Program-made: the position numbers and the translations under genes
In this document: piece after piece, positions 1-64,000 of the stretch
Position numbering within the stretch: position 1 is the stretch's first letter
Layout: each line of letters starts with the position of its first letter
Assembly (NCBI GenBank): GCA_051362555.1
Contig: CM120649.1
Location: forward strand, 8,494,001-8,558,000
DNA from: Lingula anatina
Taxonomy: Eukaryota; Animalia; Brachiopoda
Reading direction: 5' to 3'
Length of the DNA stretch: 64,000 nt
Notes under the pieces: generated by a model
Database searches by the model: none
What the model was told of the DNA's origin: nothing
What the model saw: only the letters and a program-made list of their open reading frames with translations

Positions 1-262
1 TCCTGCTGAATGCAGTCTGATAAACTGAATGACATGCCTCCTTAACCAGCTATAGAGAGTAATCAATTTTCATGTGCGTTCAGCTTCTGGAAGCTTTTTA
101 TTTCATTTTAAGTGCAACCTAACACACACAAAAGTTAACCACATCTTAGTTGCTAAAGGAGGCATTTGTCACTCAGTTTATCAGATTGTATTCAGCGAGA
201 GTACCCAAAGAGTTGGATTGAAATATGTAGAACCTTAGTTTTATTGGGAACATGCCTCAAGT
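1..262. mobile_element. Palindromic MITE, family A (truncated by window edge)
   Basis: Inverted repeat 7-50 vs 157-196; similar to 24664-24902. Confidence 0.65.
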
Positions 263-1567
263 GACTGAGGAGAAGGTTATAATATGACAATGCATGGTGA
301 CTTTGTCTTTCTGTAGTACTAGTGTTGTATCTGCCAGGAGTGCAATGTGAGGACTTGATCATGATTTGTTTACATATTTCAAATGTAAAATCCTGAAAGT
401 TTACCAGCTACAGTTACATTCCATTTAGTCACATTTATATTTGTCAAGGTGAACTATTTCAGTAAGAACTATATTCTGGCAATTTTGTAAAATTGTGCTT
501 GTGCTTTGATAAGCAATAAGATAGGATAGTTTTCTAATTTCCCACTTAATATTATTCTTGCCAGAAAAGTGCTCAGACATTGCAATCTCTACCAAGAGAA
601 ATAATTAACTAATAATAAAGTACTAATTAATCAATGGATCATCACTAAAATCTAATCATTTCTTTCTTGGATCCTTTGTGACATATCCTAAAAATTTCAT
701 TAAAATCAGTACATGACTAATTATCTTTTGTCCAAAAAAATTTAACTTATACAATATATATTATTCCACAATAATAAAGAATCAAAGAATCAATGTTAAT
801 TACTTACCATGACTTTAAGTTTTCATTGCCTTGCCTCTTCCACAAAAACAAGATTACTGATAATTTCCCAGTAACATCCACAAATAGCCTTCTTAGTTAC
901 AGTATACTCTGGGCTTTCCTTCTAAAAGATGTCAACAAAATGACATCACAGGAGTCAGGGAGATGGCAATCAATCATATTGGTAGCAATCCAATACTCCA
1001 CAAGGAGAGTATCATGCCATGTAGATATGTGATGGAAAATGAGACCAATGCTTGTAACAGAGCTGCTAAATCCATACTGGCTCGAATGGTCAGTGAGTGG
1101 TCACCACATTTATGGACTTGACATCAATATGATATTTGATAGCTTCACACAATCAAACTGCCACCAAGGCCAGATCATTGTACTGACAGTGAGGACATTT
1201 CTGCAAACTCTGATACATTTCAATAATTCATCAATAGCCATGCAGACTTGCTACTGGCAAGCAGCTTTAGCTACAAAGCGGGTTGTGGTTTACTGGTAGG
1301 TTGTTCAGCAGGTCTGGTAGCAGGCGCAGGTGCAGCCGACGTTGAGGCAGGCTCAGGAGCGTATAATTGACCAAAAAAAATTAAGAAATCTCTAGAGACC
1401 CCACTGATAGTGCCCCCAGTACATGTAAGTAAATAGTCCAATAGTCACCCTTTTAAGTAGCCATATGTCATTTGCAGCGAAACTTTGTGATAAAGTCAGT
1501 ATGGTTATTAAGAAAGTAGGAGACCAGTAATTGAAAAGCCAGTTGACGGGAAATGAATGTCATGGTT

Positions 1568-1822
1568 AGAGTTCATCCATTTTTATTATCATAATTTGAC
1601 AAGTCTACAAACAGTATGCTTGGGTGGGTGGGGAAGTTTTATGCCCTGTGGACATTTTTAAAAAATGATAAAAATGATGATCCAAATTGCTGTCAAAGGT
1701 CATCATTTTTTGCTTTTCATCTTGTACAATCTGAAGGGGGGAGAGGGTCTGAAAAAGTCTACTCTTTGTACATGTGTGAAAACAGGCCTGAAGGGGAATG
1801 ATGATAAAATGGATGATCCCTT
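1568..1822. mobile_element. MITE family B (Tourist/PIF-like)
   Basis: TIR-like (g)tcatccattttt...aaaatggatgatccct; inverted homolog at 23189-23387. Confidence 0.6.
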
Positions 1823-3148
1823 AAGAAAGTAGGGGACCAGTAATTTGAGCCTGTTGACAGGGAATTAATGCAATCCCTTCTACATGTGCGCAGGAGCATG
1901 TACATGAACGTGTACACTCACATGCGACAGCAAGCAGGCAGTGCATCAGTGGTGCGTGGACCTTACTTTTCAGTACCATGATTCTCTTGTTCAAACACAA
2001 TTCAATCAAACAGCGCCCAAAAAAGACCTTTAGTTGGCTTGGTAAACAAAATGTTGACATTCCTGTATGGACCAGCTATGCACAGACCTCTTCTCCACTG
2101 AGGCAACTTGATTTAATTTACAGTCACTGAATAGTATAGAAAGATGTTTCCACCAGAATACTGCAAACAAAAGTGTCTTTCTTGCTCGGTTGTCTTATTT
2201 TACAGTTTGAATAGTTCTTCTTTGGCTCGTGTGTATTTAGGCTTTATATTAGGTCAAATAATAGGTTGATTTCTATGCCCTACATTGAAATTTACTTCTT
2301 CAATTAAATCATATTGAAAAGGTCACCTGAGCCGTGTAGAAGAGGGTTGTGTATTGGCCGTCTGACAGTGAGAAGGACCTGCTAAACCAGTTTGCGTTGA
2401 AATGCTAATGTTATGTATTAGAAGGCGGTATGCTGTCATATTGGGCCACAGTGCAGGTGTGAAGACGACGCGTAACTTTGCCTGTCACTGGCGCAGGGTG
2501 AGAGCACTGCGATGTAATTAGCCAGTTTGGATCTTAATTAAGACTGTTTGAGTGCTCTGTAGGACAGGTGCGTGATTGAAAATTAATATACTCAGTCAAA
2601 GAGGCCGAGGAATGCTTGAGACACTGTAGTTTAACAACATTGTGGATGTTGAAAATATTCAAGCAGTATTTAAACAATTCTAGACTCAATATTGGATAGG
2701 TACATGTTGGTACCATCATGGCACTCTGATATTTTGAAGACATAGCCAGGATCGGTAATGTTTGATCTCTTCATGAAAGTTCAAGGAAGTGAATTCACTT
2801 TGAGGTGCTTCAAAATACTTCATCTTTCTATAGGACTATATAGAATATAGAATCAACTTCCATACAGTTACCTGTACTAAGAGGTCATTTCATCTTTTGT
2901 GTGTCATACATTGGCAGTCAACTGTAAACCATAAAAATATCCAGAATATATGGGACAGGCTTTCAATAGCTGCAGTCAATCTCAACAGGAAAAATAAGGT
3001 GGATTGGGAGACACAAGAAAATAAACTCTTTCTGATTATTATTTTGAGGCAGCAGAGTTCCAGGTGAAAACATTTTGTGACATAGAGAAATAGTGAAAAT
3101 TACAGGCTGTCAGATACAGTTTTGATATCAGAGATAATAACAGTTAGG

Positions 3149-3899
3149 ATGCCTGAGAGGAAGATAAGTCGTGACAGTCAGAGAAGCAGCAATGGTGGGT
3201 CTGGATTCATTCTGAGCTCCAAGTCCGAGGTGCTGCATTCAGAGCCCCAGGTAATTTATGGTCATGGGCAGCGCCGTGTATCTGGAAGTAGTGGCAGCAG
3301 CGTCCAGCGAGATACAGCCTCCCTGGGCCGTGGTGGTCAGGTGATGTCATCACAGAACATCCACACCACCAGGACAGTCCAGACGTCTGTCAAACACGGA
3401 GATGACCATCATCAGAGGTCAGCCACTCTGCCAGTGACCACTGGGAACCCACGGATACAAGTGTCCAGCTCGTATCACACCCGCTCCAGCCAACCTGAAG
3501 TGGTTGAACCCCCAATAAGACCTCAGACCTCCATGGCCCTCCACACCTCCCCTGAACACAGCCACAAAGTGAAGAAACAGCACAAACATAAGTCGCCGCG
3601 TCACAGTGGAGGCAAGAAACACAGGGCGACCACGCAGCACACGGAGACTATGGAGGAAATCACTTCATCGCGTCAAGGTTCCCTCCCTAGCCTCCATGCT
3701 CATAGACCTAATTCTTATGTTTCAGTTGACACCAGCCGTGCGGGTACTGGACTGACCGAGGTGACTGTCAACTCTGGTGACCATACACTACCCACGTCCA
3801 TGAGACAGATCTCGGACAGTAGGTACGAAGTGGGCTTCACTCCATCAGAGAGCCAGACTCACCAAGCCAAGGTCATGTATAACGGGGAACATGCCCCAG
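3149..3899 (+). CDS. Filamin exon: Ser/His/Thr-rich N-terminal extension (ATG 3149) fused to repeat-coding part 3726-3899
   Basis: Open frame from ATG 3149 to donor CCAG|gtgagt (3899/3900); internal acceptor ctaattcttatgtttcag|TTGAC at 3725/3726. Confidence 0.8.
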
Positions 3900-6700
3900 G
3901 TGAGTGAGACTTTGTTTTGATTTTTGTGTAAAAGATGATAATTATACATCATCATCATGTTTTATAAATGAGAATTACATTGGTCTGTGTTACATAAAAA
4001 AGGTGGTATTTATTTATTTAATTCCTGGAAAAAGGTAAGATAGCAAAAGAAAGTTAATTCATGGATATTAATACATTATCTGAGAATTATGCTGATTCAG
4101 AATATAGAAGTTCTCCTGGCATTTAGTGTACTGTTGCACATAGTTCTGTATATTATCTTAACCAAAATAAATGTTTTATTCAGAGAAAAAATCTCAAAAT
4201 GTTACAAATAGCAAAGCAATGAAACGATACCAAGAAGCAACAATTGATAGATTAACGTATAGCTCTGATGCCCTTGTCTTTTCATGGAAAAAAATATGTT
4301 TACAGTTCTCAATATATTGAAGATTAGGAGTATAGCGCATTTTCATTATATCATTTATTCTATCCACAAAAAAAAATCTCATATTGTTTAGCAGTAAAAA
4401 AGAATTCTGATTCTATAAAATCACAATGAAATTGCAGACACTCAGGTAAAGTACATGTCAGTTAATATCCCACCTTTAACATACATTGCTTTGACACCTG
4501 TCATAAAACACAGCCAGTTGACATAGGATACTTATATAGATTGTGGGAATGGAACCTCTACCAGTATCTGTGTGGTTACACTTAAAAGACCTAGACTGTG
4601 ACTGTTATTATGTGTGTATAATTCTTACCATAACCTCCTGACACTTCTCTGTGTTACGTGACAGAAAGGTAGGAATACAGTGTAAAATAGGCTTTGAATA
4701 TTTTATCCCACAGGTTGGTGTATCACATCATGGAGTATGACCTCCATTGTTTTCTCCTATAAACTGTTATGTTACTGTAGGTTGAAAGCAGGAAGAGATT
4801 GTTGATAAATGCAGGTATCTGTTTTCTTAACAATCCTAACAATCATCATACTTGTTGGTTATTTATAAGTAAGATTTTCTTTTTGTTAATGGTGCCTGAT
4901 GATATAGAACACTGTGTCATGGTCGATTTCCAAGACATGACCTGAAAAAATCATGGATCTAAGCAATTTTGACAGCATTTTTATCAAAGATCTTTTTTCT
5001 TAAATAAAGGTGCACATTTTCTCATCTGCCTATGAACTGCCATTATGAAGCGTTAAACATGATTTCAGTTGAGCCATCTATTCTTCTTTTTCATTATCTG
5101 AAATGAAGTTTTTCTGGTATGAAATGATCAACAAACAGTTGTAAAATGCACGCTTCAGAAGTTTCTTCATGTTTATTTGACATCAGATAAAGAAATTGTT
5201 ATTTGTTTATCTAACTTCAAATCTAACCTCCCACCTCAAGTCTGACACACAAGGCGTGAGGAAAACGTCTGATTTCCCTCAGTGTCCTGTTAACAAGCCA
5301 AGGACATCTATACTGTGACCTGAGGCTAAGGTCTCTCACAGAACCTCCAAATTAAGCACTTCTTGTCTCCAAATAAGACAACAACGATTAAAAATAATTC
5401 TTTTAAAAAAGCGGGCACGCAAGGTACCAAACAGAACGTTGGAATTCCTTTCACCCCACTGACTAAGAGTTATTGGCTTCCCTTGCTGCCAGTGTCAGTC
5501 CCTCCCATACCTGCTGCAACATTACAACTCCTACATTAACCTGAGAGATGGTAGAGAATTGAAAGTCATTTACATTTTATTCATTACTTTTGTCGGAGTG
5601 TGAATAAATTGACCTTTTTACGGTTTTGCCAGAGCAACAGCACCATTTTAATGGGAAATTCATCCAATTGTTTGATTTTAAAGAAATATTTGACAATGTG
5701 TACTCTTTCTGTGAATTACATAAAGAGTGTACCAGCATTTACTTGTTGACTGGGGAAAGAATTAGTCAAGAAGTCACCATCTAGCCTAACACACCTAACC
5801 TGAAGGTAAAAAGACTGGTTATATACTGGAGGCTTCATGTTACACCAGTCACTCTGGTAAATATGTCCCCCAGGTTAATTAACATATGAACCTGTATGTT
5901 GATGATTTATAAGTAGTTTTATATTACTCAGTCACATAAAAGACCCATCATCTTAAATTATTTTCAAGTGTTTGACCATGAAGATTGATGCTGTTAAAAG
6001 AAATGGAATTTTGTGCGAATTAAATTATTCCAGGGTCAAACCATTTTTTCTCAGACTTAAAAAGACTTGACAGTGTTCAGTTCCAGTTTAGTCACAGACA
6101 TCAGTAATTGGTTTCATGACATCAAAACTTGTTACACCGGTATATAGTATATTGCCAACAGTAAGAACATTGAATGGGCAGGTGATGCAGTATAAACATG
6201 TGCAGTATTTACATGCAGAACAGCACTGTTTGCTAGATAAATGTGTCAAGGCAGGATGAAGAAATTGAAGACCCAAAGCACTTGGCAAGCAGGACTGCAT
6301 GCTGAATTATTTTATTTGATATTTAGGAACTTTGTCATATTTGCTGAACAAAAACTGATGGGATTAAAAATGTTTCAGTAGCAATTCAAAGTTACTACAT
6401 TCTTGTTTTAGTTCTGAATCATTATCTATCAAGATATTTTGAAGTTGGCCCTTCTGAACGATCAGAACTGAGCATACCATTAAGGCTGTTAGTTTTCCAT
6501 ATAGTTACTTTAGAATTATATAAAATCATTTTCAAAATAAATGATGACTGTGTTCCTGTCCACCTGTAATGCTGTCATTGTCTCCTTCAGCCTTCAGCAC
6601 AGTGATCACTCTTCATGACTCAAAAGTCCTGTATCATTTTCCCTCATCACAAACACATCACATAGGCCATTAGTTTAAACACAGCCCAATTTTACTCACC

Positions 6701-6732
<32 letters not shown>

Positions 6733-7583
6733 CTTGGCACCATTCTTAGACAAGTACTCGGATTAAAGCAATATTCCTGCTAGAACCCTTGCCCTAGCTG
6801 CCTTATATTACATGCACTTAAGTATGGATGTTAATTTTGTTAGGATTTTTTTCTGAATCCACGAGACGGTGCAGGTTCAAACATGGCCTTTTTTTAAAAA
6901 AGTTAATGCTGTCATACCAAAAAATAAATCGGGGATAGTTGCTAATGCGACCTGATGATATACACAGAACAGCAAATTTTTCAGGTGAAAATTGTAATAT
7001 TGACTTCAAACTGGTCTGCCGCTCAACTGAACAGCTATCAGTGTTATTTTATTACCAGTTTAATTAAAACAATCATTTATAATCAGGTGGCACGAAATCT
7101 TCATAAAGACTTACTTCTGAATTTATTAGCAAAAAGGTATAATAATGATTGTGTTTAATAAAACACTGGGATAAGCTAGGTACTCAAAACAAAAGCATCA
7201 GAAAAAAAGTTCTATTAGATTGTATTGCATAATAATATTTTACTTAGTTATGGTGTTACATTGGAAACCAGTCATTATGATCTCTCACCAAATAACTGAA
7301 TAAAACAACGGAAAGAAGTGAGTGCTTTAAAAATGCTTTTTTTATTGGACTTATATTAATATACAGTGTTTTACATAAGAATAACAGGGGAAGAAAGTTA
7401 AAATTTTGTCAAACATAGGCCTTGATAACATTGAGCCCTCTTAAAAACCATTGATCCACCACTGTTATTGTAGAAGCTAACAGTAATGTGATAACATAGA
7501 ATAAGAGGATGATAAAGAGTTTTTTGATATTTTAATATCTTGGATATTAAGTAAATATTTTGTTTTTTTCCTTTTGTTTATAG

Positions 7584-7730
7584 GCAGTCCCTACCATGTG
7601 GAAGTATTTGATGCAGAAAAAATTACGCTCCATGGCGAGAGCCTCACTCTGGCCTCCTGCCACAAGAGGGAGAACTTCACCATAAATGCAAGAGGAGCCG
7701 GACCGGGGCACATCAGTGTGAACATCATAG
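7584..7730 (+). CDS. Filamin exon (GSPYHVEVFDAEKITLHG...ISVNII), 147 nt
   Basis: tatag|GC ... ATAG|gtaaat, phase 1-1. Confidence 0.92.
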
Positions 7731-10227
7731 GTAAATACATGCCAGAGAATTAGAACACATAGGTGACCAATTCTAACAAAAGTGTTTTCTGGTTATATGA
7801 CACCCGGTGCTCAGGTGGGCCATTTTAAGTTAATATCCAACATCCCGTAGTATGTAGCTAGAACATCCCATAATTTAGCAGCTTAGTCAGGTGATGGGAG
7901 GCGACTAATGTACGTACATGTAGTAGTCCAGATCTCAAAATATCCATCCAAGTCAATTACAGCTGTCACTATCATTTATCACATTTAGATGTATTAAGAA
8001 ATTAGATTTTTATTTCAACCTTTGCGTCCTGATATGGTGATGTTTTATACATTAAGTTGAGCCCATTATACATATAACTAAGTGATGAGCTATCAGTCTC
8101 TAGATCTGAGAAAACATCTTCCTGTGTGGAGAAGTGGCTAACCGTTGTCTACATTGTATAACAGGGTGTTGGTGACTGGCATGTAACTAATGGCACATCT
8201 AAAAATAAAATTGACCAACTGAACCTGTCTTTGTTGTCACTGAGTGTGAGGACTGATTCATCAGTCAAATCTATAATGAAATTGCGTTGTGGTGATTGAA
8301 ATGCATGCAGTTACGGAGTTAATGTTGCTAACGTAGAGAATGCTGTCAGAAAGGTTTGACAATATTCAGAATTAAGATCATTAACAGCGTTATATTCATT
8401 TGGCATTGTGAAAATTTGAAATGTGATAAAACTTTCATACACCCTTTAACGATATGTCTAGACATTATACTGTATTAAAAGCAGATCTCAAGGTCCAGTA
8501 TTAGATAAAGTATAGTCATGGTGTACTAGACAAAAATAATCTTTTTGCGTGTGGTTATAAATGATTGAAGAGCAGATTAAAACTCAGGGCATATAATGAT
8601 AGGGCTGAATGCAAGATGAGGCTGTAAACATCATGTGTGAGTGAAGTCAGAAAAAACGTATAATAACCTAGAGGTACCTGACATGCCATAAGTATATAGA
8701 AGGCACTGCCACACTGGGCTCAAATAAGATTTCTTATCCTTGTAGGCATTAGTTTATAAGTTGATGATTGCAATTAAATGGGTGTGTACATGGCAAGTTG
8801 TCTTTGAGGTGAACTTCTTGATTGCATTCAAGATAAGATGAGCAGTCTTAAAATACAGGATATGAGTGAGTTTTATCTTAGAAGTCTGCTGAGTGTGATC
8901 CGTGTGAAGGTAGTGTGACTGTGCCCCCTGATGAGAACATCGTCCAGTTATGACTGTCCTGGACACATGGACATCAGGGAACTCGTCCAGCTTTCCCTGA
9001 TAGACCCACACCCAGGACATGGCAGGTGTACAGAGGAGCCAATCCTTTGTCCACTCAGGCAATGTCCACTCCGGGCAATGACCAACACAATGTCCTTAAT
9101 TGAGATAACTCAGGGTGGCGCTTGGAATTGTGATCAAAGTATTTATAGAGTGATTAAGGGTTTATATGCAGATTCAACAAGATTTTCCTTTGTAGAAATA
9201 GGAATAACTTTGAAGCTGTGCTGAAGTCAGTGTTTTAAGAAGTGTGCGAGTGGATATTTTGACTGTTTTATTTTACTCCAAATTGAGAGCAAGCTATAGG
9301 GTGACAAAATACACCTTCACTGTGTTTTAACAGTTTTTAAGTCCAAGGATTGTGAAAACTTGTTAATGTTCATCAATTGCATGTTTAGTGATAGGTAAAG
9401 TGATTGCTTATTCTGTGTATGATGGTCATGCCTCACTGTCCTGTATTTGTCCAGTGTGAGATTCTAACAGTGATGTCTCCTTTAGTGTGTGAGATTGCCT
9501 GATATTCATCATTCATAAAGACCCAAGCTGTCAAAGTGTTTAGTGAAGTCATAAGTACTACAAGAATGATTGATGTTTTGCTGATATATACCCATTAAGA
9601 TGCACTAACCATATTGGATATTAGAAAACTGTATTATCAGGTTTTTTAAATCATCAAACACTATACCCTATTTCTAGTATTATATGCTTATTGTTCTTTT
9701 ATCACTACAGGCCTATCTATATCTTATAGCTATTTAGATATTAAAAGTGGGACCATTGAAATATACCCAGGCTTTTTTGTATATATTATGCTATAATATT
9801 TAACCTGCAGTCTTATCTGATATTTTTACTCTTACTAGCTATAACCCAAAACATTTCAGTTGTTTACTTCTGGTTGCCGTGGTTATTGGTGCTGTGTCTA
9901 AAGATCTAAACTAACTTTTCTTTCTCCTTGATATTTGTACATCCAGGGTAAGTTGACTTACCAATACAGTCTTCAGTGTGATACTTCTATAAGATGTTTT
10001 ATTTAAGATATAAGTTGCTTGTTATAATTTTTTAAAAATTGTTTTGTTCATTTTTGTTTAAATGGAATAAAGTAAGCATTCTTTTACAATTAGTAAGCAT
10101 TGTTTCATTTAAAAAATGATTGAGCACTGAGAAAATGTTTTGTTTAAATTTTGTAAAATACAGAAAAATGCAGCACAAGTTAGATTATCTGTCAAAGTAA
10201 AGATTTTTATTTTTCGTACCCCTGCAG

Positions 10228-10311
10228 GGCCAGATGGACGTGATGTCCCAGTACATGTAGTGGACAGTGGGGATTCCACATACAGAGTGGACTGGACCGC
10301 CTCATTGGTTG
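10228..10311 (+). CDS. Filamin exon (GPDGRDVPVHVVDSGDSTYRVDWTASLV), 84 nt
   Basis: ctgcag|GG ... TTG|gtgagt, phase 1-1. Confidence 0.92.
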
Positions 10312-10495
10312 GTGAGTAGCCCGTGGACAGTCTGAAAAATGCAGTTGTATCAGCTTACATCAATGTTTGACCTTTTTCTATGACCTCTAATTTACTTCTG
10401 AGTCTTCAGATGCTTTTTTATAGGTTTGGAGTCCCAAACAATTGCAGATTCAAGTAAATAATCTCAAGTATATGACAGTCACGTGTCTTTTTCAG

Positions 10496-10633
10496 GTGAT
10501 TACCAGGTCAATGTCCTGTACTCAGGCACTCACATCCCTGGCAGTCCTTTCCTTACCAGAGCCTGTGACCCCAGCAAGGTGCAGGTATCCAACGTTGGAC
10601 CAGGGAGAGTGGGAAAACCTACCACTTTCAACA
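10496..10633 (+). CDS. Filamin exon (GDYQVNVLYSGTHIPGSPFLTRACDPSKV...), 138 nt
   Basis: tttcag|GT ... ACA|gtgagt. Confidence 0.92.
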
Positions 10634-11019
10634 GTGAGTGCTATACCTCTATCTAGTACATAAGATACTACTGGTTTATCCACTCAAAGTTTACTAAAAA
10701 GATTCCATACACAGTGGAACCAATATGAAGATGACAGTCTAAGGCATTGAGGATGTTCATTGTTTTCTGCCATACATTCTGGATTCACAGATTTTAAACA
10801 CTTAGCTTAAGTTTAGATATCAGTTTATTCAATGTTTGCTAATTTTTATTATAAAAACACAAAACATGGAATGCAGCATATATATATATATATATATACT
10901 CCCTCTAGACCCATTAATTAAAGTACTTCTTTATACTGTTGTAAAATGTGCTGTGTATCCACCAAATGTGGTCAAGTGCAGCATTCATTTAAAGAACCTT
11001 TATTGCATGCATGCACGCA

Positions 11020-11027
11020 CACACACT

Positions 11028-11097
<70 letters not shown>
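11020..11097. repeat. (CA)n microsatellite
   Basis: Direct reading. Confidence 0.95.
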
Positions 11098-11099
<2 letters not shown>

Positions 11100-11153
11100 T
11101 AAAACAGCTATCATAATGATGAATTCAGTCCATCTTTGTTCATTTCCTTGCAG

Positions 11154-11330
11154 TTGATGCTAGCAGAGCTGGAGCAGGAAATCTGGAAATTATCGTCTCT
11201 GCACGCAACGAAAATGTTCCCAACTTTGTGCAGCAGGAAGGAGGACAGGCACGCTTCAACGTCTCGTTCACCCCACAGGTGTCAGACACACACGTGGTCA
11301 GCGTGAAGTTCAACGGAGACCCAGTGCCAG
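11154..11330 (+). CDS. Filamin exon (DASRAGAGNLEIIVS...VKFNGDPVP), 177 nt
   Basis: ttgcag|TT ... CAG|gtgaag. Confidence 0.92.
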
Positions 11331-12293
11331 GTGAAGTATAAACAAGGTTTTTGATTGGTTGGTATGACTTAGCTCTTTTTTTTTTATTGGCTGTTGATTT
11401 TCAGGATTTTGCATCTGATATTTATTTCTTTTTTTTTTTTTGCCTATGTAATGAAAGGTTTGTTGATTATTTTTGAACATGGTTGAAGCATATTTTTTGC
11501 TTGTTTTTATTAGTGAAGGTAACAGGAATTTTAAGGTGTTGAGTTTTATTTTTTATGTTTTTCCAATTGTAGCTATGGCAATGTTTGGCAAAAAAAAATG
11601 AGGGGATTAATATATATTATTCCATTGTGTTTCAGCTTTTCAGTTATTTTTAACTAACAATTGCTTTATTTTCAGGATCATTATATTTTGAAAAAAAAAT
11701 GTTTTTATTGATCTCTTGCATGTTAACTTTTCTGTGCTCAGAAGAGTAGTTTTCTGTGTGCTAGTGTATATATTAGTTTGTCTGTGGATGTGTCCTAGCT
11801 GTCTGGATGTTGATGGGTTGATGCATGGGACCTTATAATGGTGGGATATGTGGGCTTTTCTTGTCATTTTCAGAATGTCTATTGTTTTCCTTTCTGTGGC
11901 TATTGTTGGGGCATATTAAAGGTTTTTATCCGAAGTCTTCATTGCTATAAATATTTCATCTTTAAAGAAATATTAAATTTACTTTTAATTCTATTTATAC
12001 AGCAAAACTGAAATAGGTTTAAGTTAGTGATCCCTACACAGTGCTTGACTTGTGACCTCACACCATGTAGTGTCTAAAATGTCACTGTTTGGGATGGCCC
12101 CCTCTCTGACTGTATGGTATAAACACTTGGTGTACTATTTGTTCAGTGCTATATGTCATCCTTTCCTCCTTTCTTCATTGACGTAATACTTAATCTTTTC
12201 TTGTCTTATTCTTTGCTATGTCGTCATTGTTATGGCTGATGCTTGCCCTGCATTATATTGTGAATGTGATATTATAGCTATCATGATCTTTAT

Positions 12294-12452
12294 TTGATGT
12301 CACATTGTGTTCATGATGTCACAGTGTATATGATGTCACATTGTGTACATGATGTCACAGTGTATATGATGTCACATTGTACATGATGTCACCTTGTATA
12401 TATGATATCATGCACATTGTTTATGATGTCACATTATGTAGATGATGTTACA
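12294..12452. repeat. Degenerate ~17-20-bp minisatellite (atgatgtcacattgtgt)
   Basis: About 8 recurrences of tgatgtcac. Confidence 0.85.
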
Positions 12453-12529
12453 GTTTGTGAACCCTGAGTCAACTGCTTGCCATGCTTTATCTTGCCTGTC
12501 ATGTTAAGTGTGTGTGCGTGTGTAACCAG

Positions 12530-12676
12530 GTAGCCCGTTCACGTGTGAGATCACGGACCCCGGCCGTGTGATCTTCATGGGTGATGCTCTGCTGCGTGTG
12601 GCCGTGGATAAGATTGCCTTCGTCACTGTCGACCCAGGAGGTGCTGGGACGGGGGACTGCAGGTTTGATATTATAT
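12530..12676 (+). CDS. Filamin exon (GSPFTCEITDPGRVIFMGDALLRV...), 147 nt
   Basis: aaccag|GT ... TAT|gtaagt. Confidence 0.9.
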
Positions 12677-13002
12677 GTAAGTGACTCAGCAACAGATTTA
12701 CTTAATTATTATATGGCAACATGATAAATTACCATAATACAAGTAAAGAAATCAATAAATTTCCATTTATCCAGTTGAAAGTTGTACTTTAATAGTTGAT
12801 ACCAGTGTTTAAAATTTTTTTTCACTTTTTATGAGCATAAGATACATGTCCATGTTTGAAAAAAAATTAGAATAGGAAGTGTGTTATTATTATCATGAGT
12901 GATTTATCCTTCTTATGTTTATAGCAAAATGCACATTAGTGTAGAAGTGAATTTCAGTTCATGTCAACTCTGTATTTTGTATAATATAATTGTGGTTTAC
13001 AG

Positions 13003-13086
13003 CCCCTACAGACAAGTGTCTGCCTGTGACGGTGAAAAGGATCGCAGAGAATCGCGTCAGGGCAGAGTTCCTGCCTAAGGAAGTGG
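13003..13086 (+). CDS. Filamin exon (PTDKCLPVTVKRIAENRVRAEFLPKEV), 84 nt
   Basis: ttacag|CC ... TGG|gtaagc. Confidence 0.92.
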
Positions 13087-13434
13087 GTAAGCAAAGACTC
13101 TTAACTAGAAGACTTATCAGTTTCTTCATACTTTTACATTATTATATGTTTAGATATTTATTGAAATGGATTCTTGCCATAAAATTATTATGGAAAAAAT
13201 TACTAGAAGAAACATTAGAAGAGGTGGAAGGAAAATGACCACATATGTATTTTATAAACAGATAATGGAGGCGCTTTTTACTCAAAGAATAATGTACTAT
13301 GTTTCAAAGTCTTTGTTAGATATTTACTTGTAAATGATTTAAATTTATTTATTTATTGTGATAAAATTAAGATGGTAAAGTCAAATTAATTGTTTAATTC
13401 CACATTTGTTCAACAGTTGCTTTTATTTTTCCAG

Positions 13435-13572
13435 GTTGCCATTTTATCAGTGTGTCCTATGCTGACTTTGAGATCCCAGGCAGCCCTTTTTCCTGTGAAG
13501 TGTATGACCTTCGCCTCATCAAGGTCACCCAGATCAACACAGGAGTCATTGGGAAGACTGTGGAGTTCTATG
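13435..13572 (+). CDS. Filamin exon (GCHFISVSYADFEIPGSPFSCEVYD...), 138 nt
   Basis: ttccag|GT ... ATG|gtaagt. Confidence 0.92.
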
Positions 13573-14059
13573 GTAAGTGAGGGGACAGATTTTTCATGTA
13601 CAAGGATATACAATATGTTTGTCTTTGAAAAACATCAGTGAAAGGAAGACATATAGTCACCAGTGAGACATCATTTTAATGGATACTCAACATGGGTTAA
13701 GACATTTCCCCTTTAACAGAATGCAGAAATGGTGATATATACACCCTAAAATGTTTGGTGACTATACACCCTAAAGAAAGAGATTCATAAATTATTTATC
13801 TTTTTTTTTTTTTTGGTGTGTATTAGACAGTGAGCAATGTTTGTTAAGTGAAGTTGAAAGTTAGCCAGTCGTTCTGCAGTTGCAATTCTCCACTACTCCG
13901 TAAATGTTCTCCATTCCCCATGACTGTTGCCTATCTTTGCCCAAATCAACCTATAACTAATCTGACCAGAAGTTTATTTAATCGAGTTATCTTTTGTTGG
14001 TGGTACAAACCCTTGTGGTGGGAACGCTGCTCTGATCCTCTAGTTTTCTTTCCTTTCAG

Positions 14060-14383
14060 TTGACATAAGCCAGGCTGGCATGGGGGACCTGAACGCCCTG
14101 GTCAAGTGTGGAGATGGCATTGTCCATAGTAAACTGATCAACCTTGGACATGGTCACTTCAAGGGCACCTTTACCCCCAGCAGTGTTGCTAGGCACAGCA
14201 TTCACCTGTCATTCAGTGGAGAGGCGGTGCCGGGCTCGCCATTCAGGTGTGACGTCATTGACAGCGCCATGTGTCTGGCCAAGGGGGTGGGGCTGGAGAA
14301 GGGGGTCTACATGGAGGCCACTTCTTTCACAGTAGACACAAAATTGGCAGGGTTCTTAGCCGAACTTGATGTAACCATTACCT
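14060..14383 (+). CDS. Filamin exon (DISQAGMGDLNALV...ELDVTIT), 324 nt
   Basis: tttcag|TT ... CCT|gtaagt; overlaps ORF 14080-14391. Confidence 0.92.
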
Positions 14384-14636
14384 GTAAGTGAATTGAAATA
14401 TTTGTAGATCATCTGAGTAGATATTATATTTTACATCATTATAAAAGGTAATGAAATAAATGTGCCTATACTTGTATAAATAATTTCAGACCATATCTTT
14501 CCTTGGTGCAGACTAAGTAAATAATTTGGCATATGTTTAAATGTGATAAAAGTATACATTAAAATAAGTCTTTATCTAAGCTTATGATTTAATTGTTTTT
14601 GTATAAGTAAAATAAATGAAAGTTTTTTTTTTCCAG

Positions 14637-14720
14637 CCCCCACTAAGAGGAATGTCCCCTATCACATCACAGGAAGCCATACTGCGGGGTTCAATGTGGA
14701 GTTCTTGCCTGCAGAAGTTG
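14637..14720 (+). CDS. Filamin exon (PTKRNVPYHITGSHTAGFNVEFLPAEV), 84 nt
   Basis: ttccag|CC ... TTG|gtgagt. Confidence 0.92.
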
Positions 14721-15016
14721 GTGAGTTCAATAAAAACTATAAGTTATAGGTAATTTTTATAATCCAAAGAGGAAAATAAAATACCTTTTTGCTTTGTTCA
14801 GTAATTGGAATTGGCGAGAGGGAGTCATTTGAAAATTCATGGGAATGGTACTGTGCAAAAATTTAAGATTTGGCAACAACCTATTTTTAGCCATATGGCA
14901 ATTATTGAAGGTGGGACTGGATAAGCATCATATGTTGAGTGTGTATGTATTTGACATCCCAGTTCTGATCTTTTATGAAAAAATGTTTGTACTAAATTGT
15001 GATTGGTATCTTGCAG

Positions 15017-15160
15017 GTATCTACATGATAGATATCAAATATGCTGGCAAACCCATCGCAGGGAACCCCTTCAAGTGCTATGTGTATGACATGAGTAAGG
15101 TGAAAATCCTCCGAGACCCCACCAATGAGCCAAACAGATATGGAGATGTTGTCTTCTACG
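15017..15160 (+). CDS. Filamin exon (GIYMIDIKYAGKPIAGNPFKCYVYD...), 144 nt
   Basis: ttgcag|GT ... ACG|gtaaga. Confidence 0.92.
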
Positions 15161-15374
15161 GTAAGATGATCATGATCATGGTAAATTTACAGGAGAAATT
15201 TGTCAAGATGTATATTCACAATTTATACTAAACCAATTTAAAAATACAACTCCTTGCCCTGTAGATGTACCTTTTGTCTATCGTTTATATTCCATGTTTG
15301 AATAGTAGATTGAGGTTCATGTTGATCTGTTAAAGTCAATTTTTAACTATGAATTCTGTTTTTCATCATTTCAG

Positions 15375-15563
15375 TTGATGCTCTAGAAGCAGGAGCTGGT
15401 AACCTGGAAATCGAGGTCTTCAGTCATCAAGACGGTTCCAGAATTCCCAACTTCATCGAGCAAGAGCCAGACAACAAGTCTCTGTTCAAAGTGTTCTTCA
15501 CCCCGCCTCCCAGGGTGTATAGATATGATGTTGGGGTCAGGTTTAATGAGGAAGAGGTAGAAG
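15375..15563 (+). CDS. Filamin exon (DALEAGAGNLEIEVFS...VRFNEEEVE), 189 nt
   Basis: tttcag|TT ... AAG|gtaggg; 3' end amplified by 77-bp repeat. Confidence 0.9.
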
Positions 15564-16420
15564 GTAGGGGTTCTTCACCCTGCCTCCCAGGGTGTATAGA
15601 TATGATGTTGGGGTCAGGTTTAATGAGGAAGAGGTAGAAGGTAGGGGTTCTTCACCCCGCCTCCCAGGGTGTATAGATATGATGTTGGGGTCAGGTTTAA
15701 TGAGGAAGAGGTAGAAGGTAGGGGTTCTTCACCCTGCCTCCCAGGGTGTATAGATATGATGTTGGGGTCAGGTTTAATGAGGAAGAGGTAGAAGGTAGGG
15801 GTTCTTCACCCTGCCTCCCAGGGTGTATAGATATGATGTTGGGGTCAGGTTTAATGAGGAAGAGGTAGAAGGTAGGGGTTCTTCACCCTGCCTCCCAGGG
15901 TGTATAGATATGATGTTGGGGTCAGGTTTAATGAGGAAGAGGTAGAAGGTAGGGGTTCTTCACCCTGCCTCCCAGGGTGTATAGATATGATGTTGGGGTC
16001 AGGTTTAATGAGGAAGAGGTAGAAGGTAGGGGTTCTTCACCCTGCCTCCCAGGGTGTATAGATATGATGTTGGGGTCAGGTTTAATGAGGAAGAGGTAGA
16101 AGGTAGGGGTTCTTCACCCTGCCTCCCAGGGTGTATAGATATGATGTTGGGGTCAGGTTTAATGAGGAAGAGATAGAAGGTAGGGGTTCTTCACCCCGCC
16201 TCCCAGGGTGTATAGAAATGATGTTGGGGTCAGGTTTAATGAGGAAGAGGTAGAAGGTATGGGTTCTTCACCCTGCCTCCCTAGATGATAGTTTTTTTTT
16301 ACCCTGCCTCTCAGGGTGTATCAACATGATGTTTTGGTCAGGTTTAATAAGAAGGTAGAAGTTCTTCACCCTGCCTCTCAGGGTGTATAGTTATGATGCT
16401 GGGGTCAGGTTTAATGAAGA
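15493..16420 (+). repeat. 77-bp tandem repeat (10 near-identical copies plus degenerate tail) comprising exon 3' end and splice donor
   Basis: Period 77 (15494, 15571, 15648 ... 16187). Confidence 0.95.
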
Positions 16421-17220
16421 AGATGTCGAAATTACCAGGCAGTATTATGTTACAGAGCAATGTTCCGAAAATAAGATATAGCATTCACTTTTTAATTGTT
16501 GACCAAGTATTACTTCCTCAATTCATTGATGTTTGCATAATTATGGTAATTAACCTAGAAGTCAAAATTTCTTTTTATTACCTAACTTGTTTCATATTTT
16601 CAGCTTTTTAATATAATAAAACATTAATTTACTTTCTTAAAAGATAATGTAATTATTGATAATCATGTTGAGCTCCATCTTTATAATTTTATTTTAACTC
16701 ACATTTTTGTACTTTTAGGAGCAACTGACAAAAGCATGGTTGCCTTGGCAACATAACAACAAGCTGACAGGTTAAAACTATGTTGGTGGTGGGAGTGTCA
16801 TGATTTTCACTACATAAAAAACTTTTGTCAGAAATTCGCTCATTAATGTCAGCAATTATTCTTTATCCTTTAAGTGGCATCTCAGTTTAGCTTAACATAA
16901 ATTGCATTTTACTAGTTTTAATTTTAAATTATTTCTTCTTTAATATTGTTTATTTTAAAATTATTTTTTATGTATTTATTTAACCTATTTTATTTTTATG
17001 TATTTATTTGTTTATCGTTATTGATTTCTTTCTCCAATTCTCTACCTAAGAAGAACATTCTGCATATTTCTTGCATCCTTGATTTTGCAGCGAGGGGGGT
17101 CTAACTGTTACTTGCCTGACATTGCCATAGCTTATGTTTGGTAAACATACTAGCAAGTCTTAGTGTATGTATCATCAACCAGTGGTCATCTCATTGTAAC
17201 CAGTGGTCATCTGATTCCAG

Positions 17221-17364
17221 GCAGTCCATTCCACTGTGCCATAGTGGACGGCAGCAAGTGTTCAGTGAGTGGGGACGGACTGTCCCGAGTACCGGTCAAT
17301 AAGATGACCTGGTTTGTAGTGGACCCCCACGGGACAGACGCTGACTGTATTGTGGAGATCACAG
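17221..17364 (+). CDS. Filamin exon (GSPFHCAIVDGSKCSVSGDGLSRV...), 144 nt
   Basis: ttccag|GC ... CAG|gtgagt. Confidence 0.92.
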
Positions 17365-17435
17365 GTGAGTCCATAGGACATACAATTTCAGCTCGCAGTT
17401 ACCTGGCTTCTCTTACATGGCTGAACGTTATTAGT

Positions 17436-17571
17436 ACATAGCTAGGGGGGTTCAGGGGGTTCAAAGATCCCCTCTAGGTAAAGTTTAAATTTGGTACATG
17501 GAGGATTCATGGTGAAAGGTCCACTTTTAAAGAAAAAGAATCCCCCTTTTCAAATAGCTGGCTACAGGCCT
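17436..17571. mobile_element. MITE family C (..aaaggtccacttt..ctggcta..gcct); second copy ~21585-21741
   Basis: Colinear similarity between the two copies. Confidence 0.55.
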
Positions 17572-17719
17572 CTTATTAGATTATAATTGTAAATGTCTTC
17601 TTCAGAGATTGTGATGTCCCTGATCTTTTTGGAATGATAAACTTCAATTTGTTCATTGGTACTGGTTCTAATACTGTGCTATATTTCTTGATCATCTGAG
17701 TATTGTGTTCATGTTTCAG

Positions 17720-17803
17720 CTCCTAGTGGCAGAGTTGTCCCTGCTCGTGTCACTGGCAGCCCCAACACAGGATTTAGAATAGAATTCACCCCGACTGAAG
17801 TTG
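17720..17803 (+). CDS. Filamin exon (PSGRVVPARVTGSPNTGFRIEFTPTEV), 84 nt
   Basis: tttcag|CT ... TTG|gtaggc. Confidence 0.92.
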
Positions 17804-18174
17804 GTAGGCAACTTTGATATGAGTTAACTTGTTCCAACACATTGCAGCACTGAGAAAAAGCATTAGCTTTGAATTTTACTTGAAGTTTGTTTTTTTTATC
17901 CAGGTTTCTGGATTGTACTTGTCATTTCTTATGTCCCCTCCGTAATAGAAAAGAAACAATAGTCTTATCTTTACTAAGTGGACAAGAAAATTGTTAAAGG
18001 CCATCTATAATCCTTAATTTACCATTTGATGTGCTTAACAAGTGATTCTAACTTACAGTATTGCAATTTGGCCTGTAGTAATTACGTAAGCCCATGGTTT
18101 CTTCTTCAATATGTTGTGTCTAATGCTGTATGATTCTTTAATTTAGTAATCTTCCTATATATTCACACCTCTAG

Positions 18175-18312
18175 GTCGCCACCAGACCAAGATCTTCTAT
18201 GCAGACACTGAGGTGAAAGGCAGCCCTTTCTTCTGTGATGCCTATGATGCCACCAAGGTGATACTGGAACAAGTCAGGAATGGGCTGATAGACACACCAG
18301 TACATATGGAAG
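18175..18312 (+). CDS. Filamin exon (GRHQTKIFYADTEVKGSPFFCDAYD...), 138 nt
   Basis: ctctag|GT ... AAG|gtaaat; 3' end amplified by 42-bp repeat. Confidence 0.92.
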
Positions 18313-18601
18313 GTAAATTGTCTATACTGTAGAACACACCAGTACATATGGAAGGTAAATTGTCTATACTGTAGAACACACCAGTACATATGGAAGGTAA
18401 ATTGTCTATACTGTAGAACACACCAGTACATATGGAAGGTAAATTGTCTATACTGTAGAACACACCAGTACATATGGAAGGTAAATTGTCTATACTGTAG
18501 AACACACCAGTACATATGGAAGGTAAATTGTCTATACTGTAGAACACACCAGTACATATGGAAGGTAAATTGTCTATACTGTAAAGCACACCAGTACATA
18601 T
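18292..18601 (+). repeat. 42-bp tandem repeat (7+ copies) comprising exon 3' end and splice donor
   Basis: Donor copies at 18313, 18355 ... 18565. Confidence 0.95.
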
Positions 18602-18602
18602 T

Positions 18603-18770
18603 CAGGGGCGGATTTAGGCCGTCTTCTGGGTCTTCTGGAAGACGGTCAGATTTTCAAGTTTACATTGTCAGCCATCTAATGTTTTCTGTCGGAAGACGGT
18701 CAAAAATGGAAGATGGATCAACAAAGATAATTTGAAAGACTGTCAGAAAATATCTCTGGATCCGCCCCTG
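18603..18770. mobile_element. MITE with CAGGGGCGGAT terminal inverted repeats
   Basis: caggggcggat ... atccgcccctg flanked by atatt duplication; related ends at ~60785 and ~61860. Confidence 0.85.
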
Positions 18771-19044
18771 ATATTGAAGGTATAACTTGTCATCACAAAA
18801 CCAAGATGAATTGAAGGAGTTTGCCTTGCTAAAAGTATGCTATACATGCTGTTTACTAAATTATATGTAATTCATGTGGAATGTTTGACGAAATGTAGTA
18901 AGTATTTGTCAGATTTATTTGCTTAGGTTGTACATGTACATGTGGCAAAGTTGACCCATGTTTAGATTTATCTCTATTAATTTTCTGAACATAATGTGTT
19001 TATACTGGTAGCACTGGTAGCAATATAAAATCTTGTCTCCCCAG

Positions 19045-19218
19045 TGGATGCGTCCCAGGCAGGTGAGGGATCCATGGAGGCGGATGTCAGGTCCAGAAAT
19101 GTACAGGTTCCCAGTGAGATCAAGCCAAAGGGCAACGGGATGTATGACCTCTCTTTTGTGCCACGCGATATGAACACACATGTTGTCAACCTGTTCTTTA
19201 ACGAGGAACATGCCAGAA
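19045..19218 (+). CDS. Filamin exon (DASQAGEGSMEADV...LFFNEEHAR), 174 nt
   Basis: ccccag|TG ... GAA|gtaagt. Confidence 0.92.
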
Positions 19219-19672
19219 GTAAGTCATTTTTATTGCCTTTTCATGTTCAGTGTTTATGTCTTAGGATTACAGCTGTGTAGGTATGTTTTAATGAGGGTGA
19301 CAACTTCATAACATGGTTATTACATAAGGGAATATCACCTTAGCAGTGCTGCTGCACAAGACATTGGCAATTGATTAACTGCATCTAAACAGCAGGATGA
19401 ACTTTGTAGAGAGCTATGTAGGGATAGAGCCATATCTCAGTTGAGGTAGTCTCCTCAAAGCAGTCTCAACATGGACCAAATTCAGTTCTTCTCCAACATG
19501 GACACAAATTCTTAATGAGCATAGTTTAACTTATTTTACATTAATAAGAAATTTTAAACTTGATGTTTCACTTATGAAATTTGGTCATTTTATAGACAGA
19601 TATTGGAGATATTCATTTAATGCTTTGTATAAATATGACAGTAAGTATTATTTTGGACCACTCTGTCTCCAG

Positions 19673-19819
19673 ATTCACCGTGGATGGTGGACATCATAGA
19701 TGCCAGTCATGTGACAGCTAGTGGTGATGGCCTGAGATTGGCCCCAGTCCAGCATGTGGCCTGGTTTGAAGTGGACACACACGGGCCAGCAGAGGCACCC
19801 ATTGGGGTCAAAATTACAG
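19673..19819 (+). CDS. Filamin exon (SPWMVDIIDASHVTASGDGLRL...), 147 nt
   Basis: ctccag|AT ... CAG|gtaagt. Confidence 0.92.
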
Positions 19820-20070
19820 GTAAGTCTTATTTCTTTATGTATATAATTTCTATAATAATTCCAGCTTTTTTTTACATTTTTTATTTTGGCAGGATAGAAA
19901 GATTTGCACCTTATATTTTCTGAAAATTATCTAATAGATTCAATTTGATAGATAGCAAACAGTGCTTGTTTCCAATAGAATAATTTTCACAAGTTTGGTC
20001 TCTAAGATGAATGGCAGATGTTGCTTAGAAAAGTCCTCTATTTGTAATATAATTATGTAACTCCTTGTAG

Positions 20071-20301
20071 CGCCATCTGGTGCCACAGTGCCCTGCAGAG
20101 TCACCCCCAAACCCGGCACTGTCAACCAGTTCATTGGAGAATACACCCCAATAGAGCCTGGGAGACACCTGGTGGAGATTAAATATGGCACTGCCTCTAT
20201 TGTTGGGAGCCCGTTTGCTTGCGAGGCATACGATGCCAGTAGAGTGCGTGTCACAGATACAGATTACAGCGGCAGGGTTAACCAGCAGCTGGGATTTACT
20301 G
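20071..20301 (+). CDS. Filamin exon (PSGATVPCRV...GSPFACEAYD...QQLGFT), 231 nt
   Basis: ttgtag|CG ... CTG|gtgagg. Confidence 0.92.
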
Positions 20302-20651
20302 GTGAGGAAATAGGCTGCTTTACATTTTAGAATTTTTTGTAGAAAGACACCATTGTGTCAAATTTAATAAAATCCCATGTAACTTCTGTGCATCATATTT
20401 AAGATTAATAAACATTAATTGCTATTCACCTAAGACAAATAGAATCACAGGTATCATTAAAGAAGAAGCTGAAAACACGCATTTTTAAGATGATTTATTT
20501 ATGATTTTTGTTCAGTTTTTTACATTACATAGCAAAATCTTAGATAACTTTTACTGTATATATTTAAATCATCTTTATGTATAAACCTTAGTAAAGTATA
20601 CTGAACATTTTATGAATATTCATCTTATTCTTCTTCATATTATTATTTTAG

Positions 20652-20828
20652 TTGACTCCTCTCTGGCCGGTCAGGGCACAATAGATGCACAAGTGACAGC
20701 ACCTAGTGGCCGTTTAGTTCGCCTAAATCGTGAGAGGCTGTCCAACACCCTGCATCGTTTCACATACATGCCAGAGGAGCCAGGCGACCATCAAGTTGAA
20801 GTTACCTTTAATTATGAGAAAATACCAG
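20652..20828 (+). CDS. Filamin exon (DSSLAGQGTIDAQV...FNYEKIP), 177 nt
   Basis: ttttag|TT ... CAG|gttagt. Confidence 0.92.
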
Positions 20829-20991
20829 GTTAGTAACAATAGCAGCAATCAAGATATAATTGATCTTGAAATAATTGTGCTCAATTGAAAAAATATGAAA
20901 TCTTTTCTTATTTTAAGGTTTAAGAAAAGCATCAATAGTTTCATGGACAAATGTATCCATTCTTCAAATGATATTTAACTCACTTCAGTGG

Positions 20992-21002
20992 TATTATTAT
21001 TA

Positions 21003-21044
<42 letters not shown>
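20992..21044. repeat. (ATT)n microsatellite; another at 38485-38534
   Basis: Direct reading. Confidence 0.9.
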
Positions 21045-21045
<1 letters not shown>

Positions 21046-21805
21046 GGACAAGATATTTGATACATTCAGTGTTCTCAATGTGACAAAAGTATGTCAACTG
21101 TTATCTAAGACATAGAATGAAAACTGCAGTCTATATATTTGCCGTGTCAGTTACATTATGCATAACAAAGAACCAGAAACAATGACTCAATCACAGGACC
21201 ACCAGTGCTATCATATGAAATAGCCATAGATTATCAATGATGGTTCTATCATATGTGGCCTTTATGCATCTCCAAGTCATTTAAGACGGAGTCAGTGCCC
21301 AAGGAGCACATGACCGCTGTGTTGTAAAGTGCTGAGATTTTTTGATTTTGCAGTTGTAAAATTGATAAGTAAGTGAAGTTATGCGTGAAGTGCTTTACTG
21401 AGGGAATGCATATTTGCCGTTGAATCTCATTTTTAACATGTGATCTGTAATTTTTATTATGAGATTGGAGGCTATGTGTTTTATATGTATAAAGCAAATG
21501 CTATTCATTATCAAGAAGGTATTTACGTATACAATTCTTTTTGTCTCTACAGGATTACATATTTACCTATATATCAATAATGGCAAGTCCATAGCAAGGG
21601 GGTTTCAGGGGTATGAACAAACCTAGCCCCTATTTGCTGGGAAAAGGTTGGCTCTGGGTAGAAATTGATCTTGGTACACATACTTTTCATAGTAAAAGGT
21701 CCACTTTTTGAGAAAAAAAGAAAATGCTGGCTATGAGCCTGAATTATATATATGTTAACATATACAAGTTCTTTCCATCACCAGTAGATGTCACTGTTAT
21801 TTCAG

Positions 21806-22009
21806 GCTGTCCCTTCAAAGTCTTCACCCAGGAAGTCGTACCACGCACGGAGGTTGACATGTTGAGAACGAGCCTACCTCGGGAGAGCAGTATGCGTGAC
21901 ATGCGTGATGGTGGCATGCGCGAGACAACAACAAGAAGGACGTCTTACTTCATGATCCAGCCCCAGGGCACACAGTACAACCTGAGGGATATGACATGTA
22001 TTGTACAAG
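21806..22009 (+). CDS. Filamin exon with Arg/Met/Thr-rich insert (GCPFKVFTQE...MTCIVQ), 204 nt
   Basis: tttcag|GC ... AAG|gtggat. Confidence 0.85.
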
Positions 22010-23038
22010 GTGGATAGCATATTAAAAAGCATTAACTAGGTCTACTTACGTGGTGATGTGCAATATAAAAGAAATTGTTATATTTGCTTGCTGATATCAC
22101 AGTATACTGTTCTCCTGTACCTATTACCCAGCTATATACTACATAATTATTTAATTATTGCCTTCAACAGTAAAAGAAATAGATTTAAAGCAGTGTTCTT
22201 GTGAATGGATATAGTTTATATTTTATCCCCTTATATAAGTTAATTTTTTTTTTTTTTTTGTATTCTTTATATTGCATAATGGCATATATATATATATATA
22301 TATTGGTTGATGATGATGATATGTTACATTGAGATTGGCAATGAAATAACAGTAACTGTTCTTTTTCAGCAGAGAATTTGAGCAAAATTTACTGTTTTAT
22401 ACTTATACTTTCCACCATCAGTTACAATATGAACAGTGATAGGGTTCATATTATCTGGTTGTCTGGCCACTGTACTAGCTAGTAGAATCAGTTGGCAAGG
22501 CATGGTTTACCATTTGAAATGGGACATAATTTATTGGAGTATATGTAGTGTGGAAGTGAGATATTTGAGATATGTGTGAGATATTTGAGATATATGTGAG
22601 ATGAGTTGACAGTAGAGTACAGTTGTGAGTAGGAAGCATGAGTAGACCAGCACTCTCCAACCTCTGCACAATAATGTTCAAGTTGATTAGTCAACCCACT
22701 TTGATACTTTCACCAGTAGTTGTTTATTATTTCAACCAAGAGAATGCCATGCTTTACCCTCAAATTTTCATTATTTTTTGTTGATGCCCATACTCCATTT
22801 TCATGTTTTTTGTTTCAGCTTGATTTTCCACACTTTGAACTCCTTTATTATCTTAAATTGTAAATATGTGTGATAAGTCATTTGTTAAATTTTGTCAGCA
22901 GCTTAAATGTTAATGCTAGATATATTATACCCCAAAGTAAGATGTCCTAATAGTTATAATTGTATCCCAAGCTTGGCTAAACTAGGGCTAAAGCTAAGTA
23001 AGAGCCATAGAAATAATCCAGTCTCTTTTTGATCTCAG

Positions 23039-23122
23039 CTCCCAATGGAAACCAGGTCCCAGCCAAGATTGTCCAGACTCCAGAGGGAGACTTCAGAGCG
23101 GAGTATTCCTCTCCATACACAG
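23039..23122 (+). CDS. Filamin exon (PNGNQVPAKIVQTPEGDFRAEYSSPYT), 84 nt
   Basis: tctcag|CT ... CAG|gtaagt. Confidence 0.92.
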
Positions 23123-23188
23123 GTAAGTGGAGAACTATGTTGTGATAACAGTTTTTGAGTTAATAAAAATGTAAAGTGAAGATCAATA

Positions 23189-23387
23189 AGGGGTCATCCA
23201 TTTTTATTATCATTTTTACAAGCTACAAATAGTAGACTTTTTCCGACCCCCCCCTCTTCAAGTTAAAAATGATGACCTTTGACAGCAATTTGTATCATCA
23301 TATTTGTACAGAGGGCATTAACCCTTCCCCTAGTGTACACATAATTCGTAGACTTCTGAAAATGATAATAAAAATGTATGACCCTTT
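23189..23387. mobile_element. MITE family B second copy
   Basis: agggtcatccatttttattatcat ... atgataataaaaatgtatgaccct; internal matches to 1568-1822 in reverse orientation. Confidence 0.65.
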
Positions 23388-23613
23388 ACAATGGCAGATA
23401 GCCAATAGGTACAACTGAATTGTCCTAGACGGTCTCCCTAATCTTCACCTTCTTGTAATAGTCACAGAAATGTTTTTTATTTGTAATCATATCCATCATG
23501 ATTTACATCAAACAAAGATAATGTCAACTTTGTACACCATTATCCAACTTTTTCTTCAATTTGTTGACTTAATTATGATATTTGTATGTTATATCATTTG
23601 TTTCAATTTTCAG

Positions 23614-23754
23614 GCCGTCACATAGTGGAGATATTCTTCTGTGGTCAACCCATCAAGGGCAGTCCATTCTATGTGGACATCTATGACCCAGACAGAGTGA
23701 GAGTGGAGAGGCTGGAGGAGGAGGCCTTTGTGCAGAAAGAGACAGGGATTAACA
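23614..23754 (+). CDS. Filamin exon (GRHIVEIFFCGQPIKGSPFYVDIYD...), 141 nt
   Basis: tttcag|GC ... ACA|gtaagc. Confidence 0.92.
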
Positions 23755-24196
23755 GTAAGCACTTCATTTATTGGTTTATAATTGAAGTAGAATTTTCAGA
23801 AAAAGTATAGTTTGCAGGAGTTTGCAAGAAAAATTTTAATGTTGCTAATATGCAGCCATATTGCAGCAAATTTGCTGCAAATTCACTGTGAATTTGCTGT
23901 GAATTTGCAGCAGGCCTGATATTTTACTAAGGGCATGTCTGATGAATTTAAGAATATTGTATATACCACAGTTATGATTTCTTCTCTTTTTTTTTCCTTG
24001 TTTTTGTTTTTGAAAAGGAATCAGTTATGGAACTTGTATGAAATTGAACCCATGTAAAGTGAACATGTTTCTCATGTTGGATGACTTCATTTTTCTTTTC
24101 ATTATAAGCATTGTCTGCTCCAAGATATGAGCTAATTAAAAGTAGCCTGATTTAAGACTACTTTTGTGTATTCACTGTAAATGTGTCTGGTTTCAG

Positions 24197-24370
24197 TCAA
24201 GTGGGAGGATGCTGGTAAGGCAGAAGTGACCATCAAGTTGATAGGACCCAGTGGTCAGAGCATCCCATTCACCACCCACAACACACCAGAGGGCACTAAG
24301 GTCAACTATGTCCCCACTGAGTTTGGCACCTACAGGATCCACGTGTTCTATGGGGGGCAGGAGATCTCAG
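24197..24370 (+). CDS. Filamin exon (KWEDAGKAEVTIKL...FYGGQEIS), 174 nt; last exon before the 20-kb variable region
   Basis: tttcag|TC ... CAG|gtaaac. Confidence 0.92.
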
Positions 24371-24663
24371 GTAAACTACCAGATACCTCTGGAAGCCAAT
24401 TTGGGCTATTAGTTTTGATGAGGATAGTGTTATGGCTGTTATATTCAGTCACATTCAAATATTTTCCATTTGTGATTTTGTAAATACTTAGGTATTGGTT
24501 CCTGTCTTATATCTTAGGCAACAATGGATTCCATCATCTTGAGCACAATGGATAAAATGTGTTACCAAATGATTTTGAAATATATTTTCACATAATGGCA
24601 AGGCTAATGTGAACAGCCATGTAAGTGTCATATGGAGAAGTTCTGTTGACATGTGGCACTGTC

Positions 24664-24902
24664 ACTGAGGGGAGTTCCCAATAAAACTATTGTCCTATGT
24701 AGTTCGATCCAACTTTGCAGGGACACTGAATGCAATTAGATTTACTGAATAACATGCCTCCTCAAGCAGCTAGAAGTTGATTAACTTTTGAGTGTGTTTG
24801 GTCCCACTTAAAAAAATTGAAAAATCTTTCAAAAACCAAGCACACACAAAAGTTGGATAGATCTATGTAGAATGATAGTTTCAATGGGAACATGCCCTCA
24901 GC
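24664..24902. mobile_element. MITE, family A second copy
   Basis: Shares ctgaat.acatgcctcct, gttgga...atgtagaa...gggaacatgcc with 1-262; ends are inverted. Confidence 0.65.
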
Positions 24903-25141
24903 TGTCACTTACTGTAGGATCCATGTCAAGAGATTAAATAGCATGTCAGGATTATGCATTGCGTTCACAGCCATGCCTTCATCAGTTCTTTGTTTCAGCT
25001 TTGTTTCAGCAAACATACAGCAACATAATATATCCATATCATATATTTAAAATTTCAGGAAACTGGATATTGTGCAAAAAATGTTTTATATCCTAGTATC
25101 TTTATCATTGTCTAATCTGTCAATTCCAGCAATTTTATCTA

Positions 25142-28100
25142 CGGTAATGTGCCATGAATTTCGAACAGTAGAAAATAATTAAATTTGGGAAAAGATCGTT
25201 CTGGCCGAAATTCATGAAAAGGAGGTGCTCAGAACTTCCGAAAGTTCGAATTTCATGGAATTCTGTCAATTTTGACCGGAAGTTGTCTGTTCGTCGCTAG
25301 GCCTTCTGTTATCTTCTCCCGACGATCTATTTAGAGTTACCATAATGTATGATTGTGTGAGTGTCGGTAATTGCGACCAAAGGTATACATGTACTTTCAC
25401 CCGATCACTGTGTATGGCCCATAGATAGAGCGGTGCTGTTGTTTAGGGCCGCAAAACAGCATCGTTATCAGTAGTGTCGTTTTTCAAAAGCGATTCTGGC
25501 AGTCAGAAACTAGTGTCGTTTTTCAAAAACGATCCTGGCGCTCAGAACGGGAGTGGACGGAGGGAGAGACGGCCGACGATTAGCGTCTGCCACGGCCAGA
25601 TAACCTTTACTATGGAAGCTTAGTGTTACCGTTGCTCCTTTCCGTGCACTGAAACTGAGACGACAGCCGATCAGTGTCTATGGCGCACGTGCAGGTAGCC
25701 TTCATCTGCGATAAGTGTCTTCCGCGACAAGGTTCGTTGCCTTTACCGTTAAAGTCGGGCGGAGCTTTACGCGCGAATGCGTCCTCATCTCGCCGTTCGC
25801 GGGTCGGTGTCTCCGACGCATACGTAGCCTTCCCTGCAGAAGCCGGCCTCGGCACTACGGCCTCTCCTCCGTGCGGGGAGGCCACTACGACCGCAGATCG
25901 GTATGTGCGGCGCACAGGTAGCCTTCGCCACGGCAGCCGAACTGTGTATTACGGTCTCTCTCCGTCGTGCGCTGCGACCAAGATGACAGCTGATTGTTGT
26001 CTGCGATCAAATATACTAGGTTGGGGGGGGGGGGGGGTGCAGGGCCGTTTTATTTTTATTTATTTATTTTTTTTCGCTCAGGCAACCAGCAGCAGCAACT
26101 GATTTCCTGGCGCATAGTTGCGTCAATGTACGCATTTGAAAAGCGTGTACGTTTTGTCATTGAAACCATCTTCAAACAAACGCGAGAGATAGGTAATCTA
26201 GAGTAAACCGAAAAGGCAGTTTTTATATTCGTTCAAGGGACTGGAAGATCGTCAATAGGAGATAGTGAGCGATCTGAGCGCGACAATAAGCCAATTTCCA
26301 CACTAGTTCAAGGGACTTCGTTACTATATTCGTCAGCAAGAGATTGTCAGCGATCCGAGCAAGCATAGAAGCTCGGACTTTTTGTCCATGCTACATGTAG
26401 AAGGCAATTTTCATGTAGTCCGCAGGATATGGTTTGCTGGTTTGCGACAGGTGCGTAACCAGGCATACGCACGGATACTATAATTTTTTGGCCAACCATG
26501 AAATTATTCTCTTTAAATCTAGTGTACTTTTCAAGGAATATTATCGAAAATCCCCTTCGATTATAAGTTAATGTCACCTGAATGTACAAATTCTCTGTAT
26601 AATTTATATATGCACCATTGTTCTGACACCCTTCTCGTTTGCTTTCACAGAACTGAGGTAAACAATACTAGTTACCATCTGAAGTCCGATCTTAATCGTC
26701 CATCTAGCTGGAACTTGCTTTACCTCTTAATTAGAGGGTAAAGTGCCCTTCAGCTCACAGGTAGCTTTTGTCTTGAGTGTATCGAACGCGATATTTATCT
26801 CAGATAAAAATCTACCTGTGTGTTATTTCAAAGAGCTGCTCCAGCAGACCTGGGGGCACTAGATAAATCTGATCAACGGGCTAAACAAGGAGCCAGAGAA
26901 ACAAAGGAAGATTGATTTTTCCTGCAAAGTTTCAAAGAATTTTGACACGGACTTGATCCAGCTTAACCCTCCAAACTAACGGGGTGGCATGGGCAATTTT
27001 TACAAAATTTACAAACAATTAAACTTAGATATATTACAATTTTATCCTTTAATATAATTTTGGGAAGCATGCACCCGCATGTAAGCTGGGTGATGTCAGT
27101 AAGCCCCTAGTTAAATAAATATACCCTTATGAGCAAGGCTTTTCCCAGCGAACCGTCCAGCCGTCATTTGGACGGCCGCTGACATCACCGGACGGCCTAT
27201 ATTTTCAAAGACGGCTAGACGGCTTGCGACTTTTTTTTGATGACGTCTTGGCTTGTCGGGACAGCCGTGGACGTTGTAAGAAATTTTCTTAGAGTAATTT
27301 GACGTACCTAGCTTTTATGATGCGTCACAGATGAATGGTACTACTTTGAAGTGTACGCTGATATTCAGTCACGACGAAACTACTTCCTAAAGCTTACAAA
27401 ACACAATAAAATGTTTCTATGAACTTTAACTTTAAGATACACATTCCACGCCGTATGCAGCAGTGACAAGAATGACCTTCATGCGGTACAAAACACTAAG
27501 CAAACTACAGGCCAATTTGTGAAAGGGGACACCTTCCGGACCTTCATACGCACGGCAACTGACAAAGCTGATTGACAAAAAGGAAAATTTCAAATTTTCA
27601 GCGAGAGATCGTTCGCAATCCGAGAGAGACCAGGAGGCAATTTTCATATTTGTTAAAGAGGCTTCGTAAGCCAAAGGGCGAGACGAGAACGCAATTATCG
27701 TCAGCGTCGCAATCCGAGTGAAACGAGAAAGCTCATACTCGTTCAGTGGCTTTCGTTTGCGGCATATCGTCAGCCGGAGATCGTTCTCGATTGTTTTTAA
27801 CCCTCCATCCCTCCCCATTGGAATTTATAATTTTTAAAAATATTTTTCATTTCATTTGTACATTTCAAGGGACTTCATTAGCGGAAGATCGTCAGCGGGA
27901 GATCGTGAACAATCTGAGCGAGACAAGAAAGCAATAATGGTAATCTTTATTGCAGCTCTTAACATTGCTCTTTTGTTCTGTTGCTGAAGTCTCTACTGTT
28001 AACAATGCTATTGTGCGCCTCAGCAAAACTACCGATCGCTATCTCACACCGAATATTGCGGTAAAGAAACAACAGCCCGACAGTACAACTCTTAATAGAT

Positions 28101-28417
28101 TCTCCTGTTATCTGAATGAATGGATATGACGATGTTGTTTAGCGTCCTAAACTAACTGTACTGATCGTTATCTTGCACCTTGGGCCGCACACGTAGTACT
28201 CAGGTAAAGGTACGCTAGGGCAACATTGCCGACTGTTAGATCTTTATAAGCGCGAGAATAGCCCGGTGGCCGATTTTAAGGTGTACGAAATTCACGAAAT
28301 GAAGATCGCGCAAAATTGCTTACTGGCCGAAATTCATGGTCCAGAAAAAACTCCAGTCGGCCGATTTTAAGATCGTTCGAAATTCAAGAGCCGTTCGAAA
28401 TTCATGGCACTTTACCG
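25142..28417. mobile_element. 3.3-kb non-autonomous DNA transposon, Tc1/mariner-pogo-like (TA target duplication)
   Basis: TIR cggtaa(t/a)gtgccatgaatttcgaac at both ends (1 mismatch), TA on both flanks, subterminal ggccgaaattcatg repeats, CpG-rich, no transposase ORF. Confidence 0.88.
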
Positions 28418-31397
28418 TAGTTCACTTTTGTGTTAAATGTTGCTAATGGTAGAGGCAGTATTTGTTGGATTTAGTATGTGCTGTTGATTTACAATACATG
28501 TGGAGCTGAATATTCTGGAACACCTCAGCTATATATAAATTATGTCTCCCACATCTCTGGCATGGTTCTACTGTCATCATGTGACTGGACAGTGTTCACT
28601 GGTTCCCAGTACATCCGCACGGTCATTAATGTCACATCTGCTACAGTGACTGTCACTTTAATATATGATGGATTTGAAATAGAACATCTGACATGATAAT
28701 TGGCTTGTCTGAACAATTAAAAAAAAGCATGTTGCCTCTTGGATGATATTCCAGGGAAAAGATTTTGGTTTTAGCCTTTGGGCATATTATTTGTTTATTA
28801 TTTTGACATTATGGGATGATAATTGTCACACCAAGTCGTAAAATAATATATTCAGTGTAATTAGGCATCTCAAGCCTGGTAATAGCTTTAGAAGTTTCCT
28901 CTGTGGATAAAGGTTTGGTCATTCTATAGGTGTCTTTGTGATACAATTTGCCTCTTCACACTCCTGATGTATTTTGCCAAGAAAGGAAGAATCACATCTG
29001 TGTCTGTAACCTTAGTAAAACTTAGTTTATAACAATTTGTTTAGCAATATGGAGATGTGGAAGTTGAAAACATCATGATGATAGTCCTCAAGCTTTTCGT
29101 GACTTATTTTTTTAAAAAAGCATTAATAAGTTACACAACCACAGTATGTTACATAAGAAAAAAATACTTCAGGAAGTCACCCTTAATATCTGATATTTTA
29201 AAACTGCAGCTGGTGAGGTGGTGCCACAAGTCTGGAAAGACAAGCTGGCAGTTCCTGTCTACTTAGATGATAGATATGCTTTGGTATAGTACAAATGGAG
29301 AATTTTTAATCTATAAGATTAAATACAGAACAGGTACCAATTAAGGAATTAATGCCCCCACCCCACCTCTTCCCTTTTGAGAAATGTACATACTGTACTG
29401 TGTCATGAAAGTTGACACTGCTTATATATATCATGTACTACAAATGGGCCAAAACATGCTTATTTAGACTGGCAGCCATTTTTGGGTCAATCAGTGCATT
29501 TTACATTAATTGCAGCCAATACAACTTTAAGCCATAAAATTTTCACAATTCTGGCATCTTAACAGCTTGAAGTCTGGTGTTTTTTCAATATGCAACTTGT
29601 AGGGCAAAGCTAGACAAAGTGCAGAACTGTGGCCATTCTCTCTCTTTTTAACTTAGGGCAACATTATCCTAAGAAAAATCATTTGTTTGCAAATTAGTTA
29701 CTTTTTTATATAATAAACATTAGTATGTTGGTCCTTAAAGTTTGTGTGTAAAGTGAAGCAGGAACAAGATTTTTATATTGAAAATTAGCTCAATTTCCTC
29801 ATTTACTAAACTAGTATCAGCTATGAAATCTCTTGTTGCATTTTTCTATTTACCATCAAAATTATACTGTACATTTATTTAAATCTCCTTTGTTTTGAAA
29901 TTAAAATATTGCATCATATAAGTTAACTATATGAGCTTAATAAGCTCTCTACTAATTACTTTAAACAAAAACATTAATATTGATATTGTGTGCCATAAAA
30001 GTGCTTGTTAGCAATTAGCAGGCTATAAGTAGATTATTTAATGATTATACTGGGCATGAATTCAACAAGTTCTCAATTATTGCTTCACTTTCACAAAATA
30101 AATTGTAAATCATCCTTGTTAATTGTCACCAACTGACTACTCAAATTTCTGTTACTGTGTCACCCAACATGACACCCTTTGGTAAGTTTTGTAAAATACA
30201 GTAATTTAACAGTGTAATTATCATAATTATAACTGCCGTAATTGGATAACAAAAATACTTAGTACAACAGCTATGCCCCTTGTTAACATAATATCAAGCG
30301 TTTATGTTGACGCTATGAAACTTGATATATCTAGGTCACATGAATATTGTAATGATTTTTAATTATTGAGCATGAGGGTGAGAAAGAGTTTGTATCATAT
30401 TCTGTGTTATAGCATTTAGCAGCACAGATTTAAAGTACACTAATTTCTGCCCCTGCAGTTAAAGGCTGAGTTACAATTTTGATCAAGAATGCTGTGAACA
30501 GTCAAGTTTAATATGATAATTATTTCTTTATTGCTGGACATCACAGACTTTAAGCACAGACTGTTGTCATGGCAACGGCACCATCTGTGGCCGGCACAGC
30601 CTCTGTGTCACAGTGTTCATTGCAGCACATGTGGTGTAGCTAGAGCTCAACCTACCCCTCCCAGCACAGATATGCACAGAATGTAGCTGGAGAAAAATAG
30701 CTAAGATGTTTCCTAGGACTCTGAGCTATGATAGAAAATTATCTCATTTTCTATCAGATATGTTATTGTTTAGATATAGAAGTGGTACGCCATGACAAGA
30801 GATATGGAAGTGTCTTAGCCATTTGGTCACCTGTCACAGCTATGATCTCCAACAGCACATATGACACTGATTGTCTTCCGTATTGACATACTTGATGCTT
30901 GTAAGGATTTCTGCTGGTATATTGAGCAAGGATTATACTTCATATTTCATATAATACTACACAAATAGCAAGCAGCTTGTTGGAAGCCAAGTCTCTTATA
31001 TAAGACATATATGAATGTGTCATAATACATTAAGAGAATCTAATATAGTATTACAGATGTGACATTTGTAAATGTAGTCATTTCAAGCGCACGGGACTCT
31101 CACTGGAACTTGATTCACTCTATGTCTGTGTGTAGTGAGGTTGATGGCCAAAAACCTGAACTAGTAACTCCGTTATGGAGGGATTACTTGGCAGTGTGTG
31201 ACAGGCCTTGGAACAAGACATCATAATCCTTGTCTTCTGCTTACCTTGGACAAGACGTACATTTTCTAAAAACTTACATCAGGAAATGAAAAGTATTCAG
31301 ATTCTCAGTGATAAGCTGATTTTGGTAGAATTGAACACAGTTGACTTTACTGCTTGGCTGCCATTGATTAAGGTAAACTCCAAGTGAGTAACGGATA

Positions 31398-34300
31398 ATG
31401 AGTTCTTTAAGTGCCACTGAACAATGTAGCTTCTTGAATGAACTGAAGGCGGCACTCAAACACAAGACAGACCAAGAGACGGAGAATGACAATAAATTTG
31501 AAAGAGATTCTGATGGAAAGGAATGCAATGGAGAGGATGAAGGGAAAAGTAAAGAAAAGACCAGTGAAAATAGTGTAGACGCATGTAGCTCTGTATTGAA
31601 AGTCAAAGATGCTGTTCAAAATGCAGAACGGATTTTAAGTGCACATAGGCCTATATACCAAAAACGTCCAACTTCCAAAACTATTTACCAGTCGTATAAA
31701 AATGGTAGTCACACATCCAATGACAGCAAAGCAGCAGATAATTCTTCCAGCCATTATAACACTAGGATTCTGTCTCCAGCCAAATCCGTGATTCATCTCT
31801 GTCAAATTGGAAGTTCTAATGACAGTGATGTGGAGTTTCAGAACCTTGATGTCAAACATTCTAACACCGTGCCACGCACTGAAGCTAAGACCAAAGGATA
31901 CATGACCCCCAGCACTCTGTGGCAAAAAGAGGGGGGTGGCTTGTTTGAGGAGCTGAACAGTGTGCTGAAGCATAGGCAGGAACACTCACGAGATATTTAC
32001 AACAAACTGGAGGACTTGGAGAAGGTGAAGTCAGGGAAAACACTGACGTTCATAGGCGGGGCAGAGGTGGTTTATAGCACTCCCCATACTTCACCAGAGA
32101 CTAAAGCAAAATCCACAGAGAAGATGAGTATTCATTATCACTGCTCTAAAATACCCTCATCTCCTGGTAATGGTGGCCTGAGGAGTAAAATTGAAAACTT
32201 CAATAAAGAACCACCTAAAATTGTAATTTATGACATTGGTGATATAGACAAAAAGGGTAATAATGAGAAAAATTCTAATCAAACAGAAAACACCGATTGT
32301 GTTCTCAAAGGTCAAAAGTCTGTGCAGCAGCTGCAGAAGGCTATTGAAAACAAAATTGGATTCCTGCCAAAAACACCAGCACAGGTGGGTCCAGCTTATC
32401 GTAAAAAGGCAGATTTCATACCTAAAGTCAAGAATGGTTCAGCAAATGGTGTAATCCATAATGAGGCTGCCAATTCTTCATATGGGATAAGAAATTCTGT
32501 GCCTGAAGCAGAGAAATCATATCATAAATATCAAAATGGTACCGAAAAACCTTCTATGCATGTAGTTAACGGTGGTGAAGTGAGGAATCTGAAAACTATT
32601 CAAGACAGGCCACCCAGTCCACATTCTGGGACATTGCTGTCCCAGCTGGTAGACTCTGTGAGACTCCAGGTGGCAGACCTTGACTCAAGCCTGTCTCGGG
32701 AGACAACAGGGGATGTGTGGAAAAATAATGTAGAAACTGGAAGCATATCCAGCGAAGTTTCATCTGAACTGAGTTCCAATTCCACCATCACAGAGCTCCC
32801 AAACCTCAAGGAGGCTAGAACAGCTTCTAACAGCTTGCTTCCTGTGGTGTCTGATTCCGAGGGTTCCAAAATAAGTGAGACCAGGACCAAGCTTCATTTA
32901 CGCCCTGATGAGGAGTCTCTGACGTCTGTCACCCCCTGTGAAGCCTCACCTGTCCTGACACCTAAAACAGTGCCACTGCCACCAGTGTCATTCAAGGACG
33001 AGATCCGCAGGAAAATTGACCTTTGTCTGAAGTCTGCCCCACACCTAGAGGGGATGTCCACACTGGAGGGACACCAGGCTCTGGAACACCAGGCTCAGCA
33101 GGCAGGGCACACTGGGGAACTGAAGAGTCCAAGCTTTAAACCTTCCATCTATGTGCCATTGCTTCCAATGCAGCAAGATCACAACAAGGTAATGCTGCAT
33201 CATCCTGCTGAGGACCACACAACCCCTACAGTGACCCCCCAACTACATCCACCCCCTCCAGGGAGGCAGGGGAACAGTCAGGAAACTGGCTCTGAAAACC
33301 TGCAACAAAGTCCACAATGGCAACCATCGCAGGGACTGCTTGCTCCATCACAGCCACCACATGAAGATCATGTTGATTCACAAATACTCCAAGATTCTAA
33401 GGACAATTCCTCATCATTATCACTCAGTTCCAGTTCCACTCAGTCTGCCAAGGCTCAGTCTGCCTCCGCTCAGGGGCTGCTGGTACAGGAACTTCAGGAA
33501 CAGTTAAGGCACATGCATAAAGGTGGAAGCAAAGAAGATGACAAAACTACAAAGGTACTTACGGAGACAGAATCCACTACATCCAATTCTGAGGTAGAAT
33601 TCCCAGAAGGTTACATGACTTATCCATTACCAAACACATCTAAGCAAAAGTCTATGTCAGACCGAAACGCATTACAGAATCTTTTGGTCACTCACTCTGG
33701 GGAGAGAATACCATTAGATGGCACTGAAAACAGCTTCATTGCAGGTCAGCAGTCGCACCATGGTCCTTTCAGTCGTGCAAGTCCAGGCCACTGCACTGTG
33801 CCATCTCCCACCTCTTTCCATAAGAACTATCACCACATGAATAGCTTCATGAACCAGCTACAGCAGAAACTGGAACAGAACAGGGTTGGGAAGTCACTGG
33901 AATCTCTCAGCAAGAAAAAAGGGAAGAAATTTGATTTTAAGCGTGATCGTTCCTTAAGCTGTGACAATCTAGTAGATCAGGAGAATGAAGCCAACTTTGC
34001 TCTCCCCAATGTAGATTATGATCCTTCCGGTGGAGAACGAAAGCTTCAGAAGAGTGCCATTTCCATGGAGTATATTAACAGACAAGACTCCGATATAGGT
34101 CCTCTTAACCAACCTCATAAACAGATGCTGCAAGAGAAGCCTAGCTTATATAATACGTGGACTGCCCTCCCAGGTAAAAAGGCACGTGCTAAAAATAAAG
34201 CCAAACTGAAGCGCTTAGAAATGCGTCGCACTCTTGAGGACAGTGATTCATCAGGGACACCGTTGTTTGAGGGGGCAAAGCTCAGTGTAAAGAATGATGA

Positions 34301-34734
34301 GACGTATCTGGACACGCCATTCAAGAGGGAAATCCGTTCCCGTGCACGTTCCAGTGGACGAAGCTGTAGGGAGATGGTTAAGCCTCAGTATCGTTGCAGC
34401 ATGAACCGAAGTTCCATGCGTACCATTGGAGGCAATGAAAGCATCCACAGCGCCCACTGCATGTTTCTTAATGACCCTGTGGAACACAGTTCTGATGGCG
34501 ACACAGAGAGCTTGTTCCAAGAGATAGGGCAGTTTGAACAGCAGGTTATAAACTATGTGAAACAAGGGGACTTAACACAGTCTAATGACTCCATTCGTAG
34601 TCGTTACCAGCAGCAGATGGACCCATCCCATATCTCAGTCAGGACAGGGGGACTGTTCCGCAACCTGGCCTGCTGTCTCCTCTGTGACACCTACAGCTCC
34701 TCACTGGCCAGCAGGAGATTGAGGAGAAGACGAG
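31398..34734 (+). CDS. Large low-complexity coding exon (~1,112 aa), probable alternative first exon of the filamin gene; ORF runs to 34796 if unspliced
   Basis: 1,132-codon uninterrupted ORF in AT-rich intron, same strand; in-frame stop just upstream of ATG; phase-1 donor CGA G|gtgggg at 34734, same donor hexamer as bona fide exon 47902. Confidence 0.75.
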
Positions 34735-35134
34735 GTGGGGCTTACATTTATCTCTATATATTGGAGGCCATTCCCCTCTCTCATTGTACATATTGATACA
34801 TTGTAACACAGTGATTTCCCACATTTCATGCTGTTCCACTTCAAACCAACTGCCACACCCATACCACTCGGTATGCAGGCATTGTGCCTGTCAGCAATAT
34901 GCTGAAAGATTAAACAGTTTGTTTTATCTTTTTCACTCACAACCTTTATCACAATTCCCAGATGTATAGGGATCATATTTTTGAAACCAACATATAAGTA
35001 TTGCTTTGTCATAAAACGGATTGCTGCATGTTAAAATTAACTAACTTATACATTTAGTATCTGAATTAGGTTTATATTTTATTTACATGGGTGTTGATGC
35101 TGTGTAGAGTGAAATGTTGATTTGTTTGCTGTAG

Positions 35135-35191
35135 GTTATGACATCAGTAATGAATATGATAACCAGCTTCACTTCTACACCACCATAACAG
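35135..35191 (+). CDS. Tyr-rich micro-exon 1 (GYDISNEYDNQLHFYTTIT), 57 nt
   Basis: ctgtag|GT ... CAG|gtactt, phase 1-1, open. Confidence 0.65.
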
Positions 35192-36199
35192 GTACTTGTA
35201 CTTGTAGTATATATTGTGGGGTTGTGGCTGTGGAATCATGGTGGACCAATTCACACACAGTGGGGCGTGTTGTGTCAGTTTAATTTATTTTCACTATATG
35301 CTGGAAGCAGAGAGTGGGGATATAATTGATGGGGAAGGTTGAAAGATATTTTGGCAGCTTTTGGTGGTTCGGTTAATGGCTCCATCATTGTTTGTGTGTG
35401 CTTCAGTTGAGTCATTTTGGGGAATGTAGCTATCAACTTCTAAAAAAGGTTGTTTCACACATATTTTTATGATTTTCTCTTTTTTGTGTGGAAAAGAAAG
35501 TTTTGAAATTATTGTTATATTTTGTATGAAGTGTTCAAACCCTGGGAATTAAAGAGTAAAGGATAGGTATTTTGGTTTATTCCCATTTATGCAAGTGTAT
35601 GTTGTGGACATTTGCCTTTTATCAGCACTGTGTTTGATCTGCTTGTTCGTCTGCAGTAGGTCACTATATGTTAAGTACTTTGGTTTAAGTCTCAAATTTT
35701 GTTTCATATCCAAGTAAAATGTTGCTTACTCATGAAAGATTGACAGATAGAAGCAATCAGTTGGGCAGACTAACAGACAGTCAAACAGACAGACGGACAA
35801 ACGGGTGAGAGAGAAGTGTGTGTGGGTGTGAGTAAATGTTGCAATTTTAGGTATTTGTTATTGCCTTTGAAATCCAGTAAATATGCATTTCTTTTTATGT
35901 TAGGCTGAATTAAAATAAAAAGGTGAATTACTTCTCTGACTTATCAGCCATCAGTGGTGTTTCACCCATGACAGTGGTCTGATGGTTTCCTGGTTGGTTG
36001 TTCATTTAAATATTCTAATACTCTGTACTGACAGATATGAGCAATGCTGGGTACAGATATGTTGTTATAACGTAAAATATTTCATTTTTATGACAATTTA
36101 TCGTATTTTATGAGGATTTGTACACAAATGGAGGAATTATCAGCCATTCTCTTATATTCTAGCATCATAAACACATTCCCATGTTTCTCCCTTCCTTAG

Positions 36200-36292
36200 G
36201 TTCCCCATTCTTACAAGAGGCGGATGGTGCCGGCATGAAAGTCTATGATGACATGTACAACATGTACGGCAGCCATTATGGCAGTACCAGAG
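36200..36292 (+). CDS. Tyr-rich micro-exon 2 (GSPFLQEADGAGMKVYDDMYNMYGSHYGSTR), 93 nt
   Basis: ccttag|GT ... GAG|gtagta; begins with filamin GSPF motif. Confidence 0.8.
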
Positions 36293-37371
36293 GTAGTACA
36301 CTTGGATGGGATATTTCTGCTTGTATTTTTTAATAATAATAATATGTCCTCCCCTGCCCTTCCTTATATTTCTCTGTTCTTGGTGTCCTACTTACGAACA
36401 GGTTTGCATTACCATCTGCTTGAATTATGCTGCGATGGCCAATGGAGCTGATGGTTTCTTCAGATGTTGGCAAATTTTTTGAGCTTTTAAGATGAAGGAT
36501 TTAAAACACTGTCACTTTAGAGTCAGCCAGGGTTATTATGTGCAGGAAGCAGAATTTATAAAGCTTTCAAAGCCTGGGAACCCTGTCCTTGCTTTCAAGT
36601 TCCAGAACCTACTTTACCTTGCTTATATCCAGTATGAGGCAGCTCCTGAGTTGTTCATGGGTATCATGGATTGTGCATTTTTATAGTCAAGCAATCCTAT
36701 AATGTTGCCATTTTCTCATTGATCTTTAAAATGTTTTGATATCTGTCCCCTTGTTAGCATTATTTCCATTGCCTTGCATTTCCTCCTGATCTGTTGGATT
36801 AGTTTTGTCTAACAAGTCTTTCCTTTGATGTTCCATTCAATTGGTTCATGTTTTTCAGCTTGCTCTTTCTCCCATATTCCCATTTGTATGTTTTAGATTT
36901 CATTCATTTTATAATACTACAAAAATTCAGCTTATTGCATTACAAGCCATCAAAATTACATGTTCATAAAGGAATGGGATTAAAGGTAGAGCCCATATGT
37001 GTTTCCCTTTACCACCAGGTGGCAGCATTGGTGCATGTGTTCCTGCTTCCAGTTGGAGAAATATGCCCTTTTGCAATACTTGGTTTTGATGTGTGCTTAT
37101 AATTATGTGTATTCATTTCTTCCTTTTCAGCCATGGTTTAAAGGCATTGATTCAAAAATAATTTGGTGAATTATATCCACATTGCAAAATGTTTGACATA
37201 GTTATATTATTTATTGGTGAAAATTATATCATTATTGGTAAATTTTTTTATTCGCCTTTGTATATTGCTTGCATTTCTATTACTTGTTTGCATGTACTTT
37301 GTAATTATAAATTCAGTTAATTAAGACTGCATGATTAATTATCCTCTCCCCAATTCCTCCCATTTGTTTAG

Positions 37372-37452
37372 GGTCACCTTTCATACAAGAAGTACGCGAG
37401 CAGCCCTTGTATGCCACAGTGCAACGCCAAACTATAGAAACACAGAGGTCAG
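37372..37452 (+). CDS. Tyr-motif micro-exon 3 (GSPFIQEVREQPLYATVQRQTIETQRS), 81 nt
   Basis: gtttag|GG ... CAG|gtaagg; GSPF start. Confidence 0.82.
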
Positions 37453-38485
37453 GTAAGGTCAAGGTCAAGCCTCAGTATCATATGGAGGCAACTCAGACCA
37501 GCCAGTTCGTGATGTTCATGTTTTTTCTATTTTTATTCTGACTTTCAGCTCTGCTGTATCGCTGGTGTAAGATGCCTTTCTTAACGCTTCCCATGGTGTA
37601 CTACTGCTTTTGCTGAGTGCTGTTCTAACCCAGATCTTTACTCTGAACACTCTCATATGATGTATTCATATGTATGTGATGTCATATACTTTTTTTTATT
37701 TAGACATCTTTGACTAATCTGTTGATTTCTTGAATATGTTTGCAGTGTGAATTCTTAATAACTTATGTGTCACTGAAGTTATTCAGATAAAACAGGGTTG
37801 CAGACTTCTCCCTTTCAATAATTCAATTACAAGAACAGCATTGTCAGATGAAGATGTTTTTACATTTTCCTTCATTGCATTCTTGCACGTCACAAAGATG
37901 TCGCACATGCAAGAACATGAAAATCCCTAAAACATTGGACAGCTTTTTGTGTCACTTGGATTTAGCAAACCATGTGTGCTAACATTGTAACATAATATGA
38001 GGCAGTAAGGCTCTCTGCACAGCAAGCAGTATACATGTTACATTTATAAAATGTACCAGCTAACATATAAGTAACCCACAAGAGATTTTCATCACTTTCA
38101 CAGATTTAGACAAAAGTTCAAGTTACTCTTTCACATAGTAACCAATTTATAAAGTGGTCAATCTCTCAAATAAGTGTAGTGTTATTAACTGAATTGCCAA
38201 GGTGTGCATGTACTGCTTACTGTGAAGAGGGCCTCACAAAATAGGTACTACTACATGTAACATCTCCCAACATTCCACTAACATGAAATCCCACTCTCAA
38301 TACAATGTGTAGATTAGACCTATCTTCAGTATTAATCTATTGATGCTGATGATGGGACTGTTACAGCATGCAATATGGCTGTTCAGTGCATTGCCTGTAT
38401 TTTATACAGACTAACCTATCATCTTACTAACTGACTCTTTTGCCATTAAACAAGACTTCATATTTATGTGGGGAAAGCTTTCTAA

Positions 38486-38536
<51 letters not shown>

Positions 38537-38920
38537 TTGTAAAACATTTAGCATTGTCTGCACTGTAGTAATAAATATTGGATAAATTACTGTAGTATCA
38601 TTAATTTATTGAATTTTTGAAAACTCTTTCACTAAGTTAGATTCATTAATTTAGAATATTTCAAACTTTGATTGATTGTGGTATTAACTAGTATGTGACA
38701 TTATACAGACATTAGGACTAAATATATTTATATATAATAGCATGTTCTCTCCTTGTATGCCAGCATCACATGGAGAAGATATTGAACAAGTAACAGCCTC
38801 CTTCATGTATATACTGGTAGTTAATTGTTAATATTTCCATTTCAGTCTGAATTTTGTACAGGGATATCTGTATTCATTTTTAAGTTGTCTCTTTTGTGTT
38901 TATCCCATTTCTATGAGTAG

Positions 38921-39016
38921 TGCCACAGGTTGAGGACATTTATTCCACAGTGCGTCCAACACACGAAGGCATTTATGCCACTTCCAGACCCAGTGTTGAA
39001 GAGCCAGGGGGACAAG
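38921..39016 (+). CDS. Tyr-motif micro-exon 4 (VPQVEDIYSTVRPTHEGIYATSRPSVEEPGGQ), 96 nt
   Basis: pyrimidine tract..gagtag|TG ... AAG|gtagtc, phase 1-1. Confidence 0.72.
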
Positions 39017-39808
39017 GTAGTCAGGGTCTCCAGAGAAACCCCGGGGAATTACCCTGCATGATGTGTTGAGCATGACCCCCAAGGTTTGACACGGAACAGA
39101 ATTGTTTGCTTCTTGGTTTTAATAAATGTCAAAGCAAATGAATAACCACCAAGGTTTGCAGATAAACATTTCTGAACAAGATTTGCTGTAAGCATCTGTA
39201 TTTCACGTCAGTATGGTAGTGGATTTTGTAGGATGGTCTTGCATGAAGTGGAAAACCAGTAGAAAATGAAACTATTTAAAATTATACAACCATAATGTCC
39301 CTTCTATCTATGTCTCCCTTTTTGGGCATGTGGATATGTAGTCCTGGAGGTCAAAGAAATAGGCCACAGTGGTATAAGATAGGGCCCTTCCTCCCCAACC
39401 CCAGTGCTTTTAGACTTTTATATTATCCTAAATCAGAAATATGTCATAAAATGGCTAGGCCATAGCTTACCTATACTACAGCTTTTTGTAATTACAGACA
39501 TCAAAAACCCTTTCCCATCTTTATTATAACAAAATGTTTTCATATCATTTTGTTGTGTGAAATATTAGAACTAAATTCTTCATTTGTTAATTCATATCCA
39601 TGTAATCAACAGCAATTCAATTCATACATAAAAAAAAAACATCACATTTTCACAAATGTGGACATAACTCTATGGTATTGCACTAGCTGTGACAGCTGTC
39701 ACATTCTGCAGCAATTTGTCTCATTTTGGGAACATTATTTTATGGCATTGTGCTAGTTGTGACAGCTGTCACATCCTGCTGCAATGTGCCCCACTGTCTA
39801 TTCTCCAG

Positions 39809-39856
39809 GCAGGCGACAGTCCATGTACTCCACCAACAGGGAGAGTGTGTATGGAG
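39809..39856 (+). CDS. Tyr-motif micro-exon 5 (GRRQSMYSTNRESVYG), 48 nt
   Basis: ctccag|GC ... GAG|gtaggc. Confidence 0.75.
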
Positions 39857-40263
39857 GTAGGCACTGCAACCACATTCTCAGAACCATTTCCGTTGTATAA
39901 TACCTTATAAACTTCCAGTAGTCTCTCTTTACTCAGCTAGATGAAACCAGTCCTTTTTGTTTTTGTTGTTTAAATAATTGATGCCCAATGTGTATTTTGA
40001 GTGTGTTTCATTGATAGCTCAAGTGCCTTATTGTGATGATGACAAAATGCATATAATGATCCCTTTTGTAAAAAGTTGCTGTTTTGGTGTTATTCTGAGA
40101 ATACTCGATGATAATGAATTCTATACTTTGACAGCATGTAGCTCAGGTTGATTTGATAACAAAGTGAATATAAACATTGATAATTTGATGACAAGGCAAT
40201 GTAGACCAGAAGCAGTCTGTAGCTAGATATGAGCTGATTGTTTAAGTTATTTCTAACCTCCAG

Positions 40264-40332
40264 GAGGGACAATAGTAAGAAGAACAAACATGTCTGTGTC
40301 TGGAGAGAACCAATTATATGGACACAGGCCTG
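40264..40332 (+). CDS. Tyr-motif micro-exon 6 (GGTIVRRTNMSVSGENQLYGHRP), 69 nt
   Basis: ctaacctccag|GA ... CTG|gtaaga. Confidence 0.7.
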
Positions 40333-40626
40333 GTAAGATGGTAGTGTGTGCATGTGCGTCTGTGGTGTCTTTGATTGTGTGACTGTGTTTGATGTATGTA
40401 TGTGTGTGTGGCTGTGCATGTATGTGTATCTGTGTATATGCGTGCACATGTCTGCGCATGCATACGTGTGTGCACGTTCCAAATATTACATGCAGAGATA
40501 GATGAAATGTTATAAAATAGATAGTAGGTATTCTCACACAAACCTTCCTTTATGTTAATTAAGTTAAAATTTTATGATTCTCAAATTACCCGTATTGAAG
40601 TCTACAGAGTATAGTTTCATGCTCAG

Positions 40627-40689
40627 GTATCCAGGCAGTGAAAGCATCCACTAACAGCACACTTTATACAGAAGGGATTTATGGAGAAG
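40627..40689 (+). CDS. Tyr-motif micro-exon 7 (GIQAVKASTNSTLYTEGIYGE), 63 nt
   Basis: gctcag|GT ... AAG|gtgaga. Confidence 0.7.
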
Positions 40690-41243
40690 GTGAGAAGGGA
40701 TTCTGGCTTCTTTCAATGGTCTATCCTTAAAATAAACGTTCTGGTTATCCAAGTTTTAGCCAAAAGTGCCAAAACTTTTGTTATCAAAAGTACTTTAATA
40801 TACAGTACCAAAGGAATTTACACTGTTTAACTTGAACTTGCGGAAGTTATCTACAGACCAAAAATGAGACTGATAATTACTTTTATTTCCCAGATTAGTT
40901 ACATCTGAAGTCATTTAGCTCTAACATTTTTGCAGCCTTTGTATCTTGTAGTTTACTTTGTTATACTGTATTAGCTGTCATCAAACAGTTCTGATTTCAC
41001 TGTGGATCTTTATAAATATTTTGCAGCATCAGCTGTATATAACTTATTATTTAATAACTTAAATCTAAATGCCTGGAGTGTCAGTAAGAATGGGTTCATT
41101 AATTTAAAAGATATTTGATAAACTGTTAATTTGGGATGTCACATCCAAACTTTCATTGCTGCCTCCTGAACCTAAAAGTAAATATTTAGTGATATTCAGT
41201 GACAGCATGCCCCTATTCTAATAACTGCTGATTGTTCCGTCAG

Positions 41244-41300
41244 GTCAGAGACAGCAGAGACATCTGGTGACCAGGGTATACGGGGATGGTATCTATGAAG
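41244..41300 (+). CDS. Tyr-motif micro-exon 8 (GQRQQRHLVTRVYGDGIYE), 57 nt
   Basis: cgtcag|GT ... AAG|gtagca; YGDGIYEG mirrors AYGDGLYKG of exon 44157. Confidence 0.75.
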
Positions 41301-41620
41301 GTAGCAGATGTTATTGACAAAGACACTTAAGAACACACAGTTAGAAATATTCATAATTATAATGTGAATCTCAGGACATAGTTTGATACACATATTGATA
41401 AAGAAATTTTAACTCAAAGTTTTTTAGCACACAAAATTACACAAACAAGTAAATAGCTTTTATGCTTTCAGAACAAAATGGATTCAATAATTCTATCTAT
41501 AATCAGACAAAACAATACCAAAATTATGTATAACAAAAAAATACTGCAGTGTATGGGTAAGTATTGAGACATGTATGGGGTCATTTGATATGTTAATTGC
41601 CTATGTGTGACCTATGGCAG

Positions 41621-41686
41621 GTAAACAGGGCCAGCGTCAGGACTACGGGACCATATCACGGAATGTCACTGAAAACATCTACGAAG
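41621..41686 (+). CDS. Tyr-motif micro-exon 9 (GKQGQRQDYGTISRNVTENIYE), 66 nt
   Basis: tggcag|GT ... AAG|gtattc. Confidence 0.72.
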
Positions 41687-42562
41687 GTATTCTCTCTCTA
41701 CGAATAGTTACCTGCAACAGTAATGTTTCCATCTATATACCTATACTAAGCATGTTTATGGTATATAGATCTGCTTTCAGCTCCTAGCAGATCTTCATGC
41801 ATATATACAGTTTATAAAGTTCCAGTGGAATTCTGCATGGTTATTCAGCTTGGTTGACAATATCTGTTGTTGCTAAGTATCATATATCCAAACTGTCCAA
41901 ACTCTAAATTAAAGACCTCATTTTAGTAAAAGCCTTATGAGAAAATGTCACCCATCTTCGAGAGAGATCCATGTGCTTTCCCTGTATAGCACCTCCCCTC
42001 CCCCAATTCCTGATCTAACACTACCAAAGTACCCAAATGTATTCAAAGTACCCATCACAAAGAAACAATTAGAAATACTTTCACTTTCCATGTCTTTAGG
42101 CTCGTTCAGTTCTTTCTCCAGAAGCTGAATGAGTGCTTGCACCATTTTAGTGGCCACCATGGCAATGTTCCAGTTAGTATGCATGTCAATTCAATATATT
42201 GCCAATACCACATTCCGTTAGCTGGTATATAGATTCCATATTTATGTACTCCTGATAAGTGTCATTTATTGCCAACTTCCAAATATTCCCTCTTCTGTCA
42301 CAATCAGACAAATTGGGATGTTAGTCTAACGCATGCTCCACCCTGTATTATAATGAGACATAAATGCTGTGGCACATTACGAGCACTCTTATTATTAGAC
42401 CTGTTGACGTAGTAATGGACAGTTTGATTCCTTAGTTTTTAGAAACAGTAATTTAAATGTTGTCTTTATATAATACTATTATGTTTATGAACATTGATGC
42501 ATTAGAAGTTGTATGGGAGATGACAGTGATGGTGTGTTATTATGATGTGTGTCTTCATTTAG

Positions 42563-42625
42563 ATTCTCCACTCAGACTAGAGTTCAGAAGGTTGTCTTAT
42601 ATATATGGCAATGGGATTTATGGAG
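42563..42625 (+). CDS. Tyr-motif micro-exon 10 (DSPLRLEFRRLSYIYGNGIYG), 63 nt
   Basis: atttag|AT ... GAG|gtaatc; inside ORF 42457-42792. Confidence 0.75.
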
Positions 42626-42948
42626 GTAATCACACTAGTCTAATTACAAATATGCTGTCAGTGATTTATAGTTTAACTGCCACTGAGAATACAGCACACA
42701 AAGTGCAAACACAGTCAGCAATGTACTACTGTATTAGGGAAATCCTGAACCAAAAATTATCAAGTACACATTATATAACCCTCTGTCTTTGACACATCTG
42801 GAACAATGAATAATACTTTTATTACGCACAAACTTGGAAGATCCTCAACATTTCCGTAGTTTTTACACAACTCGCGCAGATTCTATTCTGTGTTCTTGTT
42901 CTGTTCACTATATGAATAAGCTATAACAATAAGCTACTTCGCCCTTAG

Positions 42949-43017
42949 GACTTCCTCCAAGAGAAGAGAGTATATACAGCACAACACGCCGTACCAGTTA
43001 TAGTTCACAATATGGAG
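42949..43017 (+). CDS. Tyr-motif micro-exon 11 (GLPPREESIYSTTRRTSYSSQYG), 69 nt
   Basis: ccttag|GA ... GAG|gtaagg. Confidence 0.78.
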
Positions 43018-44020
43018 GTAAGGAAATGCCCATCTCCAGCCCTGCTGTCAACCCCTGACCTCCTGGCAAACATTTACATAATTCAGGTTTGGGAGTTCAT
43101 CCCCCCTTGTATGTCCTAGTCCACACCCAGTCATCTCCTGAATCTGAACATATATAGAAACAGTTAAACTACAACAAACAATCCCAAATAGATTACTGTT
43201 CTTCCAAATGAATAGCGTACTGCCATATATGCATGTTTACTAGTGAAGTTAATTAAACTGTATGTAAGGGTATGGTGGTCTCTAGAAATTATGCAATCTA
43301 CAATTCATACCAGTAAGTTAATCTCCCTTCCAAACCCTGTAGCCTTTTCTTGATCATTCTTTTTGAAAGGAGATTTTTTTATACTGGTTTGCAAGCATGG
43401 ATATTCAACCCATAGTATCTAGTTGAGAAGTATGGATAAAGTTTCCATCCCAGTTTGTGTTGAATTTTTTTGTAACATGAACAGCGATAGCTTTGAACTT
43501 TTTCCTCCGACACCTACTATATTGTTTGCATGATTTAAAAGGTTTTTATATGGAAGGCTTGCTATTATTTATATTGTCAGAACTGTCAAACTCAGTCTTG
43601 CATAATATAAACTTAAGCATTAACAGTAACAAAGCGAGTTAGTTTGTGAAAAGTGTTATTGTCAGGAGAGCGTTGTTGTTGGTCCACACCAGGTGTGCGC
43701 AGTGAAGTATTGTTTTAACTTGAAAATTAATTCTGATACCTTTATTCTAGGTGATTGAAAAAAAATTATAGCTTTAGTTCCCATTGTGGCAGTTAAAGAC
43801 ACATGCAAAGATTTTGCTGATATTATGGTCTACTACCAATCTTCACATACATATTGATTTCTTTAGGGAATTTTTACTTCCAGAAACCGCATTGGTCTTC
43901 TTTTATAATTACATGTTTATTTGAACATACTTTCAGGTCAGATTTTGCTTTTCATTATTTTCAGGAATTTTAAATGTGTTATCTATAAAATTTTATATTT
44001 ATTTCCTTGGTTTCTTTTAG

Positions 44021-44029
44021 GAAATCAAG
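44021..44029 (+). CDS. Candidate 9-nt micro-exon (G-N-Q)
   Basis: long pyrimidine tract tttcttttag|GAAATCAAG|gtaacg, phase 1-1. Confidence 0.4.
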
Positions 44030-44156
44030 GTAACGTATGTACAATTCTGGTTGGTAATAAGAAATATGAAAAGAAAGTGTTTTCTATGTTTCTTACAACT
44101 AAAGGCATGTTAAACCTGCTAGATCATGTGTCAGCCATGTCATTTTCTCTTGGCAG

Positions 44157-44426
44157 GTTCTCCCTACACACAAGATGTCCGCAGCATCGCCCATATCAGC
44201 GCGTATGGTGACGGACTGTACAAGGGCGAGGAGGACCAACCCGCGACCTTTATGGTGGACTCCAAGGGCATGAAGGGAGATCTGTTTGTGCAGGTGGATG
44301 GTCCCAACTCCATCGCCAAGTGTAACATCGACCCAGAGAGAGACGGGCTGTATGCTGTCACCTATGTTCCCGTGGAGGTGGGCATGTATAACATTCAAGT
44401 GAAGTGGAACGGGATGGAGATACCAG
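44157..44426 (+). CDS. Filamin exon (GSPYTQDVRSIAHISAYGDGLYKG...WNGMEIP), 270 nt
   Basis: tggcag|GT ... CAG|gtaacc. Confidence 0.93.
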
Positions 44427-44917
44427 GTAACCCATGCTCAAACACCCATACCATCTCTACATCATGTCCGTAGCAAGTTCTGTGGAGTTTAATATTGATT
44501 CATAGATCGAAACAGAAAATGTATTATACCAGCTGTGTGAAATGTTGTAGAATTCTAGATAATGCAAGTATTGCAATAAGAGTGAATGCTACAGATTGAG
44601 CAATAGAGACTCAACAGAGACAACAGTTTTCTCAGAAAATATCAGTCTCTATCATTGTTACTTAATCTTTATGATATTTAATCCTTAGCATGTACTGTTT
44701 AAGCCATGCACCTTTACATGTACATCACATATCCTTGAAGTTTGTTTATTATGAAATTCTAATCCCTGAAAAAGGCACCAATGCCGAAGCTTGGGCATTT
44801 ATACCAAATTTTAGTTAATCTTTATAGATGTTTTTTGCTCGATTCATTTATTTCTTAGACTGAACATATCAAATGACTTAAACTAATGTTAATCCATTCA
44901 TGTTGTTGTCTTTGCAG

Positions 44918-45064
44918 GGAGTCCGTTCCACCCGCGTATAGTGGATGCCCGCAAGGTGAAGGTCCTGGGTGGCTGGCAGAGTTTCCTCGACTCCAACAAC
45001 CAAGTGCGTCTGTCAGTGGGAGAAGCCAAGAGGGTAGCTTTTGACTGCTCTGAGGCTGGGCCAG
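44918..45064 (+). CDS. Filamin exon (GSPFHPRIVDARKVKVLGGWQSF...EAGP), 147 nt
   Basis: ttgcag|GG ... CAG|gtagat. Confidence 0.93.
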
Positions 45065-45624
45065 GTAGATTTGACTCAGATCTATAAGATTTTAAGTGTC
45101 TGTGATTGATTTTTTTTTAAAAATGAAAGTGAGTGGACCAAGAAAAAAATGTTAGCCTTTTTGCATTAAAAAATGAGTATACCAAGATAACAATGTTAGC
45201 AGTAGCTATTTTTTTGCATTGGAATTGTCAGATACCTTTCAACTTGACAAGGAAGTAAAGCAGCTAGGTTTGATTGGTACAGAAGGACTGTAGGGATTGA
45301 ATAGTTTTTAAACACCTTGCTGCTGTCAAATGTTGTCATTCAGAAGGAAAAAATCTATGTTATGCACATTTATCTATTATGTATAAGCAATGCTAGTACA
45401 TGTGCTAAACAAGGCAAGTGCTGCCTCTGTCATTATTTGATCCACAGGCATGGAACGGTTAGCATAGAGTTCATTTCAATGTCTTTTATAGTTATTTTGA
45501 TGTGCTCTACCAGAAAATTCACATAAACATAAACACTCCATGTTGATGGTCTGATCTCCAAACCTGTAAGATCTTCCACAACAGATCCATGACTTACTCA
45601 TTCATATCTTATACTGTATTCCAG

Positions 45625-45729
45625 GGAAACTAAAGGCTGAAGTTATTGGACCTGCTGGTCGTCTTCCAGTAGAGATAGAAAACACCAGTGACTTCACCAA
45701 GACAGTCATCTTCACACCCACAGTAGAGG
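45625..45729 (+). CDS. Filamin exon (GKLKAEVIGPAGRLPV...FTPTVE), 105 nt
   Basis: ttccag|GG ... AGG|gtaagt. Confidence 0.92.
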
Positions 45730-46257
45730 GTAAGTCTTGGGACAGTAAGGCAAGGGTCTTGATGTGAAAAAGATGCAAAAAAATTTACCTTCCAGAAAAC
45801 TAAGTGCCACTGTTCACTTACAATGCAAAGAAACAAGCCCATATAGCATTAATATGGAATGTTGTTTTATCTTTAAGTGTTGTCCCAGTCAGATTGAACT
45901 GTAGAGTCCTAATGGGGGTAGAGGGAGTGATCACAGTTCAGAGGAAATAAAATCATCAATTTACAAATCACAGTGAATAAATCTTTATTCATAGCTCATT
46001 AAAATGCACTAAATGTAAGTAGAAAATCCTGAATCACTGAGTATAATGACCTCATTTCACTAAGGAAGAAGAATAAAAAGCCTCATTCACGAGTCAAGGG
46101 AATGGGGCTCTTCATGGATCTATCTGAATCATTATTATATATCATTTTCATATATATTTAGGGAAATAAAAAGTGGCTTTCATGGTAAAGAAAATACCCA
46201 ATAACACCCTCAGTAAAGAAAGAAATCCAACTAATCCTCACTATGGTTGTTCTGCAG

Positions 46258-46443
46258 GTGAATACAAGATCTCCCTGTGGTGGTCTGAGGTGGCACTGCC
46301 CAAGTCACCATACAAAGGTCTGGCCGCTGGACACAGGCTGCCCGTTGACCACACCAAAGTGACCATGACTGGACGGGGGCTGAAGGAGGCCAAAGTGGGA
46401 CACGAGGCCGAGTTTGTCATTGATGGCTCACAGGCTGGGGCAG
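46258..46443 (+). CDS. Filamin exon (GEYKISLWWSEVALPKSPY...DGSQAGA), 186 nt
   Basis: ctgcag|GT ... CAG|gtgagt. Confidence 0.93.
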
Positions 46444-46625
46444 GTGAGTGAGAGAGAGAGAGGGAGGGCAGGTGAGAGAGGGAAAGGAAAGATTAGAGAA
46501 GAAATATGAGAGAGGGGGAGGACAGGTGAGAGAGAGCGAGAAGATGGGCAAGTGAGAGAGGGGAGGACAGGTGAGAGAGCGGGAAGATGGGCAAGTGAGA
46601 GAGGGGGGAGGACAGGTGAGAGAGG
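46437..46625 (+). repeat. Purine-rich tandem repeat reiterating the CAG|GTGAG donor
   Basis: About 7 ca(g/a)gtgag units after exon 46258-46443. Confidence 0.8.
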
Positions 46626-46763
46626 ATGTATTTCAATTGGCTCCTTTTTGACATTGCTTACATAAGACAATAAGTTTGCTTTAAATGTATTGTTAAGTAA
46701 TATTTTCTTTAGAACTGTTAAAATACCTTGATCAGTTGAAAGATGCAAGCAATCCACTTGCAG

Positions 46764-46868
46764 GCACACCTGAGGTCTCCATGACAGGAGTGAAGGAAGA
46801 TATTCATGTGAAAGTAAAGAGTCTTGGAGGAGACAAGTATAGATGTACTTACACAGCACAGAGTGCAG
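46764..46868 (+). CDS. Filamin exon (GTPEVSMTGVKEDI...YTAQSA), 105 nt
   Basis: ttgcag|GC ... CAG|gtaatg. Confidence 0.92.
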
Positions 46869-47220
46869 GTAATGTTGACAACTTGCTGAAACTCTCTGTG
46901 TCCTTCCTGATGCTATTGTAACACATTCAAGATAAAATTTTGTAACTCATCCTACACTAATCAGTATAGCTAATAACTTAGTGCCTTGGAAGAGATTTGT
47001 ATGTTTATCCAAGTTTTTGTTGTTTTTGTTCAAAAGTGAAGTTGAGGGTAGAAAATATAAACCTGGAGATTTAGCATTAGTAGTTTCCCTTTTTAAATTA
47101 TCAAAATACCCTGACACACTGTAAATAATTCATTTGTAATGAGTAATGTGATATATTCAACTATATTCCCTCACTCTGATCACAAATCTTGGTTAATATC
47201 CCAGTGTTCTGTGTTTCCAG

Positions 47221-47397
47221 GTGCGTACCTGCTGAACATCCAGTGGTCCCACAGACAGGTGAAAGGTGCTCCGTTCAAGGTCAATGTCAGCGCCGGCAGT
47301 GATGCCAGTAAAGTGGTGGCCAGTGGTGAGGGGTTGAGGACGGGCATTATGAGCAAAGAAATCAAGTCTATCATAGACACTAGGAGGGCAGGACCAG
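47221..47397 (+). CDS. Filamin exon (GAYLLNIQWSHRQVKGAPFKV...RRAGP), 177 nt
   Basis: ttccag|GT ... CAG|gtgagt. Confidence 0.93.
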
Positions 47398-47613
47398 GTG
47401 AGTGATGAGAATACACGTCATGTCAGAGGCTAGCCAGGCAGTGGCATGAATACTCACTGAATTGTGTTTCATATTTATGTGGTCTTATTCGCAAATTCTT
47501 GAACTAAAATGTTGATGGTATCTGAAGCTTGCCAGGAGGTCTGTAGACATACCTTCACAGTAGAGAGTTTAGCTTTATGAAATTGTGATAGAAAGAATAT
47601 ATGTATAATTGTC

Positions 47614-47742
47614 CTACCCTGTGTAATATTGGGTATTGTGTGATTTCCCACTGCATGTAATATTATGTATTGTGTGGTGCCCCACCTTGTATAATATTGA
47701 ATATTGTGTTGTGTCCCACCCTGTGTAACATTGTATATTGTA
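47614..47742. repeat. ~30-bp degenerate tandem repeat just upstream of an acceptor
   Basis: cccaccctgtgtaatattg..tattgtg about 4 copies. Confidence 0.75.
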
Positions 47743-47752
47743 TTATTTTCAG

Positions 47753-47902
47753 GTGAGCTGACAGCACACTGTATGGGGCCTTCCAGAGCAGCCCATGTTG
47801 AGCTGTTTGACCACCGAGATGGCACCTTTTCCATGTCTGTGAAACCACAGGAGGCTGGCAAACACATCCTCACTGTCAAATATGGCGGAGAACACATTCA
47901 AG
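47753..47902 (+). CDS. Filamin exon (GELTAHCMGP...KYGGEHIQ), 150 nt
   Basis: tttcag|GT ... AAG|gtgggg. Confidence 0.92.
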
Positions 47903-48174
47903 GTGGGGGCCAAACCTTCCTCTGCCTTCCTTTTGTCCGATATTATTTGATTTATTGGATGGCAAAAAGTGACCAATTTCAAAGTTCAAAAACTTCAACG
48001 GTTGAATGCAATGCAATGAATTTGTGATATTTTAGGAAAATGATGTTTTTCTTAAATTGGGCACACTGATAAAAAATTTAACATCTTAATTTAAGTCAAG
48101 GTGTCAATATTGCCAGACTCTGGCACTTATCTTAAGCCTGGCATCAAATTTTTTTGTCTTAAGGTTTTATTTAT

Positions 48175-48212
<38 letters not shown>

Positions 48213-48300
48213 CGTTTTAGTTGTGCCGAAACTAAAAGTAGAGTCATGAAATTTTCAGCATTTATTAAAAACTGTTCACAACCCCCCTTCTCGTCCCCAG

Positions 48301-48468
48301 GTAGTCCTTATGTCCTGCGTGTCTCGGGGGCACCAGACGCCAGCAAGGTGAGGGTCAGTGGGCCAGGTGTGTCCCATGGTATTCTGGCCAGGTACCAGAG
48401 CAGGTTCTTAGTGGACACCAAGGGGGCAGGAGCTGGACAACTGACCGTCAGGATTAGAGGGCCAAAGG
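48301..48468 (+). CDS. Filamin exon (GSPYVLRVSGAPDASKV...RIRGPK), 168 nt
   Basis: ccccag|GT ... AGG|gtaagt. Confidence 0.93.
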
Positions 48469-48906
48469 GTAAGTGAACTGGTATCAAGAGAATATTCCAT
48501 TACAGTAATGAATCAAACTTTCTGAATTTAACAAATACTGTACTTTTTTAAGTCATAAATTCTTAAAATCAGAACACTCCTATTGAGTGGTAGCAACAGA
48601 ACTAAAAACCAGGCTATTGTATAGTTCTGTTTTATTCAGAAAATAACACCACGTGTAACACAGTGATATATTTGTAATGGTTTTAAAATAATATATCTAT
48701 AAAATTGAGAATTTCCCACATTGAAAAGATTGAGAGAAGAGTTGAGGAGAAAGGGGCAAGCTTTGTAAATATCAGATCTGACACAGATAAAATGTAGTGC
48801 TTTATAGTTATTTTTTAACTACAGTTTTTCTTTGAGGCAGCATGTTGTCTTAACAATTAACTTCAAAATCCCAAGTAATATTTAATTTGAATGGTCTTAA
48901 TTACAG

Positions 48907-49244
48907 GCGCTTTCCGTGTAGAAATGCAGCGAGAGAGTCAGAAAGACCGCACTATTCTCTGTCGCTATGACCCCACGGAGGTCGGCGACTACATCATCCA
49001 TGTCAAGTGGTCGGGAGAACACGTTCCAGGAAGTCCCTTCCAGGTGCGCATCTGCGACACAGAGGAAGAGTACGAGAGGTACATGCATGAGCTTCGTACA
49101 GGGGTGGCACTGCAGGGACGACCTGGGAGCGGCGGATACAGCACACTGCCAAGTAGCCATGGTTACGGCACCATGCACAGCAATGGCGGATACTGGAATG
49201 GCCACCCAGATGCGACATACGCTACTTATGACTTCAGATCTTAA
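48907..49244 (+). CDS. Filamin terminal exon (GAFRVEMQRESQKDRT...YATYDFRS*) with Gly/Tyr-rich tail
   Basis: ttacag|GC, stop TAA 49242-49244. Confidence 0.93.
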
Positions 49245-51522
49245 CTTAAAAAGTTATGTACTTTAGACTCTCTCACAATCACACACACACACAAGCACAC
49301 AAACAAAGCTACAGTTAATTGTCATTACTGCAACCTCTTTCTGGAATGCAAGAACTGAGGGTTATTTTTTGTACACATAATATATACATTGTATAGCCTT
49401 AAATTTAATTTTATCTAACTTATTAGTATAGTTAATGATTATCATGCATGTGATATTAATAGACATATTTAAAAGTTAAAATGTTTCTGCTGAAGACAGC
49501 AACAGGTTTATGAATGAATGACACCATTGGAAAATAGTGAAAGTCAAAAAAAGTTAAAAGCACGGCTCACAAATTCTGTTTGTAATTGTTGACATGTTTC
49601 CATTTTGTGTAGTTTTGTTTGCAGTAAGGGATTTGTGCAACAAAAATCTTTCTCAAAATCTCTGGGATAAATAAGCAGGGCCAAATAGAAAAAATACCAA
49701 TTAAAATTTGAATCATTATTGCAGATACGCCAAAGTTAGCTTGATCATGCTCTGTTATTTTACTTCAGAATCTGTGCAATTAGTTTATGAACACAACTGA
49801 AGTGTTTTGGTATGAGTGTTAGGGTTAAGATATTGGCACATTTTATTTCAACACCATTATTTTAGTAAATCATAATTCCATAATGCATTTTGGGCGTCAA
49901 GTTGGCTCTGTTTTGGTGAAAATATATATATCCATGCATATCTCATTGCATTATGGGGTTTATTAAGTTTACATTCAAACGATATCTTTTTATATTTATA
50001 CAGTTTCTGTTCATTTATTTTATTGTTACTACTCACTTTCATAATCACTGAGCATCATTTTCATACGTGTGTTATATTGATTAACTGCGAGGCACATGAG
50101 GCATAACCAAGCTTATTACAATTTTCATATGCAGTGTATTATAGTTAACTAAAAAGTCAACAGTTATTGTTAGGATATTGTCACAAAGAAGAGATTTGTG
50201 TCTGTAGCTAACTGTAGTAGGCCTGGGGTGTAAGTATTGCACATTTTTATTTAACGGGTCCTTCAAACATTGAGCAATTTTGTCAGATAAAGCAGTTTTG
50301 TTAGAACTGGTTGAAGGTATTGGAAAGCACTGGGCAAAGATGTAGCTTGATTTACTTTTATATACCAAGAAATTATTGAGAATAATCATAATTTCTAGAT
50401 ATCATAAAAATGATGAGAAAAGCACTCCAAAATGCCAAATTATGTACCTATGTCTATATTTATGTGTATTATTCAGTGTGCGCATCATGAGAACCAACTT
50501 GTCAAAGGCTTACAATGAGTACATGTTATTTTATCCTGCGTCATGTGCTGTAAAGGGCCATAGGGACAGCTAGAAGATTTGCACTTTAGTGACATTCTAA
50601 CTGTGAAAACAGAAAGGACACAACTGCACAACTGTTAGCAATGGAAGTCTGTGGATTAATGGTAGAGCTGACTGGCTGTTGTATATGCTCTGTAACTCAG
50701 ACTAACAAAAAAGAATTATGATATGGTTTATACTGGACTTTGTATTGTATTCTGTTAATGGTGACAAATGCTGTGTGTTACTATGCTTGTAACAAAGATC
50801 TGTGAAATCAGAAAATTATTTGCTCCACTTTGACGATATTTTAGTTACGGTGTTTACAGACTGTTTATTTAAAAGGGTGTAAAATGATGAAGAAAGAATT
50901 CATGAACTATTTGTGTGGCACAAGAACTGCACTAATCACTTATTTTTTTCTCTTAGCTGAAAGCTTTAATGTACACTTTAAGATAATACTATTTAGATCA
51001 AAAGCAGTACAACCAAAAAAATGACATTATTGTATTTGTACTCATCAGCTTCTTTCTAACATAGTAATTATCATATGATGCTATTCGTAAGATATGTATA
51101 CTGTTGATATTGATGGAAGGCAGGTACAGGTACATATATTACACACACATTACATTAAATTGCTTTTAATATTGTGAATCGTGTGCTCATCTTTGCTTAT
51201 TGCACGTATGCTGTATACGTGTAAAATGTATAATTCATCATTTAATGGAAATCTACTGACCCAGCGTTTATTCTTATATTATAATTTAGGATAAAAATTG
51301 TTAGCTAATAACGGTGAGTGTCGGCTCTTACCGCCTTGTCTGCTGCTTCCCTCCCAGCTGCAGTTGAAGTCTAATTCTAAACTAGCTGGATGTTGAGTTT
51401 CGCTAATTGTCCTGTATGGGAGGGAAGTAGCAGGTGTTATTACCACATACTGTTAGATAACAATTCTCTATCCACAACTACTCATAAATAACAGCCTGTG
51501 TACTCTGCTCATCTGCTTTTGC

Positions 51523-51528
51523 AATAAA
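51523..51528 (+). terminator. Candidate polyadenylation signal of the filamin gene
   Basis: AATAAA ~2.3 kb after the stop, near where CpG depletion ends; not unique evidence. Confidence 0.3.
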
Positions 51529-54182
51529 GTCATATTGTTACAGAAAAAGCTTGAGTTCTGTCATATGATAAAAGTTATGGTGCAAAATCCTCCCAATGTC
51601 CAACAAACAAACATATACTCGTATACCCTCTTACCAGGGTGACAGATTGATTTTCCACAGATATTCACAGATATGTCTCTAGATAAATAGAGTCATTTTG
51701 GCTCTCAGTCAGCAAAAGTGTCCACAATAATAACTGCAGCCCTGGTAGAGGGTAGTACTCGTACATGAGATTAGCAGCTGCAATTTGCCAAAAACAAGCC
51801 ACGCCCTGATATCAAATGTATGTTCTGATCTAAAGGGACCTGAAAACTTCTTAATGTGGATCTTGATGATGTTTGGCTTGGGCAGTCGCCACCAAAAAAC
51901 TTACCGTTTTTAAATTGTGACAAATTTAGTTAAACACTACTGTGCAATAACAACATAGTGTAATCGGGTGGTAAAACTGCAATCTAGAACAAGCTTAGCC
52001 GAAGATATAAAATAGCAACCTGCAGGTTTGTTGATACAGACAAATTACAATAATCAGCCCGCGCTAGTCTACATGTACGTTTTTCAAAGTGATCAAAAGC
52101 CCCACATTAAAACACACCAGACCGAAAACTGAAAGGTGTGACAGAATCTGTCACATGTTTACCCAAGACATGACAACTGATGAGGACATAATATTTCTAA
52201 TCAACTTGCAATAAACCGTAAACGAGAACTATAATAAAGCAGCGAGACCAAGTTATCGTTGTTTAATATTACAGTGTACAAGGTCATAAAAATATATGAT
52301 GTGTACCAGCACAGGCTTAATTTTAAATGAAACTGACTTTAGAAAAGACAACATTTTGATTCACTTCTAGGGTTTCCATTTCTAGGTACAGCATTTCTAC
52401 CCTTTTTAATTTTATTAGCAGTTAGCAGTAGAATACATTGCTGATACAGACGCACGGTAATGTATGGAGGGGCACGTGTACGAATACACTGAAATAAATC
52501 GCCCAGTTCATCTTTCAAATTTGATAATAAAAACATAATTCCGAAAAGTTGTATTTTTTTATTTCAGGGAAAGAACAATTAAAAAAATTCTTTCAAACTT
52601 CATACTGTAGCTTTCATTTGTTCACTATTTTTACGAGTTCAGATAAACCAAAAACAATAGCAAACCAAAACTTCGTGTCTATTAGCATGGAAATATACAT
52701 TGTACATTTATCTACGATATATTTCCGTGATTTAATGCCTATTGGTTTTAAATATATTTGTATTATGAAACAAACAAATATTGTATTGTGAAAGAAGTAA
52801 GCGATCTGAGTGCTAAATATACGGTCCATGGGTGCTTCGATAACTGAACTATAAACAAATTCACATAAATTATTTTGAACTGGCATTCCAATTCAACTAG
52901 CACTAGAAATAACGCTTTGTTCCCCTAACACCGATACTATTATTATTAACATTTTACAACTGTAGGGCCATCTAGCTGCATCAGTAGACATGCCCCCTCT
53001 CCCCAGTCCAGGAAAATCAAATAAAATCAGACAAAACTAAAAACATACCTCTGTATTTCGAGAGGACGTGAATCAAACCCTCAATGATAAGTGATCAAGA
53101 CAGTGAGATCTGTTGTCTTTTTATGTGTTTAAGGGATAACAACTCTGCATGTGAGATTCAAAACTCCACAATAAATACATTGTAAATAACACTTTGAATG
53201 TCAGGGAAAGAACAATTTAACAAAAAAAAAGTCTTTCAAACTTCATACTTCAGCTCCACTTCGACTTACTTTAAATGTCGGAACGGATACATCGTTGATA
53301 ACCCCAGGAAAATCCGTTTTATGGCACGATGAAAAGTTGTTATCGCTTTAAGATTAGCAATGATTTGGGCTGGGAGCTGTCTAGGGAGCCGCTACTCCCC
53401 CTTCCCTGCCCCCGTCCCCCTCAAAACACGTACACACACACACGCGCGCACACGCACATGCATATGTTTTTTTTTTAATCACGCCGGTCAATAATGCAGA
53501 ATTCTCAGCTTCTTACGAGTTTCGGGTCCCAATTCATTATTACCCCCATGATAAAATACACCTTTGAAATAAAAAATAAACCTGGTCCCTTTTTTCTTTG
53601 GATAACGCGATCCTTAAAACTGTACATATTCACAAGTTCAACATGTTACGTTAAAACACTGCTCAAAATGAAACGATCCAACGTTGTGAAGTCAACAAAC
53701 AACATTTAACTATCGTAAACCCCAAAGTTCCACGATGCAATCAAGGTCAATTACCAGTTCCAACTTCGCGAATTAAAATGTCATCAGAAACTACATCACA
53801 AGCTTTTAAATTCCTTGCCCTCTGTTCAACTCAAGGAGGCGGACACATAGCAGGGCTTCTTGTAATCTATATCTGTAGGATCAAAACATCACAACAAATA
53901 CCATTAATACATTATCCGTGATGAAAAATATAATTCGATATATTACGCCTAGAGTAAAAATATAATTCAGTTATTATGCCTAGAGTAACACTAAATGCAT
54001 CTGCTCTTAATCAGCCCAAACCTACCTGGAGGGATGAGAACACGATCAAAACTAAGATCAGATCTAGATTTTTAAGGTACGCTGGCTCTTTTAATATTCC
54101 TATACATACATGATAGACATGAAATTTGACAGCAAAACTTCAAAACATAATCCTGGTATTTGAAAGGAGATGCTACTGTAAT

Positions 54183-54350
54183 CTCCCCACGCGTCGTCCC
54201 TGCGGGGGTACAGTCACTTAATGCGCATGGGGAGGCGTGTGAGAGGCGGGGAGATTATTAAAAGATTAGGCGGTTTTCCTTTCATGTACGTCCGCCATAT
54301 TTAGTTCGTGACTTTGTAGATCCATGGCTCAACTCGATGTGAATGCAGTC
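54183..54350. mobile_element. Deleted copy of the foldback element at 62220-62765
   Basis: Shares gattaggcggtttt..tttcatgtacgtccgccat and ctccccac.cgtcgtccc. Confidence 0.75.
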
Positions 54351-55550
54351 TTTAAATAAATTAACCCTCACCCCTCTGTAATAAATATCATACTGAGAAT
54401 GAGTACTGTTATACTGAGAAAAATTGTGATTCCTTCTTTCAGTAGAGGTGCATCTCCAGGCAGAGATAATCTCCTTCATCCAGGTATCCCTTTGATTGAA
54501 CTGTCAGTTTTAAGTGTCTCGCCATTGTCCCCTGACATGGATAAACAACGACTGTCGAAACTTGCTTTTTTTCTAGTTTTATTATTTTTATTTACTTTAT
54601 TTATTATTCACAAACAATCAAATGAAAAGCAGACAAACTGATAAAATGGCAGTTGCTTGCTTTCAGAAAAAATTATGACAAGTCGAATTTGCAAATGTTA
54701 CGTCTGTAGCATCTAATAATTTCAGGTAACCTTTAAGTTCCGTCAAAGGGTGTGTGTGAACGTTTTGAATATCATAATTACTATCCCATACTTAAGTCTT
54801 TACATAAAATTTTAGTAGAACATTCAAGAAATGTATAAACGCTTCAAGAAGCAGCGCACTGTCTTTCCTTGGGGAGGGGGGTGTAGTTTTGTCTCTGGAG
54901 GGGGGTGCCTGGTGTTGGAGGGGGTTGTCCTAGAATCGAATATTATATCATGATTATAGCTATGGTGAAGTCAATTTACAATACAGTGGAGCCTGTGTCT
55001 GCTTCTTTAAGTTCAGTTTGCACTAACATACGTCACTGGAGTCAAAATATTGCGTACGTGGGTTTTTGGTAAAATGGAAATCAAGGAAAACAATTTTACA
55101 ACAGTTCTCCTTTTATTTGAGCTCTGTTTAAGAATCAGCAGAAGAAACACTGTGTACGTGGATGACAGCATCGCGCATCCATAGGTACTGATTTCTGCTA
55201 TCATTGGGTGCTTAGGGCTCATTCTCAATGACACTATCGGTCTACTTAGATCGATCCAACCCCGTGGGGACTATCGCTGAATGCAGTAAGATTAACAGTT
55301 TAACATTCCTCCTCCGCGCCTCTCAGGACAATACAATAAAGCTGGTTATTACACCAGTACTTTGGGAAAAAGGATGCGTGTCAATATTTTAATTTGACTG
55401 AATTCAGCGAGAGTTGGTTCGATCCACGCAGAACGATAGTTTCATATGGAATGAGCCCTTAGTCAGCAAGCTGACCACATGTACTGACCACGGGTCATTG
55501 ATTTCGTCACATGTCAGAGGTCAGCTCAGCGTTGCAGGACAGACCACACC

Positions 55551-55557
55551 TATAAGA
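55551..55557 (+). promoter_or_regulatory. TATA-like box of the secreted-protein gene
   Basis: tataaga 47 nt upstream of the signal-peptide ATG. Confidence 0.5.
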
Positions 55558-55597
55558 ACCAGCGCACCGCGTGTGAGACAGCATACAGAGACGCAGG

Positions 55598-55661
55598 ATG
55601 GCCTCCAAACTAGCGTTAGTTTTCCTGTTGGTCCTCTCCTTAGCTGCAACGACGAATGCAT
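55598..55661 (+). CDS. Gene 2 exon 1: signal peptide MASKLALVFLLVLSLAATTNA
   Basis: ATG 55598, hydrophobic core, T-N-A small-residue cleavage site, phase-1 donor T|gtaagt. Confidence 0.85.
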
Positions 55662-57258
55662 GTAAGTTGTTGTTATATTTCTATAAAATATTTCTCAAAA
55701 TTTATTTGACCGTAAAGTACTTTTTTTGAAGCATGTTTTATTAAAAGAGCAATTTTCCCAAAGGTATGAGATGAATTTTTAGAAAAACGTGGCATATTGC
55801 AAAGCATTAATATTATCACAGTTGTGCTTCTGTGGTGTTTTTGAATTGTTCAAAAATCACACAAACGTTTTGTAACTTCCATAAGTGAAAGCCACGGGTA
55901 TTTGCCACCACTTCCACGTGGTGGGGACTGAGTGAAGCGTTACGAAAGAGCTGAGTTTGGTGGAAATGCCCTCTTTGTTCCTTCATGAACTTCTAGCCTG
56001 TATACCAATGGCGAATATCATAAGCTCCTTGCCCCTCTCGCTTGGGAAAAAGTAAAAATAAAGTAAAGTTCGGTTCATATATACCTCGCTGCATTATCCA
56101 CATTTCAGTTCGGTTTTCAATGGATGTGTGGTCATTTTTTGGCCGAGATACAGAGAGGTATTGACGCTCTCGCCTCAATCATCCCAGACAGCTTTTCAAA
56201 AATATACTACTTATGCCCTGTTAGCTTCTGCCAAAGTCCTGTAGAGTAGCTCTGGATACCAGCGGTCAGTTTACTGTCCTCTCTCAGGTCCACGTACCCG
56301 CTGATCATCGTCCGCAGAACTAAACTGCTCTTGGACGCAACTTGGGTGAAAAAAGGAAAAACTGGATAAATGTATATCTGGCATTCCGTCGAGCGATAAA
56401 CATTTTGTGAAGTTGACAAAAGTGAAATTAAAGCGTGACCGCTGAATAACAACGATTTATTCTCCCAAGAAAATTTGCAGCAATGATATTTACCCAGGAA
56501 TAAAATAGATAAACAGAAAAAGGAATAGAAAAGACACCAAGATTAATATCAACAATTCTCATTATTCTGTGTTGGATGAAAATTCTACTTTAACTGTTTT
56601 GCAATAAATTTTGAGCACTCATAAAAAGTAATGGTTATAAATTTCTGGTGGGTTGGAGGATGAAATACGTGACCCAACTACCCGAGGGTCACGCCTGAGT
56701 GAAAACTAAGGTTCTGAGAACAGATTTTACCCTCACCACACCAATTGTGAATGGTCATCATAATATTCACCGTTATGGATTTTACTGGCACATAATTCAG
56801 GCATGTCCTTATGCTCTTGTTTTTTTTTTCCACTGGAGGAAAGAGGAAGGATCATAGGCTTCATAGGCTTATTCAATGCAGTCCCTGGCATAAGAGGCAC
56901 TGACAAAATATAGGTGCAAGTCCTTCAATAGTTGACGGGGCTGCACCAGTATATATATACAGTAGTAACGGGGAGTTTGGGAAACAGACCAGGTCAGGTC
57001 GACATCGTGCCGCAATCCCAGTCCAGGGCAGTTTTCTTTGTTTGTTTTATGTGTAAATACCCTGTATAAGGCATGGCTGTATAAGGCGATTGGTTGAAAA
57101 TTACTTTTTTCACGTTCATAGTTTTTAAACATAAGTTTACTTTTTTATATTTTCATTTTTTAAGTGTTCCCTAACTCCTTTTGTGTAGCATATTTATAGC
57201 AAGAGAGTAGACACTACGGGTGTTAATTTCTAAGAAGATGAATGCTCTTTCTTTTCAG

Positions 57259-57335
57259 TTTTATTTTTTAGTGGCATTACAAATCTATTAAAGAAAATAA
57301 CTTCCAGATGTCCCAATTATCCGGATTACGTGCAG
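57259..57335 (+). CDS. Gene 2 exon 2 (FLFFSGITNLLKKITSRCPNYPDYVQ)
   Basis: tttcag|TT ... CAG|gtgagt; phases 1-0 compatible. Confidence 0.75.
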
Positions 57336-57660
57336 GTGAGTCAAGAGAAAACAGTGAATTGTTTGAATGACTCTACAGCTGTTCATAAAGGTCTTTTCAA
57401 AGCCCAGACTTTACCCGCAGTTGAAAAATACCAAACCGTATTTTCATTTTTATTTTTTAGAGTGCCCGATGATAATTACATCTAATACATATGTCTCATA
57501 ATAATGTAAAACCTACAGTGTACAAAATGCTTAAGATAAGGTAAAAAAAAAACTACCAGGGTTACAACGTTAAACGAACACGTAATAGAAAACACCAACT
57601 TTGATTACTAACGCTTTATCTCTAAGAGGGTTCTTGACATGTTTATTTAATTTTTATCAG

Positions 57661-57707
57661 ATATGTGACCTAAAACCACAAGTGGAACGTTTGCGCAACA
57701 CACTGAA
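57661..57707 (+). CDS. Gene 2 exon 3 (ICDLKPQVERLRNTL)
   Basis: tatcag|AT ... GAA|gtaagt; phases 0-2. Confidence 0.78.
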
Positions 57708-58042
57708 GTAAGTATCCGAAGCCGGGACAAGGACCTCCTTTTTCAAATTATCTAACTAAAGTAAGCCCTGATATACACCATAGCTATAGTATAAATAATC
57801 TAACTAAAGTAAGCCCCTCGACAGAATAACTGTAGTATGAATTATCCAACTGAAGTAAACCCCGTGGTATAATAGAGATAGAATGAATTCCAGTATGTCA
57901 AAGCTGCCATGTATGATAGTTGTTCTTAAATTGTGTATTAATGAACAATGGTCGTGGATTTTCTTTCCTACACGTTAATTTTTCTTTCAAATAAGTGTGG
58001 GTTTGAATTGATTTTCTGTGAATTTCTTTTCTTAACTTAAAG

Positions 58043-58151
58043 AGCAAAGGTCAACGCCCGTAATACAGCGTACAAAGAATGCAAAGCCATGAGCACCAAG
58101 CTGAAACAGGTGCAGACAGAATTTGGGAACTTAGTGGACATGTTCCGCGAG
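58043..58151 (+). CDS. Gene 2 exon 4 (AKVNARNTAYKECKAMSTKLKQVQTEFGNLVDMFRE)
   Basis: ttaaag|A ... GAG|gtgagg; phases 2-0. Confidence 0.78.
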
Positions 58152-58473
58152 GTGAGGGCACTGGTTACTGTTTAAGGGAGCGTTCACAATTAAACTAGAG
58201 AAGATTGATATCTCACTCCGTGGGGAATCTTGCTGAATGAAATCAGATTAACTGAATGGCACAATTTAATATTTAGCTTTGACTCTCTATATATAATAAG
58301 TACGACTTGTTTTCTCAGCCTTTACTTCTTTATGCGCTCATTTTACCGTTTTTTTTCATATGTTACATATAATTATTTCCTTATTATCAATGTACTTGTT
58401 TGATTTATCATGGCCCCTTTCGTTGAAGCGGGTACTGATGCCTGTACATGTCGGTCCGTCCTCTGGCAACCAG

Positions 58474-59703
58474 GGCCCGGTTGCCCGGTTGCACTATCCC
58501 ATACTCGGCTACGACTGTCGTAAACCGCAACGCCTGGCGTCCGTGCGCCAGGTTTACTCTCCCTGCTTACGCCCGTTGCACCAAGACAAAAACTGATCGT
58601 CGTAACTACGCCCGAGTAACGCTCCGTTGCGCCACTGGCCAACAATACGTGGATGGTATAATTGGGCAAATGAGGAGTTCTCAGCTGCAGTCATAATGGA
58701 ATGATGACATAAATAAACACAAAAGGAGCATTTCAGTGACGGAGAAATTCATGAGCTACATTATTCCATTTTGATTTAGAAATAAGAACGTTAAAATACG
58801 TTAACTTTGCTGTTGCCTTGGATATATAGCAATAAAATCGTAAATATATTCCGAATCAAAATATTATTATAGTATGCTGTTGTAAATGAGAAAAACGCGT
58901 TGGAGGCAGTATGTATTTCTATTAATGGATTTGAACACTTTCACATTTGGTATTGGAACATTTGAGTCTGACAATAATCCAAAAAAGCCAGCATTGCTTG
59001 TTTTTTATAATTTTACTACAATTTCATGACATTTTTTATCTATGGTTACACCGTGAGGTATCATTTAATTCAATCGAGCTTACATCTTGGAGATTGAGAA
59101 ATACAAGAGACCTAATACATATTATGAGCCTTAAAATGTTGATATTTTAAGCTTTAGTCTGTTTATATACAATAAAATATGAATGATATAAAATGTGAAT
59201 AAAAATGACTATGGTTAGTTATGGTTTGTCAAAAATTGTGAAAAGAATTAAAGAAACCGTACTGCTGAGAGCCAAGGCGTGTCGACATGAGTGGTAAGAT
59301 TTAATTTGAACACATGCATATACATGTACATGGCTACACACATAATGTATTTAATAATCACTTATATATATATATATATATAAGTGTATAAAATTAGTTT
59401 TTTAAAAACCAAGCTATACAGAAGGAAGTTTTGTGTAAGAAACAAACAAAAAACAACCCACATAATCTACGTTAACTAATTGTCATCAAATTCTCTCTGT
59501 GCCAGCCTAGCCATAGTGGAAAACGAGCTACGACCGACTTACTCCACCTAGCTAGCAGGCGTAAATTTACGACTAAGTTAAGACCGACGTAAACACTACT
59601 CCAGTTTGGTGCAACTGGCTTTTCTCGGGCGTAGCATTTTGCGCCCGGTTTACGCCGGCGCAACTGCTACGCCTCACTTACGACCGGTTGGTGCAACCGG
59701 GCC
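58474..59703. mobile_element. 1.2-kb non-autonomous PIF/Harbinger-like element in gene 2 intron
   Basis: TIR ggcccggttgc ... gcaaccgggcc with 3-bp CAG duplication; CpG-rich subtermini. Confidence 0.8.
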
Positions 59704-59957
59704 CAGATTTATTCCAACAAATGAACATAAAATACGGAAGTTTGCCATCCCATGAAGATGACCCCTATTGGTTTTGATGTCATTGACCTTCAACACACAA
59801 ACTTGTCCTTGGAACTTGTGTTTAACCAATATTTCTTGTTGTAATTTCCAAAATTATTTCCGGTGATTTAGTGGTTTACTCTTTAGGAATTGACTTATCT
59901 TAATTTGACTTAGTATATTATTTAGAATAATTAATCTATTTATCTTTTCATCTCTAG

Positions 59958-60105
59958 CTAACATTCCGAGTCCACAAGCTGATCTCCATCACCACGATGC
60001 GAGCGCAGTATGGGAATTTCGATGCCTCCAAACCTGACGTGGAACTCACGGAGCTCGGCGAGATTACTAGAAAACTGGAGAAACTCAAGACGAACATTAA
60101 CACCG
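59958..60105 (+). CDS. Gene 2 exon 5 (LTFRVHKLISITTMRAQYGNFD...KLEKLKTNINT)
   Basis: ctctag|CT ... CCG|gtaagt; phases 0-1. Confidence 0.8.
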
Positions 60106-60149
60106 GTAAGTTCCTTAAGAAGCAGCTTTAGTCGGCGCTTCCGCACACA

Positions 60150-60194
60150 CTCTCTCTCTCTCTCTCTCTCTCTCTTTTCTCTCTCTCTCTCTCT

Positions 60195-60270
<76 letters not shown>
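60150..60270. repeat. Compound (CT)n(AT)n microsatellite
   Basis: Direct reading. Confidence 0.95.
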
Positions 60271-60276
<6 letters not shown>

Positions 60277-61179
60277 GTAAGCGAGCGGATAAATTGTTTG
60301 TCCAAGTAAATCAGGCTAGCATCTAAAAAAATTACTAGATTATCTGTTCTGACAAGAAAACATAAACGGACTAAATTGAAAACATTCGTTATTGTCGCTC
60401 GTAGCACCAACTCACATTCTGCAATCAATCTGGCTTATTTTCACTAAAGTAAAAAAATTGAAATTCGCCAGGAAGCGAGTATGACGTCTAAGGACTCAGG
60501 AAATGTATAGAATGTTTTTTAAAGCAACGAATTGAAGAGCTTGCAGCTACTTTTGCGGTGCCGCAAGCTTTTAAAAATAAAAAATAATAATAATAAACTC
60601 GATGTCTTTTGACTCAGGTCATTATTTTGAATTGTATGTTTTCATAATATTTAAGCCATTAATAAAATCTTCAGTTTAGTTACATGTATGATAGGCTGGA
60701 CGATGGGGAGGGAAGGAGGGGGAAAAGTGGAGGGTCGGCTTTGCATCCGCGAACCCCCCTTTAAATGATCCTGGATCCGCCCCTGACAATCCACGGATTG
60801 GAAATGCCAATGTGTGAAATATGTGCTCCGCAAAATGCATTACTTCAAACCAAAAGAACAATCTGGCTGATTTTTTTAAAATAAGAGTTGTATTTTAGTC
60901 CTTATAAATCACTTAAAGAATCATTTTGAGATAAAAATGATAGCTCATTGAGAATAAGTTACATGGTTTACTTGCACAGAGTAAAGTGTACAAAACGGGG
61001 TTTTTTTATGTAATATTACATACAGTTAACAGCATAATCAACCTCAATTTTAATTATATTCCCAGTTAACATGGATATTCAGGAAAAAAATCAGCTCAAA
61101 GCCACACCTTGAAAACATCAATATTTGATAAATGAAATTTCACAAAAAAATGCTCATCAGTCGTCTTTCTTTTTACCAG

Positions 61180-61412
61180 ACGTTTCTGGATTCATCGTGG
61201 ATTTCGTAGAGAACCAGTTCTCCATGATAAGCATGATCATCCCTATTCCTATACCAAGTATCCTCAACTTATTTGGCATCAAGAGCAACAAGCAGAGGCA
61301 ACAGGAGTACCTGAACGACCTGAAAGACGCCAAGTCTCGGCTAGAGAGGGACCTGCGGTCCGTGAGACAGAGCTTGGCCAGAGTGCAGGCTGACTGTGCT
61401 GAGATTGAGGCG
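61180..61412 (+). CDS. Gene 2 exon 6 (DVSGFIVDFVENQFSMISMIIPIPIPSILNLFGIK...AEIEA); 3' end of gene unresolved
   Basis: taccag|AC ... GCG|gtgagt; phases 1-0; ORF 61125-61421. Confidence 0.82.
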
Positions 61413-61496
61413 GTGAGTTAGCCCTGGGACGAAATTTAAGCGGTGGGTTAGGCCTGGAACGAGATTTAAGCGGTGGGTTAGGCCTGGGACGAGATT
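61401..61496 (+). repeat. 30-bp tandem repeat (3 copies) spanning gene 2 exon 6 end and donor
   Basis: gagattgaggcggtgagttagccctgggac followed by two diverged copies. Confidence 0.85.
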
Positions 61497-62143
61497 AAAC
61501 GACGCAGCCGAATTCTGTATTAATAATTTTAGCCAATCTAAATTTTCATTTTAGTCTTAAAACAAAATTAAATACATACGATTAAATCAAAATCATATTA
61601 CTATAGTGCTCATTGAAGGGGGGGTTAGGGGGGTCCTGACCCTCCCCCCTTCAGTTTCTAAAAAATGTATCACACCAATATTCCCCTCTTGAAATAAGAA
61701 TTTGACTAGCTAAATCATAGTTGTTGTAAACCATACCAAAGGGCACTGTTTGCTCTCCAAAACACCTTTTTGTCCGGGCCGTTGAGCACACCAAGGGGGC
61801 GATGGTCGTCCCCCCCCCCCCCCCCCCCCCCATCTTCTTATAATCCTGGATCCGTCTCTGTCCTCGCCCCTTCACCTAACCCCAGCAGCTGAAGTCGCAA
61901 AAACAACGGGACTGAACTATTTTATCCACGCTTTACTGAAATAAAATAAACTAACAAAATAGTTATAAGAGTGAAGTAGCGGTTTTTTAGTTAAATAGGA
62001 TAGTAATATTTATGTCTACAGTTATATTTTTATTTCCCATCCACTTATTATCACAGGTCTTTGCTAACATTTAGCCCCGCAAAAATTAAACTACTTACCT
62101 CAACCACAACACGAATGTCACCTTTAATGAAGATGATTTTGTT

Positions 62144-62186
<43 letters not shown>

Positions 62187-62219
62187 TTATTTTGCAGAAA
62201 GTAGACTTTGACAGTAAAA

Positions 62220-62765
62220 GAGCGCATTCTCAACGAATTAAGCCAGGCTTTACAAAGCCGGTGACCTAAAAATGGCGGACGTACATAAAAGAAAAACCGC
62301 CTAATCTTTTAATAGTCTCTCCGCCTCTCACACGCCTCCCCACACGTCGTCCCGGCGGGGTACAGTAATTAAATCTCGGCTCCGAACATTAATATTTCCG
62401 TGAATATCTCTGGTGATATTATCTCCGTAGATAGTCGATTCATTGCTGCTCTACGGGCCAAATTATTCCTTTTTCGTCTCTGTTTTCAAAGATAATAGAA
62501 CAGAAGAGCTTTTTTCCTTCGATCGCCTTCAGCCGCCATGCTTTCTTTACCACGAGTTTAACTGATGAGCATGCGCACTTAATATTTCTCAGGTAGCTTC
62601 CGCATGGCGAACGGAGACGCGATTTAATTACTGTACCCCGCAGGGACGACGTGTGGGGAGGCGGAGAGACTATTATGAGATTAGGCGGTTTTTCTTTCAT
62701 GTACGTCCGCCATTTTTAGGTCACCGGCTTTGTAAAGCCTGGCTTACTTCGTTGAGAATGCGCTC
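62220..62765. mobile_element. Foldback-type non-autonomous DNA element with ~160-bp TIRs (GAG...CTC ends)
   Basis: gagcgcattctcaacgaa... is the reverse complement of ...ttcgttgagaatgcgctc over ~160 bp. Confidence 0.88.
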
Positions 62766-63132
62766 AAAGATTCTGCCAATATTCCACTCATAATGCAAAT
62801 ACATTTATTCTTCCTTCTTTCACGCACATACTGGGGCACATAGTTGTACTAATTTTGAAACGATCCATGCTACCGCCAGAATAACGTCAAATGTCATATT
62901 TCTTTACTTCACTCTTTTGGTTTCTTTAGCTAAATTCTTCTTTTCACAAAATAGTTTGTAATCTATAATGTCGTATTAGACACGCTCAAGGGTCCAGAAA
63001 GAGAACTAGTGTTGGAAACAGGTTGTATATGTATTCTCTCGAAATATTTTGCAAGTTACTTGCTTCACATTTTAATAGCGCTCTCTTTCGGCGTACTCAT
63101 TGTTTCACAGCGAGAGAAATCACAGTGCGCGA

Positions 63133-63388
63133 TGATTGACGTTTGTTTATATAACCTGCCAATCAAGCTGTTATTACTTGACAGCAACTATCAAAACTAA
63201 CTGAATTTGATTGGCACTTTGTCAATCAAAGCATGTAGGAAGCTTGAACTAAACGTGTTCGACGACTATAGTGATCTACTGTGTAATGATTGTGATTGAC
63301 GTTTGTTTATATAACCTGCCAATCAAGCTGTTATTACTTGACAGCAACTATCAAAACTAATGAATTTGATTGGCATCTTGTCAATCAA
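63133..63388. repeat. ~95-bp direct duplication (period ~160)
   Basis: tgattgacgtttgtttatataacctgccaatcaagctg... at ~63133 and ~63293. Confidence 0.85.
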
Positions 63389-64000
63389 AGGATATTGGAG
63401 TTTTAAATGTTTGGTGAGAAGGTGAAGTAATTGTTCGACGTTTGTTCAAAAACTGTCATCCATAGTCGTGTGCGCTTGACAGCTTCCATCAAAGTTGACT
63501 TAACCTGTTTAAATTTGATTCATACCTGTCTATAACAATACATGTCGTAACATTCTGGAGGTAGGGGGCAACTTTTTTTTTTTTTTTTTTTGCAGCGTGG
63601 TAAAAAACGTCGGGTTCTTTATTTCAACAACGTGAAAGAGTCCGGGTTCTTTCACTGGCGTTTTTAATTGAACTAAATATCAGTTGTCATTCTTTTTCTG
63701 GATGTGATGTAAAATGACTATACATGAATTAACGTTGTTGTCGATGTTTATTGCTCCAAAGTCCTTTATTTGGTGCTCGTACGAAATCGGAACTTCGTAT
63801 ACGAACTGAACATATTTCTTTAATCATACTCATGTTCTTTTACACCCAATGAATATTTTTGGATCATTTAAAAAAACGAATGGTATAAAAAGTAAAACCT
63901 TGTCATTTTTTCATGAGCTACGGAGAGAAAAATGCCGAGATAATGATGTTAGTGGCCAGGTAAAATTAAAAGGTACCGGTTTTGTTCGTTCCTTATAAAG

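Follow-up and report, generated by a model that had tools for sequence, protein, structure and literature searches.

Of 11 short segments in a 19.8-kb intron of the jitterbug-type filamin gene of Lingula anatina, eight are corroborated as exons by outside evidence: E2, E3 and E5–E9 are present in public gene models, and E3, E9 and E10 in spliced RNA reads. The reading that we favour, with a probability of roughly 0.55, is that the segments are short in-frame alternative exons, produced when the beginning of the constitutive exon that follows (C) was duplicated locally several times. They would encode a predicted disordered linker, rich in tyrosines and RRxS sites, which precedes the last five filamin repeats and would likely serve as a phosphorylation-regulated binding patch. 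What is new here is the resemblance of several of these exons to the head of exon C, which points to a likely origin of their tyrosines by duplication.

The host gene and the eleven segments

The window (the whole 64,000-nt stretch analysed) covers part of a gene whose assignment to the jitterbug/FLN-2 type was upheld by its filamin repeats and by its place in a tree. The protein model P0025 contains 18 PF00630 stretches (tandem filamin Ig-like repeats), and filamin repeats were the top Foldseek matches. In a tree of 17 rows, from which Drosophila Jbug was left out, the C-terminal region grouped with the three-CH-domain filamins, the kind represented by Drosophila jbug and C. elegans fln-2, apart from FLNA/B/C and cheerio (split 100/100); its identity was 51–65% to the three-CH group versus about 30% to FLNA/B/C and cheerio. 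Three CH stretches were found in all five orthologues scanned and two in both canonical filamins; no CH domain was matched in P0025 and none was seen within the window. Elsewhere in the gene there are fresh tandem copies of exon ends, donors included (77 nt × 10.2 and 42 nt × 7.4).

The intron, part of which was initially described as apparently empty, also contains an open reading frame (ORF) of 1131 codons (31398–34793) and, in addition, a 3.3-kb element bearing terminal inverted repeats. The features are as follows.

24197..24370, + strand: U, upstream constitutive exon; matches P0001
31398..34793, + strand: intronless low-complexity ORF, 1131 codons; phase-1 donor at 34734, score 7.2
35135..35191, + strand: E1, 57 nt, YDISNEYDNQLHFYTTIT, weakest candidate; splice scores 5.7/3.8; in no model
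36200..36292, + strand: E2, 93 nt, starts GSPFLQE (repeat G strand), 4 Tyr; model P0025
37372..37452, + strand: E3, 81 nt, starts GSPFIQE, contains PLYATV; models P0001 and P0025, reads
38921..39016, + strand: E4, 96 nt, EDIYSTV and EGIYAT, acceptor uncertain; in no model
39809..39856, + strand: E5, 48 nt, RRQSMYST and ESVYG; model P0026
40264..40332, + strand: E6, 69 nt, ENQLYG; model P0026
40627..40689, + strand: E7, 63 nt, LYTEGIYGE; model P0026
41244..41300, + strand: E8, 57 nt, VYGDGIYE, close to AYGDGLYK of exon C; model P0026
41621..41686, + strand: E9, 66 nt, ENIYE; model P0026, joint with E10 in reads
42563..42625, + strand: E10, 63 nt, DSPLRL...RRLSYIYGNGIYG; joint with E9, in no model seen
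42949..43017, + strand: E11, 69 nt, ESIYST and RRTSY; donor score 8.8, in no model seen
44157..44426, + strand: C, downstream constitutive exon; 100% to P0001

Recounting confirmed the 11 segments and their lengths: all have an AG acceptor, a G|GT donor, phase 1-1 and no stop, and they total 762 nt, or 254 codons with 25 Tyr. The splice sites matched to the other exons of the gene (26 acceptors and 27 donors, which served for scoring) are in phase 1 too, as had been claimed, and with all exons in phase 1-1 any subset keeps the frame. Their lengths of 48–96 nt make them short exons, larger than the 36 bp of the exons in schistosome micro-exon genes (MEGs). As far as the available text of PMC8293314 goes, MEGs contain runs of short symmetric exons whose skipping preserves the frame, with documented exon duplication, and in symmetry and in-frame skipping the 11 Lingula exons are similar; MEG exons, however, are ≤36 bp and make up most of the gene, in host-exposed proteins, whereas the Lingula exons together make a single insert within a cytoskeletal protein.

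Tyrosine accounts for 10% of the array residues versus 3.3% elsewhere in the protein, and 17 of the 25 tyrosines are preceded by I, L, V or M. The exons contain 13 matches to the Tyr motif, including one exact ENIYE, with no exact EPIYA; RRxS sites are present in E5, E10 and E11. Five exons have Y[GE]G at their donor end, with YGEG in E7. GC content is raised over the flanks in most of the 11 (0.52 versus 0.37 for E4); E1 has the same GC as its flanks and no motif match.

Chance expectation and use of the exons

At loose thresholds for splice sites, symmetry and absence of stops, we found 19 loci in 9.3 kb versus 11.4±3.3 (maximum 21) in 200 Markov-3 simulations. Chance would thus yield about 11 such segments, and the splice features by themselves are no proof. 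With the Tyr motif added to the same filter, there were 12 loci, two of them outside the 11 exons, versus 0.94±0.97 (maximum 4, n=200), in a comparison that is partly circular, since the motif was chosen after the fact from these same exons. No such loci were found on the reverse strand, in 24400–31300 or in 49400–64000. Several splice sites are weak: the E4 acceptor (−0.9) scores under all 26 training acceptors, that of E10 has a score of 1.4, and the donors of E2 (1.0) and E9 (1.6) compare with 6.0–13.3. It is nevertheless scarcely credible that random intron sequence has been mistaken for an array. Chance could supply this many loose segments, and E1 may be one of them, but the motif loci outnumber those of every simulation, seven of the 11 segments occur in independent gene models, and the E3>C and E9>E10 joints occur in reads. 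For E2, E3 and E5–E10 the models and reads rule this reading out, which confines it to E1, E4 and E11.

With seven of the 11 within public Lingula protein models, the description of the array as hidden was overstated. P0001 contains E3, P0025 contains E2 and E3, and P0026 has E5–E9 as an unbroken block with no upstream repeat. Read mapping (runs X7 and X9) took in the array from E7 on and exon C. Junction reads, which had been proposed as a check, were found for E3>C, as loose-end reads with the E3 consensus (41 in X7, agreement 0.98; 22 in X9, agreement 0.89), and for E9>E10 (three reads in X9, which may come from one molecule); E11 had background depth and no joint, and the joints table of the mapping was empty. 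E1, E4 and E11 are without outside support in the public Lingula models and in these reads, mapped from E7 on. At least four exon chains are thus seen at low coverage in models and reads so mapped: E3>C, E2>E3>C, E5..E9>C and E9>E10.

E3 is the dominant upstream partner of C, accounting for nearly all reads that enter C in the two informative runs. The best bin of exon C reached a depth of about 49 in X7 and 30 in X9. Depth over E7 was 0 in X7 and 2.5, within the intron background, in X9, where E7, E8 and E10 (1.4–3.2) showed no excess over intron bins (up to 4.9). E4–E11 are mostly skipped in the RNA examined, and their use is therefore likely restricted to some tissue or stage. Skipping is in frame, with E4–E11 absent from the E3>C reads and E2 optional between two models.

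Exon U encodes most of one filamin repeat and stops, at a phase-1 donor, before the last (G) strand, so a GSP[FY] strand is likely needed at the start of whichever exon comes next. Such a start is confined to E2 and E3 and, loosely, E10, which argues against free mixing; the AlphaFold2 (AF2) model puts E2 in the place of the G strand on the basis of the alignment supplied to it. The initial annotation proposed that the 11 exons are included independently, in up to 2^11 combinations, in full-length filamin and could thereby tune the number and type of SH2 docking sites. The symmetry of all the exons, the excess of tyrosines and of hydrophobic residues before them, the number of exon chains and the Tarp motif ENIYE, which belongs to motifs in duplicated disordered segments in the part of PMC3593179 available, are all compatible with such an arrangement. 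We nonetheless consider it quite improbable: in addition to the G-strand restriction, nearly all reads reach C from E3, the sole model with later exons has them as one block, three exons are without outside support, and the motifs can be accounted for by descent from GDGLY.

Likeness to the head of exon C

Exon C contains the strand GSPYTQD, then AYGDGLYKG and the next filamin repeat; its head is thus the last strand of one repeat plus the GDGLY start of another. In pairwise comparison with this head, E3, E7, E8 and E10 gave shuffle p values of 0.0035, 0.004, 0.001 and 0.0005, respectively, and for none of the four did another part of the 1737-aa protein give a better local match than this head (aligned over 21 residues for E10). 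At the DNA level, acceptor included, p was 0.002 for both E2 and E3. Against a profile of 13 non-Lingula heads, E2, E3 and E8 scored above 500/500 shuffles and E5 above 489/500, and E1, E4, E6, E7, E9, E10 and E11 did not rise above shuffles. With the whole protein as the null, equally good matches appeared in 4/300 trials for E8 and 0/300 for E10, and the result was not significant for E2 (58/300), E3 (81/300) or E7 (23/300). Homology to exon C is indicated by at least two tests each for E2, E3, E8 and E10 and more weakly for E7 and E5; none of the pairwise, profile and whole-protein tests indicated it for E1, E4, E6, E9 or E11. E11 has a better match at another hinge of the protein, and E4 resembles E5 (p 0.004) and E11 (p 0.002).

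The segments are therefore likely, judging from these alignments, worn-down copies of the start of exon C produced by tandem exon-head duplication, and their 'GIY' tyrosines were likely inherited from GDGLY. A match to the filamin GDGLY of the next exon is, at the level of sequence, a simpler origin for the Tyr motifs than had been seen initially. On our preferred reading, the acceptor and first 15–30 codons of exon C would have been copied and a donor gained at a Gly codon, giving exons with a GSPF-strand start and/or a G-x-G-[LI]-Y-[GE] end that later decayed. The exon after U would supply the missing G strand, with E3, or sometimes E2 then E3, as the entry exon; In the RNA reads of the two informative runs, C is indeed usually preceded by E3. 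That later exons can be included is shown by one model (E5–E9) and, thinly, by the E9–E10 joint; they would follow either E2/E3 or an internal first exon. The final steps would be a putative phosphorylation of Tyr or Ser and putative binding of the SH2 or 14-3-3 type.

Should some tissue make use of the later exons, the array would represent a compact and traceable birth of short linear motifs from a folded-domain exon, by partial duplication in an all-phase-1 gene whose structure makes each copy frame-safe. A bolder version, in which serial head duplication turned the structural segment GDGLY into a dozen acidic-Ile-Tyr kinase motifs spread over separate in-frame exons and created de novo in Lingula a splice-tunable phosphotyrosine docking array, used in tissue-specific combinations and possibly also in a short isoform with an unannotated first exon of 1100 residues, seems doubtful to us.

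The linker and its surroundings

The position of the insert in a hinge between two filamin repeats was confirmed. AF2 pLDDT was above 90 in the repeats and under 50 (23–50) in the insert, a weak indication that the insert is unstructured; with no homologue rows over this region, low values are to be expected. Among the sites listed, E8–E10 had at least six non-synonymous versus at least three synonymous changes and exon C at least one versus at least 14 (Fisher p 0.004), which suggests that the linker residues at these sites are fast-changing in a near-neutral-looking manner. In reads from divergent animals, one E9 tyrosine has lost its Y+3 Ile and E10 shows a Y>N change; ENIYE is retained, and both synonymous Tyr-codon changes preserve tyrosine. 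By our own reading of the read-variant table, a 3-nt insertion in E9 keeps the frame.

These data bear on a further explanation, which we rate as rather unlikely: that the later exons are tolerated by-products, kept in frame by all-phase-1 introns, spliced at noise level and carrying tyrosines by descent, so that the region is an ordinary alternatively spliced hinge. Low inclusion, weak splice sites, the near-neutral-looking change at the sites listed, the lineage-restricted array and the local exon-end duplications demonstrable in the gene all fit such a view. However, the copies are too diverged for a recent origin and yet are all stop-free and multiples of 3, the observed indel is 3 nt, GC is raised in most exons, five exons are strung together in one model, and many exons have at least two motif tyrosines, the source head having two near its motif end (AYGDGLY).

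The array itself was not found outside Lingula: none of 59 non-Lingula orthologues showed a Tyr-motif insert. The same junction is used for other alternative segments in a nemertean and in limpets. Tubulanus polymorphus, like Lingula, has optional inserts there in the same gene, starting with a duplicated G strand (GFPITQH), and limpets (Patella XP_050389012.1) form short isoforms through the same acceptor with alternative upstream segments; these segments are unrelated, low-complexity sequences with 0–1 motif matches versus 13 in the Lingula exons. Alternative inserts and internal starts recur at this one jitterbug-type filamin junction, in a brachiopod as well as in a nemertean and in molluscs. 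In the available text of PMC3143143 and bioRxiv 2020.10.13.337626, the jitterbug/FLN-2 family is marked by numerous small exons, alternative exons that keep the frame, internal starts and short isoforms made of repeats only; as far as they describe the genes, there is no Tyr-motif exon array. The filamin C domain-20 insert (82 aa, with kinase sites, regulating partner binding, in the accessible parts of PMC6530996 and PMC7244511) is likewise a non-repeat, possibly disordered element in the C-terminal rod, but it lies within a repeat rather than between repeats, and its known sites in those parts are Ser (Akt, PKC), whereas the Lingula insert is Tyr-rich and spread over up to 11 optional exons; it belongs to a different filamin subfamily, and we claim no homology of the inserts. 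In CagA, Tarp and Pragmin, duplication has multiplied acidic-Ile-Tyr motifs within a disordered region; the Lingula filamin has such motifs repeated, probably also through duplication, in a region predicted to be disordered, and E9 has the exact ENIYE of Tarp. Copy number in EPIYA/ENIYE repeats varies with DNA repeat number and in Lingula would vary by splicing, and phosphorylation and SH2 binding, shown for the former, are putative for the Lingula motifs.

A possible, tentatively held alternative is that E4–E11 (and E1) belong mainly to a short isoform begun inside the intron, perhaps from the 1131-codon ORF, with a disordered N-terminus, the last five repeats and no actin-binding domain. P0026 carries E5–E9 without the upstream repeat, although its start, an intronic ATG just before E5, may be a prediction artefact. 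Patella (RefSeq isoform X3), Lottia, Patella caerulea and Sinanodonta models have disordered N-termini joined at the same acceptor, and a Drosophila jbug short isoform consists of four repeats only, in the available text of bioRxiv 2020.10.13.337626. The phase-1 donor of the ORF would suit such a start, but no read in the mapping, which covered E7 to exon C, ties the ORF or an upstream start to the array. Its weak ELxxVLxKR likeness to the mollusc N-termini (19/500 shuffles as good; hhalign probability 28.5) is merely a lead, and its homologue P0029 (E 5e-23, pairwise BLAST) ends in a stop soon after a shared CCxxC, as in a stand-alone gene. The exact ORF sequence had no match in the protein collection searched; on sequence grounds, it is possibly an alternative first coding exon or a nested gene. 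The short isoform is compatible with the duplication origin that we prefer. For annotation, the gain consists of E1, E4, E10, E11 and the conserved 1131-codon ORF, all absent from the three Lingula models seen.

Tyrosine-rich exons of the filamin intron and their expression

All eleven short tyrosine-rich candidate exons (E1–E11, numbered 5' to 3') in the 19.8-kb filamin intron were reproduced with the coordinates, splice borders, symmetry, absence of stops and coding content (254 residues, ~25 Tyr) claimed for them in the initial annotation. Each lies between an AG acceptor and a G/GT donor and has a length that is a multiple of 3; together they comprise 254 codons, 25 of them for Tyr. Phase 1 is found at every other junction of the filamin gene that could be matched. 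The intron lies between the constitutive exons U (24197–24370), upstream of the array, and C (44157–44426), downstream of it.

Candidate exons, all on the strand of the filamin gene
E1, 35135–35191
E2, 36200–36292, starts with GSPFLQE
E3, 37372–37452, starts with GSPFIQE
E4, 38921–39016
E5, 39809–39856, RRxS site
E6, 40264–40332
E7, 40627–40689, EGIYGE at end
E8, 41244–41300, VYGDGIYE at end
E9, 41621–41686, ENIYE
E10, 42563–42625, starts with DSPLRL and ends with IYGNGIYG; RRxS site
E11, 42949–43017, RRxS site

E4 has a phase-0 acceptor at 38929, 8 nt inside the exon (score 2.0 versus –0.9), and E8 has an in-frame second donor inside the exon, at 41288.

Splice matrices were trained on sites from the filamin gene itself, and the thresholds were lowered until all 11 exons passed. 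At these settings, 19 loci passed in 34800–44140 versus 11.4±3.3 in 200 Markov simulations, so that symmetry and splice signals are weak evidence when taken by themselves. Adding a Tyr motif, which was drawn from the exons themselves and which E1 lacks, left 12 loci (two of them outside the 11) versus 0.94±0.97 in simulations (maximum 4) and none in three control regions.

Although these exons had been described as hidden, seven of the 11 are already predicted: E3 is included in the Lingula protein model P0001, E2 and E3 in the older model P0025, and P0026 joins E5-E6-E7-E8-E9 to C. E1, E4, E10 and E11 are in none of these models.

Reads were examined for four of nine raw-read runs listed under the species label, using 6–30% of each and the region 40480–44480 only, which covers E7–E11 and C. 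Two runs were uninformative (X1 with 2 reads and X4 with 8). In the other two, 41 reads (X7) and 22 reads (X9) leave the 5' end of C into a consensus that is the same as the E3 end apart from one difference (agreement 0.98 in X7 and 0.89 in X9); the table of spliced joints for this region was empty. Depth in X9 is 2.5 on E7, 1.4 on E8 and 3.2 on E10, inside the range of intron bins (0–4.9), compared with ~30 on C, and X7 has no depth on E7, E10 and E11 and unspliced reads across E9. Given the reads from the 5' end of C into E3 and the background depth on the array, splicing of E3 to C with E4–E11 skipped is the main form in the samples examined. E10 has thin support from three X9 reads that continue from the end of E9 into it and that are possibly derived from one molecule, because the E9 variant rows in this run share a single start; E11 has no read support in the four runs over 40480–44480. 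Overall, the Lingula segments are real, partly annotated and mostly skipped alternative exons, with E1, E4 and E11 as candidates. The non-exon bin with the highest depth in X9 (~4.9), at 42088–42221, could reflect unspliced RNA, DNA or an unrecognized exon.

Relationship to the head of exon C and to orthologues

U ends short of the last (G) strand of its filamin repeat, and C opens with that strand (GSPYTQD), followed by AYGDGLYKG. When compared with the first 30 residues of C, E3, E7, E8 and E10 gave shuffle p values of 0.0035, 0.004, 0.001 and 0.0005, respectively, whereas the other seven exons gave 0.06–0.9. At the DNA level, acceptor included, E2 and E3 resemble C with p 0.002. Against a profile of 13 non-Lingula heads, E2, E3 and E8 beat 500 of 500 shuffles, 11 of 500 shuffles were as good for E5, and the remaining seven exons scored at chance. 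Under a stricter whole-protein null, E8 (4/300) and E10 (0/300) hold up, whereas E2, E3 and E7 were not upheld. Under this null, E11 matches the non-repeat hinge (LPRESS...TTRRTSY) in constitutive exon 21785–22009 better than the head of C at the protein level (0/300), a likeness absent at the DNA level (312 of 500 shuffles). E3, E4, E5 and E11 are mutually alike (p 0.002–0.006 in five of six pairs). These comparisons suggest that exon heads were duplicated repeatedly long ago, a history that is firm for roughly half of the exons. A DNA repeat search found no direct repeats of at least 20 nt among the 11 exons, among the 20 families listed, and therefore they are not recent copies.

Two fresh arrays of exon ends elsewhere in the gene indicate that such duplications do happen there. 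At 15493–16281, a 77-nt unit repeated 10.2 times (98% identical) copies exon 15375–15563 at its 3' end, donor included. Each unit contains a pyrimidine-rich CAG, a 50-nt stretch and a donor, an arrangement like that of an emerging row of exons spaced by 27 nt, although a VNTR or an artefact of assembly could also account for it. At 18292–18601, the 3' end of exon 18175–18312, together with its donor, is copied in a 42-nt unit repeated 7.4 times.

Among the listed read variants, 6 non-synonymous and 3 synonymous changes fall in E8–E10, whereas C has 1 and 14, respectively (p 0.004), a count of listed sites with 50 further rows outside the tally; the short exons change fast. Two Tyr codons are changed silently and ENIYE is retained, while one E10 Tyr is replaced by Asn and one Ile at Y+3 in E9 is lost; a single 3-nt indel was inferred from the reads.

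We gathered 338 homologous proteins and compared the 59 non-Lingula ones with at least 48% identity over the tail, mostly cluster representatives and gene models, with no other brachiopod or phoronid among the named matches. None of the 59 has the Tyr-motif array, an absence that is weak given this sampling; among the sequences compared, the array appears to be confined to Lingula. At the U–C junction, 47 orthologues have no insert, seven lack the upstream repeat and five carry an insert. The latter are two proteins with an extra whole repeat and three Tubulanus isoforms with inserts of 140–162 residues and no motif matches; a fourth Tubulanus isoform has no insert. Four of the seven without the upstream repeat are mollusc proteins (one a Patella vulgata RefSeq isoform) in which a disordered N-terminus is joined at the same acceptor. 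The Tubulanus inserts and the mollusc N-termini make the junction a recurrent site of alternative input. Five mollusc short filamins (P0016, P0018, P0022, P0230 and P0337) consist of a disordered N-terminus and the last five repeats, and the first three have the common blocks KKDxGSK...ELxxVLxKR...VFANKxLL.

Proposed working of the insert

The frame would survive inclusion of any subset of E1–E11. The exon that follows U likely must bring the missing G strand, so that entry would be via E3 or E2, and the G strand of C would then turn into linker. When included, the block would serve as a flexible linker bearing as many as 13 acidic/hydrophobic-Tyr motifs in addition to the RRxS sites of E5, E10 and E11. 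An AF2 model of U-E2-E3-C places the E2 strand in the repeat, with residues 93–148 mostly at pLDDT <50, and E5–E9 are predicted to be without structure (pLDDT 23–30). AF2 was ruled out as a test of which G strand is used, since the alignment itself put the homologues' strand on E2. The Tyr region had no usable ESM Atlas match.

The sequence EEIYGE is the Src optimum. ENIYE of Tarp and EPIYA of Pragmin and CagA are established Src/Abl substrates and SH2 ligands (PMC3593179), and by analogy the Lingula motifs may be phosphorylated by Src/Abl kinases and bind SH2 domains. A functional analogue is the 82-residue insert in domain 20 of filamin C, whose Ser phosphorylation controls partner binding (PMC6530996, PMC7244511).

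No matching report of the Lingula Tyr-exon array was found in the open-licence literature on Lingula filamin, Lingula microexons, jitterbug, symmetric exon duplication and alternative exons in filamin tyrosine phosphorylation and SH2 binding, although supplements of RefSeq or genome papers could list more isoforms. What is new is the likely origin in the head of the next exon, the strand constraint on splicing and a junction common across spiralians.

Host gene and other intron elements

Exon C matches Lingula anatina XP_023932625.1 (P0001), named 'filamin-C', at 100% identity. In a 17-protein tree built on the last 530 residues, Lingula and its relatives from lophotrochozoans, chelicerates and amphioxus are set apart from FLNA/B/C and cheerio with 100/100 support, and three CH domains were found in five of five relatives scanned versus two in both canonical filamins. 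Three CH domains are the hallmark of jitterbug/FLN-2 (PMC3143143), and the earlier assignment to the jitterbug type was borne out. Scattered residue differences from P0001 point to the window being a haplotype or assembly other than that behind this model. Several exons in 3086–15563 match P0001 poorly and thus the N-terminal repeat sets differ between the window and the RefSeq model; at 3086–3904, a long open reading frame (ORF) that resembles an exon, with 273 codons between its stops, carries a stretch rich in Ser, Thr and His before a filamin repeat.

Two further elements lie in the intron:

31398–34793, plus strand (that of filamin), intronless low-complexity ORF of 1131 codons
25139–28420, CpG-rich element of 3.3 kb

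The ORF encodes a CCxxC motif and a basic tail and has a phase-1 donor at 34734. Its sole homologue is P0029 (pairwise E 5e-23), with conserved blocks in common, and neither has a Pfam family. It had no Lingula protein match in a search of proteins of 611–1946 aa, and its exact sequence is absent from the protein collection. The best ESM Atlas score for its C-terminal part was 0.82 (lead level only), and its likeness to the N-termini of the mollusc short forms is weak, with 19 of 500 shuffles as good. As in molluscs, a short isoform may start with this ORF as its first coding exon; alternatively, the ORF may be a nested gene. The 3.3-kb element has terminal inverted repeats of 28 nt that are 96% complementary, along with subterminal repeats inside it, and is likely a non-autonomous DNA transposon.

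Follow-up and report, generated by a model that had tools for sequence, protein, structure and literature searches.

One filamin intron of Lingula anatina contains about ten small in-frame exons, which raises the question of how they arose and what they contribute to a protein composed of folded repeats. The window analysed is a stretch of 64,000 nucleotides (contig CM120649.1, 8,494,001-8,558,000), and the gene is L. anatina 'filamin-C': exon 44157 (exons are named by their first position in the window) is 100% identical to XP_023932625.1, and 18 stretches of the protein model P0001 match PF00630, the pattern of the tandem Ig repeats of Filamin/ABP280 proteins. A CH domain match is absent from P0001, and PF00307 is annotated in the mollusc relatives; three CH domains and grouping with Drosophila Jbug and C. 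elegans FLN-2 are the marks of the Jitterbug/FLN-2 subfamily, and the gene is a putative jbug orthologue. In the reading that we prefer (probability roughly 0.58), the exons are in-frame cassettes seeded by exon 44157, of which 37372 would close the upstream filamin repeat, and the others would supply phosphotyrosine sites of a hinge.

The array comprises 11 phase 1-1 exons located between 35135 and 43017 (Table 1). Four candidates of the splice scan (40018, 41249, 43937 and 44021), having neither a motif nor a database model, were placed outside it. All 11 exons are open, have lengths divisible by three and share phase 1-1, a frame typical of cassette exons that was partly a selection criterion. 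The six peptides quoted in a first-pass annotation were found at their coordinates, in AG...GT exons of this type. The name 'micro-exon' given to them there was abandoned, since microexons have up to 27 nt (up to 51 nt in wider use), and the array exons are 48-96 nt long, one of the 11 not exceeding 51 nt; they are small cassette exons, not strict microexons. The exon that closes the intron, 44157, is identical in length to its mollusc orthologs, its HISAYG segment aligns where a human filamin A domain begins, and the junction spacing is normal in 47 of 58 non-Lingula rows.

Table 1. Features of the filamin intron and its flanking exons (positions in the window).
Feature	Position	Strand	Evidence
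Constitutive exon, most of the upstream filamin repeat, ending just 5' of the last (G) strand; phase-1 donor	24197..24370	+	sequence, tblastn of P0022, model
1132-aa ORF, probable alternative first exon (short isoform)	31398..34796	+	motif order shared with P0082, P0020
Tentative cassette exon GYDISNEY..., without likeness to 44157	35135..35191	+	absent from database models
Cassette exon GSPFLQE..., begins like a G strand, 4 Tyr	36200..36292	+	database model P0022, ortholog profile
Cassette exon GSPFIQEVREQPLYATV..., predicted G-strand donor, spliced to 44157	37372..37452	+	reads, P0001, P0022, AlphaFold model
Candidate cassette exon, EDIYS and EGIYA motifs	38921..39016	+	splice and motif scans; absent from database models
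Cassette exon ...ESVYG	39809..39856	+	P0023, P0043
Cassette exon ...ENQLYGHRP	40264..40332	+	P0023, P0043
Cassette exon ...LYTEGIYGE, resembles 44157 at borderline significance	40627..40689	+	p 0.007; P0023, P0043
Cassette exon ...VYGDGIYE, probably copied from the AYGDGLYKG segment	41244..41300	+	p 0.0001; P0023, P0043
Cassette exon ...ENIYE, like 41244	41621..41686	+	pairwise p 0.002; P0023, P0043
Cassette exon DSPLRLEFRRLSYIYGNGIYG	42563..42625	+	likeness tests; P0043
Candidate cassette exon, ESIYS; like 37372, 38921, 39809	42949..43017	+	splice, pairwise and motif scans; absent from database models
Parent exon, constitutive; codes for the ancestral G strand, the linker and the repeat that follows	44157..44426	+	orthologues, reads

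The first-pass annotation had interpreted the array as diverged copies of the 5' end of exon 44157. Each exon peptide was compared with the first 25 aa of this exon (20,000 shuffles each; Bonferroni cut-off for 11 tests, 0.0045). The cut-off was passed by 42563 (score 42, p 0.00005), 41244 (score 41, p 0.0001) and 37372 (score 35, p 0.00015), 40627 (score 29, p 0.007) and 36200 (score 28, p 0.036) were borderline, and the other six of the 11 exons showed no likeness to the start of 44157 in the peptide shuffle (p 0.12-0.96). These six are linked among themselves by pairwise likeness; such links, added to the three exons that exceed the correction, are the pattern of tandem-duplicated exons. 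Among 549 intronic and intergenic pseudo-exons used as a control, none scored at least 35 and one scored at least 28. For 37372, 40627, 41244 and 42563, exon 44157 ranks first among the 18 junction segments compared within the protein. Other junctions match 36200 better than 44157 does; this exon does fit the ortholog profile (p 0.0025, the lowest value that 400 shuffles allow) and resembles 37372 in the pairwise test (p 0.0005, also the floor). The proposed origin holds for part of the array: 37372, 41244 and 42563 likely arose long ago by partial copying of the 5' end of exon 44157, and 36200 and 40627 probably descend from it as well.

At the DNA level the likeness to 44157 is weak (codon-shuffle p 0.0014 for 37372, 0.015 for 42563 and 0.054 for 36200); in the nucleotide comparison suggested by the first-pass annotation, the codon shuffle was not significant for eight of the 11 exons. 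Exon 42563 aligns collinearly, across a 2-codon gap, with codons 1-23 of 44157, and its identities at codon positions 1, 2 and 3 (12/21, 17/21 and 7/21; p 0.00005) point to an old duplicate retained at the protein level, although its G-strand part has decayed (profile score 5.7 vs 26-28). No family of long direct repeats shared across the array exons was found. A recent DNA-level duplication was rejected because of the weak DNA likeness, the lack of such repeats and the codon-position pattern of 42563. Relatives of the array outside Lingula were not found (the short-protein search returned, from 39 candidates, one hit, the Lingula model itself).

A GSPF-starting copy had been proposed to complete the upstream repeat, and structure prediction agrees. 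In an AlphaFold model of P0001 residues 1107-1316, whose alignment rows cover only the part preceding the G strand and whose second repeat is without alignment support, residues 86-91 (FIQEVR, encoded by 37372) form the closing strand of the upstream repeat (block pLDDT 91), and the fold of residues 1-93 matches filamin A repeat 10 (Z 15.4, rmsd 1.6, 93 of 97 aligned). Residues 95-132 have pLDDT below 50, and the strand copy of 44157 itself is disordered. In this model, spliced-in 37372 looks like taking over the closing strand of the upstream repeat, i.e., a hand-over. AlphaFold may prefer the strand of 37372 merely because it is nearer. The G-strand candidates of 36200, 37372 and 44157 score nearly equally on the profile (26.0, 28.2 and 25.8, respectively). 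When the G-less repeat was modelled together with the peptide of 36200, the complex scored 0.01, which gave no answer and was given no weight. The five array exons of P0023 were modelled as disordered (pLDDT 24-33).

Reads were mapped on 38540-44440 in four of nine runs (6-25% of each), with useful depth in one run; 24370, the long ORF, 35135 and 36200 lie outside this mapping. The only junction listed into 44157 was 37452->44157, with 41 junction reads in one run; it is based on 41 loose-end reads into 44157 that fit the 3' end of 37372 with an agreement of 0.98. Direct use of the strand of 44157 is therefore rare in the sampled run. Joints involving 38921-43017 were not listed in the four runs, of low depth and with one informative; in that run 37372 was included and 38921-43017 were skipped, and inclusion of the latter is known from database models, in which six of the eight exons from 38921 onward are present. 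Both full-length models (P0001 and P0022) contain GSPF exons only and place them after 24370, an order that the first-pass annotation had proposed to check; these exons are also the two 5'-most of the ten from 36200. P0023 and P0043, short transcripts without the upstream repeat, contain non-GSPF exons only, from 39809 onward. Mutually exclusive use was not observed: 37372 is joined to its parent 44157, and P0022 (two array copies plus 44157), P0023 and P0043 chain several copies.

Judged by sequence, the strongest trait common to the array exons is a Src/Abl-type tyrosine motif. The pattern [IVL]Y[GEAS], chosen after the exons had been seen, occurs 12 times in the 11 exons (1.3 expected), nine times in the eight exons of database models (0.9 expected) and 12 times when the four rejected candidates are included (1.4 expected); of the 17 matches to the equally post hoc [ED]x[IVL]Y[GEAS] across the whole window, read in six frames, seven lie inside array exons. 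Consensus tyrosine motifs within predicted disorder are the sequence signature of a Src/Abl docking array, and the tyrosine-rich disordered stretch is likely a kinase target carrying Src/Abl-type phosphotyrosine docking sites. Like the Src/Abl substrate motif AEEEIYGEF (PMC4300553) and the p140Cap motifs EPLYA/EGLYA (PMC3561454), as these sources give them, the EGIYGEG, EGIYA, QPLYA, ENIYE, ESIYS and EDIYS segments fit acidic-x-aliphatic-Tyr-small in predicted disorder; unlike them, the Lingula sites are distributed one or two per cassette exon. The likeness is one of motif.

These data suggest the following course of events. The acceptor and about 23 codons of 44157 would have been copied upstream. 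Within the parent, after 44225, AAG GGC GAG (cut after the first base of GGC) is a near-donor that is one synonymous base short of a phase-1 GT donor, and 41244, 42563, 41621, 39809 and 42949 terminate at its Y-x-G register; such copies could then be skipped without a frameshift. The copies would then have been re-duplicated and diverged, GSPF.QE being kept by the 5'-most, and the tyrosine motif kept and multiplied by the later ones. With 37372 joined to 44157, as in one run, both repeats are predicted to remain folded, and the old strand would become spare linker. Since 37372 is predicted to close the upstream repeat, any additional exons would lie within a disordered hinge, and splicing would determine how many tyrosine sites precede the five C-terminal repeats, both in full-length isoforms and in those from an internal promoter. 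An extended version is tentative: exon-start copying may have moved the closing strand to a new exon and thereby created a fold-safe slot, in which the structural YGDGLY turn of the next domain became a splice-selectable Src/Abl array; the choice of first exon would decide which of three strands closes the repeat and whether the tyrosine array extends from the inter-domain linker or is looped out of the last hairpin, giving a splicing-tuned, possibly force-exposed phosphotyrosine scaffold with motifs derived from a folded-domain sequence.

The array is a variant of exon-duplication splicing that is real and new, with a predicted function. Literature searches by title or abstract opening found no description of it and, among the matches listed for Lingula and filamin, none of this gene. 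In tandem exon duplicates, as far as described in PMC9741552, structured residues are kept and disordered ones are lost faster, and undetectable disordered duplicates are expected; the Lingula exons likewise seem born by tandem duplication, but, unlike the mutually exclusive homologous exons of that account, they are partial copies (5' end only) upstream of an intact, still-included parent, they add instead of substituting, and they span a domain boundary. Filamin C domain 20 has an 82-residue, possibly disordered insertion (PMC6530996), likewise placed in a distal filamin rod; that insert lies within the domain, whereas the Lingula insert follows a duplicated G strand and is exon-modular and tyrosine-motif-rich. 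Jitterbug/FLN-2 filamins are similarly divergent, with many isoforms, internal starts and long intervening sequences (PMC3143143; 10.1101/2020.10.13.337626), and fln-2 has five usually skipped exons near the 3' end (PMC3143143), but an array of partial exon-start duplicates is not among the features described in those accounts.

The origin of short linear motifs is seldom traceable. In disordered regions they are usually assumed to be born by point mutation. Here, one intron displays the parent, a near-intact copy (42563), half-kept copies (37372 and 41244), decayed relatives and a one-base route to a donor. Introns before the last strand of a domain are positions at which a protein can gain inserts without breaking the fold, and, if the sites are phosphorylated, the locus would be a compact test case of signalling motifs born from a structural motif, with a reach limited by the predicted-only function and by Lingula not being a laboratory model.

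Several other explanations were weighed. That tissues pick 36200, 37372 or 44157 as the G strand, and so tune how stable the upstream repeat is or how it binds, is doubtful: the near-equal profile scores and the different first GSPF exons of P0022 and P0001 fit such regulation, but swapping between alternative exons, which the first-pass annotation had envisaged, was not seen, the sole junction listed into 44157 (four runs, one informative) coming from 37372. It is distinctly improbable that the exons from 38921 onward form an independent nested gene or rare relics whose likeness to 44157 reflects Tyr/Gly convergence or neutral decay. RefSeq does annotate six of them as a gene of their own (LOC106166721, 185 aa), the DNA likeness is weak, and spliced reads for 38921-43017 were not found at low depth; against this, the older model P0023 joins five array exons to 44157, 21 codons of 42563 align in order with 44157 (p 0.00005), and all exons share the open 3n, phase 1-1 frame. 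Moreover, residues differing from the database haplotype number 2/180 in the exons, 5/897 in constitutive sequence and 4/55 in the intron read-through tail of the model (Fisher p 0.028), i.e., the tail diverges faster than the exons.

Less probably, the array consists of two modules of the same origin but different use: 36200 and 37372 would serve full-length filamin, and the exons from 38921 onward would encode the disordered N-terminus of internally promoted short isoforms, which lack an upstream repeat and for which strand completion is irrelevant. The partition of exons among the database models agrees with it, as do the mollusc-like P0082 and P0084, which splice a disordered N-terminus at a junction equivalent to that of 44157, and runs X1 and X3, with 12 and 4 unspliced reads within the array and none on exon 44157. 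Internal starts in fln-2 (PMC3143143) and short jbug isoforms (10.1101/2020.10.13.337626) are described. However, every array exon is phase-compatible with 37372, and P0023/P0043 have their start codon inside a pyrimidine tract (16/20 pyrimidines) that belongs to an ordinary acceptor, a position that suggests 5'-truncated models. For the constitutive exons, 18 acceptor coordinates entered the analysis. This two-part division is largely compatible with the preferred reading of cassettes seeded by 44157.

The intron likely also carries an alternative first exon with mollusc counterparts, overlooked by the first-pass annotation, and the exons from 38921 onward may consequently serve short isoforms. 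Pfam gave no match to the 1132-aa ORF; a homologue search over proteins of 622-1981 aa found none at E<=1, and BLAST against the N-termini of molluscs gave nothing significant. A weak phase-1 site at 34734 is a candidate donor of this ORF. Its two ELxxxLxx[RK] motifs follow the order found at the N-termini of P0082 and P0020 (post hoc p-values), a resemblance that also favours the two-module division.

P0001, the Lingula anatina database protein 'filamin-C' (XP_023932625.1), is 100% identical to exon 44157-44426 and contains 18 Pfam filamin stretches; the gene is one we take to be jitterbug/FLN-2-like. Its intron from donor 24370 to acceptor 44157 lies just ahead of the GSP segment that opens the last strand of a repeat. 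Within this intron an array of short exons, which is a real feature, was delineated by a splice-site scan and from database models (table; exons are named by their start coordinates). The models contain 8 of the 11 array exons, with 35135, 38921 and 42949 occurring in none.

Array exons and database models of the filamin gene
Feature	Coordinates	Strand	Description
11 array exons	35135, 36200, 37372, 38921, 39809, 40264, 40627, 41244, 41621, 42563, 42949	+	48-96 nt, open, 3n, phase 1-1
P0001 exon chain	24370-37372-44157	+	database model
P0022 exon chain	24370-36200-37372-44157	+	database model
P0023 exon chain	39809-40264-40627-41244-41621-44157	+	database model
LOC106166721 (P0043), 185 aa	39809-42790	+	RefSeq, annotated as separate gene

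P0043 comprises the five array exons of P0023 and exon 42563 running on into the intron. Differences from the database haplotype affect 2 of 180 residues in the array exons, 5 of 897 in the constitutive exons and 4 of 55 in this read-through tail; the low divergence of the array exons relative to the tail favours real exons and identifies the tail as intron. Because its ATG sits within the pyrimidine tract of an acceptor and its tail evolves faster, we regard LOC106166721 as a probable filamin-isoform fragment. A direct repeat pair of 67 nt is located at 39657-39793; reads that stem from another locus align to 39747-39786 and run off it at either end, which marks the pair as a short interspersed repeat.

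Four of nine available RNA runs (X1, X3, X4 and X7) were compared with positions 38540-44440. In X7, 41 reads continue past the 5' boundary of 44157 with a consensus that corresponds to the 3' end of 37372 (agreement 0.98, one synonymous change); among the loose ends and joints listed for the four runs, no other led into 44157 and none linked exons within 38921-43017. Exon 37372 is therefore real and dominant in the X7 sample, where splicing mostly omits the exons downstream of it. With as many as 19 mismatches to the window across exon 44157, of which 18 are synonymous, this run represents a divergent stock. X4 gave 4 reads on exon 44157 and X1 and X3 none; the latter two yielded 12 and 4 unspliced array reads, numbers too small for interpretation, at 39131-39918 and 42480-43267. 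These few, probably sense-strand reads would be either pre-mRNA or the end of a short transcript.

The first-pass annotation had regarded the array exons as diverged tandem duplicates of the 5' end of 44157. In a comparison with the first 25 residues of that exon (Bonferroni threshold 0.0045), 42563 (p 0.00005), 41244 (p 0.0001) and 37372 (p 0.00015) fell below the threshold, 40627 (p 0.007) and 36200 (p 0.036) lay above it, and the other 6 of the 11 showed no likeness. None of 549 pseudo-exon controls attained the three top scores, and one scored at least 28. When 18 junction segments from this protein were compared, 44157 was the best match for 37372, 40627, 41244 and 42563 and not for 36200, which matches a 13-row ortholog profile and also exon 37372. 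Over 21 collinear codons, 42563 and 44157 share 12, 17 and 7 identities at codon positions 1, 2 and 3, respectively. DNA-level likeness of the array exons to 44157 is weak, so the copies are old, and 44157 is considered the intact parent because the junction segment of mollusc orthologs equals its start in length. Most of the six unmatched exons tie pairwise to matched exons or to one another (41621-41244, 42949-37372, 42949-38921 and 42949-39809; p 0.0005-0.002), 35135 and 40264 having no link to other array exons under p 0.02. The duplication claim holds for three exons and likely for five, with four more attached through indirect links. We place the probability of partial-duplication origin at about 0.9 for 37372, 41244 and 42563; for the array as a whole such an origin is somewhat favoured.

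At YKGE, 44157 reads TAC AAG G|GC GAG and, judging from this sequence, a single synonymous change in a copy would create a phase-1 donor (G|GT GAG). The Tyr-x-Gly register is the end point of 41244, 42563, 41621, 39809 and 42949, and 40627 ends one residue further. Two recent tandem arrays on the + strand, 15493-16281 (77 nt x 10.2, 98%) and 18292-18601 (42 nt x 7.4, 99%), have as repeat unit a coding-exon 3' end plus its donor; therefore partial exon duplication does happen in this gene. A GC-richer segment at about 25140-28420, with inverted ends of ~30 nt by eye, resembles a non-autonomous DNA transposon.

Tandem exon duplication is an established source of alternative exons (PMC9741552), and many isoforms are described for fln-2 and jbug (PMC3143143; 10.1101/2020.10.13.337626), with internal initiation and five 3' exons that are usually skipped in fln-2 (PMC3143143). 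Domain 20 of Filamin C carries an 82-residue, possibly disordered insertion (PMC6530996). The array exons are neither mutually exclusive (P0022 carries 36200, 37372 and 44157) nor, by their length, strict microexons. What sets the array apart from known systems is the additive use of partial copies that bring along a strand closing a domain and a turn already suited to a motif; no account of this array appeared among the titles and abstract openings searched.

The array exons had also been proposed to supply or swap the G strand of the upstream repeat. Supply agrees with the predicted structure of P0001 1107-1316, whose last strand is FIQEVR of 37372 (residues 86-91, block pLDDT 91); residues 95-132, including GSPYTQDVR of 44157, have pLDDT under 50. 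Residues 1-93 align with filamin A repeat 10 (Z 15.4, rmsd 1.6, 93/97 aligned), and Foldseek concurs. The 11 ortholog rows used end ahead of the G strand, so alignment support is absent for either candidate, and proximity may drive the preference of the model for the 37372 strand. The P0023 prediction shows disorder across residues 1-120 (pLDDT under 50), a stretch taking in its five array exons plus the orphan strand. Ortholog-profile scores of the first nine residues were 26.0 (36200), 28.2 (37372), 25.8 (44157) and 5.7 (42563), the last indicating a lost strand. The two GSPF exons, 36200 and 37372, are the 5'-most two of the ten from 36200 (chance 1 in 45, hand count); 35135, if real, lies ahead of both. 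Hand-over of the G strand to 37372 is likely, judging by the model, and its regulated swapping is unlikely.

Tyrosine content is 9.8% in the array vs 3.3% in P0001. With patterns chosen post hoc, the array holds 12 instances of [IVL]Y[GEAS], where 1.3 would be expected, and 7 of [ED]x[IVL]Y, where 0.45 would be, an excess that persists in the eight database-model exons alone and after adding rejected candidates. Of 17 six-frame matches to [ED]x[IVL]Y[GEAS] in the 64-kb window, 7 fall in array exons and 1 more in exon 44157. The motifs resemble the Src-optimal peptide AEEEIYGEF (PMC4300553) and EPLYA/EGLYA of p140Cap, reported as Abl substrates binding Csk (PMC3561454). The chances of a phosphotyrosine function are about even. 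The main functional rival is that exons from 38921 onward may chiefly lengthen short isoforms, as the following relatives and ORF would favour.

The comparison set contained 58 non-Lingula rows at >=75 bits, many being isoforms of few shared genes; junction spacing was normal in 47, 3 rows were too short, and 8 did not match the pattern. By eye, three of these eight are normal, the mollusc-like P0082, P0084 and P0020 have a disordered N-terminus replacing the upstream repeat, and the distant relatives P0125 and P0181 carry an insert; none of the eight has a duplicated strand. The inserts are disordered, lie where the alignment puts the same junction and lack a second GSP, that of P0125 including ALYAA; on this evidence, hinges may recur at this junction. 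An intronic ORF of 1132 aa (31398-34796, + strand) carries two ELxxxLxx[RK] motifs, ordered as in the short-isoform N-termini of P0082 and P0020. Sequence search revealed neither a Pfam match nor an alignment-level homologue for this ORF, which by its motifs is likely a conserved alternative first exon equivalent to those N-termini. Another + strand ORF, 3149-3901, absent from P0001, encodes a disordered N-terminus with QVIYGHG followed by a partial filamin repeat at its end (Pfam 189-251), and is probably another alternative first exon.
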